The translations under genes and the position numbers were made by a program. A stretch of 64,000 nucleotides of DNA, taken from assembly GCA_965645245.1 (NCBI GenBank), contig OZ287085.1, positions 1,178,001 through 1,242,000 of the forward strand, given 5' to 3'. The notes under the pieces are model-generated. The model worked only from the letters and a program-made list of their open reading frames with translations. It searched no databases and was not told where the DNA came from. Source of the DNA: Massalongia carnosa. Lineage: Eukaryota. Positions 1-64,000 of the stretch are shown piece by piece (the first letter of the stretch is position 1; every line of letters begins with the position of its first letter).

Positions 1-705
1 TGAGTTCGCTTATAATAATAGCTTACATAGTGTCATAAAAATGACCCCCTTCGAAGCTATATTTGGAGAAGCGCCCAAATGGGAAGACGAAATTCTGACT
101 GAAAAGGGGTCCGAGGTTCCTGCTGCACGCGTCCTGGCCACTGACATAATGGATAAAAGAAAACACCTGGAGAAATTATTACAAACAGCTTCAAGTACCC
201 AGGCTAGATATTATGATCAGAAACATATTCCCAAGACGTATAATGTGGGTGATAAAGTCCTCCTGAACGCAAAAAATATTAAATCCACTCGTCCGTCCAA
301 AAACTGGACTACAAATATTACGAGCCATACGAAATTGTCTCTCCTATAGGAAAACAGGCCTACAAACTCCAACTTTCCCCGTTATTGAAGGGCATTCATA
401 ATGTGTTCTATGTTTCCCTATTGGAACCTTATAGATATGACCCGAACAAAATATCTGAATCACCTCTACCCATAGAAGTAGAAGGGGAAGAACAATGGGA
501 GGTAGAACAGGTGCTGGATAGTAGAATTCACTATGGAAAACTCCAATATCTGGTGAAATGGATGGAATTTTCTGATACGGATAATCAATGGTTATCCGTC
601 GAAGACATGGAAGGATCACAGGAATTAATTAATTCCTATCATAATCAATATCCGGGAAAACCGTCCAGAACTCCTACGAGGAAGAAAAGAAAATCGAAGG
701 CATGA
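1..705 (+). pseudogene. Gypsy pol C-terminus (integrase end, SH3-like region, chromodomain), frameshifted near 300
   Basis: ORFs 41..349 and 385..705 join through a 1-nt frameshift (RPSK-KLDYKY...). Confidence 0.85.
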
Positions 706-1995
706 ACTATTTCCATTGGAGTCGAATGATCCAGAATCAGACTGCTATCTACCACACCACAACCACCTTCTCTCACCCCTTCACCCCCTTTTCAATCACC
801 AAAATATCCTCCCCTGGAGGGCGTCCAACCTCTAATCCTGCCTAAAAGTGTCAAAAAATGATTAAATTAATTCGACACTAGACCTCCCCCAAGAGATGAG
901 CCACCGAGCTGCGGAAATTGACTGGAACCTTCCCAAATTAGACCAAATTTTCCTAACAGAGCTCCACCTACGGAGAACATTTATCCTTCTTCCGGCGACA
1001 CTCCCCACTCTTCCCCGACTCCTCGGACTACTCACAGGCGACAGGGTCGCCCCCAAGGGTCTGCTTGGCACACCGGAGGCAAACGCTTACCTCCGGGGTA
1101 GGCCCCACCCAAATGGGCGGGTAGAGGAGCGGAAAAGGGGGAGGCAGAGGGGAACCGCCACGAACCGGGGCGGAAACGGGTGGCGCGGCGGGGGGAAACC
1201 AAAACACCCAGGAAAACATGGTCCTGCGGACTAGGAGTGGTAGGGCGGCGGGGGCGAGGAGGGGGGGAAACGGCCGGGTGGGACCGCTTGGCCCGCGATG
1301 AACGGGCAGAAACCGGAACAACACGCCGAGGTTGTTTAGACCTCGGCATGAGAGTTGATGATGGAGTGGTTGATGGTAAAGTGATGAAAGATTGATGAAA
1401 ATATGGAGTACGGAGTTGGGTGAGGTGATGTTTAAAGAGAAAGAAACAACGAACCCTACCTGTTGATATGAAAAGAAAGAAGAGACTAAGCCCAAAAAAG
1501 TTGGCACCGCCAGCAAGGTACGCTCAACAACAACGAAGGGTTAAGACTGATGAGACGTCATCAGAACAATAAGAAAGAGTTGAGACTTGGACTCATGACA
1601 GCAAGTATGACTTCTAGACTGAACACGGATAACGTGTGTCTGAAGATGCTATCCCTAGTACTCGGGCAGTACCCGGAACCACATGCGATATGAAGTTATA
1701 CAGAACTTTTACATCGGGCTCCTGAGGACATGAGCCCTAGAAGAAGGGTAATGTCAGGTCACGCACGTCCTGGCATAAGCGAATCGGTGGTTATAACCGA
1801 TCTCCGATCTCCGACTAGGACACGGCTCGTGTTCGTATTCTTCTTTTCATTGTACCAATCATAATTACTGTAATTAAATCAACGGACTCGCGACCCGAAG
1901 AAGTGGGGCTATCCCTTTGTCTGGCAATTTGGCAGCCACCTTAAATAGGCTTAGTGAGATACCGTAGGGCTGAGTCGCGAACTTCAAAACATTCT

Positions 1996-2181
1996 TGTTA
2001 CAGCGGTACTCAGTACTGCTAGCCAGCGGGCGCAATACATGAGCGCCTAAGGAGGTACGGTGACGTACCGGGCGCGGGGCACCTATATGTAGTGTAATAA
2101 GCGGTAGTGTCTCCATAGGAGAACTACCATAGTAGCCTTTTGGCTCAGTGGCTTAGGTGACTTATTACCACCCCTGTTACA
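1996..2181. mobile_element. Solo LTR (186 bp) inside the piggyBac left end
   Basis: TGTTA...TTACA flanked by 5-bp TSD ATTCT (1991-1995 and 2182-2186). Confidence 0.75.
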
Positions 2182-2261
2182 ATTCTCCCCTTTTTGGTAA
2201 ATAAAAAGGTAAACATCAGTTGAAAATCATTAAAACATCTAAAATTTCTTTAGAATAAATC

Positions 2262-4101
2262 ATGAGCGGCATTGAGATAGAAGTTCCTGACCAATCAGAC
2301 GCTTTGCCCCCCTCAATTCTGAAAGAACAGGCCAAAAAGAATAAACCCAGCGTACAAAGCATAATTGACTCCATGCCCCCTCCGTCATAATATTATTGTC
2401 CAATTTCGATCTCATTTCGAAAACCACAGCCGGACGAGACGTTGCGCTTGATAAATCAGACTCCTTTCAGTTTATTCTGCCTCTTCTTTAGCTTTGGAAT
2501 GCTTGAAATCATCGCTAAAAACACCAATCTTAAAGCGAAAAAGAAGTATGCCCTAAACGACATCAAGAGACGTCAATGGCATGATACCTCTTCTTCTGAA
2601 GTAGGAGCTTTTCTGGGAATTCTGTTATATATGGAGTATACACTAATGCCACGTCTTACTGACTATTGGAACACGTCTCCTAAATTTGCCATACATGACA
2701 TGGCGATTCAAGCCATGAGTCTTCGAAGATGAGAGCAACTCAAGCGATTTTTGAAGATATCTAACCCCGACGAAGATGAGATCATTGATACTCGAGGCCT
2801 TGATTGGTGGAAAAAGCTGGAACCATTGGCCACAGACTTTCGAAAAGCATCAAAGAAATACTGGATTCCTGGAAGTCATGTGTCAGTTGACGAGCAATTG
2901 ATTTTATTCAGGGGTAGGAGCTGCCATACTATGCAAATAGCCACCAAGGCGGCTGGTGTAGGCTTCAAAATCTATTGTTTATGTCAGGAAAATTATCTTT
3001 TTGACTTCTTATTTACCTCCAAGGTGAGTAGAAAAGGCCTCAATTTGCATCGTACTAATTGCAAGTCAGGTATCCAAAATTAGTGAGTTAAAAACGCCTG
3101 GACAATTGAAATTTCCGACAACCAAATGGGATTTGTCTCCTTCCTCCCTAGTCGTCATTCAACTGGATCGAAGTATACCGTCTGATGAAGGCTTGAAATA
3201 CGTCATCTTTCTGGACAACTTCTTCACAAATACGAAGCTATTCAAAGCTCTGAAAACCATTGGTATTGTTGCCTGTGGGACGGCTAAATCAGGATGCGGT
3301 TTTCCTGTTGATCTTCTACGTCTAAGGATTGCAGCCACCAAGAATAAGGACTGGGGAAAGAAGGCATTGATGACGGTAACTGCAAATAAAAGTAAAAAAT
3401 CAAACATTGATGACGGGGACATTCTGTGTATGGCATGGGTGGATTTAAACACCTTGCAATTGTTGACCACGGTTCATACAATTGAGGATTTGAAGACTTC
3501 TTTCTACAAGAATTCCCGTCGACATCATGGAATTCCTGCAAAGTCTAGAGTCTTCGTTGATGATGAAGAAGAAAAGCTTCCATTTCCCATGCCCATCGTG
3601 GAATATAACCAGCACATGGGCGGGTCAGACGGGAATGCTCAGCAAAGAGCATATTATTCGTCTCAAAGATCTGATCGTCGCTACTGGTGGTCAATTTTCA
3701 TCTTTCTTCTGGATGCAGCCGTTCTAAATGCTTTCAAATTGTGGAGAATTCTGTATCCGAATTCAACACTCAGCTATTTGGACTTTCAAAAAGAAATAGT
3801 AAACGCCCTACTATTCAATCTAGCCGGTGCCCTACGGAAACGTCCGACAGATGTCATAGTTACTACTAATCAAGACGTTAATAAAGACGTCGAGTCAACT
3901 TGCAAATAGGAGCATTTGAATAAGGACTATTGTTTGGCCTGCAAAAGACAAGTACCAAGACTCAAACGACGCCGACCACTTGCGGAAATTGATGAAAATT
4001 GCACCAAAAGACGACGTGCAAGTCAGACCAGATGGCAATGTAAGAGCTGTGGACCATTTTGCAAAAAGGAGGCATGTTGGGAAATTTTACATAGATCATG
4101 A
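2262..4101 (+). pseudogene. piggyBac DDD transposase with C-terminal Cys-rich domain, inactivated
   Basis: Motifs VSVDEQL, FLDNFFT, MGGSD and CLAC...CKSC...C...C. Intron 3024..3069. In-frame stops at about 2388, 2730 (TGA) and 3907 (TAG). Confidence 0.9.
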
Positions 4102-4308
4102 GGGGTGATTGAGGTGTTGTACCCATTATCGTTGAAAAGGGAAAATCTGATTGGCCAGATTAAAGTTATTAGTTATTACCCGGAGACGGCGCGTGTAAAA
4201 TTGAATATTACCTAAATGGCTGCCAAATTGCCAGACGAAGGGATAGGATAAAGACCTGATCGCCCATTTCTTTCGAGGGGTAACTGATCACTTTATTGAT
4301 TTACCACT

Positions 4309-4433
4309 CTCTATTCGTACATTTATCACGAATCTATATAGTAGTCACGCTGTTAGACTTGACCCCTTACACTCTATTCGTACATTCATCACGAATCAAT
4401 ATAGTAGTCACGCTATTAGACTTGACCCCTTAA
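4309..4433. repeat. 63-bp tandem duplication at the putative gypsy-1 LTR end
   Basis: CTCTATTCGTACAT...CTTGACCCCTTA occurs twice with a few mismatches. Confidence 0.85.
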
Positions 4434-4942
4434 ACCTTTACCCTAGATGAGAGATTTTGGTGATGGGGGCGGCGATAAGATGGAGCGATAAGTGGGACAG
4501 TGGATGTGATCGTTCTAGCGATAAGAGGGTATAGTGGAGTGAGGAGATTGGTGGAGTGGAGTAAGGGCTTTATTCAGACTCATATCGATGATTAATCTGA
4601 ATAGGCTTTCAGGTAGCTTTTACCTCGATCGCCGCTTAGCGGTTCGGGGTAATCAATTAGGTTTTGACTCAAACTTTATTTCATGACACGGTTCAACCAC
4701 ATCCACCCAAGGCCAATCAAAGGAAAGTACGGTATCTGCCGGCGCACCAACCGCTTCTGTTACTCAACCCTTTTAGCAATCATAGGGGCAATCAACGGAG
4801 GTCTGAAAGGACTGAAAGGGACGTATCGGAACGACCTACTAAAGTAAACACAAATGGATAAAAGGTATAAAGAGCAGAAAACTGTTTGACTAAACTGTTC
4901 ACTTATTGATAAAGACACAAGTAGCTGGATCGGGCCAAGCGA

Positions 4943-5312
4943 TTATCTATATAGACTCCTAGAGAGGGCTCCTTTTGCTTGTTTCTTTTCTGCATCTTTG
5001 ATATTTTCTAGTGCATAGCTTCCCAGTAGATATTCAATTCCATATCCTGGTTGAACCGTCACAGATTGCGTCAACTGCATATTTTTGTCTTTTAGTCTTT
5101 TTATGTCGTTTTCGACGTTTATTTCTTTAATCTCGTCAATTTCGACTTTAATAACGACGTATTCAGTCGAAATCGATTGTAAAAGCAATCGAAAGAATTG
5201 TTGAATAAAAAATATATCGCGAAGTTTGAACCTGATTATAATAATTCTGTTTCTCAACAACAAACGTTTTTCGCGTGCCTTCTAAATACTAATATTTTGT
5301 TTTATCTTGTAT
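4943..5312 (-). pseudogene. AT-rich degraded relic, possibly LINE (Tad1-like) ORF1; appears to continue at about 11449-11875
   Basis: Weak resemblance only (VVIKVEI...N...PG..I...KKQAKGAL) in strongly AT-shifted sequence. Confidence 0.3.
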
Positions 5313-5668
5313 TGTTGAATAGATATCTGACTATGGCTATATGTGTTACGGTCTACCTAGAGGCTAGTCATAGGGACGCCATGAACGAAAACAATAAAGA
5401 TGAAGAGAAAAGAAAGACTCGAAAGGTCTGACCCGTCCCTATATACCAACGCGTTCCCTCATGCAGTACGGTCGCGAAAGAGTTTTCCGCGCTATCTCGT
5501 GAATCTCGTTATCCGACCCGTAGGTGCTCGATTAGGTTTAGCTCCTAAAGGCGAAAGGTGGAATCGTGACACTAACTTCCGCTTTAGATCGCGAGTCACC
5601 TGACCGCGATAAAGTCCGCTTTACCTCCGTTCGTTTCATCACGTGATAGATTGAGTTATAAATGCGGT

Positions 5669-8600
5669 TTAACGTGGTTTGTTAGGGTGTCGTCGATAAA
5701 AGTCCTTCACCAGTTCTTCTGCATTTTCGAAGCCGTCAGCATCATACCACGTCAGGTCTTCGTCAATTCCTTTCCACTTGACCTTGAACTGGATCTTTCG
5801 ATATCGCTTTCGTGCGTCTAATATGTCGTCCAGTTCCCATTCGTCGTTACCTTCGACTACTACCGGTGGGGGTGGTTCGTTTATCTGACCAGGAAGGGGG
5901 TCGTCTGCAGCTTTTCGGAGCAAGCTGGTGTGGAACATATCGTGTATTTTCATCGAGGGTGGAAGTTCCAGCTGACATGATGATCCTACCAATTTCATGA
6001 CTCGATAGGGACCTATCATCTTGTGGTCCAGTTTCTTGCAAGCCCGCTCAGTCTTGATGTTTTTGGTTGACAACCACACCATGTCTCCTACCTCGTAAGA
6101 TACTTCCGTCCGGTGTCGATCAGCCGCTGTTCTTTGCCTTTCCTGGGCTCGCTCCATGCTTTGCTTGACGAAGTTCCAGACTTTCTGCATGTCGTCTGTG
6201 ATGGCCCTAGCTTGGGCGTTGGCCAACCTTTCTCTGGTGGAAGAAGCGGAAAGCTCTGCTGGATCGAAACTCATCCTCGGTTCATATCCTTTTGTGGCCA
6301 TGAATGGTGAAAGCCCAGTTGTGGCCGACGGTGCGCTGTTGGCAGCGAACTCGGCCATCGGGAGAAGGTCCGCCCAGTCATCCTGATTATAGTTGGTGAA
6401 ACTCCGGAGGTGACGTTCCATTTCTTGGTTCGCTATTTCGCTTTGTCCGTCTGTTTCGGGATGATAAGCGGTGGACAGTTTCGCCGTGATTCCCAGAATT
6501 TTGCACCATGCCTTCCATACCGCTGACACGAACTGGGGGCCCCGATCGGATAATATGCTGTTCGGGAGTCCGTGATAACGCCAGACGTTGTCGATGAGCA
6601 GCTTCGCTGTAGCCTCGGCAATTGTTCCTTCGTCACTACATGTGCATGGAATGTAGTGTCTTTCCTTGGACATCCGGTCCACAACCATCAGAATGGCGTC
6701 GTACTGCTCCTTGCTTTTGGCGAGCCCGGTCACATAGTCGAGGGTGATGTCTGACCATGGCTTGTCAGGTATGGGCAAGGGTTTCAGTAGCCCGTTATAT
6801 TTATCCCTTGGTGCTTTTGCCCGTCTGCAAACGTGACAGCTGCGAACATAGCGGCGAACATCTTTGCCCATATTCGGCCAGTAGTAATTTCGAGAGATCG
6901 TCTGAATGGTCCTTGCTATTCCGGGGTGCCCAACCGCTATCTGGTCATGAATTTGCCGTACGACTTCGAGAATTGTTTCCTTGTTGTCCGGGACCCATAA
7001 GCGTTTTCGCTTATATAGCAGTCCATCTTTCACCGTACAATTCTTTGTGTCTGGCAAGGTGTTGTCCGCGGGAGTATCGTCGTCTGTCAGCGCTTTTCTG
7101 ATCTTCGTACAGAGTTCATCTTCGAGGTTTTCCTGTTTTACCTTTTCGTCCAAAGGCTGTGGATCGGGATCGGTGGTAGTGTCAGTGTCGTCAAGGGCAG
7201 GAGTTTCATCTGATTCCGTTGCTTCTTCGATGGGTTGCAGTTCTAGTCTTTCCGAGGGCAGCAGCGTTTGGAGCTGATGCTGTTGTCGTTCGTCTTCCTC
7301 GTTCTGAGGTTTATCGTTTGGCCTTCGGATCAGAGCGTCTGCTTTTTCGTTTTTCTTGCCCGGGCGATAGGTGATGACGAAATTGAACTCCGAGAGGAAC
7401 TCCGCCCAGCGAGCCTGTCTTCTGGTCAGCTTTTTGGTGGACATGAAATACTCTAGACTTCGGTGATCAGTGAAGATCTTCACTGGTAGATCAGTGCCTT
7501 CCAGTTCCGGTTTCCATTGTTCAAAGCAGCGGATGATTGCCAGCAGTTCCTTGTCGTAGATTTCGTAGTTGCATTCCGCAGGGCTCATATTCTTGGAGAA
7601 GAACGCTACCGGGTGAAGTTCTCCGTCATCCCCCATTTGGGAAAGCACGCCACCATTGACGTGGTCAGAAGAGTCGGTTTCCAAGTAACACTGCTTGTCT
7701 CGGTCGAAGTGTATCAGAATTGGGGCTTCGCCTATTTGTTTCTGCAGGGTCCGAAAAGCTTTTTCACATGCTAAGGTCCATTCAAAGATTCGTTCTTTCT
7801 TCGTCAGTGCGTTCAGGGGTTTGGCGATTTTCGAGAAGCCTCTGATGAATCGTCGATTGAAGTTGCAAAAGCCAATGAACGAACGGACCTCACGTAGACA
7901 AGTTGGGATTTCCCATTGCTGGATGGCCTTGACTTTAGCTGGATCCATGCGAATGCCATCGACGCTAATGATCAGTCCCAAGTACTTGGTTTCCGTCACA
8001 TGGAATTCGCATTTGTCCACGTCTGCTTGTAGTCCCGCTTCCCGAAGTTTGATCAGAACGAATCGGACGTGCTCCCGATGATCCTTCAGGTTCTTGCTAT
8101 AAATCAGGATGTCGTCCAGGTAAGCCGTGCAGAACTTGTCCAAATAGTCGAATAACACATCGTTGATGTAGTGTTGCCAGGAAGCTGGTCCGCCAGAGAG
8201 TCCGAATGGGAGTACCTTATATTTATAGGCACCAAAACGAGAGTTGAACGTCGTCAGGTCTTCAGACTCTATAGCCATTCTGAGCTTGTGAAATGCTTGC
8301 CGAATATCAATCTTCGAAAAGACCTTAGCTTCCTTCAGCTGTGCCAGAGTTTCTTCTATCAGAGGTATGGGATAGCGGTCTTTTTTTGACAGTTGATTCA
8401 GCCTTCGATAATCGACACAGAAACGCAGGCCTCCGTTCGGCTTTTTGGCCAACAGAATAGGGGAAGCACACGCTGCGTGACTGGCCTCGATGAATCCTTT
8501 TCGAAGGTTGTCCTCGAGGTATTTCTTGACGAACTCCAATTCTTTCTGTGACATGCTCCGAAGCGGACTATGTCCGTGATCTTTGTCTCCTTCCAGAATA

Positions 8601-9541
8601 ATCCTATGATCATACGTTCGATGAGGTGCCAGAGTGTCAGATGCTGTCTTGGAAAAGACATCTAGGAATTCGTGGTACTCTGAGGGAACTACCGTCTTCG
8701 GGTCAGTGGGTGGCTGGTCTTCCTTATTCAATTGGTACTCGATGTCTTTCAAAGAGATGGCGAATAACTCGACATTCTTTTGTTTGGAGAGCAGTCGGTA
8801 CGCGGCAGCCCCTATCATCGCCATTTCTATCGGCTCATCTTCGGGAGTCGGCTTATCCTCGATTCCAGAGTCTGCTGGTCTTCCTGATAGCCCTACGTCA
8901 GCTTTGTTAGCTAACAAATCTGACGAACTGAGCTGATCTGGACTAGTCCGCTCTGATTCCTTCGTGTTCGTTCTTGCCTCTTCGGGTCGTTTCAGTATTT
9001 TCATGACCGTTCTAGCCCCTTCGGACTCCATCATCATCTTTTCCTCCTTGGGCAGCTGAGGAGCTCCAGGATGAGAACAATGACCAGGCCAGAAAGTTAT
9101 CTTGTCTGTGGCCATGTCAATAATCACTCCATGCTTTCTCATCCATGGTTTTCCCAATATCATCTTGTGTTGCCCCAGCTGCGTGATTAGAATAGGGGCT
9201 ATTGTTTCCTTATGATTTTGTACGGTCAGGGTAGGGTAAATGGCATGCGTAATGTCTTTACCTCGTTTACCGTCGAAACCTTTGACTGGTTTCGGTCTTG
9301 TCAGTTTTTGAGGGGAGATCTGAAGCTTTTCACAAACTTCACGCGCTGTTGATTCATCAATAAAAGCATGCCCAGTGGCACCGGTGTCCAATAGACCCAT
9401 CACTTTTATTTCTTCGCTATTGCCCAGTCTACATTGTATGACCAGGGGTTCATCGGTGAACAAATCACCAGGTAAACAGCTCGACGAAATCAACACTGGT
9501 TCACCTCCATCTGCGTCTTTGATGGAGGTCACTCTTTTCCC
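5669..9541 (-). CDS. pol: Pol of gypsy-2 (protease-RT-RNaseH-integrase-chromodomain), via -1 frameshift
   Basis: LLDTGA, YLDDILI, ETDSSD, HHCC zinc finger, SDRGPQF, chromodomain WELDDILD...VKWKG. Confidence 0.96.
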   Translation of the reverse strand, partial: GKRVTSIKDADGGEPVLISSSCLPGDLFTDEPLVIQCRLGNSEEIKVMGLLDTGATGHAFIDESTAREVCEKLQISPQKLTRPKPVKGFDGKRGKDITHAIYPTLTVQNHKETIAPILITQLGQHKMILGKPWMRKHGVIIDMATDKITFWPGHCSHPGAPQLPKEEKMMMESEGARTVMKILKRPEEARTNTKESERTSPDQLSSSDLLANKADVGLSGRPADSGIEDKPTPEDEPIEMAMIGAAAYRLLSKQKNVELFAISLKDIEYQLNKEDQPPTDPKTVVPSEYHEFLDVFSKTASDTLAPHRTYDHRIILEGDKDHGHSPLRSMSQKELEFVKKYLEDNLRKGFIEASHAACASPILLAKKPNGGLRFCVDYRRLNQLSKKDRYPIPLIEETLAQLKEAKVFSKIDIRQAFHKLRMAIESEDLTTFNSRFGAYKYKVLPFGLSGGPASWQHYINDVLFDYLDKFCTAYLDDILIYSKNLKDHREHVRFVLIKLREAGLQADVDKCEFHVTETKYLGLIISVDGIRMDPAKVKAIQQWEIPTCLREVRSFIGFCNFNRRFIRGFSKIAKPLNALTKKERIFEWTLACEKAFRTLQKQIGEAPILIHFDRDKQCYLETDSSDHVNGGVLSQMGDDGELHPVAFFSKNMSPAECNYEIYDKELLAIIRCFEQWKPELEGTDLPVKIFTDHRSLEYFMSTKKLTRRQARWAEFLSEFNFVITYRPGKKNEKADALIRRPNDKPQNEEDERQQHQLQTLLPSERLELQPIEEATESDETPALDDTDTTTDPDPQPLDEKVKQENLEDELCTKIRKALTDDDTPADNTLPDTKNCTVKDGLLYKRKRLWVPDNKETILEVVRQIHDQIAVGHPGIARTIQTISRNYYWPNMGKDVRRYVRSCHVCRRAKAPRDKYNGLLKPLPIPDKPWSDITLDYVTGLAKSKEQYDAILMVVDRMSKERHYIPCTCSDEGTIAEATAKLLIDNVWRYHGLPNSILSDRGPQFVSAVWKAWCKILGITAKLSTAYHPETDGQSEIANQEMERHLRSFTNYNQDDWADLLPMAEFAANSAPSATTGLSPFMATKGYEPRMSFDPAELSASSTRERLANAQARAITDDMQKVWNFVKQSMERAQERQRTAADRHRTEVSYEVGDMVWLSTKNIKTERACKKLDHKMIGPYRVMKLVGSSCQLELPPSMKIHDMFHTSLLRKAADDPLPGQINEPPPPVVVEGNDEWELDDILDARKRYRKIQFKVKWKGIDEDLTWYDADGFENAEELVKDFYRRHPNKPR

Positions 9542-10884
9542 GAGTCAGCAATTTCAGCGATTTTCTGCACTTTCGCTGGCCGACTCTTCCTCTTCAGCTC
9601 ACAATCTCTGGACAAATGTCCATGCTCCTTGCAAAAGAAACAACGACCTTCCCTGGTCAATCGTTCCTTTTCTTCATCCGTCATGTAGGAAGAGGGCCTG
9701 GGGGTCGAGGCCGTGATGGCGTGACGGGGAGGGACATAGGTCTCGGTGGTGGAGGTTGTGGTCGTCGTGGTCGGGGCGCTAGAACTCGAGGCAGTGGTGC
9801 TGGGCCTTTTACTTTCCGCATAACGGTCCATATTGGCCTTGCTTCGGTCCAAGTCCTTGAGGTCCTGATACAAGCGCTGACACTTATGCGCGAACTCATA
9901 CAGGTCGGTCGGTGCCTCGGCGCCGGTGGCCAATTGCCGATTCATTCCCCAAGAAAGCTTGTGCTTCAACTCGCTAATTAGTGTAGCCTCGTTATGGTCC
10001 AGCTCAGCTGCCAGACGCTGAAACTCAGCCCAAAAGGTGTTGAAATCCTTGCTTCCTTGCCGAAGATACCGAAAGTCGTTCATCGCAGTTTGTTTTCGAT
10101 TGGGGTCGCCGTATGTGCGTTCCAATTGGTCAAACATTTCCTCGGCCGTCAGAAAGGGCTTCATCGCGCCTTTTCGAAGTCGGGGTTCTAGGTGTCCCAT
10201 TGCTTCTCCTCCTACCCGGTTCTCCACGTATGCCTTCTTGAGCAGTTCCGACGGCATGTGGTCATCATTGGCTGCTAGTTTACTCCGCATCTTTGTCAGC
10301 CAATGGTCTATGGAGATTTCCTTTCCGTCGGTGAAGATAGGCGGGTCAGGCAGTTTCATCGACCTCTTCCTACCGCCGTCGCTGCGACGGCTGCTACGGG
10401 AAGGGGATGGGGTTCGTGGGCGAGACGGCTCTCGCGTCTGTTCTCGGCTCAATTCAGTGCTGGCCACGGGAGCCCGTCCTTGTAATTCTCTTATTTCTTC
10501 TTTCTGGTAGGACATCATGCCCTCCAACTGGTTCATTCTGGTCTGGAATCCCTCAGCCATATCAATAGCTCGGTTACCTCGTTCAACGGAGTCGTTGTAT
10601 GCTCCCTTCAGGTTTTGAAGCATGTCGGACACGGCCTGAGGGTCGTGCTCCATCCATGCCTTCAATTGTCGGAGGTTTATAATCATCATAGGCTCCGTTA
10701 CCTCTAGTTCGTCCTCTGTCTCTCTAGTCTCGGGGATTATCGAGTCCCGGTGTCTTGGGACCTCGGTCCCGGTTGATCGTGCCATGTTATAAGCTGGTAT
10801 CTGGTTATCGGTGTCTGGTATCTTGGGTTCAGTGTCAGTGGTCGTCTCGTCTCTACGATGTTTAATTCTCGGTGTCGGTATCAA
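9529..10884 (-). CDS. gag: Gag of gypsy-2
   Basis: KLPDPPIFTDG capsid region, LRQG motif, CFFCKEHGHLSRDC zinc knuckle. The true start may be a downstream ATG. Confidence 0.93.
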   Translation of the reverse strand: MIPTPRIKHRRDETTTDTEPKIPDTDNQIPAYNMARSTGTEVPRHRDSIIPETRETEDELEVTEPMMIINLRQLKAWMEHDPQAVSDMLQNLKGAYNDSVERGNRAIDMAEGFQTRMNQLEGMMSYQKEEIRELQGRAPVASTELSREQTREPSRPRTPSPSRSSRRSDGGRKRSMKLPDPPIFTDGKEISIDHWLTKMRSKLAANDDHMPSELLKKAYVENRVGGEAMGHLEPRLRKGAMKPFLTAEEMFDQLERTYGDPNRKQTAMNDFRYLRQGSKDFNTFWAEFQRLAAELDHNEATLISELKHKLSWGMNRQLATGAEAPTDLYEFAHKCQRLYQDLKDLDRSKANMDRYAESKRPSTTASSSSAPTTTTTTSTTETYVPPRHAITASTPRPSSYMTDEEKERLTREGRCFFCKEHGHLSRDCELKRKSRPAKVQKIAEIADSGKE

Positions 10885-11875
10885 TATCTGGTGTCTGCGT
10901 GTTTGTCAGGTGAATTCTTTTATATCCTTCACATAGGATAACAGTTTGAAGTTTGATCTTTATTGTAATGTTACGGTCTACCTAGAGGCTAGTCATAGGG
11001 ACGCCATGAACGAAAACAATAAAGATGAAGAGAAAAGAAGGACTCGAAAGGTCTGACCCGTCCCTATATACCAACGCGTTCCCTCATGCAGTACGGTCGC
11101 GAAAGAGTTTTCCGCGCTATCTCGTGAATATCGTTATCCGACCCGTAGGTGCTCGATTAGGTTTAGCTCCTAAAGGCGAAAGGTGGAATCGTGACAATAT
11201 GGATATGTAATAATAAAGGTAGGTATGACCGTGCTGTTAAGGATGAAGAGTTGCTAGGCAGCAATCTTTTCCTATTACTGGTCACCCCTTTCTAAGCTAG
11301 GTAATCTTATCTTATCTTGGAACTAAGCCTAATGCGGCATCTACGGTTTCCGTAGATGATCTATCCATCTAGGGCAGCAGCAGGTGCTATGTTTATTTTA
11401 CTAATAGGTGTTCATTGTGCTGGTAGGAATTGGATATTCAACATGTATGATATCAATTCATAAAATTAATTTCTTTCTGATGTGAAAATTCTGTTGTTGT
11501 ATTTGTTGAACAACGAGATTCTTTCTCTGACGCTGGATTCATTAATCGTTTGCGTTATGATCTAATAAATATGAATTAATAATAAGGTAACATGTCTACA
11601 CGTTATTCTTTTTCCGATTTTCTGATTTCATGATTGAGATACCTGGTATGAGAAAAGTACTTGTCTTCTTTTTTTTTCATTAATATTCAGTTTGTTTAAT
11701 TACTGTTAAAGAAGTGCTGTTGAATTGATATTTGACTGTAAATCGCTGAGGATGTGAAAGATGTCTTTCGTTTCAAAGTACCTTTCGACTAATTCGAATC
11801 ATTTTTGATAGTTTTCTCTACTTAAAATAAGCAAAGATTTTCTTTTGTTTAATATTCGACTCCTATCAGCACAAT

Positions 11876-14800
11876 TGAAACGGGGAGACCTTCTCTCAAA
11901 AGGCATTCACTACTGGAAGACGGGATCCACAAGGGCTACACAACGTGATAGTCACAATAGAGGTACAAATATGGTAGGTCGGGTCAAAGGGTAGACTAAA
12001 TGCTACCCTTTTGAAGTGCTTGATCATTGATCTATATAGAATAGGACGATCCACAACCTAAACTCTTCTTCCGTACCATGCCCATACTACCTGGTATTTT
12101 CGGTCTCTGAAATACTTCGGTCACTGAAACACTTTGGTAGATGAGACTAGGCAGGCGAGCTAGGGGAGGTGAGGCGAGGCGAGGGGATACTTCGTGTACT
12201 ACGAAAACACCTCCATAATAAGTTAAGTCCCCACACTATGCCTAACTGGGTTAGGCGGGACCTTATTTTCTTGGTGGTTGTTTTGGCTGTACGTATCCCA
12301 CATAGCCAGATAGGCCAGTCTTACGTTCAACGAACGCATACTAGGCCTACCCTATTACAACTGCCTCCCTCCTATGGTCGAGTCCCATCCGAGACATGCA
12401 CTGCAAAAGATAGCCTCATGACGACCTAGGGTGCGTACCTAGACAACTCCATAAAAACCCTCTGACCCTTTGGGACAGAGGCAAAAAGGCATCGCTGTCA
12501 TGACGGGTACAGCCTAGCCGAATGATCCACTGCGCCGACGGTCCCCTTGTGAGTATGCAGCCCCTTCCGGCCATTAGGCACCGACTTACGTACTCACTGC
12601 CAATGCCGCAGCATTGGACTTCTTCGCCTGTCCCTTAGGACCAGACTCGCGGCTTCTTGCTCGTATGGACCTTCCCAGCCGCGCCAGCGTCATCTATACC
12701 TAACTGCCGACGACCCCTCTTGGGACGTCCTAGACGCAGCGGTGTTACCAAGTCGACCCCCACTTGCGAGCTTAAAGGCAAAGCCTCATCGACAGGGCCA
12801 GGCGGGGAGTCCGGCTGCAGCGCGGAGTACGTCGATTTCTTCGCTAGAGGAGGACGTGGAGGACCTGAATCGACTGGGGTTCCGCTTGCGGTGGATTTTG
12901 AACGATTATTCTATGGAATAACCTCACAATCTTGCGTAAATGCTTGATGGCCGCATACGGTTCCCAGCTATCCTCAGACTCAGGGTATCCTTTCCAATGG
13001 ATCAGATAATAAAGCCCTACAGGTCTCCCGTCCTCCGACTCCCTAGCATAGACAGCCGAATCTTGAATACTCTCGACCTCGTACTCCTTTGGTTCATTTT
13101 CATTGAACTCTATCTGCTCCGCTATTGACTCCCCCCTTCTTAGTGCCATTCTTCTCCAGAAGAGACACATGAAAGTCATCGTGGATTCGCCAACGCGGCG
13201 GCAGTTGGATGCGATAGGCTTGCTTGCTAATCGGCTCAATAACCTTGAATGGACCTAGGAACTTGTGTTCAAGCTTCCTATTCGTCTTCGTGTTAAAGTG
13301 CATGCCATCCAACCAAACTGACTCGCCGGGGCTGTACACACGATCCTTTGTAGCCTTGTTATGGTAGCGAGCTTGAGACACTTGTGCACCTCTAAGGTTT
13401 GCCTTGCACAGGTCCATAAGCTCTTTGAGTTCCGCGACCTCAGCCCCCGCCGCCCTAGACCGCGAACGGGGATCCAGCTCATCCTCATAACTCATCCGCG
13501 GATGATAACCGCAGTTCAACTCGAAAAGGAGTCAACCCGGTGCTAGAGTGGTTGGAGTTATTGGAGGCGAACTCAGCCATGGGCAGGTACTACACCCAGT
13601 TGTCCTGCTCGAATGAGACAAAGGACCGGAGGTACGCCTCCAACGTGCTATTCTGACGCTCTGTATGGCCGTCAGTTTGTGGGTGAAAAGCCGTGCTGAG
13701 ACTCCTCTTAATGCTAACAAAATAGCACAGCGAGGGCTAGAACTGCGATGTGAACAGGGAGCCACGGTCTATAACTATAGAGTCAGGGAGCCCATGGTAT
13801 CTCACGACCGAATCAATAATTACTTCCGCGAGGCCTTCAGCCGTCAGCATTTTCATCACTGCTTCTTAATGGACCATCTTCGCCAGGCAGTCAACAATGA
13901 CGAGGATGGAGTCATATCCTACTTCACGCCAGTCGCAACTGAGCGGGAGCCCTGTAATGAAGTCCATCGTAATGTCTTTCCACTTATGCGAGGGAATCGG
14001 CAGGGACTGGAGACTCCCATACGGCTTATGCCGCTGCGACTTCGACCTCATGCATACGTCACACGCATCCACGTACTTTTCAACGTCCACCTTGATAGTG
14101 TCCCAGTGGTATTTCCGAGTCAGCAACTCCTGGGTCTTTTCAATGCCTAAAGGCCCGCCAAGGGGTCATCATGATGGCGCGCCATTAGCTCAGTTCGTAA
14201 CGTCTCGGGTATATAAGGCTTGCCTTCATAATATAAGACATCCCCGGACTCCTTCCAGGGCTCGCCCGAAACACCAGAAAACGCATTAACTTCGGAGGTA
14301 GCTAGCCTCTTCCGTACAGCCTGGGCGCCCTTGTCTTCCGCAAGCAACTCAGGAAGACGTGGAAGTAATGAACCGATTGCAGTGTAGGGACCCTCTTCAG
14401 CCACGACTGCCCTTATAACAGCCCATGACTTGACGAGGTCCGGGACCACCGCAGTCCCACAGATAATCACCTCTAACATCATTTTCCTATACCCCTGCGA
14501 GTAGTCACGCTCGCGGGCTTCTTAGGTTGGCTTAATGCCTTGCAGGCCCGAATGGTCACGGGCTCATTCAACAGCAAAGAATCCTGCAAGCGGTGCAATA
14601 TCTGCCTATTCTCAACCATTAACTCATCGTCATCCGCCTCAGCCTAGGCCGGGCGAGATAAGGCGTCTGCGGGGTTGTGAGAACCCTGACGATAGTCAAT
14701 CCGAAAGTTATACCGGGAGAGCTCCTGCACCCAACGGATCTGGCGTCCGCCGAGTCGTTTGGTATCCATGAACCGTTTTAGGTTGTTGTGGTCGGTGAGA

Positions 14801-17800
14801 ACTAGGACGTCATGAGTGCTGCCTTCGAGATAATGCCTACAATGCCTAAAAGCCTCGACAATGGCCAGCAACTCCGCGTCATGCGTTTCATAGTTACGCT
14901 CCGCGGGAATCATCTTCCTAGAAAAGTAGGCTACTGGATGCCAATGATACTCATCGTCCTTTTGTGATAGTATCCCACCGATGGCATACCCAGATGCATC
15001 AGTCTCCACGCGTATATGTCGCTCCGCATCGAAATGCCGGAGGACTGGGGCCGTGACAAAGGCCTCCTTCAGTTGATCGAACGCTACTAACGCCTCAGCA
15101 GTCAGAAACGGGTCCGATTTCGGCATCTTAGGGCCCGTCGTCTTCAGCATCGCGGTCAAAGGCCTAGCGATCTTACTGAACCCCTTGATGAACCGGCGGT
15201 AAAAATTGGCAAAGCCTATAAAGACTTGAATATCGCGAACGCACTGGGGTCTAGGCCAGCTGCGCACGCTCTCTATCCTATCATTCTCCATCCGAATACC
15301 TTCAGGTGAAATAATATACCCAAGAAAGCGAACCTCTTTCTGACTGAAACGGCACTTCTGCAAATTGGCATACAGGCCGTGCTTTCGTAACTGTTCAAAC
15401 ACCCACTTAACCGCATCAGTATGCGCTGAACCAGTCTCTTCAGTGTAAATAAGAATATCTTCTAAATAGACAATGCAAAAAAAATCAAGTTTTTCAGCGA
15501 GTACCTTGTTAATCAAAGCTTGAAACGTCGCTGGTGCATTGGAAAGCCCAAAGGCATAACCTGATATTCGAAATGGCCATAGCGAGTTCGAAAGGCAGTC
15601 TTCCACTCGTCTCCCTTTGCTATTCGCACCCTATGGTACGCATGGATGAGATCAAGCTGGGTATACTCCTTCGCTCGGCCGAGCCTATCTAGGGCCTCGC
15701 CTACTAACGGCAGGGGGTAACGGTTTTTAATCGTTATATTGTTGAGACCCCTGTAGTCGACGCATAGCCGCAATCCTCCGCTGGGCTTCCTAATAAAGAG
15801 GATAGGCGCCCCCGCAGGAGAAGTCGACGGTCTGATGAACCCGTTATTGAGGTTGACTTCGATATAACCCCTTAGAGCTTCTAACTCCGTGGGACCGAGG
15901 CTATAGATAGGCCCATGAGGAGGCGACTTGCCCTCCTCTAGGACGATTCTGTGATCATCCGGGGTCAGCAACGGCAACTCGTCAGCTTTCTCCGCAGAGA
16001 ATACCCCTTCATAATCGGCGTATTCCACAGGGAGCTTGATCTCCTCTGTAGTCGAAATAGCCTGTAGGTTCATGCGCCTAGCGTCGTCCAACGCATCAAG
16101 AATAGCGGCTACTTGTACGACAAAGCAAGCGGACTTATCATCCAGAGCATCCTCTGCGAAGGTCTCCGGCTCAACTAACTCAATGCGCCTTTCGGTCGGC
16201 AAAGAAGTCGAGACAGAATAATCTCTCCAAGTGAGAGACCCTTCAGCGAAGTGGACGTCCGGGTTGCCGAGTTTCCGAAAAGGCATACTCAACACAACAT
16301 CATGAGAGACGTTTGCTATTAGAAAAGTCTCCTCGAACCAGCGAGTTCGTGCGAGCTTGTCATCAACAGAGAATTTGGCTAACACCATGCCATGGGTAGT
16401 CAACCGAGAGCCATCTATCGTAGCCGCACCCCAATTGGTATGCAGGGTCTGAAGACCTAAAGATCGAACCAACTCTGGATCGATAGCATTGAAGGGTTCT
16501 CTTTGCAAACGGGGCGCATGCTTGGCAATTGCCTCCCTAGGGTCAGTCACCGGTTTGGAAGTAACGCCGGCGACCGCTAGTTTTTTGGCTTGGGAGGATT
16601 GGTGCATTAGGTAGAGATATGCCCTTTTTTCACCGCATGAATAGTAGGTGACTTTGGCAGGAGGCTCTACGTTGGCGCCAGTGGCAGGCGTCTTGTTGGC
16701 AGAGGTGCCGGAAGATTCGGTAGGCTTGTTGTTACCCTTGCCACGTCTGTGACTCTTACCCTGAGTCTTCGACGATCGAGTTTGCGAGGCGTCCCTTGAC
16801 TTATCGCGAGGAGAGTCGCGATTTGAGGAGTTCTTGGTCGAGGTGTGCATATTAACGGATGCCTCGGCCTGCATTGCGAGAGCAACGAATTGCGAGTAGG
16901 TACTCGCATTGTCAACCATGTTGTAAAGGGCTGACTTAATCTCAGGACGCAGAGCATCTCGAGCGCGGCGAATCATGTCGGACTCGCGGGGGAAATGAAG
17001 GTCATACTCCTGAAGAACGGAGCACAATTGTTGAAGCTGTACGCTAAACGTGCGTACGTTGTCTCCAGGGCGCTGAACAAAACTAAAGAACTTTCCTCAG
17101 GTTTTGTCCACGAAGGTCTTCTCGTTGCCAAGGTCATCCCGGAGGACCTTTAAGAATTTGGCCCAGGGTGGGTCGTAATCAAGCGGCAATGTCTTGACGT
17201 ATTCTGACCATACATGGCCAACAGTCTCTCCGCGAAGAATGGAAGCCGCGAAAGAGACGGAGGAAGAATCATCGGCATGCGCCCGTGCAGTCTTGAAGTA
17301 CTCGTGACACTGACGAGCGAACTCATGCAGCTCCTTGTGACTACTTCCCTTATATATGTCAGGAACCTTGGGCTTCAGTAAGGGACGAGAGGCGCCGTCA
17401 TAACGGCGGCTTGAGTAGTCACGCGAAGGTGACCGGCGGCGATGGTAATGGCCGGGCGAGCGAGAGCGAGAGTCCCGGCAGGTATGATGACTATTCCGCC
17501 TGGATGACCTCTCAGGCGACTGGGGTGCCCGAGGAGATCGTGGGGCCGATCGAGATCGGCGAGCAGACCGAGAGGGAGTTCGGCGCTGGCCCTGGTTGAT
17601 TTGGTCCAGGGTAGACTGGATACCAGCCCATTGCTCGGCAGTCAGAGTCACTGTGGTAGCTGACGTGCCAGAGGAAGGACGGGCGGAGCCGTGCGGGCCG
17701 ACAGGAAGTGGGCCACTAGACGGCGGAGCACCAGATGCATTGGCTGAATTTAGCTGGAGCACCGGAGGTGCCGAGGAGAGAAGGATCTATTGAGGCCCTA

Positions 17801-17950
17801 ATTGCAGCGGACTGGCTGCGGGTGACCATGGAAGAATCGATGAGGAAGTTTGGCCTGAACGACGAAAGGCCAAATGGTGCTGGATGGCGAAAGCGGTAAA
17901 AAGCAGCACCCTTATTGCGACCACCGGATCGTGCTAATCCAGAGATATAT
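11876..17950 (-). mobile_element. Degenerate Ty3/gypsy chromovirus (gypsy-3); 3' LTR 11876..12359, 5' LTR missing
   Basis: 484-bp LTR preceded by PPT GGAGGGAGGCAGT. Fragmented gag (from ATG 17829) and pol (RLCVDYRGLN, ETDASG, DITMDFITGLP, chromodomain EYEVESIQD...HWKGY) with many frameshifts. Confidence 0.92.
12640..17829 (-). pseudogene. gag-pol of gypsy-3, frameshifted; protease active-site segment appears deleted
   Basis: ORF fragments 17097..17762, 15513..17027, 14644..15606, 13866..14126, 13100..13519, 12844..13239. RT motif reads YLED instead of YLDD. Confidence 0.88.
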
Positions 17951-18548
17951 AGAAAGCCTGTTTCGTCCATATTCCATACATCCAGCTCCGTTATTCCATT
18001 TTCCCTCATATCCCTTTCTAATTTGCTGAAATATTCAACCATATCGTTAACGTCGTGACTATTTTTTCAATCGACCGCGAGATGCTTCTGTTTTCGTACA
18101 TCAAACTCGGGATTTCGATCAAGAAATCGCTTCAGCCACTGATGACCAAGAGTACGATTCTCAAAACGAATCAAATAATTTGCAGCCCCCACGATCAATT
18201 TAGGTCGCGCACACATGTTGGCCTTGTCCAATCGCTCGATGTAGTCACGAACAGCTTGTTCTTGCTCATCCGTCAGAGCTTTGCTGATACCAGGTCGACT
18301 GCTTTTGGATTTGCCTCCATTCCATCGTTTTTGAACCGTACGAGGGGCAACGTCAAAAGCTATGGCTGCAGCTCGACAATTAGTATACAAACCATCGTGT
18401 AATGCGTCAATTGCACTGTCAAGTCGATCCTCGATAGCTGAATATGAATTGACCATTATGTTGTTGATTGTTGACATGTCGAAGTTGAGGTGTAAAATGT
18501 TGAAAATGCGTCTTTGAGCCGGTAGCGTCTTTGAGCCGGTAAGCACTG
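17951..18548 (-). mobile_element. Truncated pogo/Fot1-like transposon (left end plus transposase N-terminus)
   Basis: HTH-psq/CENP-B-like sequence (AAAIAFDVAPRTVQKR...LTDEQE...WLKRFLDR), then VWNMDETGF, after which it fuses to the gypsy-3 leader. 18-bp subterminal direct repeat GCGTCTTTGAGCCGGTA x2. Confidence 0.85.
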
Positions 18549-18686
18549 AGGGGTGCTCTCCGCATTCCGAAAGTGGTCTAGCACGATTACTACTTTTGCA
18601 TCCCCACGAAGCCCGGCCAAGATGATACAAGTCTCGTAATCTGGATGACAGGTCCTGTAAGGTTGGGTGACCTTTTATGGCTTTTA

Positions 18687-18760
18687 ACACAGGTAGCTAC
18701 TACACAAGTAGTTATTACACAGGTATTTACTACACAGATTGTTACTACACAGGTAGTACT
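18687..18760. repeat. 15-bp tandem repeat, 5 copies (ACACAGGTAGTTACT consensus)
   Basis: Directly visible. Confidence 0.8.
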
Positions 18761-19200
18761 ACCTTTCTCCACTTCCCACTGGCCTTGGATTGACTCGGCA
18801 CGACTCTAGTTCACGTCTAGAGCTCGGTGCTCTGGCCGCTAACCTGCGAGTCGTACATAAATTGAGGTTGGCAGACCCAGTGACAAGGCCAGTGACAAGG
18901 CTGACGGAGGGGGCAGCCACCACTTCAATGCTTTTCTTTATATCTAATTGCTTCTGATTATTATCTTTCTCTACGACCTTGGATATTGAGATCGACTCAC
19001 AGCAATACCTACTAGCTTACATCTCCATTTCCGCCATTGATTTCAACCGACGAAATAAAACGATATATCAGTCCCGTAGTATGTACAACAACATAGGCTA
19101 CGAGCGCAACCGCTTTTAATCGAACACTATCGATAAAGATTTGCGAAAACCAGGATGAAGATGACTTACTATCTCCGCGATTAGCAAGTGTGCTATCAGG

Positions 19201-22200
19201 ATGGCGTTGGTGCTCGCTGACGCAGCGCCGCTGAAGCCTGAAATCAAACTTGCACAAGCATTACATGACTACGAGTCGATCCTTTCGGATGAAGACAAGA
19301 GCCAACTCCACTCGCAAGGATTGCCAGATGCTACAGCTGCTATCAATCTCACGTCTCTCATTGATCGAAAATGCAGCAGGCACCGTACTCAATGTATGGG
19401 TCCAAGGCTGATTACATTCCTTGAATCAATTCAGCAATTCTCTCAGGTAGTTGATGTATTCATCAGCTCGAATCCTCAAGTCGCAGCATTAGTGTGGGGT
19501 GGGGTGAAACTGGCTTTACTCGTAATTCCTCTCCCCAGCTCAAGTATTAGGTTTGACTCTTGCAGGCTGCGAACAATTTTTCGTCTTACTTTGATCAGTT
19601 GTCAATCCTCCTCATGAATCTAGGAAGGCAATGCCCTCGAATGCATGGATTTAGATCCTTGTATCCTTCAATAGGACTGCAGAAAGCGCTCTATGACTAT
19701 TACGCTGCCATTATACGGCTTTGTAAGCACGTAACGCAGTCTCTTCGAAAGCCAGGTATATACGCTTGCTGCTCCTCTTCCCAACTCCCTTGTCCACTTT
19801 TGACGCAGTCCAAGAATTGACGTGTTTTCAGTATATATACAGTTGTCGAAGGCACTGATGGTCTCCTTTAAGGCGGAGTTCGGACCGTATGAAGGGGAAA
19901 TTGCACGATTATCTCAAGAAGTTCGAGATGAAGCATCTCTGGCATCGAAGCAAGCTCAAAAGCTGGAAAATGAGCTCCAAGCTAAAGAACGTTCAGATGC
20001 TAGGAAGCATCGGGAAATCGTGGTCAAATTCAGGTACGATTATCGCAAAAGTAAGGAAGAGGAAAGAAATCGGCGTTTGGAGACCGACCGCCGTAAATTA
20101 GAAAAAAAGAGATTGGAAGCCTTGAACGGCCTTTCGACTTATGATTATCAGAAGACGTACAGGCAGATTCGTAAAGAGTGCGTACCTGGTACATCAATGT
20201 GGATATGTGAGAGCCCAGAATTTCATGCATGGATATCTGGAACTCTGAAAACACTTAGGTTTACTGGCAGGTGTAAGTGTATAATGACTCCTAGTGCCCA
20301 GCAATGCTTAAGTGAAAATCAGTAGGATCAGGGAAATCGGTCACGAGGTTCAGTCCCTTATTAGCTTTCATGACGAAGTTTTACTAATGCAGTCCAAGCG
20401 CTTGTGTGGCTGCACATTTAATAGAGAAAGTATCGCCGAAAGATGTTACTGCCTTTTTTTTCTGCCGCTTCGATGAAACAGAATCTTTAAAAGCAAAGAC
20501 AATCGTTGGAAGTGTTGCCAGGCAATTGCTGAGTGATTTGCCTACAAAAGAGTTCTGCGCATTCAATCAGGAAAGTATCGATGAAACAAGCATCATTAGC
20601 GCTCTTGAAGTAATGTTGAGCCATACTCGCCAATACTTTATAGTACTGGATGGCTTGGACGAATGCGAAGAAGCGCAAGTCAAGGAGGTTGCTGGGATCT
20701 TCCACGGACTTTTGCTTTCCCCCCATTTGCATATAAAATTATTTTGGTCCAGTCGTCCAAACGTACTGAGTTGGCTACCAAGAAGATTCCTGACCCAGCA
20801 GCATATTGATTTAGAAACCGTTGAGAATCAAAGCAGAGTCGCTCACGATATTCGTAAATTCATCCTCGTCACACTCGAAGAGTGGCTCGAAGGCGAGACG
20901 CCGGAACTGCAAATTGGTGATCCAACCCTGATAATAACGATTCTAGACCGTCTTGAAAAGGAAGCTCAGGGAATGTATGATATCCTTGTGTCATAAATAA
21001 TAGTGCAGGGCTTACCTCAAAAGGTTCTTATGGGTCAAATTTCAACTCCAAGAGTTGCGTGAGAAAAAATCGGATAGTCTGATACTTGCTGCGTTGAGAA
21101 ATCTTCCACGCGATCTTCCGGAGACGTTTAAAAGAATCCTCTCTAAATATACCGAAGCTGACGACATTGATATCGGAAGGCAAATATTTCGCTGGGTCAG
21201 TGTAGCGAAACGTCCGCTTACGGTCGAAGAACTTCGGGAAGCTATAGGGACCATACCACTACAAGAAGCATGGAATGATAATATATATATCAATGACATG
21301 AAGAAAGCGGTGGCATGTTGCGGTAATCTCGTCTTCATAGAAGAAGAACAGCAAACGGTACACTTTACGCATGGTAGCGTCAAACAATATTTGCTTTCAA
21401 GAGCCGTCCAGGATTCGCTGAGCAAATATTACGTGGATCTGAAAAAAGCCGATGAAGATGCAGGTGCTATCTGTGTCACATATCTCAATTTCCCCGTGTT
21501 TAATAGGCAAATGGCGCATAAAACCGGCAAAAGCATCACCACTACCGGTATCACGTCCATGATCATAAAGAATAGCCTACCGCCTGGAAACTTATCCAAT
21601 AAAATTGCTCTTAAGTTACTGAGACGAAATGATAAGTCTAGCAAGTCAGTCCATCGTCTATTAGAGGAAGCAGGGGGTGATACCGAAGTTTGCCGCAAGG
21701 ATAATATTTTCAGACAATACTCCTTTCGACGTTACGCAAACCAATTCTGGCTTGAACATACTAAGCAGGGAATGAGTCCTGATTCTGGGAAGCTGTGGGG
21801 ACTGTGGTGCAATTTGATAAGGGACGCTAGTTGGCGTGACACTCTGTCTAGCATACCATGGACATTGAAGGACTGGAAGAAGCGCACTACTAAAGTCATA
21901 CAATGGGTAGTAGAACAGAACCACTGTTCGTTAGCTTGGCTGATCATAGACCCTGACGTAAGGCTTACACAGCAGAATCTTCTAAATCTCGTCAAAGGCG
22001 CTGCAGAGAGAGGACATGCACATTTGATAGAGATTATTCTGGGCTCAGAAGATATTTCGCAATTCATTCTAGATTCAGGACTACAATCAGCAGCTGAAGG
22101 TGGCCATCTAGATGTGGTAGAGAGATTGCTTCAAGAGAAGGCTGACGTTAATGCTGCTGCTGCTGTATTCAGTGGCAGGACTGCACTTCAAGCAGCAGCT

Positions 22201-24249
22201 GGAGGTGGTCATCTAGATGTGGTAGAGAGATTGCTTCAAGAGAAGGCTGACGTTAATGCTGCTGCTGCTGCATCCTATGGCAGAACTGCACTTCAAGCAG
22301 CAGCTGAAGGTGGCCATCTAGATGTGGTAGAGAGATTGCCTCAAGAGAAGGCTGACGTTAATGCTGCTGCTGCTGCATCCCGTGGCAGAACTGCACTTCA
22401 AGCAGCAGCTGAAGGTGGCCATCTAGATGTGGTAGAGAGATTGCTTCAAAAGAAGGCTGACGTTAATGCTGCTGCTGCTGCATCCTATGGCAGAACTGCA
22501 CTTCAAGCAGCAGCTGAAGGTGGCCATCTAGATGTGGTGGAGAGATTGCTTCAAGAAAAGGTTGACGTTAATGCTGCTGCTGCTGTATTCAGTGGCAGGA
22601 CTGCACTTCAAGCAGCAGCTGGAGGTGATCATCTAGATGTAGTGAAGAGATTGCTTCAAGACAAGGCTGACGTTAATGCTGCTGCTGCTGCATTCATTGG
22701 CAGAACTGCACTTCAAGCAGCAGCTGGAGGTGGCCATCTGGATGTGGTAGAGAGATTGCTTCAAGAGAAGGCTGACGTTAATGCTGCTGCTGCTGCATCC
22801 TATGGCAGAACTGCACTTCAAGCAGCAGCTGAAGGTGGCCATCAAGATGTGGTAGAGAGATTGCTTCAAGAGAAGGCTGACGTTAATGCTGCTGCTGCTG
22901 AATACCATGGCAGAACTGCACTTCGAGCAGCAGCTGGAGGTGGTCATCTAGATGTAGTGAAGAGATTGCTTCAAGAGAAGGCTGACGTTAATGCTGCTGC
23001 TGCTGGATTCTTTGGCAGAACTGCACTTCAAGCAGCAGCTGAAGGTGGCCATCTAGATGTGGTAGAGAGATTGCTTCAAGAGAAGGCTGACGTTAATGCT
23101 GCTGCTGCTGCATCCTATGGCAGAACTGCACTTCAAGCAGCAGCTGGAGGTGGCCATCTGGATGTGGTAGAGAGATTGCTTCAAGAGAAGGCTGACGTTA
23201 ATGCTGCTGCTGCTGAAGACAATGGCAGAACTGCACTTCAAGCAGCAGCTGAAGGTGGCCATCTGGATGTGGTAGAGAGATTGCTTCAAGAGAAGGCTGA
23301 CGTTAATGCTGCTGCTGCTGAATACCATGGCAGAACTGCACTTCGAGCAGCAGCTGGAGGTGGTCATCTAGATGTAGTGAAGAGATTGCTTCAAGAGAAG
23401 GCTGACGTTAATGCTGCTGCTGCTGGATTCTTTGGCAGAACTGCACTTCGAGCAGCAGCTGGAGGTGGTCATCTAGATGTAGTGAAGAGATTGCTTCAAG
23501 AGAAGGCTGACGTTAATGCTGCTGCTGCTGCATCCTATGGCAGAACTGCACTTCAAGCAGCAGCTGAAGGTGGCCATCTAGATGTGGTAGAGAGATTGCT
23601 TCAAGAGAAGGCTGACGTTAATGCTGCTGCTGCTAAATACGATGGCAGAACTGCACTTCGAGCAGCAGCTGAAGGTGGCCATCTAGATGTGGTAGAGAGA
23701 TTGCTTCAAGAGAAGGCTGACGTTAATGCTGCTGCTGCTGAAGACAATGGCAGAACTGCACTTCAAGCAGCAGCTGAAGGTGGCCATCTGGATGTGGTAG
23801 AGAGATTGCTTCAAGAGAAGGCTGACGTTAATGCTGCTGCTGCTGCATCCTATGGCAGAACTGCACTTCAAGCAGCAGCTGGAGGTGGCCATCTGGATGT
23901 GGTAGAGAGATTGCTTCAAGAGAAGGCTGACGTTAATGCTGCTGCTGCTACATCCTATAGCAGAACTGCACTTCAAGCAGCAGCTGAAGGTGGCCATCTG
24001 GATGTGGTAGAGAGATTGCTTCAAGAGAAGGCTGACGTTAATGCTGCTGCTGCTGAATACCATGGCAGAACTGCACTTCGAGCAGCAGCTGAAGGTGGCC
24101 ATCTAGATGTGGTAGAGAGATTGCTTCAAGAGAAGGCTGACGTTAATGCTGCTGCTGCTGCATCCTATGGCAGAACTGCACTTCAAGCAGCAGCTGAAGG
24201 TGGCCATCTAGATGTGGTAGAGAGACTGCGTGCTGCAGGTGCGAAATAG
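19201..24249 (+). CDS. Fungal NLR-like STAND protein: helical N-terminal domain, NACHT, winged helix, about 21 ankyrin repeats
   Basis: Exons 19201-19521, 19566-19755, 19832-20272, 20323-20347, 20399-20974 and 21024-24249 splice in frame. Walker A GRLGSGKS, Walker B FIVLDGLDEC, SSR sensor, GMFLWV, LPRDLPETF, HFTHGSVKQYL, then GRTALQAAAEGGHLDVVERLL repeats. Confidence 0.93.
22081..24240 (+). repeat. Coding tandem array: 20 full plus 1 partial 105-bp ankyrin units with very high internal identity
   Basis: Period of exactly 105 nt from 22081 to 24181. Confidence 0.97.
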
Positions 24250-26283
24250 TTGCTTTAACCAAAGGCATCACTTTTCAAGATCTCCCTCTCGATAAGTCCG
24301 TGGTCTGGCTTTCTCGAGTTTTGATCGATCAGAGTATTTCATACATTGATTACGATCCGTAGTATCTATCGTACATGTCAATCTTCCAATCGTTCCCCCT
24401 TCTCCGGGAGGCGAATAACAACATCACCTTCTGAGCATCTTTTAAGCCAGTCTCTTGTTTACATTTTTCTCTTTATGTATGATAGGTTGCTATACTTTAA
24501 GCTCTTGCCGTCTGATTCATCTTCTTGTCGGATCTTCCTGTCTAAATGACTTGAGGTCGCTGCTTTAGTTGCTTTACTAGTGATGCTAGTCATTTTGATC
24601 TTGAAGGAAGGCAGGAGGGAGAGTCGAGTTGCTGAATGCCGTGAAGATGGTTTTTACGGGCGACGGCGAAGATTTGAATATTAATTAGAGTATACGGGGT
24701 CGTATTGATGGGAAGAAAGAGGGGTGAAATAAAACATGGAGAGGGCGAAGTGTTATCATCTTCTAAGCAATAACTTCAATGTCATTTTCTTCTGCTATCT
24801 AGACTGAAACCCTTCATTCTAATCATATTCGTATGTTCGATTTTCATCTGTCCTCATCTCATGTAATAATAATAGTAAGATGTTGATCATCATCTTCAGC
24901 AAAGCAATATTATGTGAAACACTAGTTTTCGGCAAGACAGCGCGCTCAAGTCTGTTCTGAACGACAAGAGTAATGACGGATGATGAAGCTGGAAAGTGTC
25001 ATCAAGTGTAACCTGCAGAACGGATAAGATATGACAAGGATTTCGTCAGCCTTAATCACGACGTTTCAGTTTCTTGGTGTCTCTTCAGTTCTGCAGCAAT
25101 CCTGAAGCCGCGAAACGGGCATCGTTCACTCAGGACTTCTTCTATTGAATCAAGCATTGCTTTCAGGACCTTTTCGAGCAACTGCATTATATCTCATTGC
25201 CAACACTGCTGCTTGTAGACACCTGCCGTCTGAAAAGGCGGGTATCACTTCGACCTCCCGTTGACGCTCTCAAGCGCATTATCAGGGTTTTGCTCTCTCT
25301 TACGGCCGGTCGAAAGAATAGACGAAGAGCCGATAGACGGAGAGCCGATAGACGATTTGAAGTGCAAGATGATTTAGCAGACGCGTATCTGCTGATGTCT
25401 GACTCAGCCCCCGTTTAATCTGAAGAAAGTAGTAAGTAAAAGTGACGGTCTTTAACATGGCGTTTCAAAAAGGCTTCTTCGTAACGTCAGATCAACGCCT
25501 TTTCTCTGTGGGACGCAGCTTAGCTTCTTTTCATTGTTATTCCTTTGAAGCATTTCCTCTTTGCCGTCTGCTTCCGACAATTTGTCATCCCACTGAGCGC
25601 TTCTGTCCCAGGATATTGAGGGATTACTCTCGCTATCACAGCAAGCTTCGTTATTAGACTGGTAACTTGATTCGCAGGCTATGAACGAGCGGTAGAAATC
25701 GCAAGTGAAGGGGTGATATACGGCGTCAGGAATTCATTCTTTCGATATAGGATGGAACTTTGGAAAAAAGATGACCTATCAGTATTGATTCGTCGAATGG
25801 GGGTGCGGATCTTACCCAGCTTTTAAACCAGCCGCGGAAGTCGGTGGAGTGCTCAGCGAACTCCGCTCTCTGCATTGCTTCGTATCCTGCTCCATAGAAG
25901 GCGAGTGGTTGCTCGCATGGATTCATGTACTGCTGCTGCTAGCCTCTCGCTCAGCATTCTGAGAGTCGCCGTGCTCAGGATTCTGATTTCCGAAATCCAT
26001 CGAACATTCGTCGTTCCTGAATATCGGCTCCTCTGCGGGTTGTCGACATGACGTTCAGAGAAAGAGAAAGCTAATATTCCCACTCGTTTATATTTAAAAA
26101 TAGAATAATTTATTTTCAGCGCCTGCTCCAATGACTTTTAACGTAATTCACCTGATTTCGGAACACCCGCTTATTCGGAACTAACGAAACCACGAAACTT
26201 ACTTTCAATCATTATCTCTTCTACAACTTATTGAAGAAAACCCTAAAACTGATTTAATAAGAAAGGGTATTATAATTATTATA

Positions 26284-28960
26284 GAGTACGGATACGTGGA
26301 CACCCCTTTGGTTACCTGGACACCCCCTGAGGTTACCTGGACACCCCCTGAGGTTACCTGGACACCCCCCAGTGATACACGGACACCCCCTTCCTAGAAT
26401 AGGTAAGAATCAAGGGTTCAGCCCCCTCACTTACCCACTTCGGGGTAAGCTCCCGGGCGCATATCGGGGAAATTTTTTCCTTCACCTTTTGAAAGTGGTC
26501 GGGAATTTCTGAAACGAAGTCGATTGGCACTGTCTTTGCAAATCAGACTCTGATTCTAGAAACTAAGCCTCATTTGGTCTAATTAATGATGATAACCTCC
26601 TCATCTCCGCTTGCTGTCGCTGTCCCCCCCCCCCTTGTCGCCGTCCCCGCCTCCGAGTCATTTGTAGTCAGCCTATCTGCCAATCCCCTTGTTATAACCC
26701 CTCCTCTAGCCCTACCTCCCCGTCCCCATCCCGATCCCCGTCCCCGTCTGCCTCGTCCACGACCAGGTGCCGGGTCCGCTCGATGAACGGCTGATTGATC
26801 TGCATCCGGGTCCACCCGCTCGAAAAGGGAAGGATCACGATTAGTAGATGCCTCGAATGCTTGCTGTCTTCTATTCAAAGTCTCCGCACCTGGAGGTCTG
26901 CCCCTTGGTCTAGCAACTTCGGGTGCCTGAACCCGAAGATAAGGATTATCAATAGCCACACGGGCTGTCCTACCAAACCTCCAATGAGGATGAATATCTT
27001 CCAATAGCAACTTTCCCCCCCCATCCCCATACAATCGTTCCTGAATCTTATGACTGCACGGAAGACCCATGGTTAAACTGAACGTTCCAGTACAGGCCGG
27101 AATAGCTGTTGGTTGACCAACCAAACGTTCGTATTGAGGCATTATCTTTCTCAAAGCATAGGAAGTGACGTATGGACTGATTTCCTGAAAGATAGGTTTG
27201 CGAATATCCATAGGTAGTCGCACCTTCGCTTCATCAAGACGAATCAGATGATTGTGAAGTTCATTGATCAATAGAAGATTGATTCCGTCCACCACCGTCT
27301 TAAGATCTCCAGATGATGACCCTAGCTGTCGCTTAAGTACTGCATGCCCACCTTCACCTCGAGAGGTAGTGGTGGTTTCGAAATGAGTAATCATACTGGT
27401 ATAGCACTTGACAAAACGATGTCGGAAGGGTATGTAGATGTCGTTTAGATATTCCACACATTGATCCTGACCCTGATACTGAATCCTGAATCGCTCCCAT
27501 GACTCCAAAAACTCTGGTTCTGACGAGGCATAAACGACCGTTTTCCAGTCAGCGAAGAAGGAGTCCCACACCTCTTTGGTATCGAAGCTCTTCTTGCAAT
27601 TGGTCAGGACGTTATTATTGATGTGCCATAAGCAAAGCAGATGATTGGTTGCGGGGAAAACATCCTCAATTCCAGCTATCAGACTCTTTTCCATGTCCGT
27701 GACTATGACGATCGGGTTAGGAAGCATCATCCCATCATACATACCTCGCAATTGCTGCAACATCCAGGTATAATCAGACGTGGCTTCCTTGGCCATGAAG
27801 CAAAATGCCACATAGAAGTTGGTATGTAGGGCGGTTTGACCACTGATGATCAATAAGGGCATCTTATATCTGTTGGTTTGTAAGTGGCGTCCATCACCAA
27901 CACCTCGTAATTCGTCTTCAATAGTCGTTGAGAACAGCCCTTAATAAAGAATAAATGAGTTATTCTATCTAGATCATCCTTTTGCATCTGATACGTCCAA
28001 TCTCCTTGATCCAGCTCTCGGATTAATGCCTGAACCGGAGTCAATGGGCCGAGTGTCTCGCGACGAAGCTGTGCTTTGACGTTGTAGATATCCCGAGGTT
28101 TGAATAAGGGATTGATGATGTAGGGATTTTCTGGATCGTCAAAATTGATTCCCGTCGTCGGATCAGCAACACGAAGACTAGATAAAATCTTGAAAGGGGC
28201 TGTTTGCACGATCAGAGCTCGGGAAATCTCACTTTTAACCTCTTTCGTCATCGCCAATTTCCTCAACGCTGGATGAGCACCAGCGAGGGTAGAAGCATGA
28301 TTATGAGTCGATTTGACCACCTCCAAAAACCAGATACCACTGTCGTTTTCTCGTGTGGCCACACAAGAGAAAGGGCATTCAATTCGTCGGCTACCCGTAT
28401 GTTGCCGATCCTGACCTCTTGGTCCGTCGGTTTTTCTTCCTCGATCACATATCAGCCATGCCTTTCTTGTTACCTTAAGTTTCGACTTCTTGGTTCGACC
28501 CAAAACGACTGCGTATCCTTGACGACCAGCATGCTCATTGACTCGTAGAACCAGGTCTTCCAGACTTTCAAAACTTTGTCCATCCTCGGGGGGTGCAAGT
28601 CCGCCAGGGGGTAGAGGGCCAGGTGGTCGGGGTGGAGTAGCTGGTTCATCTTCGAGGGGTGCAAGTCCGTCAGGAGGTGGGGCAGGAGGTGGGGGGTCAG
28701 GAGGCGGTGCAGACATGATAAAGTGACAAAATGTTGGTGATAATGATGTTTACGAAGTGCCAAAATGTTGGTGTTTACGGTTGAAAAAAAAATTCCCGAG
28801 GTGCACCCTCGGGAGCTTACCCCGAAGTGGGTAAGTGAGGGGGCTGAACCCTTGATTCTTACCTATTCTAGGAAGGGGGTGTCCGTGTATCACTGGGGGG
28901 TGTCCAGGTAACCTCAGGGGGTGTCCAGGTAGCCAAAGGGGTGTCCACGTATCCGTACTC
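26284..28960 (-). mobile_element. Mutator-like element (MULE-1)
   Basis: About 150-170-bp TIRs starting GAGTACGGATACGTGGACACCCC, with 8-bp TSD TTATTATA. Confidence 0.95.
26579..28716 (-). pseudogene. MULE transposase (FAR1-like N-terminus, DDE, SWIM-like GLPCSH) with one 1-nt frameshift near 27880
   Basis: MDATYK-(TNRYK)-MPLL is restored by adding one A. Also IVTDME, LLCLWHI and GEGGH motifs. Confidence 0.92.
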
Positions 28961-30546
28961 TTATTATAATAGCTGATTATCGATAAATTACACCGCTGAA
29001 ATGGCTTCTTTCCGGCAGTTTCGAGTTACAAAATCGGGATTGCGTACTACCTTGAAAGACGAGGTTAGAGAACGTTTAAAATAGGCAGTTAAGGTCTATG
29101 AGAAGGCAGAAGGGTCGTGATCTATTACGCAAGCTGCTTGACTTCATGCGGGGTACCGAAAACAACATTGTATCACAGTCGCCAGGACCAGGTATCGTAC
29201 GTTACTTCAAAAGCAGAGGTTAACGCCCGAGGAGGAGGGATCTCTTCAGAGCTGGGTTAACTAGAGCTACTAGACTCCGCCTTTGACAAAATATCAGCTA
29301 AGCCTTATACGGACGATGACACTCTACCTAGCGCTAGTACTCTTATTCAAACGCGTTATCTTTCAGGCCAAATATCACCAATATCAGGAAACATAGTACA
29401 AGTCTCAGAGATTTAGGAGTTTATATTACTATTTCGTCATCAGACTCTTGATTCCTCTAAGCTTACTCTACAAAAAAACCTTAAAGCAGCTAGGCTTGCT
29501 ATAACTGATCGTATTGTCTTGAATCGTACTAATACGGAGCTTTTAACAGCCAATACAAGAAAAAAACAACGAGCTCAACGTACGGGCACTCAATACGATT
29601 TTCAAGGGACTCGCGTATTGAGTTTAGAAGATGTGGAGAAAAGAAGACAACCAGCTGAAAATAAGAAAAAGGAGAAAGAGGCTGGATCACAGGTAGGGAA
29701 AGAAAAACAGAACGATCGACTATTTTTTCAGGGTATCTAAAGACCTAATGAGATTTTAACCCGACCTAATATATGTGCCTGATCTTGTAACATCTTGATC
29801 TTTACTTAAAAATAAGAAACGAGACGATTCTATTTTCAAAATGCTTTTCACGACCTTATTCAGATTACACCTCATATTATAAGGAGACAGTTGAGGGTGA
29901 CCTAGGGTTTAAAAAAACTACTCGAAATAAAGGAAAAGGTATACTATGAAAGAAAAATATCACTAGGTTGGTACAAGGTGATGTGGAAATAGTAGGAAAG
30001 GGGGAGAAGTAGGAAGTTTTAGAGGTTCGGGTTAGCTCGCGCGGTCGTGTCATCTGTAACACTTGTAAAATGTAGCTCTACAAGCTTATGCTAGCTATAT
30101 ATATTCACTAGAACCTGTTCATCAATTCCCGAGTACATGTGCTAGAAATTTTGCGGATGCGGCGGTGATAAAAAATTACTAAGGTTGGTATCAAGTTTGT
30201 TAGTTCCGAATAAGCGGGTGTTCCGAATAGCGGTAAATTACGTTACATCTGCCTTTAATTTATCAAAGAGATCGAAAGACTCGTTAAATAACGAGATGAG
30301 CATCTTCAATATCTCAGTCAAATCATAATCTTGGGGTCTTCCGCTTGATCGATTGCTTAATTCAAAAGCTTGACGACTTTCGTGTTGTTCATTAATAGCT
30401 AATCTTGAGGCAGTTTAGTGGTAGCAGTGGCGGAGTTCTTGGCACCAATTAGGATAAAAATAATGTACCCCCACCAGGGACCGCCGCTTTTAACTAGCCA
30501 ACGGGGCGAGCACCTTGTCTGTAATACGGATGGCGCTAGAAGGATA

Positions 30547-31884
30547 CAGTCCCGTGTCAAAAGTTTCCGACTCTACCCGCGATTTTCGTGATTTCGCGTT
30601 TTAACCCCTCCAACCCATCAACTTTGACCTCATCATTTCACCATGCCACGCACTCCGTTGGCTTCAATTTCTGGTAATAAGCCTCGTAATACCAAATTGA
30701 ATCAATGTTAAAGAGGTATGATTATTGGAGCCCAGGCGTTGGGGCATGCACCGGCCGAAATTGCAAAGACATATAATGTGCCTCGAACCACCGTCATTTA
30801 CACTCTTCAAAAGCACTCAGAACGCAACAACGAAAAGTCCAAATCGCGATCAGGTCGGCCTGGAATATTTTCGGATCGCGATAGAAGACGTATCATCAAC
30901 TTTGCACGAATCAATCCACGCATCACCTATGCGCAGCTGCGTACGGAGGCCGGGGTGCAATGCAGTCGATCCACTCTCTATCGGACGCTCAAAGACTACG
31001 GTATAACAAACTGGCTGGCTAAAAAGCGGCCTTTATTGACGCCCGAGGTGGCAAAGAAGAGATTAGAATGGTGCTTGCTTCGGCGTGAGTAGACTTCTGA
31101 GCAATGGTCAAAAATTATATGGTCAGACGAGTGTTCGGTGGAAAAGGGGTCAGGAAAATAGCGTCAATGGATGTTCAGATTTCCGGAGGAAAAATGAAAA
31201 AAACCTATGATACAACCGTACGCCAAAGGCAAGGAGGTCAAGGTTATGGTATGGGGGGCTTTTTGTATGAGAGGAAGGTCAGATCTTTACAAATTGGCCC
31301 GCGATTTCGAAGCAAAGAAGATGGGGCACTCCGCGAATTCATATTTGGAATTATTGAACGATAATCTGCTTGAAATTTGGGAACCGGGCTTCATTTTCGT
31401 ACAGGATAATGCACCGATTCATACTGCCAAAAAGGTGAAGAAATGGTTCGATGAAAACGGTATAACAATCATCGATTGGCCTCCTTATTCTCCTGATTTG
31501 AACCCCGTCGAGCACGTTTGGTATGTGCTCAAACAGCTCTTTTATCAAGTCAATCCGGACATCGATTCGGTGACTGGTAGTGATGATAAGGTCCGCGAGG
31601 TACTTTGGAAAGCGTTGGAAGAAGCATAGGCCTTGATAGATGAGGAAATGTTGAGAAGTTTAATAGAGAGCATGGAAAGGAGGATTAAAGCTTGCATCCA
31701 ATCGAAAGGATAGTATACGAAATATTAAAAATATATTTCTCATCCCAAATTCCTTGCTAGAATGTATGTAATCATCGTACCAAGTTTCAAGGCATAAAAT
31801 AAAAACTTGGTGGTTGATAATTCAAAGCAGTGGGGGGGGTAAAAAGTTGATGGGGAGCTGTCGGAAACTTTTGACCTAGTACTG
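30547..31884 (+). mobile_element. Tc1/mariner transposon (DD34E), Tc1-1
   Basis: 25-bp imperfect TIRs CAGT...GTCAAAAGTTTCCGAC with TA TSD. Confidence 0.93.
30643..31728 (+). pseudogene. Tc1 DD34E transposase with about 6 in-frame stops
   Basis: WSDE, QDNAPIH-34-SPDLNPVE. Stops fall mostly at expected Trp/Gln codons and the frame is otherwise preserved. Confidence 0.92.
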
Positions 31885-33628
31885 TACGTGATCGCCTATG
31901 GCGGTTGCGGGATTAACTAGCATGAGCCAGGCCGTAGTACTTAGTCGCACAGCCGTCGAGGTTGACACGACGCCACCTTGCCACACAACTCCGAATCCTA
32001 CGTTCTAGACTGCTTACAGATCAAACACCTGTCGAGGCCGTGGTGGTAGATTGCCATGGAGTAAGGCGAACTCCTGTGGAGAAGCCGTGAACTCTATATA
32101 GGATCTACTGGCCTACTCGGAGCTACTCGATCTCTTGATGGATCAAGAGTTGTAGCAGGAGGCACCGCTAGCTGGACGCAGCTTGAGCTCGGCCTCCCCG
32201 GTGTAAACTTCAGCTTCAACCTTTATTGTTACGTTGGTAGTGATGTCGGCTGAATCAACCTACATGACCTTGTGGTCTGGACCTTGTGTCTAGAGGCAGG
32301 TCCGCAGTGTAGGTAGAGATTCAGTCGGAGGTAACCTTCCATCGCTACGTTGGTAGTGGTGACGGCGAAATGAAGCTACATAGCCTCGGCGTCTAGACTT
32401 TATGTTTAGAGGCGGGCTAGCAATGTAGTGAGGGATCTAGCCGGAGGTAGAAGTGTTCTACCTTGCAAGGGAAGGTCTAGAAGGCTGCTCGAGGCTGACT
32501 AGATGATCCAGCGAACGCCGAGTTCGTAGATGGATCCTGAGGGATGGTTAGATGTAAGGCGATAAGGTCAGAAGTGGGTTGCAAGGCTCCTAAGTTTCCA
32601 AGGCTTCCCAAGGCTATAGGCTTGGGGTGAGTAGGATAAATACCAGAACGAATCCTGTAGTATTCGTTAGCAATTAGTCTTTATTCTATGAACAACCTAC
32701 GTTTGGGTCTCGGACGAGATCTCTTGGTCTAAGCACTTCCACATCCATTAGTTCTTTGGATCACGTATACTCTCGGAGACTAGCACGTAGTAGCTATCTT
32801 CCTCCTCTCACGCTGAGCATTTCCCTTTCGAGATCAGTGTCGCTCGTGATTAGCTTACTGGTCTCGTAGCCCATTACATTGTCCTTGATGATCAGTAAAG
32901 TTCAGCATTTTTTTGGAAACGCACAGATATCCGTGGAGACTTCTGACGCGCATTTCTTGACAGCTTCTTATTAATGATCTTTGCCTGTGACTATCATGGT
33001 AACGAAATCTTCTGCGACTGGCCTGCAAGACAACCTGGCAGGGTCGATCGCAATTCGAATAACAGTCGATCTTGGGTGTGGTCGGTCGACTATATTGTAC
33101 AGCCTTTTTCTATTTATTTTATGTGGAGGTTGCATCAGATCAAGGCGAACAAGGCGCATGCATTTTCAGCCTTGTTTCAGTACGAATATAAGCCTTCAGC
33201 TGGGAAACTCTTTTCCCAACTGAACTTTTCCTTAGGAAATCAGAACATCTAACTTTGTGGAATTATATGTCAGGGACGAATCCTATTTCAACATCTCAAA
33301 TTTGGTCGAAGTTATTTCTAGAAGTTCTTTGATACCTTCCCGGATAGCTCGATCGATCTTTAGATTTTGTAGACAAAGTTATTATCGCTCTGTTTGACAA
33401 AGTTGATTGCCCGAGCTCATGCCGCAGACCTCATGCTCAAGGATTGTTTATCAGAGGACGATAAATACAATGACAACTCGCAGGATTCTTTATCCTATAG
33501 CCCCACCTCGATCAGGCCACGTTTACGCCGCGCAACAAAAACACTTTAACTTCTTTGATTGCAAGACGAATAATGTTCAACAAGTTGTTATCGAGCTTTG
33601 ACGTTCAGTTGATATTATTCAATATAAG

Positions 33629-33825
33629 TGTTAGAATGTACAAATCAGGCTACTTCATTTCAGCCGCACTCACCTTCTACCGCACGAGTATGGCGCACGC
33701 TAATGGCTAGACGTATCGCTAGTCTAATACTAGCATACCGTACATTGTCTATAAATCTAGCTATTCCCACTATATAGAACAATAGCAAGCGTTCTATCCT
33801 CTATCTACTATACTACCTTTTGATA
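33629..33825. mobile_element. Degenerate solo LTR (197 bp)
   Basis: TGTTA...TGATA (CA mutated to TA) with TSD ATAAG on both sides. Confidence 0.55.
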
Positions 33826-34475
33826 ATAAGTACATTGATATTTTAGTTTGTTGTTTTATAATCAGAACGACGCATTTATATGCGAAGATTGAAAGAACTT
33901 ATTCAGATTTTATCTGAAACTCATACGCCGCGGAATGGGTTCGGTTGGGTTGGGTTATTAAAATGAGAACCCAACCCAATGGGTTTTGGGTTGGGTTGGG
34001 TTATCGTTGGGTTACCCAACAGAAAAGGGTACTGATATATGGACACCCTATCCGCTACCTAGACACACCCTCTCGGGCTACCTAGACACACCCCTTCCGG
34101 ATTTTCAATCATTGTAGATTTATTTTAATGACTATCACAAAGTAAAATGTAGATTATAGATAAAACATTTATTTCGTTGACGTCGAACTACCATAAAGAC
34201 TATCACAAATTCATATGCTATCTTCTATCGGATATCGAATTATGTCGCCCATTCATCGCTTCCTATTCAAAACTCGTAAAGGAAGTCTCTCGCAATCTCT
34301 TCCTTTACTCTCCACCTTCTTGTCACCCCCACCCTCTCCACCCCCCTCCTCTACCTCATCCTTGTTGGAATACTCGCTTAGCCCCATTAGATCTAGCTCA
34401 GCCCTGCAGGCTGCCATGACTGCTATAAGCAGTCACCTCCGTAGTAATTTCAACATTATGCCGTCAACTGTTTAT

Positions 34476-37400
34476 TTAACAATCCTCCACCACACCCTCC
34501 TCCTCCTCCTCCTCCTCCTCCACCTCATCCACTACACCCTCTTCCTCCTCCTCCTCCTCCACCTCATCCACCACACCCTCCTCTATCATACCCTCCTTCA
34601 CCTCCTCGCTTGATGGAAGCCTACCCCTTCTTGTGCGCGTAGCAATCCTCTTATTCCTAACGCGTTGCTCGGAAATGGAGTTTCTGTTATTGTAAGTTCG
34701 TTTCTTACTTTTCTGTATAATAATTAGCTCAAGAAGACATGAAAGTAAGTGACTCGATGCTTACATCTCGCGCTGAGACCTGCTCAACCTGCGATGACCC
34801 GATCTGCGTTAACTGGTCCTCGTCATTGTTATCGTCTTCTTCATCACTAATGTAGACCTTCTGAAAAACCTGTGTTAGGTCTTCATGTCGCCTTTGCATC
34901 TCATTAGTCAAATCCTCAAGACTCACGCTTTCTTCTTCTTCCAAATCTACGTGTAAACTTGCATCTGCATTCTCCTTCTGATCGTAGAAACGAACCATCA
35001 TCATCGCGGAGAATGTATCCGGATGAAAATTCTTGCGATGATCGTAAAGGGCTCCCGCAACGCTAAAAACGCGCTCACATCCTACGCCAGCGGCTGGTAC
35101 AGCAAGGATGTCCCTGGCAACCATACTCATTTGTGGAAATTTCGGCTCGAGATCTTTCCACTGTTGTAGAATAGGACCCGAACGATCATGCATCGCTGTG
35201 TATTGTAAATAAGTTGAACACAATGAGAAAAGACCTGATTTATTATATCAGTTAACCTACCTCGCTGACGATAGCAGTTGAACTCGTCATCTAGAGCGAG
35301 CGGAGTAGCATTATTCGTACTCAGAAGAAGATCCAGATTATTCAAGTCTCGAATGACCGCGACATTACGCCCGCGTACTTGTGAGGTTTGAGAATTCTCG
35401 TAGATATCGAATTCCGCTTCCAGAGATTGCCAATATTGATCTTCCCATCGACTTTCCCCATAGGGCGCATCCCAATTGGGACCCTTGAAAATTAGGTCCT
35501 TCTTATTGGGAGATAGCAATGCCGCCTTTCCATATAGATAACCTAATGACCTCTGAGTTTTAGAATAGTATTGACGTAATTTCGTTGCAGCCGCCTCGAT
35601 GATGCCATTCAATAGCGCCCGTTTCCACGATACTCGCTTACGAGATAATCTTGCGCGAGCTTGATCCAGATGATCGAACAGCTTATTGTAGATCTCGAAC
35701 ACCTGATAAATGGTCGGTTGCTTTGATTGACCAATCATCTTTGTGAAGACGCAGTATAGCTTCGTTAAATCGATAAGATATTCTATCTGTGACCATTCCA
35801 CGTCGAGCAATCTCAAATACTCGGCTTCATGATTATCATGATATCTATTCAGCGCTTGTCGCAACTTGAGCGCTCGAATTAACATGTGACATGTGGAGTC
35901 TCATCGAGTATTTACATCTTGAAAAAGCTTAAGTACTGTACCGCTGACCGAGTTTCCAGTGCGTCTCTCTTCGTCATTCAATGCTCGTTGAACAGCGTAG
36001 AAGTTCTCCTTACGTAAATTGCTACTGTTAATGTAAACAGCTAATTCTCGAACCTAATCGAAATTCAGAACGACTACCACAACGACTACCACAAAATAAA
36101 TCTTGCCTTAGCTAGCGTAAGGGGAACTCCAGGTGTCGGGTTTTCGAAATCCCGTCTATCTTGCTTATCATCCCAGCTAGTTTTGAAATCGGCATTTTTG
36201 GGATTAATGTGAATACACCCAAGTAGCTGTTTCACGGCAAGTTAAATTACATGCGATAAACAAGGCACTCGCTGTATCTCATTGGCATCAGTGTATAGAA
36301 GTGCCAAGGCTCGATTGCTTCGTATCATTCGTCGCAACTCATCTACCATCGTTGTGTTATTAGATGCACTGTCCGTGGTTAATGCCAAAACACGATCTTC
36401 AATAGAATGTCTAATTAAAACGCTGTTCAATACTTCAGCAAGTTTTATTCGCGTGTGTGAGCCTTCAACGTGTTCGAAGGCAAGCAGCACTTCGTGATAA
36501 TTCCATTTATCGTCAATGAAGTAAGCATTGATGGCCAGATAACCTTGACGATTAAATGACGACCAACAATCCAAAGCCAGAGAGACCTTTGAACTACCCC
36601 TAGGTAGCCTCTCGAGCAAAAGCGGAATAATCTCTTGACTTCGGGTCAGCAAGCGATTCTTGATTGTCGATGGTGAAGGAAAGTGTACATTATCGAGCAG
36701 ACAGTTGAACGCTCTTTGCAATTCGACATTGGCGACACTTCGTAACGGTAGCCCAAGAGCAACAATCATACGAAGCAATTGAGGCGTGAAATCATCCTTT
36801 TTTAGTCTACGCCCGTTGAGAGTTAAGGCCTCTTGTCTTTTTGCTTCAATCTAATATTGATTAGCAAAGCACGTAATGTGGTAGTCATTGTGGTAGTCAT
36901 ACTTCGGCACGATATCCAACCTTTAAGGAAAGTTGCTTCATTCCTTTCAATGTCGACGTCTTTTTACAGGACTCGGAATTTAAGAGATTAGTCTGTTGAG
37001 AATTGAGCCGAGATGTCTGCTTATTAATAAGAGCACTAACCGAATGCGGATCAAGCACTAAGGGTTATTTCGGCCGTGGCAACACATCACTAATCATTCG
37101 AGATGTCATCCATCTGCCAGCTAAAGGAGGCAAAACGGAATATATTGTTAGATGGTGAGGCTACCATTGGTTAGATGGCCAGGCTACCATCAATATAGGC
37201 ATCCATCGTGAGTCACACGGGTGTCTACCAGGCACCTATGGAGGTGCCTAACAGGCAGCTATGGGAAGCCTACAGCATTACTGCTGTGTGACTGCTATAA
37301 AAGCAGGTAGATAGCCCACATAGATAATAACCCTCAATGACATGTATGCTTCTTATTTGCCCTACTTCCGTTTCATGATCAATAGCCTGGTGTTTCAACA

Positions 37401-37725
37401 TAGTCATGCAGTTATTTCCGGAGCCCAGTGAGGGATGAGTCAAGACCAGGGAGCATCGCGAGCAGATTATTTTGGGATTACCATCGCCCACAGTGGCGCC
37501 TTCCTGAAACTCTTTCCATTCCGCCGCCTTTCTTTTGGTCGATCCCCAATCGATCTTCTTCATCGCCTTTCTACTCTTCTCTTCATTAGCAAAATGCCAT
37601 CTCGTACTTCACCACCATTCCATAAACTCCTCGCTCTTCTCGGCCACATATGGGTAGCATCTGGTGGGTTTGCCCACAACTTGAAGATGGTATATCTCTG
37701 AATCTATCATCTGCGAGCTGCTCAT
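34476..37725 (-). pseudogene. hAT transposase (BED finger, DDE, dimerisation domain), intron-containing and disrupted
   Basis: CSRC...C BED-like finger, LALDCWS, PCLSHVI, TR*DST (W>stop), ARDILAVPAAGVGCERVFS, acidic tail. Confidence 0.9.
36994..37400. mobile_element. Copia-type solo LTR (407 bp) inserted in the hAT BED finger
   Basis: TGTTG...CAACA with TSD TAGTC. Removal restores the frame CMT-NLLNSESCKK. Confidence 0.88.
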
Positions 37726-38019
37726 TGTTGTGAATGACGAGGATTGTATATATAGGAATGTATATATAGTATGTAGCAGTAGGAATGTAGCAGTAGGAAT
37801 GTAGCAGTAGGAATGTAACTTCATTGACTAGATTATGCTGCGATAAAGCATTAATAACTACGTTTACGTTCTAAACACTCAATCAAATCCAACGCATGCA
37901 TACATATTCCACCTAAACTAGCCAACCCAACCTAGTCATACTGAACCTAACCATACCCAACCTAACCTAGTTGCCACGCGCGACCACTGATAACCTGTCT
38001 GCTTGCCTGTTTGCTTTTA

Positions 38020-39860
38020 CGAGGTGCTTAGGGACAGTCCCCCCCGACCGTCCCCCCCCCCCCCCCCCTTGAGGTAAATCTTTGCTAGTAAACAGCCATT
38101 TCACTGCTTATCCAGGGTGCGTACAAGCTAGTAATGCAACTGCCAACAGCACATTAAACTCTTTTCGGTTTAAATCGTATGACGTGTTATTGCTACTAAT
38201 AATTACCCTACTCGGTCTGATAAAGCATACCCTCACCCTCACCCTCACTTACCATTTGCCCTTGCCTATAAGACAATCGGTGCAGAAAATATGTGATGAG
38301 GTGCGGAAAAAACAGTTAGATCAGGAGATTTTGTGCAATCAACAGTGAATACGCAATCCTAGATTGATCGATAGAAATGCTTTTACGCTACTCATTGGGA
38401 AAATTACGCATCATGCCATTGGCCTCGTTTCAAGAGAACTCGATGCCGCCAAATCATTAGCTGAACGAATCCTTTCTATTGTCCCTGATGGTGGAAGCTG
38501 TGTTTATGATTGTGAATTGCCTTTAAGGTACGGTCTCCCATGCAAATGCTGGTTGTATAACTGCATCATCGACTCGGTCCCTATTCCCGTTTCCCTCATC
38601 CACCCCCGCTGGTTTTTTTATGGCCCACCTTATGTGGTCTCTTGGCAAATGACCTTCGATTTCGCTCGCGGCTCGGAGCCCGAGGTCGAAATGATCGTCG
38701 ATGAGGTCGAAGGAACGGGAGAGATTGAGGCGGATAAGGATAAGGTCGAGCTCGAAGAAGGCATGTTGAGTGAGGATAGATTTCGCCGCGGGGGCCTTGA
38801 TTTGCTACGTTCTGTGGCATATCAATCTATTGGCCTGCATCAATCAATACAAGATTCTCATCGAAAAGAGGAGTACGCTCGCGAGCATGCTCACATCGTT
38901 GAAAAGTTCAATAAGAAATGGCAAAAGAAGGAGCTGGTAAGACCTCTCATCCCCACCACATTCCCCGACGAAATTCGGCCCAAAGAAAACCTCATGTATA
39001 AGAAAGGAGGGAGTCGTCGACGTGCCTACACTGGTCGCGCGGCAGCTGAGGCTAGAGAAACTGAACAGCGACGTACTAGGCGAAGGGACTCTATTGAACA
39101 AAGGAGGAGGCTTAGATATAATAGATTGCGTGCTGGGGCCGACGATGAGGTTGAAGGTGAAACAGAAGGTGAAACAGATTGTAAAATTCACGATGTTGCA
39201 AAGTTATTGCGCTCGGGTCGGCTAATATTGGGTACAATAGGTTTAGGAGAAAAATTAGTTATGGAGAGAATTGAAAACGCGTCTATCGTCTCCGACGACG
39301 ATGACGAGGTGCAGTATATAAGCACTCAGCCCATTCTCGGTCGCTCTATGGATCCTATGCTTCCTTCGGATGACGAAAATGATATTATTCTTACATCAGA
39401 AGCATCGTCGGATTCGCTCGAAGATATTGACGATGTGCTTGCCAAGCATAGTCAAAAAGCCCTACCTCAGGCAGCGCCGCCTCCATCTCTTTATAGTCTT
39501 AGCCAAAACGTGCGCGCCAGTCAAATTCTCCCTACTTCCTCTGCAACAACGCGAAGGTCTCGGGGTGTGGCGAAGAAATCAAAGGCTCAGTTGGAGTTGG
39601 AATCTCAACAAAGAGTCGAGAAATCAGTCAAACAGGCTAGGGCTCAAATGAGAAAGGTGACCAAAACCATGAAGCCTAGAAAAGATGATGTATCGCAATT
39701 GGCTGACGAGTTTTTGGAGTTGAAGTCATCGCAATAGGTAGATTTGTAGGTGTTGAATACACTTAGTCAGTAATAGCAACATTATTAATACGTAGTGTAA
39801 CTGCTAGCTTGTACGCACCCTGGATGAGTAGTAAAATGGCGACTGTCCCTAAGCATCTCG
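38020..39860 (+). mobile_element. Internally deleted Mutator-like element (MULE-2)
   Basis: Imperfect TIRs CGAGGTGCTTAGGGACAGTC...CCAGGGTGCGTACAAGCTAG and 9-bp TSD TTGCTTTTA. ORF 38364..39737 has CELPLRYGLPCKCW...IHPRW (MULE transposase C-terminal half) but no DDE core. Confidence 0.85.
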
Positions 39861-40544
39861 TTGCTTTTAGATATGGCACCGAAGACTCCGCGCAAGCGTA
39901 CGCGCAAACCTGCGCGAATTCCAAACCGAACACTCGACAGAATACCCGGACCAGGTGCCAGAACTGGTGCGATAAGAAAACCAACCACCAGGAAGAGTAT
40001 GCCTGGTGGTAAGTAGATGGTATAGTTGAGAATACATAAGATACTAACGCCGATCGCCACGTTGATAAGTCAAGGTTATTGATTACCATTACTAAGCATG
40101 TGATTTGGGTAACCCAATGAAAACCCAACCCGAACCCAACCCAACCCAACAATAACCCAACCCGAACCCAACCCATCATTGGGTTTTGTTCTTTACGTGA
40201 GAATGCAACCCAACCCAACCCATTCCGCGGCGTACCCAACAATAACCTAAACCGAACCCAACCTATCATTGGGTTGGGTTCTTTACGTGATAACCCAACC
40301 CAACCCAACCCATTCCGTGGCGTAGAAACTCATGTTAATATTCGATTTAGGTTGAAAAGAAGTCTCGATTGAATTAGATATAATCGATGATTTCAGAGTT
40401 TATAAATAATTTAAGATTTAAGACCGGTTTTACAGTTTTTAAATACACTATGCTCATTTTCTTTCTTTCTTCAACTTTATTGATCGAGATCGATATGATT
40501 TTTGTATTATAGCAAGATAGTTTTGAAATAATTATCTTGAGAAC

Positions 40545-40713
40545 TGTGACGAAGCGAGATAGTGAATAGATAAATATATTGCGCCACCTGTCCTCCCGAC
40601 CAAAAGGCACAATACCTAGTCCGCAGATCAAGCTTTATTATACTATAACTAGGACTCCTGCTATGTTCGCTGTAGGTCCTGCCGTCTACAATACGCATAG
40701 TCGAACTGTCACA
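40545..40713. mobile_element. Solo LTR (169 bp) in AT-rich relic DNA
   Basis: TGTGAC...GTCACA termini, TSD AGAAC/AGAAT with one C>T difference. Confidence 0.65.
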
Positions 40714-41471
40714 AGAATGATCGTCTCGCTTATCGGATTGATCGTGTTCTTTTTATAGAATATCTTGATGTGATCGATTTTGTCGGACTTATTAAATGTT
40801 TTCTTATTCATTCAACATTTATCTTTTTTATAAGTCTTCTGACATTTGATGCACTTAAATGTGTCTTTGTTGATTGAGATCAAGAAATTAAATTTTCTTT
40901 TCGTTTTCATCTTGTTATCGGAATTCTCTTCGGATTTTTTTCTCTTTTGAAACTGTCATGAAATCGAACCAACCCGATCCAGAATCAATCCCGCAGATGA
41001 ATCTGACTAAGCTCCCGTTCCTCTATTCAGCTTAGTCAGAATCTCATTAACTAAATCGAGTTTAGACCCCTCTCAACGGCTTCAGGTCAAAGCTGTACCA
41101 TCACCATCAAAGCGTACCAACGACAGGAGAACCTCATCTCCACCTTTTATCGTCAAACACCTCGTCAAACCTTCGTGCCGTACGTCTCCTAATAGGGGGA
41201 GATGAACACTGATCGAATCTTCATGCAAAGGGGTTCGAGACAAATATAAAAGGAAGGACAAGTTAATTAGATAGTTGACTCCTTGTCCGACGTCTTGTAT
41301 AGCAATCCATCACCTAGCTATAGCCTTATTAATAAAGACATCTTGATCACCCAATCCAATTCCTAGGAACATTAGTTCAATCCCCTGCCCAGTCCTTGAC
41401 ATTACGTCGGACCCACATCGAAAGGTGCCTTTCATAGCACTAGCCCCTGTCCCCCCTCATATTCCACCATC

Positions 41472-42665
41472 ATGTCTTCGTCTTCAGAAGAGATGACCGT
41501 CCCCCAAAATCCTCTCATCGACGAGAACGTGAAGTTGTTTCAAAACCAGTTCCAAACCAATCCTGAAGCATTCGTCGCGGAAATACGACGACTTCAAGAC
41601 GAGGTGGCCCGGTTGCAGGCCGCCCCAGCTCCCGACCCCCCTATACCCACTCCAGCATCAACCTCGTCTCCCTCGTCCGTTCCAGCAATGGACCCTCAGA
41701 TAGCTGCCCTCCTGCAGCTCCTTTTGACCCGGAATTCCGAGTCCAAAACCGATCTTCGTTCCGAAAAACTTCCCGACATCTCCGAGTACGATGGAGATGA
41801 AGCCAAGTTGGACTCCTGGGAACAGAGCCTGATTCAACGGATGCACGTTAATCATGATCGATACTCCACCGATGCCTCCAAGATTGCATACGCGGAGAAT
41901 CGGCTCACCATCGGGAAACGAGCTCACACCCTTATGAATGCGTATCGAGTGGATGGCATTTGTAGACTCACCACCTTCTCCGAATGGCGTTCTGCTCTTC
42001 GCCTAGCCTGCGGCAACCCCTTCGAACAAGAGGATGCCCGTAAGTACCTTCGAGAAACCCTCAAGCAGGGCTCTCTGAGTTTCGAAGAGTACAACACTCT
42101 CTTCTCTCAGAAAAAAGACCGATCCAGAATGGAAGACGCTTCGTTGATTGATGCCATGAAGGCAAACATCAACTACTCCGTTCAAACCGCGGCCGTCCAC
42201 TACCGAGTCCCCGGCACCAATCTGGAGCCAATCACCTTCGACGAGCACGTCGCAATGTGGTTAAGCACGGACCGGAAAATCCGTCAGATCCGTCATCTGG
42301 CACCCAAGGCCACGACTCCGGCCACATCAGCTCCCGCCAATCGAAGAAACGGCACCAACCTTCCTGCTGCCCCTTTCCCCCGCACTGTCGTCACGGGCAC
42401 GGTCACCCCATTGATCCCAACCCCCGCCTTCCCCCCAGCTGGAGACCCCATGGACCTAAGTCAGGCCATGGCGGCTGTCAAAGGTCAGTCGTTGAAAACC
42501 GAGGGAGTAAGGAAGATCTGCGAGAATTGGAACCTGTGCTTCTATTGCAAATTGCAACACCTCGGGTCGGCCTCCGACTGTCCAAATAAGCCTACCAAAC
42601 GCCTTCGCAACATGGAAGTCGTCTCGACCCTCACTCCCGAGACTGACGACTCGGGAAACGTCTAG
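41472..42665 (+). CDS. gag: Gag of gypsy-4
   Basis: EKLPDISEYDG, LKQG, GDPMDLS, CFYCKLQHLGSASDC. Confidence 0.93.
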   Translation: MSSSSEEMTVPQNPLIDENVKLFQNQFQTNPEAFVAEIRRLQDEVARLQAAPAPDPPIPTPASTSSPSSVPAMDPQIAALLQLLLTRNSESKTDLRSEKLPDISEYDGDEAKLDSWEQSLIQRMHVNHDRYSTDASKIAYAENRLTIGKRAHTLMNAYRVDGICRLTTFSEWRSALRLACGNPFEQEDARKYLRETLKQGSLSFEEYNTLFSQKKDRSRMEDASLIDAMKANINYSVQTAAVHYRVPGTNLEPITFDEHVAMWLSTDRKIRQIRHLAPKATTPATSAPANRRNGTNLPAAPFPRTVVTGTVTPLIPTPAFPPAGDPMDLSQAMAAVKGQSLKTEGVRKICENWNLCFYCKLQHLGSASDCPNKPTKRLRNMEVVSTLTPETDDSGNV

Positions 42666-45600
42666 ACTCTGCGCATCGTCGCGCGCAGAGCCCTATTTTA
42701 ATTTCTTCTTGTCTGTTAGCCAACTCGTTTTCTCCCCCCCTTCAATCAAACACTCGTTTTTCCGCAGCCTCCGCTTTGGAGCTGTTTGAAACCGAAGAAG
42801 CGTTTCGAGATAGCCACCTAGTGGTATCATGTATCTTACGTATAGGTAGATCTCGAATTCAAGCTCTCAATCTGATTGATTGTGGTGCATCTGGCTATGC
42901 ATTCATTGACAAGAAGTTTGCGCAAACTCACCAAATCCCCCTTCATCCCCTCAAATACGCCCGACGCCTTGAAGGCTTCGACGGTCAGCCGGCTCTGACT
43001 GGAAATATCACTCATGTGGCCGAGGTAATCATGGACTTAAACGGACATGTAGAAAGATTATTCCTTTTCGTAACAGGACTGAAAACCTACCCCATCGTCC
43101 TGGGACACCCGTGGTTGCGACGACATCAAGCTCTCGCTGATTTCGAGTCCAACTCTCTCTCCCTGTCTTCCTCTTTCTGCCTGGCTCATTGTAGCCCTCA
43201 TCCAGTCAAGGTGAAGGCCTACACGGGCGAGAAATTCCTATCTCCTGCGGAAAGTCAGGAAGTATGGGAATCGGAAAACTACTCGTCCAATAGTCAAATC
43301 CTGTCCGAAAAACCTGTCCTGTCCGATAAAACCACGCCGCGCGATAGTAAGACAACTTCTCTCGAAAATCAGGACATCAGTCGTATCGAAAAAGCGATTG
43401 AACAGGGCGACTCACCGAAAATCCGATATCGAAGTCCCTCTTCGTATCGCACCTCCACTCAGCGACATGCTGCCCAGCAGAATCGCAATCCTCCTGTTTT
43501 GGACGTCTGTGAAATCGGCGCCCTCAACTTCAACTATCTCGGACGAAAAAAGAGTCACGAGATGTTTGCTCTCTCCTTGAAAGAAATCGATCACTTTCTC
43601 GGCCTGACTCAACCTGAACCTAAGCCTGAACCCAAACCCGAATCTCGCCTTCGTCAAGAGACTGACTGGGCACACTCGAAACCAACCTACCAACCCAACC
43701 CCCGGTCCAGCCCTAGTGAAAAGAAATATCACTTAGCCCTGTTCCGTATGAACCAGGCTCTGACACAGTTATGTTCAGTGACCGAACCCGAACCTCAACC
43801 CTTGACACTGCAATCATCAGTGACCGCCGAAGAACTGAACGCTTATCGTGAGCGAAAGAACGTCGACCCAGCCCCCCTTCTACCCAAACAGTATCACGAC
43901 TTTCTGGATGTCTTCTCCAAAAAAAAATCGGACGTCCTGCCCGAACACCGACCCTACGACCATGCCATAAAGCTAAAAGAAGGCTCTCCAATCCCGAATC
44001 AAGCTCTTTATGGCATGAGTCGAACCGAAATCGAAGAACTCCGACGCTACCTTGATGAGAACCTGTCGAAAGGCTTCATCCGAGCTAGTAAATCCCCCGC
44101 TGCCTCCCCAGTCATGTTCGTAAAGAAGCCAGGAGGAGGACTTCGCTTCTGTGTCGACTATCGAGGCCTCAATGCCATCACGATTAAGAATCGGTATCCG
44201 CTTCCCCTGATCACCGAAACCCTGAATCGCCTGAGTCGGGCTAAGATATTCACCAAGCTGGACATTATTTCAGCGTTCAATCGGCTCCGCATCAAGGAAG
44301 GAGATGAAGAACTCACCGCATTCAGAACCCGTTTTGGCCTCTTCGAATCCCTGGTCCTACCATTCGGCCTCTGTAACGGCCCCGCCTCCTTTCAACACTT
44401 CATCAATGATACTCTTCGAGAGTATCTCGACGACTTTTGCACGGCCTATCTAGATGACATTCTCATCTACAGCGAAATTGAAGGCGAGCATGAAATCCAC
44501 GTCAAACGTATCCTCATCAAGCTGAGAGAAGCCGGGCTGCAAGTAGACATCACCAAATGCAAATTTCATGTCACAGAAGTTGCCTATCTCGGACTAATCG
44601 TAACCACCGAGGGAATCAAAATGGACCCCGCTAAAATCGAAACAGTAACTCATTGGCCAATACCGATCAATATGAAAGATGTACAAAGCTTTCTGGGATT
44701 TGCTAACTTCTATAGACGATTCGTATACGGCTTTAGTAAGATAGCCGGCCCACTGACGAATCTAACCAAAAAGGAGGTCAGCTTTCAATGGACTGACAAA
44801 TGTCAACAGGCATTCGAAACTCTAAAAAAAGCTTTCACCTCGGAAATAATACTGATGCATTTCGATCCCGATCGTCCTATCATCGTGGAAACCGATGCTT
44901 CGGACTACGTCTCTGGTGGTATCCTTTCTCAGTATGACAACGAGAACGTGCTTCGCCCCATCGCATACTTCTCCAAGAAACACAACCCGGCCGAATGCAA
45001 TTATGAGATCTATGACAAGGAACTCATGGCCATCGTCCGATGCTTCGAAGAATGGAGACCGGAATTGGAAGGTTCTGCTCACCCCATCAGCGTTATCTCA
45101 GATCATAAGAATTTGGAATACTTCGCTTCAACCAAACAACTCAGTCGTCGTCAAGCTCGCTGGTCCGAATTCTTATCCCGATTTGACTTTAAAATAGTCT
45201 ATCGACCCGGAAAAGCTGGTGGAAAACCAGATGCACTGACTCGTCGCTCAGGAGACCTCCCTAAAGAGGGGGATGAAACTGATGAAAGACATAAACATCA
45301 GCATCAAACCATCCTGAAAACTCATAACCTGGACGACGAAGTGGCGAAACGTTTCTTATCCACGATTATCCTAGCCCCCGCGTTCATCGAACAGGATCCC
45401 GAGTCCGTTGAACATGATCACGAGTTCATTGAACCTGAACCACAGCTGGATCAGCCTGCCGACCAAACCAATCCTGGCCAAGACCCGACCGACGTCCCAA
45501 CTCAGCTGTTATGGGAACAAGCTCTGGAACAGGATCAATTCTCTCTGAAAGTTCTAGACATGCTTCGCAATAATGTCAGATATCATAACGGCATTCAGCT

Positions 45601-47044
45601 AGCCGAATGTGAAGATAAAGAAGGGATTCTTTATTTTCGAAACCGTCGATACGTACCCAATTCGGATCGGCTCCGTCTCCGTCTCATTCAACAGGCACAC
45701 GACAGCGTAGCAGGTGGCCATCCCGGTCGTTCCAAATGCTACGAACTAATGAATCGATCATACTGGTGGCCCAGTATGCATCAAACCGTCAAACGATTCA
45801 TTCGTAACTGTCACACCTGTAGACGATCCAAACCATCCCGCCAACGATACCAAGGATGGCTACGCCCTCTGTCCCCACCCGAACGTCGATGGCGTGACGT
45901 TTCCATGGACTACGTAGGTCCGCTGCCTCCGAGCACCTTCATGGGTATAACCTATCGTTATATCCTCGTCTTCATCGATCGCCTTTCCAAGATGCGACAT
46001 TTCGTCCCCACCACCTCCATGGAGGTAGAAGAGGCTGCTAACTCCTTCTACCAAAATGTATGGAAATTACACGGTCTCCCAGACGCCTTGATTTCGGATC
46101 GAGGCACCCAATTCACCTCCGATTTCTGGGACATCATGTGTAAACGGCTTAGAATTGATGCTAGGCTATCAACCAGTTTTCATCCCGAGACAGATGGCCA
46201 AACCGAGAGGGCTAATGCAACCATGGAGCACTATCTTCGGGCATACGTCAATTACATGCAAGATGACTGGGCCCAGTACTTACCCGGTGCCGAATTCTCC
46301 AGCAATAACACCGACTCCTCCAGCATTCTCGCCTCTCCCTTCCTGGCTAATTATGGACAACACCCCAGGGTAGGATTCGAACCCGAAGAGCCCCTTCCGC
46401 AAGACCTGACCGCCCAGGGAATCGCTAACCTGATCGCCGCCAATCGATTCGTAGACAAGATGCGAGACGTAGACACTCACCTACGAGAAGAGATGTTGAT
46501 CGCGCAGGCCTCATACGAATCTTCCGCCAATGAGAACCGCCGTCCCTGTCCTCGTTATCTTGTAGGAGACATGGTATGGCTGAACACCCGAAATATCCAG
46601 ACAGCCCGTCCGGCAGCCAAACTGGACGATCGAAATGTCGGTCCTTACCGAGTCTGTAAGGTGTTCGCCAACCCTCTTGTTGTTCAACTGGAACTCCCCG
46701 ACACGGTTAAAATTCATCCGGTCTTTCATGTAAATCTGCTACAACACGACGCAGACGACCCCCTCCCAGGACAAATTCCCGAGCTTCGCGACCCAATAAT
46801 AGCCGAAGATGGACAGCGAGAATGGTATGTCAACAGCATTCTGAACTCGAAACTGGACAGACGTTATCAACCTCCGCTTCTCAAGTATTTCGTCAACTGG
46901 GAAGGACATACCCCCACCTGGGAGCCATTTCACCTACTAACCAACTGTCAACAAGCTCTGGACGAATTCCACGAAGCCTATCCTGGTGCATCCGGCCCAC
47001 ATCTCACCCCCTGTTCCATTCCTCGATGTCGCTGTCATGAATAA
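42653..47044 (+). CDS. pol: Pol of gypsy-4 via -1 frameshift (PR-RT-RH-IN-chromodomain)
   Basis: The -1 frame is open from GGGAAAC at 42653. LIDCGA, YLDDILI, ETDASD, SDRGTQF, EWYVNSILNS...NWEG. Confidence 0.96.
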   Translation, partial: GKRLDSAHRRAQSPILISSCLLANSFSPPLQSNTRFSAASALELFETEEAFRDSHLVVSCILRIGRSRIQALNLIDCGASGYAFIDKKFAQTHQIPLHPLKYARRLEGFDGQPALTGNITHVAEVIMDLNGHVERLFLFVTGLKTYPIVLGHPWLRRHQALADFESNSLSLSSSFCLAHCSPHPVKVKAYTGEKFLSPAESQEVWESENYSSNSQILSEKPVLSDKTTPRDSKTTSLENQDISRIEKAIEQGDSPKIRYRSPSSYRTSTQRHAAQQNRNPPVLDVCEIGALNFNYLGRKKSHEMFALSLKEIDHFLGLTQPEPKPEPKPESRLRQETDWAHSKPTYQPNPRSSPSEKKYHLALFRMNQALTQLCSVTEPEPQPLTLQSSVTAEELNAYRERKNVDPAPLLPKQYHDFLDVFSKKKSDVLPEHRPYDHAIKLKEGSPIPNQALYGMSRTEIEELRRYLDENLSKGFIRASKSPAASPVMFVKKPGGGLRFCVDYRGLNAITIKNRYPLPLITETLNRLSRAKIFTKLDIISAFNRLRIKEGDEELTAFRTRFGLFESLVLPFGLCNGPASFQHFINDTLREYLDDFCTAYLDDILIYSEIEGEHEIHVKRILIKLREAGLQVDITKCKFHVTEVAYLGLIVTTEGIKMDPAKIETVTHWPIPINMKDVQSFLGFANFYRRFVYGFSKIAGPLTNLTKKEVSFQWTDKCQQAFETLKKAFTSEIILMHFDPDRPIIVETDASDYVSGGILSQYDNENVLRPIAYFSKKHNPAECNYEIYDKELMAIVRCFEEWRPELEGSAHPISVISDHKNLEYFASTKQLSRRQARWSEFLSRFDFKIVYRPGKAGGKPDALTRRSGDLPKEGDETDERHKHQHQTILKTHNLDDEVAKRFLSTIILAPAFIEQDPESVEHDHEFIEPEPQLDQPADQTNPGQDPTDVPTQLLWEQALEQDQFSLKVLDMLRNNVRYHNGIQLAECEDKEGILYFRNRRYVPNSDRLRLRLIQQAHDSVAGGHPGRSKCYELMNRSYWWPSMHQTVKRFIRNCHTCRRSKPSRQRYQGWLRPLSPPERRWRDVSMDYVGPLPPSTFMGITYRYILVFIDRLSKMRHFVPTTSMEVEEAANSFYQNVWKLHGLPDALISDRGTQFTSDFWDIMCKRLRIDARLSTSFHPETDGQTERANATMEHYLRAYVNYMQDDWAQYLPGAEFSSNNTDSSSILASPFLANYGQHPRVGFEPEEPLPQDLTAQGIANLIAANRFVDKMRDVDTHLREEMLIAQASYESSANENRRPCPRYLVGDMVWLNTRNIQTARPAAKLDDRNVGPYRVCKVFANPLVVQLELPDTVKIHPVFHVNLLQHDADDPLPGQIPELRDPIIAEDGQREWYVNSILNSKLDRRYQPPLLKYFVNWEGHTPTWEPFHLLTNCQQALDEFHEAYPGASGPHLTPCSIPRCRCHE

Positions 47045-47706
47045 AACTGCTTCGCAGGAGCTCAGCTCTTGAAAGGGGAGCTACTGTCATGAAATCGAAC
47101 CAACCCGATCCAGAATCAATCCCGCAGATGAATCTGACTAAGCTCCCGTTCCTCTATTCAGCTTAGTCAGAATCTCATTAACTAAATCGAGTTTAGACCC
47201 CTCTCAACGGCTTCAGGTCAAAGCTGTACCATCACCATCAAAGCGTACCAACGACAGGAGAACCTCATCTCCACCTTTTATCGTCAAACACCTCGTCAAA
47301 CCTTCGTGCCGTACGTCTCCTAATAGGGGGAGATGAACACTGATCGAATCTTCATGCAAAGGGGTTCGAGACAAATATAAAAGGAAGGACAAGTTAATTA
47401 GATAGTTGACTCCTTGTCCGACGTCTTGTATAGCAATCCATCACCTAGCTATAGCCTTATTAATAAAGACATCTTGATCACCCAATCCAATTCCTAGGAA
47501 CATTAGTTCAATCCCCTGCCCAGTCCTTGACAGAAACAATTCGTTATAATTTAATTTGATTTATTAATCGTAATTTATCGGCTTTTAATATCTTTGCTAA
47601 GACTTCAAGAATCGAAATTTTTTTTCGTGAATCCTGATTAAGAATGATCAGATTAACTCGAATCGAATTTTGAGAGAATTAAAAACGTAAATATTAATTG
47701 GTTCGT

Positions 47707-48190
47707 TGTAATAGGGTAGGCCTAGTATGCGTTCGTTGAACGTAAGACTGGCCTATGTGGCTATGTGGGATACGTATAGCCAAAACAACCACCAAGACAA
47801 TAAGGTCCCGCCTAACCCAGTTAGGCATAGTGTGGGGACTTAACTTATTATGGAGGTGTTTTCGTAGTACACGAAGTATCCCCTCGCCTCGCCTCACCTC
47901 CCCTAGCTCGCCTGCCTAGTCTTATCTACCCGTGTCTTTCGGTGTCCGAAGTATTTCGGAGTCCGAAAATACCAGGTAGTATGGGCAAGGTATGGAAGAA
48001 GAGCTTAGGTTATGGATTGTCCTATCCTATATAGATCAATGATCAAGCACTTTAAAAGGGTAGCATTTAGTCTACCCTTTGACCCGACCCAACCTATTTG
48101 TACCTCTATTGTGACCATCACGTTGTGTAGCCCCTGTGGATCCCATCTTCCAGTAGTGAATGCCTGCTGGGAGAAGGTCTCCCCGTTTCC
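47707..48190 (+). mobile_element. Solo LTR of the gypsy-3 family (484 bp)
   Basis: Reverse-complement match to 11876..12359, with TSD TTCGT. Confidence 0.93.
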
Positions 48191-49162
48191 TTCGTTTATG
48201 ATAATATTTAGATCGATAATTTCTGCACTAATGTCGTGAATGTTCGAGATATATTTAGCAACGTTTTAATTCTTTTGATAAATAAATGTAATTTTTCAAG
48301 CTTGTTTTACTTGAAGAGTGTCACGATAAAATAATATAGAGTTAAATGGTATATCAGGTAGGGAGGAGAGAAGACTGCATGAAGGTGTGTTCTATGACCC
48401 TTATCGGTGCCGTTACCTTCGCTTGCGCTGGGGGGGCTTTTAATTGGATGAATTGATTTGAATGCTTGAATTTGATTGGGCATGGGAACGACACAGGTCA
48501 GCCCGGGCAGGCCTAGGCACGTGACTCGGGGTCGGTGCTGAGGTGAGAACCTCATCTTCTAGGCCCGAGGCGTCTGCTGACGCTCAACGATCCGATAGAT
48601 GATGCCCGACGGCAGTGCCCGACGGCGATGATCTAGATGGAGGTGCCCGGCGGCGCTCCGGATCGATGCCCTGGTTGACCTGTACGCCCATCGCTCACTT
48701 AAGGTGGCTTCTAACTAGCTATGAATCTCGGGTGGCCGAGGGTGGGGAAAAGCAGCAAGCACTGACAGCGAGGTAGGGGCACCGAGACAACGTGGGGTCG
48801 ACGACGAGTCAGTGAGATGGATGAGGCCGAGTGAGAAGAAGTGGATGAGGAAAGAATTTTCAGAGGGTGATTCTTAATTTACTTTGACTCAGGGGCCTCA
48901 CGTGACATAGAACCATCTCATCTATGACCCTTATCGGTGCCGTTACCTTCGCTTGCGCTGGGGGGGCTTTTAATTGGATGAATTGATTTGAATGCTTGAA
49001 TTTGATTGGGCATGGGAACGACACAGGTCAGCCCGGGCAGGCCTAGGCACGTGACTCGGGGTCGGTGCTGAGGTGAGAACCTCATCTTCTAGGCCCGAGG
49101 CGTCTGCTGACGCTCAACGATCCGATAGATGATGCCCGACGGCAGTGCCCGACGGCGATGAT

Positions 49163-50326
49163 CTAGATGGAGGTGCCCGGCGGCGCTCCGGATCGATGCC
49201 CTGGTTGACCTGTACGCCCAATGGAATGCCCAATTGAGTAGGGGTAGGAGTTTGTAGGATTCGTCTCGGCGACGACAGCACGTGGGACTGCTAGAGGGAT
49301 GCCTTTTTGAAAACTGAGGTTCAAATTGAATAGTGAGGCCTGGGACGTCTGAAAGTATAGCTGAAACGCGTTTGATGACCATCTTCCGAGTCTCTGAATA
49401 CTCTCATCCAGCATCCCGTGGTCGGCGGCGTGTTGTGCTGCTCCTTTTCTGAAGCTGTGTCCCGAGTATGCCGAGTCGTTGATGCCGACGGCTATCAGTC
49501 TCTTTTTCAGGGATGCTATGACGGAGGCTCTGGTGAATGCGGTGCCGAGACGAAAAAGCGGGGATGTAGATGGCTGAGGATCATTTCTGAAAAGACGCCG
49601 TAGTGCTGTCACGGGGCAAGTGCTCTCATTGGTCGCTGCCAGCACTATCTGAACTCCTGAGTGATTTGTGTCTGTTTTGCTTCTTTTGAGACGTAATGTC
49701 GCGTATTGATCGTTCTCGGCGAATGAGATGTCACCTCGTGTAGGTTTCAATCTCTGAAAAGATGTCTTCTTACGATCAGCGACAGTGTAGGTGATTTCCC
49801 CGAGTCTGAGGAACCCTGCCCATGCAACTTTGAATGTCGCGTCGATGTTGAGGTCTTCGGCCGAATGAGCGGGAATACTGGTGATTTTTGTCAGTAATTC
49901 TTTTGAAATGGGTAGGCGTCTTCTTTTTGTCTGAGAAAAGATCCTTTTTCCCCCTTTCAGCATCAATTGAAGTCTCGGCCCCTCGAATGGGGTGAGGCCG
50001 TATCCTCGGTCTACATGGTATGATCTGAGGCCGGCGAGGTAGCTCGCTGCCGTCTCTGGTTTTATCTTTCCCTGCTTGGGTGTGCCGCCCCCGTATAGTC
50101 GACCGGCTAGCCATTCCTCGAGGGACTCGGTTGTTGCAGGCCACGACGTGCGTCCCGTCGTCGCGCAGAATGCCTCGTATGAGTCGATCGCCGTCCCGTA
50201 CCCTTTTCTCGTGTCCGCCGAGTGTCCGTGCCAGACGAGACGTTTTACCAGGGCTGACCCTGGTGTGGAGGATAGGTAGGTGGAGGGAGGTTCATCGAAT
50301 TGTATGGGTTCTGCCAATGAGGGCAA
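49163..50326 (-). CDS. Tyrosine recombinase
   Basis: FLRLGEI, KRSKTD, GHSFRKG, LGRWSS...LY catalytic set. Overlaps the 3' end of RT. Confidence 0.95.
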   Translation of the reverse strand: MPSLAEPIQFDEPPSTYLSSTPGSALVKRLVWHGHSADTRKGYGTAIDSYEAFCATTGRTSWPATTESLEEWLAGRLYGGGTPKQGKIKPETAASYLAGLRSYHVDRGYGLTPFEGPRLQLMLKGGKRIFSQTKRRRLPISKELLTKITSIPAHSAEDLNIDATFKVAWAGFLRLGEITYTVADRKKTSFQRLKPTRGDISFAENDQYATLRLKRSKTDTNHSGVQIVLAATNESTCPVTALRRLFRNDPQPSTSPLFRLGTAFTRASVIASLKKRLIAVGINDSAYSGHSFRKGAAQHAADHGMLDESIQRLGRWSSNAFQLYFQTSQASLFNLNLSFQKGIPLAVPRAVVAETNPTNSYPYSIGHSIGRTGQPGHRSGAPPGTSI

Positions 50327-51948
50327 AAGTTAGCCAATCTTTCATCATCAAAACGTGACAGGGCATCTGCTAGTCCATTGGAAGTGCCACTGATCCATTG
50401 ACAACGTAGTACGATGTCCCACTTTGCAGCTATGGACAGTATTTCTCGTAGAGGCGCGTTGGCCGGTCCCTTGAGGGTTAGATTCGTGAATCCTGTGTAT
50501 GCTGTGTTGCTGTCGGTAAAGACAAGGATCTGTCGATGTCGCCATGTCGGCGCCCATTTCTGAAGGATTAGAAGGATAGCTTCGACTTCTCGGACGTTTA
50601 TGCTCGGTGATCCTTCCTGATTGAGGACTAGGACTCGGGCCCTACATGCGTTTTTTTGATTCACGAGCTCGTTGTCTTGTTGAAAATAGCCTCCGAGACC
50701 CGTGAGGCATGCATCCGTATGCACCTTGATCGTGTCTCGTGTTGACGTCTCGAAGAAGACAATACCGTTGAAGTCCACTAGAAGTTTGTTCCACCAGATG
50801 AGATCCTGTCTGACCCATGTGGGAATTCTTCTTTTGACCCGACGATGACTGCCCGAGGGAAATGAGGCTATAAAATTCCAGAATAATCGTAAGAAGACTC
50901 GGCCCAATTTGACTGCCTGTGCGCAGAAGCTTAGGAAGCCCGCTATTGACTGCATGTCGCCGAGGCTGATTGTCGTCTCGTTTAGTGCCTTTGTAGTGAT
51001 GATTCTCGCTTTTTCCAGCTTGTCCGCTGGCAGACGAATAAGACTGTTGATGGTGTCGACCTCGAGTCCGAAGACTGTCGCTGTCGTTCCCTCGGCGTCT
51101 TTTGAGTCGTTTCTCGGGATGCCAAGAATGTCGGTGAGAATGTTGTAGGCTTTTGTTTCTTGGTGCAATCGTTCTGACGATGTCTCGGATGGGAAAATTG
51201 CAACGAAGTCGTCTAGATAGTGATGTAATCTCCATTGTAGAAAGGATTCCAAAATCCAATGAAAGCCTTCCGCAAAAAGATTGAAGATGAACGGGGCCGT
51301 CGACAGTCCGAACGAAAGGCATGTCTCGGTGTAGAATTCGTCATTCCATCCGAAACCCAGAAGCCATTGATGATGAGGTGCGACGGGAACGTTTCGAAAG
51401 GCGTCTTTGACGTCTCTTTTCACTATGACAGCACCTTTGCCCGCTGACAGAATCAATTGAATAATGTCGTCGAGTCTGGCGTATTGTAATTTGGATGCCT
51501 CTTCTGGAATGTTGTCGTTGACTGATGTTTGATTGGGATGAGACAGATGATGAATGCGTCGCCATCCTCCGTCATGTTTCGGGACCAAGCCGAGGGGGGA
51601 GGCCACAAATGGCTGACTCGGGGCGGCTATTCGTCTGACTCGGCCCTTCCTGAGGTCCTCTTGGAGCTTATTCTCGATCGTTTCCGGGTCCTCATTCGCT
51701 GATGTCAGATTTTTTTCGATCCGAAGGATGTCTGTGGGGCCTTCGTATCCGATTTGTACTCCGAAACGAAGGATCATGGGCAGATGGACTCGGAGGGGGC
51801 CCGGATACTCTTGAAGTAGAGTTGCCCATGCGGACGGTACGAGGGGAGATGGGCTGTCTTTCAAACGCTGACGAGATGCGTCTACGAGTTGAAACGAAGG
51901 GATTGTATTTGGTCTGATTGGTGCAGGTAAGCAGGGATGGGACGTCAT
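50245..51948 (-). CDS. Reverse transcriptase / RNase H (DIRS-type)
   Basis: WRRIHHLS, DVKDAF, LSFGLSTAP, YLDDF, TDAC..G.GG, TDS, NGLADALSR. Confidence 0.95.
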   Translation of the reverse strand: MTSHPCLPAPIRPNTIPSFQLVDASRQRLKDSPSPLVPSAWATLLQEYPGPLRVHLPMILRFGVQIGYEGPTDILRIEKNLTSANEDPETIENKLQEDLRKGRVRRIAAPSQPFVASPLGLVPKHDGGWRRIHHLSHPNQTSVNDNIPEEASKLQYARLDDIIQLILSAGKGAVIVKRDVKDAFRNVPVAPHHQWLLGFGWNDEFYTETCLSFGLSTAPFIFNLFAEGFHWILESFLQWRLHHYLDDFVAIFPSETSSERLHQETKAYNILTDILGIPRNDSKDAEGTTATVFGLEVDTINSLIRLPADKLEKARIITTKALNETTISLGDMQSIAGFLSFCAQAVKLGRVFLRLFWNFIASFPSGSHRRVKRRIPTWVRQDLIWWNKLLVDFNGIVFFETSTRDTIKVHTDACLTGLGGYFQQDNELVNQKNACRARVLVLNQEGSPSINVREVEAILLILQKWAPTWRHRQILVFTDSNTAYTGFTNLTLKGPANAPLREILSIAAKWDIVLRCQWISGTSNGLADALSRFDDERLANFCPHWQNPYNSMNLPPPTYPPHQGQPW

Positions 51949-51993
51949 GAATTCAGCTATTGAAGCTATTCTACTGCCTCCTGCACCAACCCC

Positions 51994-53007
51994 CTATTTC
52001 TTCGTTGGGCATGTCTTCTGGCCATGCCCAGCCGCGCCGCACGATTTACATTTGTGCTGTCGGTAGCACGACGGCCAGGTGCAGGTGCCGCTGTTGTACT
52101 TGTCGCAGATTTCCCCCGCTGCCTTCTCGGCCCTATCGGCCCTGTCTCCTCTCGGGGTCGGTCGCCGGGACGGCGGGGATCGTGAGCGGCGACGGCGTAG
52201 GACTGTGAGGGGGGTGCAGAATCGAGCTTGGAATTCGTCGGGCATTTTCCATTGGGATGCGTCGGATGGCTGAGACGCGATGATGTGAGTGTGGGTTTCG
52301 ATGGCGAGGGGGAGGACTGCTTCCTGCCACTCGTACACCTTGGCCAGCGTGAGGATTTTTCCGTGGAATGCCGACATGGTGGCGTGAAGCTGTTGACTCG
52401 ATTTCCCGAAAAGACTGACCATGATCGAGGTGTAGTTGATGAAGCTCTCGGTCCAGACGTCATGAACTGTCTTTCCGAAATCTTTGTAGGTCCCGGATGC
52501 CTTTCTCAACCTCAAGGCGCCGTCTTCGATGCCGATGCGGTCCTGATCCTTGTAGGACTCGTATTGCATGCCGTGCATGTGTCGGAGGCGGGAGAGGTTG
52601 ATGGCTTTGAATTTATTTGAAAAGATCTTGATGATCTCGTCCTGTGGTAGGCCCGCGAAACGGGGTGCTATACTTCTTACTTCGAGAGGGATCTCACCTA
52701 GGTCCTCGTCGTCATCGCCGACGACACGACTCGGCTTGCCAGCAGGAATGACGGCCGCTATTCGGGCGTCAGATTCTCGGCGCATGCAGTCGATTTCTAG
52801 CTGCATTTTTTCCACCTCCTTCTCGGCGACCAATGCCTTGGACTCGGCAATTCTGGCCTCAGCCTCGGCCGCCTTCGCTTCTGCCTCGGCTTTCTTCTTT
52901 TGTAGGGCGAAGATTTGATTGGACTGGGCCTGCGTCAATCCGACAATCTCCTGGGAGTCGGGGACTATGTCGTCCATCGGGGTGCTTTGGGAACGGGTGT
53001 TCGTCAT
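51994..53007 (-). CDS. Gag-like ORF1 of the YR retrotransposon
   Basis: Coiled coil and a C-terminal CDKYN..C..C...H-CKSC...H....C zinc-finger pair. ATG at 53007. Confidence 0.85.
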   Translation of the reverse strand: MTNTRSQSTPMDDIVPDSQEIVGLTQAQSNQIFALQKKKAEAEAKAAEAEARIAESKALVAEKEVEKMQLEIDCMRRESDARIAAVIPAGKPSRVVGDDDEDLGEIPLEVRSIAPRFAGLPQDEIIKIFSNKFKAINLSRLRHMHGMQYESYKDQDRIGIEDGALRLRKASGTYKDFGKTVHDVWTESFINYTSIMVSLFGKSSQQLHATMSAFHGKILTLAKVYEWQEAVLPLAIETHTHIIASQPSDASQWKMPDEFQARFCTPLTVLRRRRSRSPPSRRPTPRGDRADRAEKAAGEICDKYNSGTCTWPSCYRQHKCKSCGAAGHGQKTCPTKK

Positions 53008-53746
53008 TGGGAAAAAGCACCGACAGCGAGGTAGGGGCACCGAGGACAACGTGAGGTCGACGACGAGTCAGTGAGATGGGAAAAGCAGCAAGCACTGACA
53101 GCGAGGTAGGGGCACCGAGACAACGTGGGGTCGACGACGAGTCAGTGAGATGGATGAGGCCGAGTGAGAAGAAGTGGATGAGGAAAGAATTTTCAGAGGG
53201 TGATTCTTAATTTACTTTGACTCAGGGGCCTCACGTGACATAGAACCATCTCATCTATTGAGATCTGTCTACATGGCTATTATATACTGCCTAGCGCGCC
53301 AAGGCTCGGAGGGCTACGCTACACCCGCAAAGGGGTTGGAGGATAATTTAACACATAGCATGCTTTCGTACTCTAACACTTGCTTATTACCGTTATAAGC
53401 CCGGCTTAACTCTTTGGTCCTTCCATGATAGGAGCAGGTCCAGATTGGGACTAGTCTAGATTAGCTGTATATAGACGAGCTTGCTCAATGGATATCCTTT
53501 TACACACCCTTATTATGATGATTACCTTTACAAATGGTAGCACTGTCTCGCAGTACCATTGATTACTGTATAGATCACCAGGAGGAATCCTCCACTAGAA
53601 GTAGCACTTTAACCAGTCTTCCTGCCAAAGCTCACCTCGGTTGAATTCACCGTGGCGAGGCCCAACCTGGCTTCCCAATTCACCTCTGTTTCCCCTCCAC
53701 AAGGTTCCCCTCCACCTCTTTCAGAAGACCTTATTCTGTTAGCCTA

Positions 53747-54904
53747 CACCCGTTTGCAAAATTGTGTGCCGAACTTTGAACCCCGAAACTGCGTGGTAAA
53801 AAAAAATATTAAGCGACAGAATTGGACCACACATCAGAATTTGGTGCGGTAACTAATGGCCCTCCTCCCTTTCACACCACCTTTTGCAGTCTGTAGGATA
53901 AATGATATGTAGTGTTTTCATGTAGATCTTTATTCTTGCTACCTCGTAGTTTCAAAAGCAAACATGGGACGATCATTCAGCATCATCAAACGCCAGGCTA
54001 TAAAGTTCAGACTGGAATCTGATGAAGATGCTACTGGTGTCAGCATTAGACAACTACGTAAGATGAGATATAGTTGGGAACATTTCAGTGAGGTTGCAAA
54101 ACCTCAGCTTGCTACTGGCCGGCGCAAGAAAATGAATCAACAATAAATCGAGCAACTACTCATGTATCTGGATCAGAGACCTACCTCTTATTTGGACGAG
54201 ATGTGCTGGTTTTTGTATGATGAATTCGACGTCTTGGTGAGCGAGTCTACAGTTTCTCGAACTCTTAAGCAGATGGCCTGGAATCGAAAGATGGCTATTC
54301 GTATAGCATAACAACGCAACCAATCTTTGCGTGATGAGAAGATGATTAGACTCGGAGGATGGAGGGCTGATCAGTTGATTTTCTGGACGAAAGCGCTACA
54401 TGCGAGCATACTGGTCAGTACTATTTGAAGAACTTCAGTTTCTTTGCTAATTGTTATTACTTTAGGTGATCGTCGATATGGATGGGCCGCACCAGGAATC
54501 AAACCGACCATGATTCAAGCGCTCAAACTTTCTAAGAGATGGAGTATATTACTAGCGTTCACCATCGACAGTTTTATAACTTGGGAGGTGCATCATGGCT
54601 CTATAATATCAGATATTCTGAATGAATTCGTCAGGCTCAAGGTTTTACCATACTGCGCTGGAGGTAATGGTCCTCGTTCGGTTTTGATTATGGATAATGC
54701 TTCTATACATTGGAGTGAGGAATTGAGGATCATGTGTCGGGATGCATATGTTTTGCTGGTTCATTTGCCTCCGTAATCACCCGATTTTAATCCAATAGAG
54801 ACTTTATTCTCTATTCTTAAGGCCTGGATTAAACGTCACAGTAGTTTAATTGATTCATATATAGAGGAATCTGGTGGATTTGGGAGATTTTTAGAAGATG
54901 CACT
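53747..54904 (+). mobile_element. Degenerate Tc1/IS630-like transposon (Tc1-2), cut at 54905 by an LTR insertion
   Basis: Transposase remnants 53964-54904 (YLDEM, LDES, MDNASIH...LPP*SPDFNPIE). The putative left TIR TA|CACCCGTTTGCAAAA has no partner in the window. Confidence 0.8.
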
Positions 54905-55260
54905 TGTTAGATGGTAAGGACTAACATCTAACATCTATCTGGTTATTAGATGGTAAGAACTGTTAGAGAGTAAGTGTTAGATGGTAAGAACTGTTAGACT
55001 ACCATCATGGGCATCCGTCTAGTGTAAGGAAGCTGTCGTCGATTCTAATCAACCGCTATTAAACTAAAATTTATCTACAAAAGAAGAAAGAAACATTGTG
55101 CGCGACTCGCTAGAAATATCTGCACCGAGTGTCGCGCTAGCCTCGCTTGCTCGCGTGCTCCCCCCTTCCATCTCAGCCTTATGTCAGGCTAGGACCCTGA
55201 CACTATCCCCCCTTCTATTGGCAAGGTCTCCGAAGCGCTAAGTGGCAGGCGCCCTGCCAG

Positions 55261-58200
55261 CTAGCCTGATTCTTGATTATCATCTATTTTTGTTAGATCA
55301 TCTGGTGGTTTGGGTTTCTGTGGATGTTCTCGATGATATTGGAGGATTTTGTCCTTTGAATTCTTGAAGTCGGTCCATGGTTGCCAGTAAGGGTTCGCGT
55401 TCCATTCATCCTAATTTCCAATGAAGGTTGCTTTGTACTGCACGCCGAACTTTCTTGTTTCGCGGCAGTCTATTATTTCGAGGACTTCCCATTCTTCGTG
55501 GGCCTCCTCTTCGTCGTTTTCGGTTATGGCTATGGGCGGTCCAGGCGGTACGACTTGTCCTGGGAATGGGTTGGAAGGTGCGAGATGTAGCTTCCACGGA
55601 TGAAAGATGGGGGTAAGCCCGACGTTCTTTAACTGATCCGGGATCTCTAATTCGTATGCTTTATTGTCAATAATTCTTATTATCTTCCATGGTCCTATGT
55701 TCTTGAAGCTTAATGATCTGCTGGGTCTTTCTGAAGCAAAGTGCTTGGCGTTTACATAAACCATGTCCCCGATTTTGTATTCGGGGTGAGGTTGACGGCC
55801 TTTGTTTACGTGTCGTGTTTGTTCTTCCTGAGCCCAGGCTAATTGATCTCGGAGCCAGGTTCGCATGGCTTCTTGCCGTTCTATGATTTTGTCAGCATGC
55901 AGTATCTCTACTTTTCCTTTTCCTTCGTATGTGCCTGGTGGTTCGATGCCACAGCGTGGGTGGAAGCCATGGTCTGCGAAGAATGGAGTCATTCCCGTTG
56001 ATACATTTACATGATTGTTGGCGGCAAACTCTGCGTCTGAAAGATAATCCACCCAGTTGTCTTGTGTGTAATTGACGTATGCTCGGAGATAATTTTTCAT
56101 TACCTTGTTGGCGTTTTCGGTTTGACCGTCTGTTTCGGGATGATGTGCAGATGAGAATTTGATTTTCACCCCGTATCTTTCGCAAACTCTTTTCCATAAG
56201 TGAGCGGTTAGTTGACTACCGCGATCGTTTACTGTTGATATAGGAAATCCGTAAGAGGAGAATAATCTCCTGGACATCGCATCCATCAGTTCATCAGTAG
56301 AGAGAGAGGTTAGTGGTTCATATAATCGTCTTTTCGTTAAACGATCTACTATCACTAATATGTGTTGATAGACTCTGTTTCGTCTTCGGCATTCTGGAAG
56401 GAATTCGACGAAGTCCAATGACACGTCCATCCATTTTCTATTTGGAATAGGAAGAGGATTCAGCAGGCCTTGCTTCTTGTCGTTGTATGCTTTTGATCTT
56501 CGGCATACGGAGCAGTTAACTGCGTATCTCTTGCAGTGATCCTTCATTTCAAACCAGAAATAATTTTCTCTCATTATCTGATACATACTTTTGTATCCCG
56601 GATGGCCCTGTAATGGTGGTTCGTGATGCTTTTTCAGTAAATGTAGCTGCAATGGCTCGTAATCTGGTACGTATAGTCTTCCTTTGACATACAGCTTGTC
56701 GTTTTCTAGTTTGAGGTCCCCCATTGCTAGCTTTATTCCTCTTTTTATGAGGTTCAATGGGAGTTTCCTCAGTTCCTTCCTCTTTGCTGCTACTATGTCT
56801 TGAACTGTTTCGTCTTTTTCGTAAGCTTCTTCAACTAGTTCCTCCAAAGTCTTCGTTACTGAGCTCTCGGTCTCGTCGATCACTGATGTAGGTTCTGCGT
56901 TGGGTTCCTCCGATCCTGTTGTATCTTCCTCGATGAATTCGCTTTGATTATCTTGATTGTTATCGTCGTCGTCGTCGTCGTCCGCGCTGTTTGCGCAGAA
57001 CACGACTGCTAACGCTTTTCGTACATCGTCATCTAGTTGATGCTCTTGAAGCAGCGTTTGAAACTGATGTTGCTCTCTGATATCTTCGAATCCTTTCGGG
57101 AGATCTTGAGAGCGTCGAGTAAGCGTATCCGGTTTCTCTCCTTGCTTTCCCGGTCGATACATAATCTTGAAATTAAATTCGGAAAGAAATTCGGCCCATC
57201 TGGCTTGCCTTCTGTTTAGCTGCTTCGTGGTCATAAAGTGCTCTAAATTCTTGTGATCGGTGTATACTTTAACAGGTTTATCAGGAGCAGCACTTGCAAC
57301 CTCGGGGCGCCAGACTTCGAAGCTCTTTACAATAGCGAGGAGTTCCTTATCATAAATCATATAGTTACACTCGGCAGGGGTCATCTTCTTGGAAAAATAG
57401 GCTACCGGTTTCAGTACTCCATCGTGCATTTGAGAGAGTACTCCGGCGCTGACGAAATCTGAAGAGTCAGTCTCGATCCATGTTTCCAGGGCCGGATCGT
57501 AATGTGCTAAGACGGGAGCGGTGGTGAACGCAATTTTTAAATCTTTGAAGGCCTTTTGACAATCTTCAGACCATACAAACGAATTATACTTGGTTCGTTT
57601 CTTTCCTGATTTCGTCGTTATTTGTTCGCCCTTTGTTAATTCTGTTAACGATCTCGTCCGTTGCGAAAATCTCGATATAAATCGTCGATAAAAATTCGCA
57701 AAGCCTAAAAATGCTTGCACGTCTTTTACGGAGCCTGGGGTCTCCCATTTCAGAATCGCCTCGATTTTCTCCGAGTCCATTTTTATTCTATCGGTGGTAA
57801 CTATTAATCCAAGATACTTTACTTCCGTCACAGAGAATTCGCATTTGTCTATGTCCACTTGCAGTCCTTTCTCCTTCAATCGAGTTAGAACTTTTAACAC
57901 TTGTTCGGAATGCTCTTCTTCCTTTTCGCTATAAATTAGGACATCGTCCAAGTACGCAGTGCAGAAGACGTCTAAGTATTCTCTGACTGTATCGTTAATG
58001 AAGCTCTGAAAGGTTCCCGGAGCGTTGCAGAGACCGAATGGCATTACCAGATATTCGAACTGACCATATCTGGTATTGAAAGCCGTTAGCCATTCGTGGC
58101 CTTCCTTCATTCTCATACGATTGAAAGCGGTAATCACATCCAGTTTTGTGAACTTCTTGGCTTGTGATAGTTTTCCCAACGTTTCATTTATCAACGGTAT

Positions 58201-59298
58201 TGGGTACCTGTTCTTGATCGTGATGGAGTTTAAGGCTCTATAATCTACGCAAAATCTTAAACCACCCCCTGGTTTTCTAACTAAAAGAACGGGGGCTGCT
58301 GCGCTTGACGAACTTGGACGGATGAAGCCTTTTCCCAGATGCTCGTCGATGTATTTTTTAACCGCTTCCAATTCTTGTTCTGACATGGGTTTATAGTTCC
58401 TTACGTACGGAGCTTCTTTTCCCGCTTCGAGATTTATCTGATGATCCTCCTTCCGGTGTTCAGGCAGTTCATCCGCCTTGTGCTTCATGAAAACATCTAT
58501 TACGCTGTGATAAGCTGCTGGGACTCTCTCCAACAACTCCTCTCGGGTGTATTCCGGTTTTCCCTTCATGAACTTGTCGTAATCTCCTGATGTCACTGCT
58601 CCGGTGGTAGTTGCGCAGAAGGCCTTCTTTGTTTCTCGAGGAATCCATAGATAGCCGTCGTGATCCTTCTTTCTGGCCATTCGAAAGAAGTGTTTTGCGT
58701 TGACTGGAAGAACTTCGATGTCTTCCTTAGGCTCGATCCTATTCTTAACCTTGCTTCCCACAGCGAATTCGGTGCAAGTTATCCCTCGTGTAAGACATCC
58801 TTTTTCAAGACAATTTGATGAGTTGAACTTCATCGTTCTCTCTTTCCAATTGATCATTGGGTTGTGCGTTTGCAGCCATCCATCCCCTAAAATGACTGCA
58901 TACGCTTCTAGTTTTGCCAAATAACATAAGACTTGCTCTTCGTGATCTCCGATTTTCACGTCGATCAAGGCGGCCTTCGAGAGGAGCTGTACTACCTCTC
59001 CATTTCCCAAAGTAAGTTTCACCTTCTCATCCAATTTGAAGGTGTTCAATTTGTGTTTACGCACAAAGGATTCGTCAATGAGTTCAGCTTCACTTCCATT
59101 ATCGATAAGTAAACGGGCTTTAATTCCAGCTATGCTAGTTTTAAAAACTAAATGCTTGCCCTCGATTTTCTTTTCAGTATCGCGGACAGCACAAGTAGAG
59201 ACCCTAATCATTTTCGTTTCAGTGTCACCGTTCCCATTAACAACCTCCTTGTTTGTAAGCCCTTGATCGCGATTTCGATCAAGGACTAGGCTTTTCCC
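55261..59298 (-). pseudogene. pol: Pol of gypsy-5 with a premature TAG in the chromodomain at 55411
   Basis: LIDNGS, YLDDVLI, ETDSSD, NDRGSQL. The frame continues past the TAG (DEWNANPYWQPW...). Confidence 0.9.
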
Positions 59299-60933
59299 GC
59301 CTCAGATTCCGCTCCCGAATCTGTTTCTACTGTTCTCATGGTGCTCAAATTCTTGTCCCTGTATTGAGGACAAATGGTATCGTTTCCTCGATGTCCTGAT
59401 CCCCTGCATGCCCAGCATCGGCGTTGACGGGAGAGGGACTCGCGCTCGTCGTCCTTCAGCTTCTTTGGGTTTGGGTCTGGATCATACCAGGTGCCTACCC
59501 AACCGGCCGGTTTGAATATCGTTGGCATCAGTTTCGCATTCGGCCGATCATCAGATTTCTTGGAGCTGGTTTGATTGATGGAGGATGAGGCGGACTTTCC
59601 GCCGGAGGACTGGGTTGAGGATTGTCCGCTGGAGAAGTTGCTTCGTTGGCTAGAATTCTTCGTTGCGGCTGGTTTATCGGGACGAGGAAAGTGGTGCGCC
59701 ACATCTTTGCGGCGGTCTTCGATTCTTCGTGCTTCGTCAAGTAAAGGGCGGAAATCAGTAAAGACTGAACCCATAAGAGAGTTGGAGATGCTAGGCTTTA
59801 ACGTCACGAGAAACTTCTCAATTCGCTCGTCAACGGGAGTTTTGGCTTTCTGCCATAGCTTGAAGATTCGGTGATAATACTCGCTGACGCTTTCGCCCCC
59901 TTTCATGGTGACGGTGAGGAGTTCTTTCTTGGCGTCGCGACTCTGGAGGTGAATGCCCATATAGTGCTCTATCTCTTCGAATAAAGCGTCGGCCGATAGT
60001 GAGTCTCCCATATCCACTATCCAAGAGTGCATAGCCCCGAAGATCGGCGCTTCCATTTGAGACAGCGCGTAACCGACCTTTTCGTTCTCATCGGCGTAGA
60101 GGGGTGCGTCTGTCTTCAGTTTATTGCGGACGGAGTACGCCCAAGGACTATACTCCTCCGAGTCCTCACCTTTAAGTGGCTTGCTAGGGTTTATACCACG
60201 GGGTCGCCAATTCTGGGGGTTGGTGTTGGTGCTTCGGGTAGTAACGGTATCTTCTCGTTGATGACGTGGTGTTTCCCGTGTTTCCGCTAACTGGCGGACC
60301 AGGGAGTCTATGTCTTTCTGTAATCTCTCTTTTGCTATTAGTCATTGCCTTTAATTCGATATCTCTATGCGATAGTTCTTCTTGCGCGAGAAGGGCCTCT
60401 CGTTCGGCATCGTCTTTTTCCGTGATGAGACGTTCATGTACTTGTTTGTAACGTCTGTTGATCTTTTTGACCTCGCCAAGCTTCTCCAGGTCGCCCTGCA
60501 AGGAGATATATTTGTTGAATAGGGTCTTGTCGTATTCGAGCGCTCTCGCGAGGAAGTCATACCATCGGGGTCCTTCTTTCTCGTCTCGCAAGATGCTCTG
60601 CAATTCCTTCAAATTGTGTGCTGCAACGTGGGACGGATGTTCCGCGGCTTCCTTCTCGTAATATGGATGATCGGAGACATCGATCTTCTGAAAAAACTTC
60701 TTTTCTTTTTCACGTCCTGCTCTTGGGGTTTTTTCCCACGTCCCCTCCGTGGTTTCTTTAATCTGTTCGTTCTGAAGTAATTCGGAGTCTTCAAACGTTC
60801 CCGGCATGCTGCTATCCGAGCGAGACGAATGATGGGAGACGGAACGAGCACGGGTGTTAAATGCTGGGCCGGTCTGGGCCTCTGCGGGAGGGGCTACGGC
60901 CTTTCTCGCCGTCATGGGCGTTTTTGAGCTCAT
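59286..60933 (-). pseudogene. gag: Gag of gypsy-5, frameshifted near 60190
   Basis: ORFs 60184..60933 and 59286..60056, CWACRGSGHRGNDTIC knuckle. Confidence 0.85.
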
Positions 60934-61768
60934 GACTGGATTCTGAAAATGGGATAGCTTGATTCCCTGATTCTAAAAGTTCTGGAAGTTCTGGAATTTG
61001 GATCGGTTTGGATTCGCACAAACGATCAGTCTGGAAAGTTACTGGAACGGGTTTTCACCCTATCTGGAAGAAAGTTGCTGGAACGGGACCTCGTCCCTAC
61101 TGGAAGTTCTGGAAGAAAGAATACTAATAGGTAGATAAATTGTGTAAGGAAGCTGTCTTCGATTCTAATCAACCGCTATTAAACTAAAATTTATCTACAA
61201 AAGAAGAAAAGAAACATTGTGCGCGACTCGCTAGAAATATCTGCACCGAGTGTCGCGCTAGCCTCGCGTGCTCGCGTGCTCCCCCCTTCCATCTCAGCCT
61301 TATGTCAGGCTAGGACCCTGACAGGGTCGTATTCCCTTTACTGTAATACCACTTTAGTTGTTACATATGAGTAGTGTTAAAACGGTAACCGATGCCAAGT
61401 ACCGAAACCAGCTGACAAAGCAATTTGCATCTACCTCGGCAAGGAAAGGCTTGTGGCGGTGGCAAATTTGTATGAAGTCAGAAATCGCATCGGAAGCGGG
61501 AACCGATGAGATGGAAATGGAGGCTTCTGGAATCGCTGGTGGACGGGCATAAATAGGAGCAGTTTTACCCTACGTAGTGGTAGAAAGTCAATCGTTTCTC
61601 CCAGTTTGTTTTGCATGTGCAAGAACTCGTTTGTCGAACTAGTCGTATCAATTGCCCAGTGCTACCATTCCGCCTGTTGCAGTCACAGTTCCAACAGGTT
61701 ATGGGCCCGGTCAGCTAGACTGAGTGATTGATTTGTTCCACCAAACCCCCACCCCAGAAACGATTCCG

Positions 61769-64000
61769 ATGGAGTCCACCCCAGAGAGCACCACTGGGGG
61801 CCGTGAAGGTCGGGCGACCGAGTCGCCGTTCACTACCATCGAAAGGGAGGGCGGCAGGTCGATGTCGCCCGGTGGTGTCAGAAATAGGCAACCACCTCAG
61901 GTGTTGGATAACACCTACCTGAAGGGTCTCTTGAAGGGAGACATAAAAGTTACCAAGCTGAACAGGGACAACTATCAATCTTGGGCCAGGAACATGAGAA
62001 TATCCCTCGACGCCAAGCTGCTATGGGACCTGGTGAAGGGGACTATACCAGAACCTGATGTAAGGATCAGACCGAACGACCACCGGGCATGGTGGATCGA
62101 CAACAACCACGCCAAGATGTGGATCAACAACAACTTGGAAGAAGATCAACAGACACACTGCAATGAGGAGGAGAGATATGCCCACAATATCTGGATGACG
62201 TTATACAAAGTATACGGGGTGGATAGTCAGGGTCGAATGATGATGCTGAAAAGAAAAATTTACACGTACAAGGCCGGAACGGATGAGACCATTGACGAAA
62301 TAGCTAGCGAACTAACCCGGATCCGGTTACTTTTTCGGAACATCCGATCATCCGAGGCACCCAGTGATTTTGATTTGGCCATGTGTTTAATGAACGCGGT
62401 CGACCACGAACAGTATGAGTTCGTTAAACTACACCTCGAGGAAGATAACAACCTCACTCTCGAATACGCAAAGCAGCGACTAAGAACGGTCGAGCAAAAA
62501 ATCGTTGATAAGGGACAAAAGGAAATTGCTAACAAGGTTCTCACCACTTTGCATGGTTTGTGTTTTCACTGTCACAAGCCCGGGCATTTCAAGACCGAGT
62601 GCCCTGAATGGCTGAAGACTGACGCTGGAAAATCATTCAGCAAGAGAAAAGCAAAAGAAGGTAGTAAAGAAGGTGAAGAAGGGACCAAGGCAAATAAGTC
62701 CGAAAACGGCAGCGGAGCACCCCCTCGGAAAAAGCCCGGAAAGACAAAGCATAGGCGGAAGGGAAATGCTCGACAGGCTCAAGAAGAGCAGGAAAATGAG
62801 GCCTCGGAGTCGGAAGATGACGAAGAGATAGGCTTCATGGTAAAGGAATGGAACGGGAGGAGTGAAGAAATCCTGAAGACAGAGGTCTCGGAAGAAATCC
62901 TGGAGACAGTGGTCTCGGACGAAAACCTGAAGACGGTGGTCTCGGATAAGGCCAGGAAGGCGGACATCTTCATTAAAACTCCTCGGGGTGACAGAGATTT
63001 GGGCAGGTGGATTATCGACTCAGGGGCGAGTCGGCACATGACGCCCGACAGGAAACTGTTCACTAAGTTCCGGAATATGCTAACCAGCGTCACCATTGTA
63101 GATGGGACAAAGCTATCGTCGCCCGGAAGGGGTGACATAGTGTGGACCTTGGAGGAAAGAAGGTCCGGATGGAAAATGTTCTGTGGGTACCTCGGCTTGA
63201 TTCGAATTTGCTGTCCCTAAAGGCTCTGAATCGGAAAGGGCTCAGCATTCTTTTCCGCCCAGAGGGGGTGGAAATCACCAGAGACGGTACCTCGGTCGCC
63301 ACCGGTTTCTTTAAGGGCAACATGTTTCTACTCCGAAACTCGGAAGTTGCATTGGAAACTGGAGTGCAGGAAGACCAGGAAGAACAGGAAGAACAGGAAG
63401 TTCCGCAGGAAGTCCAGACAAGGGAATTGGTCGGGACTCAGCGAAGCGAGCCAAGGGCAGGACTAAGTAAGTCGAAGTCAGAACAGGCCAAAATAAGCGC
63501 ATATTTACTCTGGCACTCTCGACTGGGGCACGTCAGCGCTCGAAGGATTCAACTTTTGTCCAAGAAAATTCCGGAAGCAGGGAAAGCAATGGCCATTGAA
63601 GGCACCCCTTTATCTTTCTTTGACAAGGTGGAGTGCTCAGTTTGTAACTATACTAAGATGACCAGGGCCGTTTACCGCGTACCTCCTCGCCGAGTTGATA
63701 GGAAACTAGGGAGGGCATATAGCGATGTCTGGGGGCCGTATCGAATAACTAGCCTGAACGGTTATCGATACTTCATCAACTTTGTGGACGAGTTCACCCA
63801 GAAATCCTGGTTGGAGCTCATGAAAAGTCGAAAGGAAGTCCAAGGAAAAGTACTAGAATGGAAGAAGGTCGTGGAAGTGGACTCAGGTGAAACTCTCGCC
63901 AAACTACGAACTGACAATGCAAAGGAGTTCGAGCACATGACGAATGACCTCAGAAAGGAGGGGGTCATCATGGAATTTACTACCCCACACACACCGGAAG
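61769..64000 (+). pseudogene. Copia gag-protease-integrase polyprotein, frameshifted
   Basis: KLNRDNYQSW, CFHCHKPGHFKTEC, WIIDSGASRHM, LWHSRLGH, SDVWGP, RTDNAKEF. Frame breaks at about 63140 and 63470. Confidence 0.92.

Follow-up and report, generated by a model that had tools for sequence, protein, structure and literature searches.

A NOD-like receptor gene of Massalongia carnosa with an ankyrin array of high internal conservation and a hypervariable cassette in each repeat

The receptor gene and its domains

We analysed a stretch of 64,000 nucleotides of transposon-rich DNA from Massalongia carnosa (the window). On its plus strand lies a NOD-like receptor (NLR) gene with six exons and about 1592 codons, flanked by retrotransposon and MULE remains. 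The gene model was obtained by tblastn of four homologues (P0042, P0008, P0002 and P0067) onto positions 18501-22300 and inspection of the three-frame translation, with GT..AG introns picked so that the junction peptides of the homologues are reproduced. The model has no in-frame stop, and the gene is apparently intact as judged from its sequence. Its parts are as follows.

19201..24249, plus strand: whole NLR gene, six exons
19201..19521, plus strand: exon 1, N-terminal domain (DUF7708, possibly Goodbye-like)
19522-19565 and 19756-19831, plus strand: introns flanking exon 2
19566..19755, plus strand: exon 2, remainder of DUF7708, 70% identical to residues 106-169 of P0067
19832..20272, plus strand: exon 3, charged helical linker followed by the beginning of the NACHT module (from homologue alignment and junction choice)
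20273-20322 and 20348-20398, plus strand: short introns on either side of exon 4
20323..20347, plus strand: exon 4, a 25-nt micro-exon with the Walker A P-loop (GSGKS), where the homologues align GSGKSV
20399..20974, plus strand: exon 5, NACHT / NPHP3_N NTPase core with Walker B (DGLDE)
20975-21023, plus strand: intron before exon 6, whose removal restores the family consensus GMFLWV
21024..24249, plus strand: exon 6, winged helix, linker and entire ankyrin domain
21172..21411, plus strand: winged-helix domain (GPIID_WHD; Pfam E 4.5e-07, 30.7 bits, cut-off 27)
21970..22164, plus strand: N-terminal capping and degenerate ankyrin repeats ahead of the first cassette (from helix pairs in the structure model)
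22080..24229, plus strand: ankyrin array of high internal conservation, with 20.5 units of 35 residues (105 bp each)
22165..24168, plus strand: twenty 9-nt hypervariable cassettes, each from 22165+105k to 22173+105k (k = 0..19)
24181..24249, plus strand: terminal half unit, a helix pair alone that forms the C-terminal cap, then the stop

The domains follow each other in the order DUF7708, NACHT, winged helix and ankyrin, with the array in the place of the C-terminal sensor. On the exon-1 ORF alone, DUF7708 scored 22.3 bits, under the Pfam cut-off of 25; the spliced homologue P0067, which is 77.6% identical to exon 1, scored 88.4 bits in a match spanning positions 4-144 of the 146 in the profile. 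For Goodbye there was a sub-threshold match only, in homologue P0042 (E 0.0068), and a literature search on the name DUF7708 found nothing. ORF 20406-20996 matched NPHP3_N with 56.9 bits (cut-off 24.8) and NACHT with 26.4 bits, just below the cut-off of 26.7, while NACHT in P0067 reached 29.1 bits, above the cut-off. Another acceptor for the intron after exon 4 is possible at 20392.

The winged helix corresponds to residues 40-119 of an ORF that starts at 21055, and this single plus-strand ORF (21055..24249, 1064 aa) contains the whole array. Pfam Ank matched 21 stretches (E 1.8e-152), and there are about 22 ankyrin repeats in total, 20.5 of them near-identical units of 35 residues. The preliminary description of this DNA, made from the letters alone, had proposed a fungal NLR with repeats of high internal conservation, and the domain matches agree with that proposal.

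The ankyrin array and its cassettes

Tandem Repeats Finder placed the 105-bp period at 22080-24229, with 20.5 copies, 93% matches, 0% indels and a score of 3663. Cut from position 22081 every 105 bp, the array yields 20 full 35-codon units, the number given in the preliminary description, followed by a 22-codon partial unit at 24181-24246 and the stop. A 53-nt core of the unit occurred 16 times in the window with at most 3 mismatches, every time inside the array, and never in 100 shuffles. For 19 units the mean pairwise identity was 93.4% at the nucleotide level and 87.6% at the amino acid level over 665 aa (93.7% aa for the scaffold only), the lowest pair being 77.1% identical in aa.

Each cassette consists of codons 29-31 of its unit and directly precedes the G-R-T-A-L repeat start. 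The cassettes read, in order, VFS ASY ASR ASY VFS AFI ASY EYH GFF ASY EDN EYH GFF ASY KYD EDN ASY TSY EYH ASY, identical to the series first described. Nine variants are present: ASY seven times, EYH three times, VFS, GFF and EDN twice each, and ASR, AFI, KYD and TSY once each. The two binary switches reported for helix 1 were also recovered (Q/R in 15 and 5 units, E/G in 12 and 8), together with a third switch, E/K, in the outer helix, helix 2 (16 and 4), which had been missed. Eight more replacements occur in one unit each. Arginine at position 9 comes after the cassette EYH in all 3 of its units, after KYD in its one unit and after GFF in 1 of 2. Three units have one replacement each at a core position that is strongly conserved (L24P, L17Q and G15D), which could reflect mild decay or sequencing error.

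It is unlikely that the array, though real, owes its unit number and order, and with them its cassette series, in part to the assembly. The array contains exact repeats of up to 184 bp, and no neighbouring units share a cassette (P = 0.027 by shuffling), as the collapse of identical neighbours would give; short-read assemblies omit or create such repeats, according to PMC12222747. On the other hand, the array has no indels and its frame is open across 2.1 kb, 16 of the 19 units are unique, and 64 kb of transposon-rich sequence is contiguous, which suggests long reads.

Variation, selection and concerted evolution

Of the 105 nucleotide columns of the unit, 23 are variable. In the cassette, all six columns at first and second codon positions are variable, with 2-4 bases each, compared with 10 of 64 such columns in the scaffold, and none of the three third positions is. 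The preliminary description had emphasised this fixed wobble, and the pattern NNA-NNC-NNT indeed holds in all nine variants. It carries no weight alone, because synonymous variation outside the cassette is found in only 7 of 32 third-position columns and the chance of seeing none over three codons is about (25/32)^3 = 0.48; moreover, the third positions of the cassette vary in 10 of 10 related arrays analysed. The signal is the excess of variation at cassette codon positions 1 and 2.

We estimated substitution rates by the NG86 method on the 16 unique units out of 19, which on recombining repeats is not a formal, recombination-aware site test. As anticipated from the preliminary description, replacement was concentrated in the cassette, with a dN of 0.621 against a scaffold dS of 0.079. 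The cassette dS is 0, therefore no ratio can be formed inside the cassette, and the ratio of cassette dN to scaffold dS (7.9) is inflated because gene conversion lowers scaffold dS. The scaffold, with a dN of 0.030 and an omega of 0.38, is under purifying selection. In minimum changes the cassette has 12 non-synonymous and 0 synonymous, so that every cassette difference is a replacement as first described, and the scaffold has 10 and 7, a contrast for which the Fisher p is only 0.023. The three cassette codons have the highest pN of all 35 codons (0.40, 0.37 and 0.46, with pS 0), followed by position 13 (0.216), position 9 (0.170) and position 21 (0.132). In ten related metagenome arrays, cassette dN exceeded scaffold dS in eight; the other two had ratios of 1.0 (L004) and 0.7 (L010).

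The same positions stand out in the wider family. Among the matches listed, 43 of 120 homologues have at least 6 exactly spaced units. In these 43 arrays the mean within-protein entropy at the cassette was 1.69, 1.87 and 1.72 bits, and at most 0.89 bits elsewhere. The top three variable positions are exactly the cassette in 17 of the 43, and across Pezizomycotina variability in related arrays of 35-residue units peaks at the cassette positions. High internal conservation is patchy among close relatives, and an exact 42-mer of the unit had 0 matches in metagenome contigs.

Scaffold identity is 0.93 within the array and 0.64-0.87 to units of 13 other arrays. All four gametes were present at 11 of 28 informative scaffold site pairs, indicating exchange inside units. 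Two cassettes, EYH and GFF, are each found on two scaffold haplotypes, and three pairs of units are identical (8 and 12, 10 and 17, 11 and 16). Concerted evolution keeps the units alike, by unequal crossing-over and gene conversion, the breakpoints falling within units. We found no shared cassette alphabet: the nine types occur in 0-3 of 72 related proteins, and cassette sharing over all protein pairs was 268 versus a shuffle mean of 363, a null biased upward by the greater number of types that shuffling makes. Because the nine types are so rare among related proteins, the cassette "code" of the preliminary description can be kept as a metaphor only.

Predicted structure, known systems and function

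An AlphaFold2 model of the ankyrin domain (pLDDT 92.8, pTM 0.88, from a 37-sequence alignment) predicts that each unit is made of two helices, of 8 and 9 residues, and a loop of 16. Two further helix pairs are modelled ahead of the array, at model residues 6-19/22-29 and 36-49/52-60 (residue 1 = 21955). The cassette falls in the 16-residue finger loop just ahead of helix 1, with a beta-bridge at its middle residue, which bears out its earlier placement in a loop; the Q/R and E/G switches fall in helix 1. Foldseek matched the model best to DARPins and to the solenoids of ankyrin-R/B, with E values as low as 1e-22. When aligned to DARPins by phmmer, the second and third cassette residues and the E/G site at position 13 coincide with positions that differ between DARPin repeats, the surface to which the preliminary description had likened them. 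From the secondary structure and these alignments, the variable residues of the loop and helix 1 may lie on the concave face.

The gene is a new example of the published class of NLRs with ANK repeats of high internal conservation (HIC; Dyrka et al. 2014). That class is defined by an identity between repeats of 85% or more, over 100 aa or more, and the 87.6% mean identity lies above this bound. The gene also has a NOD domain with Walker A and B, C-terminal ANK repeats, concerted evolution, and a few hypervariable positions under diversifying selection as judged by NG86 rates and the contingency test. For fungal HIC ANK repeats, PMC4986451 describes five positively selected concave-face positions and repeat-number polymorphism, and PMC13449251 associates HIC NLRs with transposable elements, as here, and calls NACHT with HIC ANK a feature of Dikarya.

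Podospora anserina Pa_3_8560 and Pa_2_8180 and a PNP_UDP/NACHT/ANK protein with 21 repeats from Chaetomium globosum combine NACHT and ANK, as does the gene here (PMC4986451). The known proteins and our array share repeats more than 85% identical, about 20 repeats, concerted evolution, and a few hypervariable loop and inner-helix positions under positive selection. They differ in the N-terminal domain, which is DUF7708 here and PNP_UDP in the known proteins, and in the host, which here is probably of a lichen-forming lineage. RIP has been invoked in Podospora, whereas we saw no RIP signature around this gene. A canonical ankyrin repeat has 33 residues, as many as the Pfam Ank profile has positions; the unit here has 35, with an alanine-rich loop.

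HET-D and HET-E as well as HET-R (HNWD), which act in allorecognition in Podospora anserina, are likewise NACHT NLRs with near-identical repeats, a few hypervariable ligand-contact positions and shuffling (PMC12222747 and PMC13449251). They have a WD40 beta-propeller of 42-residue units, a HET effector and the ligand HET-C, in contrast to the open ankyrin solenoid here. Membership in the HNWD family was rejected, the sensor being ANK and the N-terminus DUF7708.

DARPins, which are designed, also have identical scaffold repeats with variety limited to the beta-turn and the helix-1 surface, and the DARPin 6mol_A is the best PDB match (E 1.8e-105 by sequence, 1e-22 by fold) of our natural array with its 35-residue units. 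DARPin positions 5 and 14, which we take to be randomised, are invariant here (R and G), while position 9, a fixed His in DARPins, is Q or R here.

TAL effectors have near-identical units of about 34-35 residues, repeats of about 100 bp, a terminal half repeat and two or three adjacent variable residues. The array shares this layout, a likeness set against TALE features by description only; its fold differs, being ankyrin by Foldseek. A TALE-like repeat code was rejected on the ankyrin fold and the rarity of the cassette types among related proteins.

We consider it very probable that the array forms the ankyrin solenoid with which an NLR of the order DUF7708, NACHT, winged helix and ANK senses its ligand. 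The host belongs to the Pezizomycotina and is probably a lichen-forming Lecanoromycete. A STAND ATPase scaffold whose solenoid binds an endogenous partner in a housekeeping or developmental role is improbable. Such a role accords with a gene without demonstrated function, as most fungal NLRs likewise have no known one (PMC13449251), and with an N-terminal DUF7708 of no known cell-death activity. Against it, the groove is under diversifying selection, the repeats evolve in concert, the surroundings are rich in transposons and HIC is patchy; these are reported signatures of NLRs in non-self recognition, and they are unexpected for a conserved housekeeping interaction.

A young tandem expansion with three unconstrained loop residues, varied by relaxed selection, is somewhat less probable still. 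Loops tolerate substitution, three units have replacements at conserved core positions, and the array repeats its cassettes more than its relatives do, having 9 distinct ones among 20 units versus a family median of 0.75 distinct per unit. Yet neutral sites cannot outrun the synonymous rate, as the cassette does, gene conversion that homogenises the scaffold would wipe out neutral cassette differences too, hypervariability at these three positions recurs in 43 independent arrays among the matches listed, and the scaffold is under purifying selection.

The variable regions of diversity-generating retroelements (DGRs) follow an AAY codon logic. That a dedicated mechanism, DGR-like templating or local hypermutation, writes the cassette is hardly credible: it would account for change at codon positions 1 and 2 only, for fixed third positions resembling the AAY logic, for 7 transversions to 5 transitions in the cassette versus 2 to 14 in the scaffold and for the reverse transcriptases nearby, but these belong to pol genes of LTR retrotransposons, which also encode integrase and RNase H, the fixed wobble is expected by chance and lost in relatives, the same cassettes recur letter for letter like copies (ASY seven times), and the window holds no template-like unit copy outside the array, only chance matches (E above 2 by blastn, 0.5 and above by tblastn). 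A DGR was rejected within the 64-kb window, where there is no template repeat and no dedicated reverse transcriptase.

As a long shot, by analogy with unfolded peptide in the groove of ankyrin-B/R complexes, the solenoid might read an extended polymer repeat by repeat. With about 22 repeats, one regularly varying site in every unit and the linkage of cassette to position 9, the array is compatible with such reading; its cassette alphabet is private to this gene. If true, one position of the ligand would be specified by each cassette together with the helix-1 residue linked to it, and the cassette series would be a true modular code, rewritten by unit shuffling.

In the favoured reading of the array as a ligand-sensing NLR solenoid, the three residues at each finger-loop tip, and less strongly positions 9 and 13 of helix 1, are diversified and kept diverse by selection. 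If the gene works as the NLR paradigm and the literature on its family suggest, the loop tips would line a concave groove together with the inner helices, and this groove would set ligand choice, and gain, loss and shuffling of units would produce new groove surfaces fast. Ligand binding would release the NACHT module to oligomerise and thereby activate the N-terminal domain, leading probably to a cell-death or defence response. By analogy with its family, the protein may serve as a non-self receptor.

The ankyrin array and its gene

Tandem Repeats Finder reported a single array at 22080-24229 (period 105, 20.5 copies, 93% matches, zero indels), which is contained in one open reading frame on the plus strand (21055..24249, 1064 aa). 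Cutting from 22081 gave 20 complete 35-codon units, followed by a 22-codon half unit and the stop. Pfam matched Ank in 21 stretches (E 1.8e-152) and a GPIID-type winged helix in this long ORF, NPHP3_N/NACHT in ORF 20406-20996 and, weakly, DUF7708 in ORF 19201-19617. Four homologues match the window in colinear blocks with the frame shifting across short gaps, and exon borders were set by picking GT..AG introns that reproduce the junction peptides of the homologues. The six-exon model totals 1592 codons plus stop.

Exons of the NLR gene in the homologue-guided GT..AG model
19201-19521, plus strand, exon 1
19566-19755, plus strand, exon 2
19832-20272, plus strand, exon 3
20323-20347, plus strand, exon 4, a 25-nt micro-exon with the Walker A P-loop GSGKS
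20399-20974, plus strand, exon 5
21024-24249, plus strand, exon 6

The P-loop micro-exon lies between two short introns, one of 50 bp and the other of 51 (or 45) bp, in the region 20273-20398, and homologues align across it. DUF7708 is matched at 88.4 bits in the spliced homologous protein P0067, and another homologue, P0042, has a sub-threshold Goodbye match. The NLR gene looks intact. Three antisense ORFs of 104-139 aa lie across the array on the minus strand (22633-24102); they recur with the repeat unit and most probably owe their existence to it rather than being genes. Small tandem repeats are found 3' of the gene at 25318-25355 (15 bp x 2.5) and 26293-26391 (21 bp x 4.8).

Variation among the units

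Only 23 of the 105 nucleotide columns of the unit are variable. In the cassette (the three variable codons, 29-31, of each unit), every one of the six first and second codon positions is variable, and the three third positions are constant. The cassette series read from the cut units is item-by-item identical to that in the preliminary description, the pattern NNA-NNC-NNT claimed there for every cassette is true of all nine variants, and the two helix-1 switches were recovered (Q/R 15/5 and E/G 12/8); a further E/K switch in helix 2 (16/4) was absent from that account. While the wobble bases are fixed as described, the significance attached to them does not stand. Because synonymous variants occur at 7 of 32 third positions in the scaffold (the remaining unit codons), invariant third positions in three cassette codons are expected about half the time, and cassette third positions are variable in all ten related arrays analysed as DNA, with 1-4 extra states. 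The informative signal is the concentration of replacement changes in the cassette, not the fixed wobble: at least 12 changes are concentrated on 6 columns of the cassette, and the 96 scaffold columns together show 10 replacement changes and 7 silent ones (minimum changes 12/0 vs 10/7, Fisher p = 0.023).

dN/dS, which the preliminary description had proposed to compute, was estimated by the Nei-Gojobori method on 16 units, the unique ones among 19 (a 20th unit, when cut cassette-first, runs into the C-terminal cap and was left out). The cassette had a dN of 0.621 and a dS of 0, and the scaffold a dS of 0.079 and a dN of 0.030. Dividing cassette dN by scaffold dS gave 7.9, a value that, like all ratios here, is a partition estimate on recombining repeats as opposed to a formal site model. 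Per-codon pN was 0.37-0.46 in the cassette, followed by position 13 (0.216), position 9 (0.170) and position 21 (0.132). For independent arrays, a scan of metagenome contigs gave 454 pattern-matching stretches, of which 327 encoded relatives and 80, corresponding to 78 loci, were kept. Tandem Repeats Finder was run on all 78 loci and an exact-spacing check was made among L001-L041, leaving ten loci (L001-L010) with at least five in-frame, exactly spaced units. The ratio of cassette dN to scaffold dS was above 1 in 8 of these ten arrays (range 0.7-6.8). The unit of the window array was absent from all 78 loci, and an exact 42-mer of it had no match in the metagenome contigs.

The cassettes had also been described as a "code", a wording that is unsupported, since the cassette types were found in only 0-3 of 72 related proteins. 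A shuffle null for cassette sharing is biased (shuffling multiplies types), so direct counts alone were used, and by these counts no TALE-like shared alphabet was found. Nor was a DGR-like template found, the 64-kb window having no unit copies outside the array; the 53-nt unit core has 16 matches in the window, every one within the array, and none in shuffles.

Scaffold identity is 0.93 inside the array versus 0.64-0.87 against 13 other arrays. In the five relatives closest by NOD/NACHT and linker (P0008, P0042, P0023, P0043 and P0073), the repeats are internally only 0.62-0.76 identical, and thus the high repeat conservation is lineage-specific, not clade-inherited. These low-conservation close relatives fit the repeated origin of high internal conservation (HIC) among low-conservation relatives that is reported in the examined text of PMC13449251. 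There are two scaffold haplotypes (GGC, GTG, GTA, GAG vs GGT, GTA, GTG, AAG), EYH and GFF are each found on both, and four gametes are present in 11 of 28 informative scaffold site pairs.

Three pairs of units are identical (8 with 12, 10 with 17, 11 with 16), the longest exact repeat internal to the array is 184 bp, and mean mismatch at offsets of 1-11 units showed no clean multi-unit period. No same-cassette neighbours occur in the units across 22165-24168 (P = 0.027, shuffling), and ASY is spaced 2-4 units apart (P = 0.020 in a post hoc test that required non-adjacency and allowed no gap above 4). Unlike the window array, the related protein P0002 has five GSN units side by side. The missing same-cassette neighbours could be real, with identical neighbours being unstable or selected against, or could come from collapse in the assembly, and the unit order is provisional; HIC arrays are reported to be mis-built in short-read assemblies (PMC12222747, in the text examined).

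At three core positions that the family entropies show to be strongly conserved, the unit table has a replacement in a single unit each (Leu24 to Pro; Gly15 to Asp; Leu17 to Gln). These could reflect variants that destabilise the fold, the onset of decay or errors in sequencing.

Units with core replacements, plus strand
start 22270, one unit
start 22585, one unit
start 22795, one unit

Relatives and predicted structure

A search of the protein collection gave 574 matches at E <=1e-10 among 8000 scored candidates. Named proteins among the best 120 of the 574 are all fungal, mostly from Pezizomycotina. The closest listed relatives are 69-73% identical over 342 non-repeat residues, and the named proteins among them are from the lichen-forming fungi Lecanora helva and Wetmoreana brouardii, which makes a Lecanoromycete origin of the window probable. 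The 35-residue unit is common to ten related proteins (from Penicillium, Bisporella, Tricladium, Sphaerosporella, Elaphomyces, Morchella, Geoglossum and others), which have three hypervariable residues directly N-terminal to the G-R-T-A-L start and, often, the position-13 E/G alternation. Six or more exactly spaced units are present in 43 of the 120 listed proteins; within these proteins, entropy averaged 1.69, 1.87 and 1.72 bits at the three cassette positions, followed by 0.89 at position 35, which adjoins the cassette, and 0.86 at position 13. Position 9 was nearly invariant in these proteins (0.07), therefore the Q/R switch is particular to the window array. G, E, D, K, Y, S and N are abundant among the family cassette residues. 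Judged from these sequences, three-residue hypervariability is a family trait.

A single-sequence AlphaFold2 model was discarded (pLDDT 67.3, loop rendered as helix). With a 37-sequence alignment, the residues encoded by 21955-23130 were modelled at pLDDT 92.8 and pTM 0.88, each unit consisting of two helices, of 8 and 9 residues, and a loop of 16. The model places the cassette in the loop, as had been proposed, three residues before helix 1 and with a beta-bridge at its middle residue; the variable residues are probably exposed on the concave face. The top Foldseek matches were DARPins and ankyrin-R/B solenoids. In phmmer alignments with DARPins, the loop takes up the two additional residues of the 35-residue unit, and cassette residues 2 and 3, together with position 13, fall on sites at which DARPin repeats differ from one another. 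DARPin positions 2, 3, 5, 13, 14 and 33 are said to have been randomised by Binz et al. in 2003. The array also matched PDB 6ne1 chain B, "Pfs, NACHT and Ankyrin domain protein" (E 2.6e-39). Since 129 query residues align to 122 in the chain, its repeats are apparently of 33 residues; among solved structures of natural NLR-type ankyrin domains, this chain may be the nearest.

Genomic setting and place among fungal NLRs

The window is transposon-rich. Three long pol ORFs, of 1287, 1422 and 1266 aa, are of Ty3/gypsy type, and broken RT fragments, copia gag/pol, MULE transposase, Tc5-type HTH and a piggyBac-like (DDE_Tnp_1_7) transposase are also present.

Transposon-field ORFs in the window
3106-3909
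5669-10884
14644-17027
18067-18690
26579-28716
42776-47044
50245-51948
55411-59211
61724-63999

The NLR gene is flanked by a broken gypsy element and a Tc5 remnant on one side and by MULE on the other, and from 14 kb to 29 kb no other host gene is evident. Across sixteen 4-kb blocks, TpA/ApT was 0.56-0.93 and (CpA+TpG)/(ApC+GpT) was 1.03-1.83. RIP is indicated by TpA/ApT >=0.89 together with (CpA+TpG)/(ApC+GpT) <=1.03. Because one block, 28001-32000 (0.89, 1.03), lies exactly at both thresholds and none of the 16 is clearly beyond them, RIP is unsupported in the window. The scaffold variants comprise 14 transitions vs 2 transversions, and relative to the majority base, A>G and T>C are equal in frequency to the RIP-direction changes C>T and G>A. 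With no direction bias in the scaffold and no block clearly passing the thresholds, RIP is not supported as the mutation source. The long transposon ORFs in the window are open, and no repeat pairs of at least 800 bp were found within it outside the array. The array therefore seems to be maintained with no visible sign of RIP. The examined text of PMC13449251 reports transposable-element association, RIP input and repeat exchange for HIC NLRs.

Taken together, the array gene is a well-preserved further example of the HIC NACHT-ANK class of NLRs. The preliminary description, an NLR with a diversified loop in repeats of high internal conservation, was correct in substance. The finding is less novel than first rated, HIC ANK NLRs being already published: according to the text examined in Dyrka et al. 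2014 (PMC4986451), roughly 10% of annotated ANK repeat domains in fungal NLRs are HIC, such domains are polymorphic in repeat number, five positions in them are positively selected, mostly on the concave face, and a 21-repeat protein from Chaetomium has a like layout. For lichens, a preprint (10.1101/2024.08.16.608140) lists 23 NLR-like genes in Xanthoria, its examined text leaving repeat conservation untreated. In the lichen-NLR literature consulted, no report of repeat arrays of these NLRs was found, and the unit motif 'TALQAAA' and 'DUF7708' returned zero papers in the open-access literature searched.

The present contribution is an added example, not a new principle. It provides a very clean natural example of an ankyrin binder library, in which some 20 units share one scaffold and differ chiefly at three loop residues, and it adds a DUF7708-type NLR to the HIC ANK class. 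The source lineage is probably a lichen-forming fungus, a group in which NLRs are already listed, and if a ligand is found, the array could bear on how such fungi discriminate partner from intruder.
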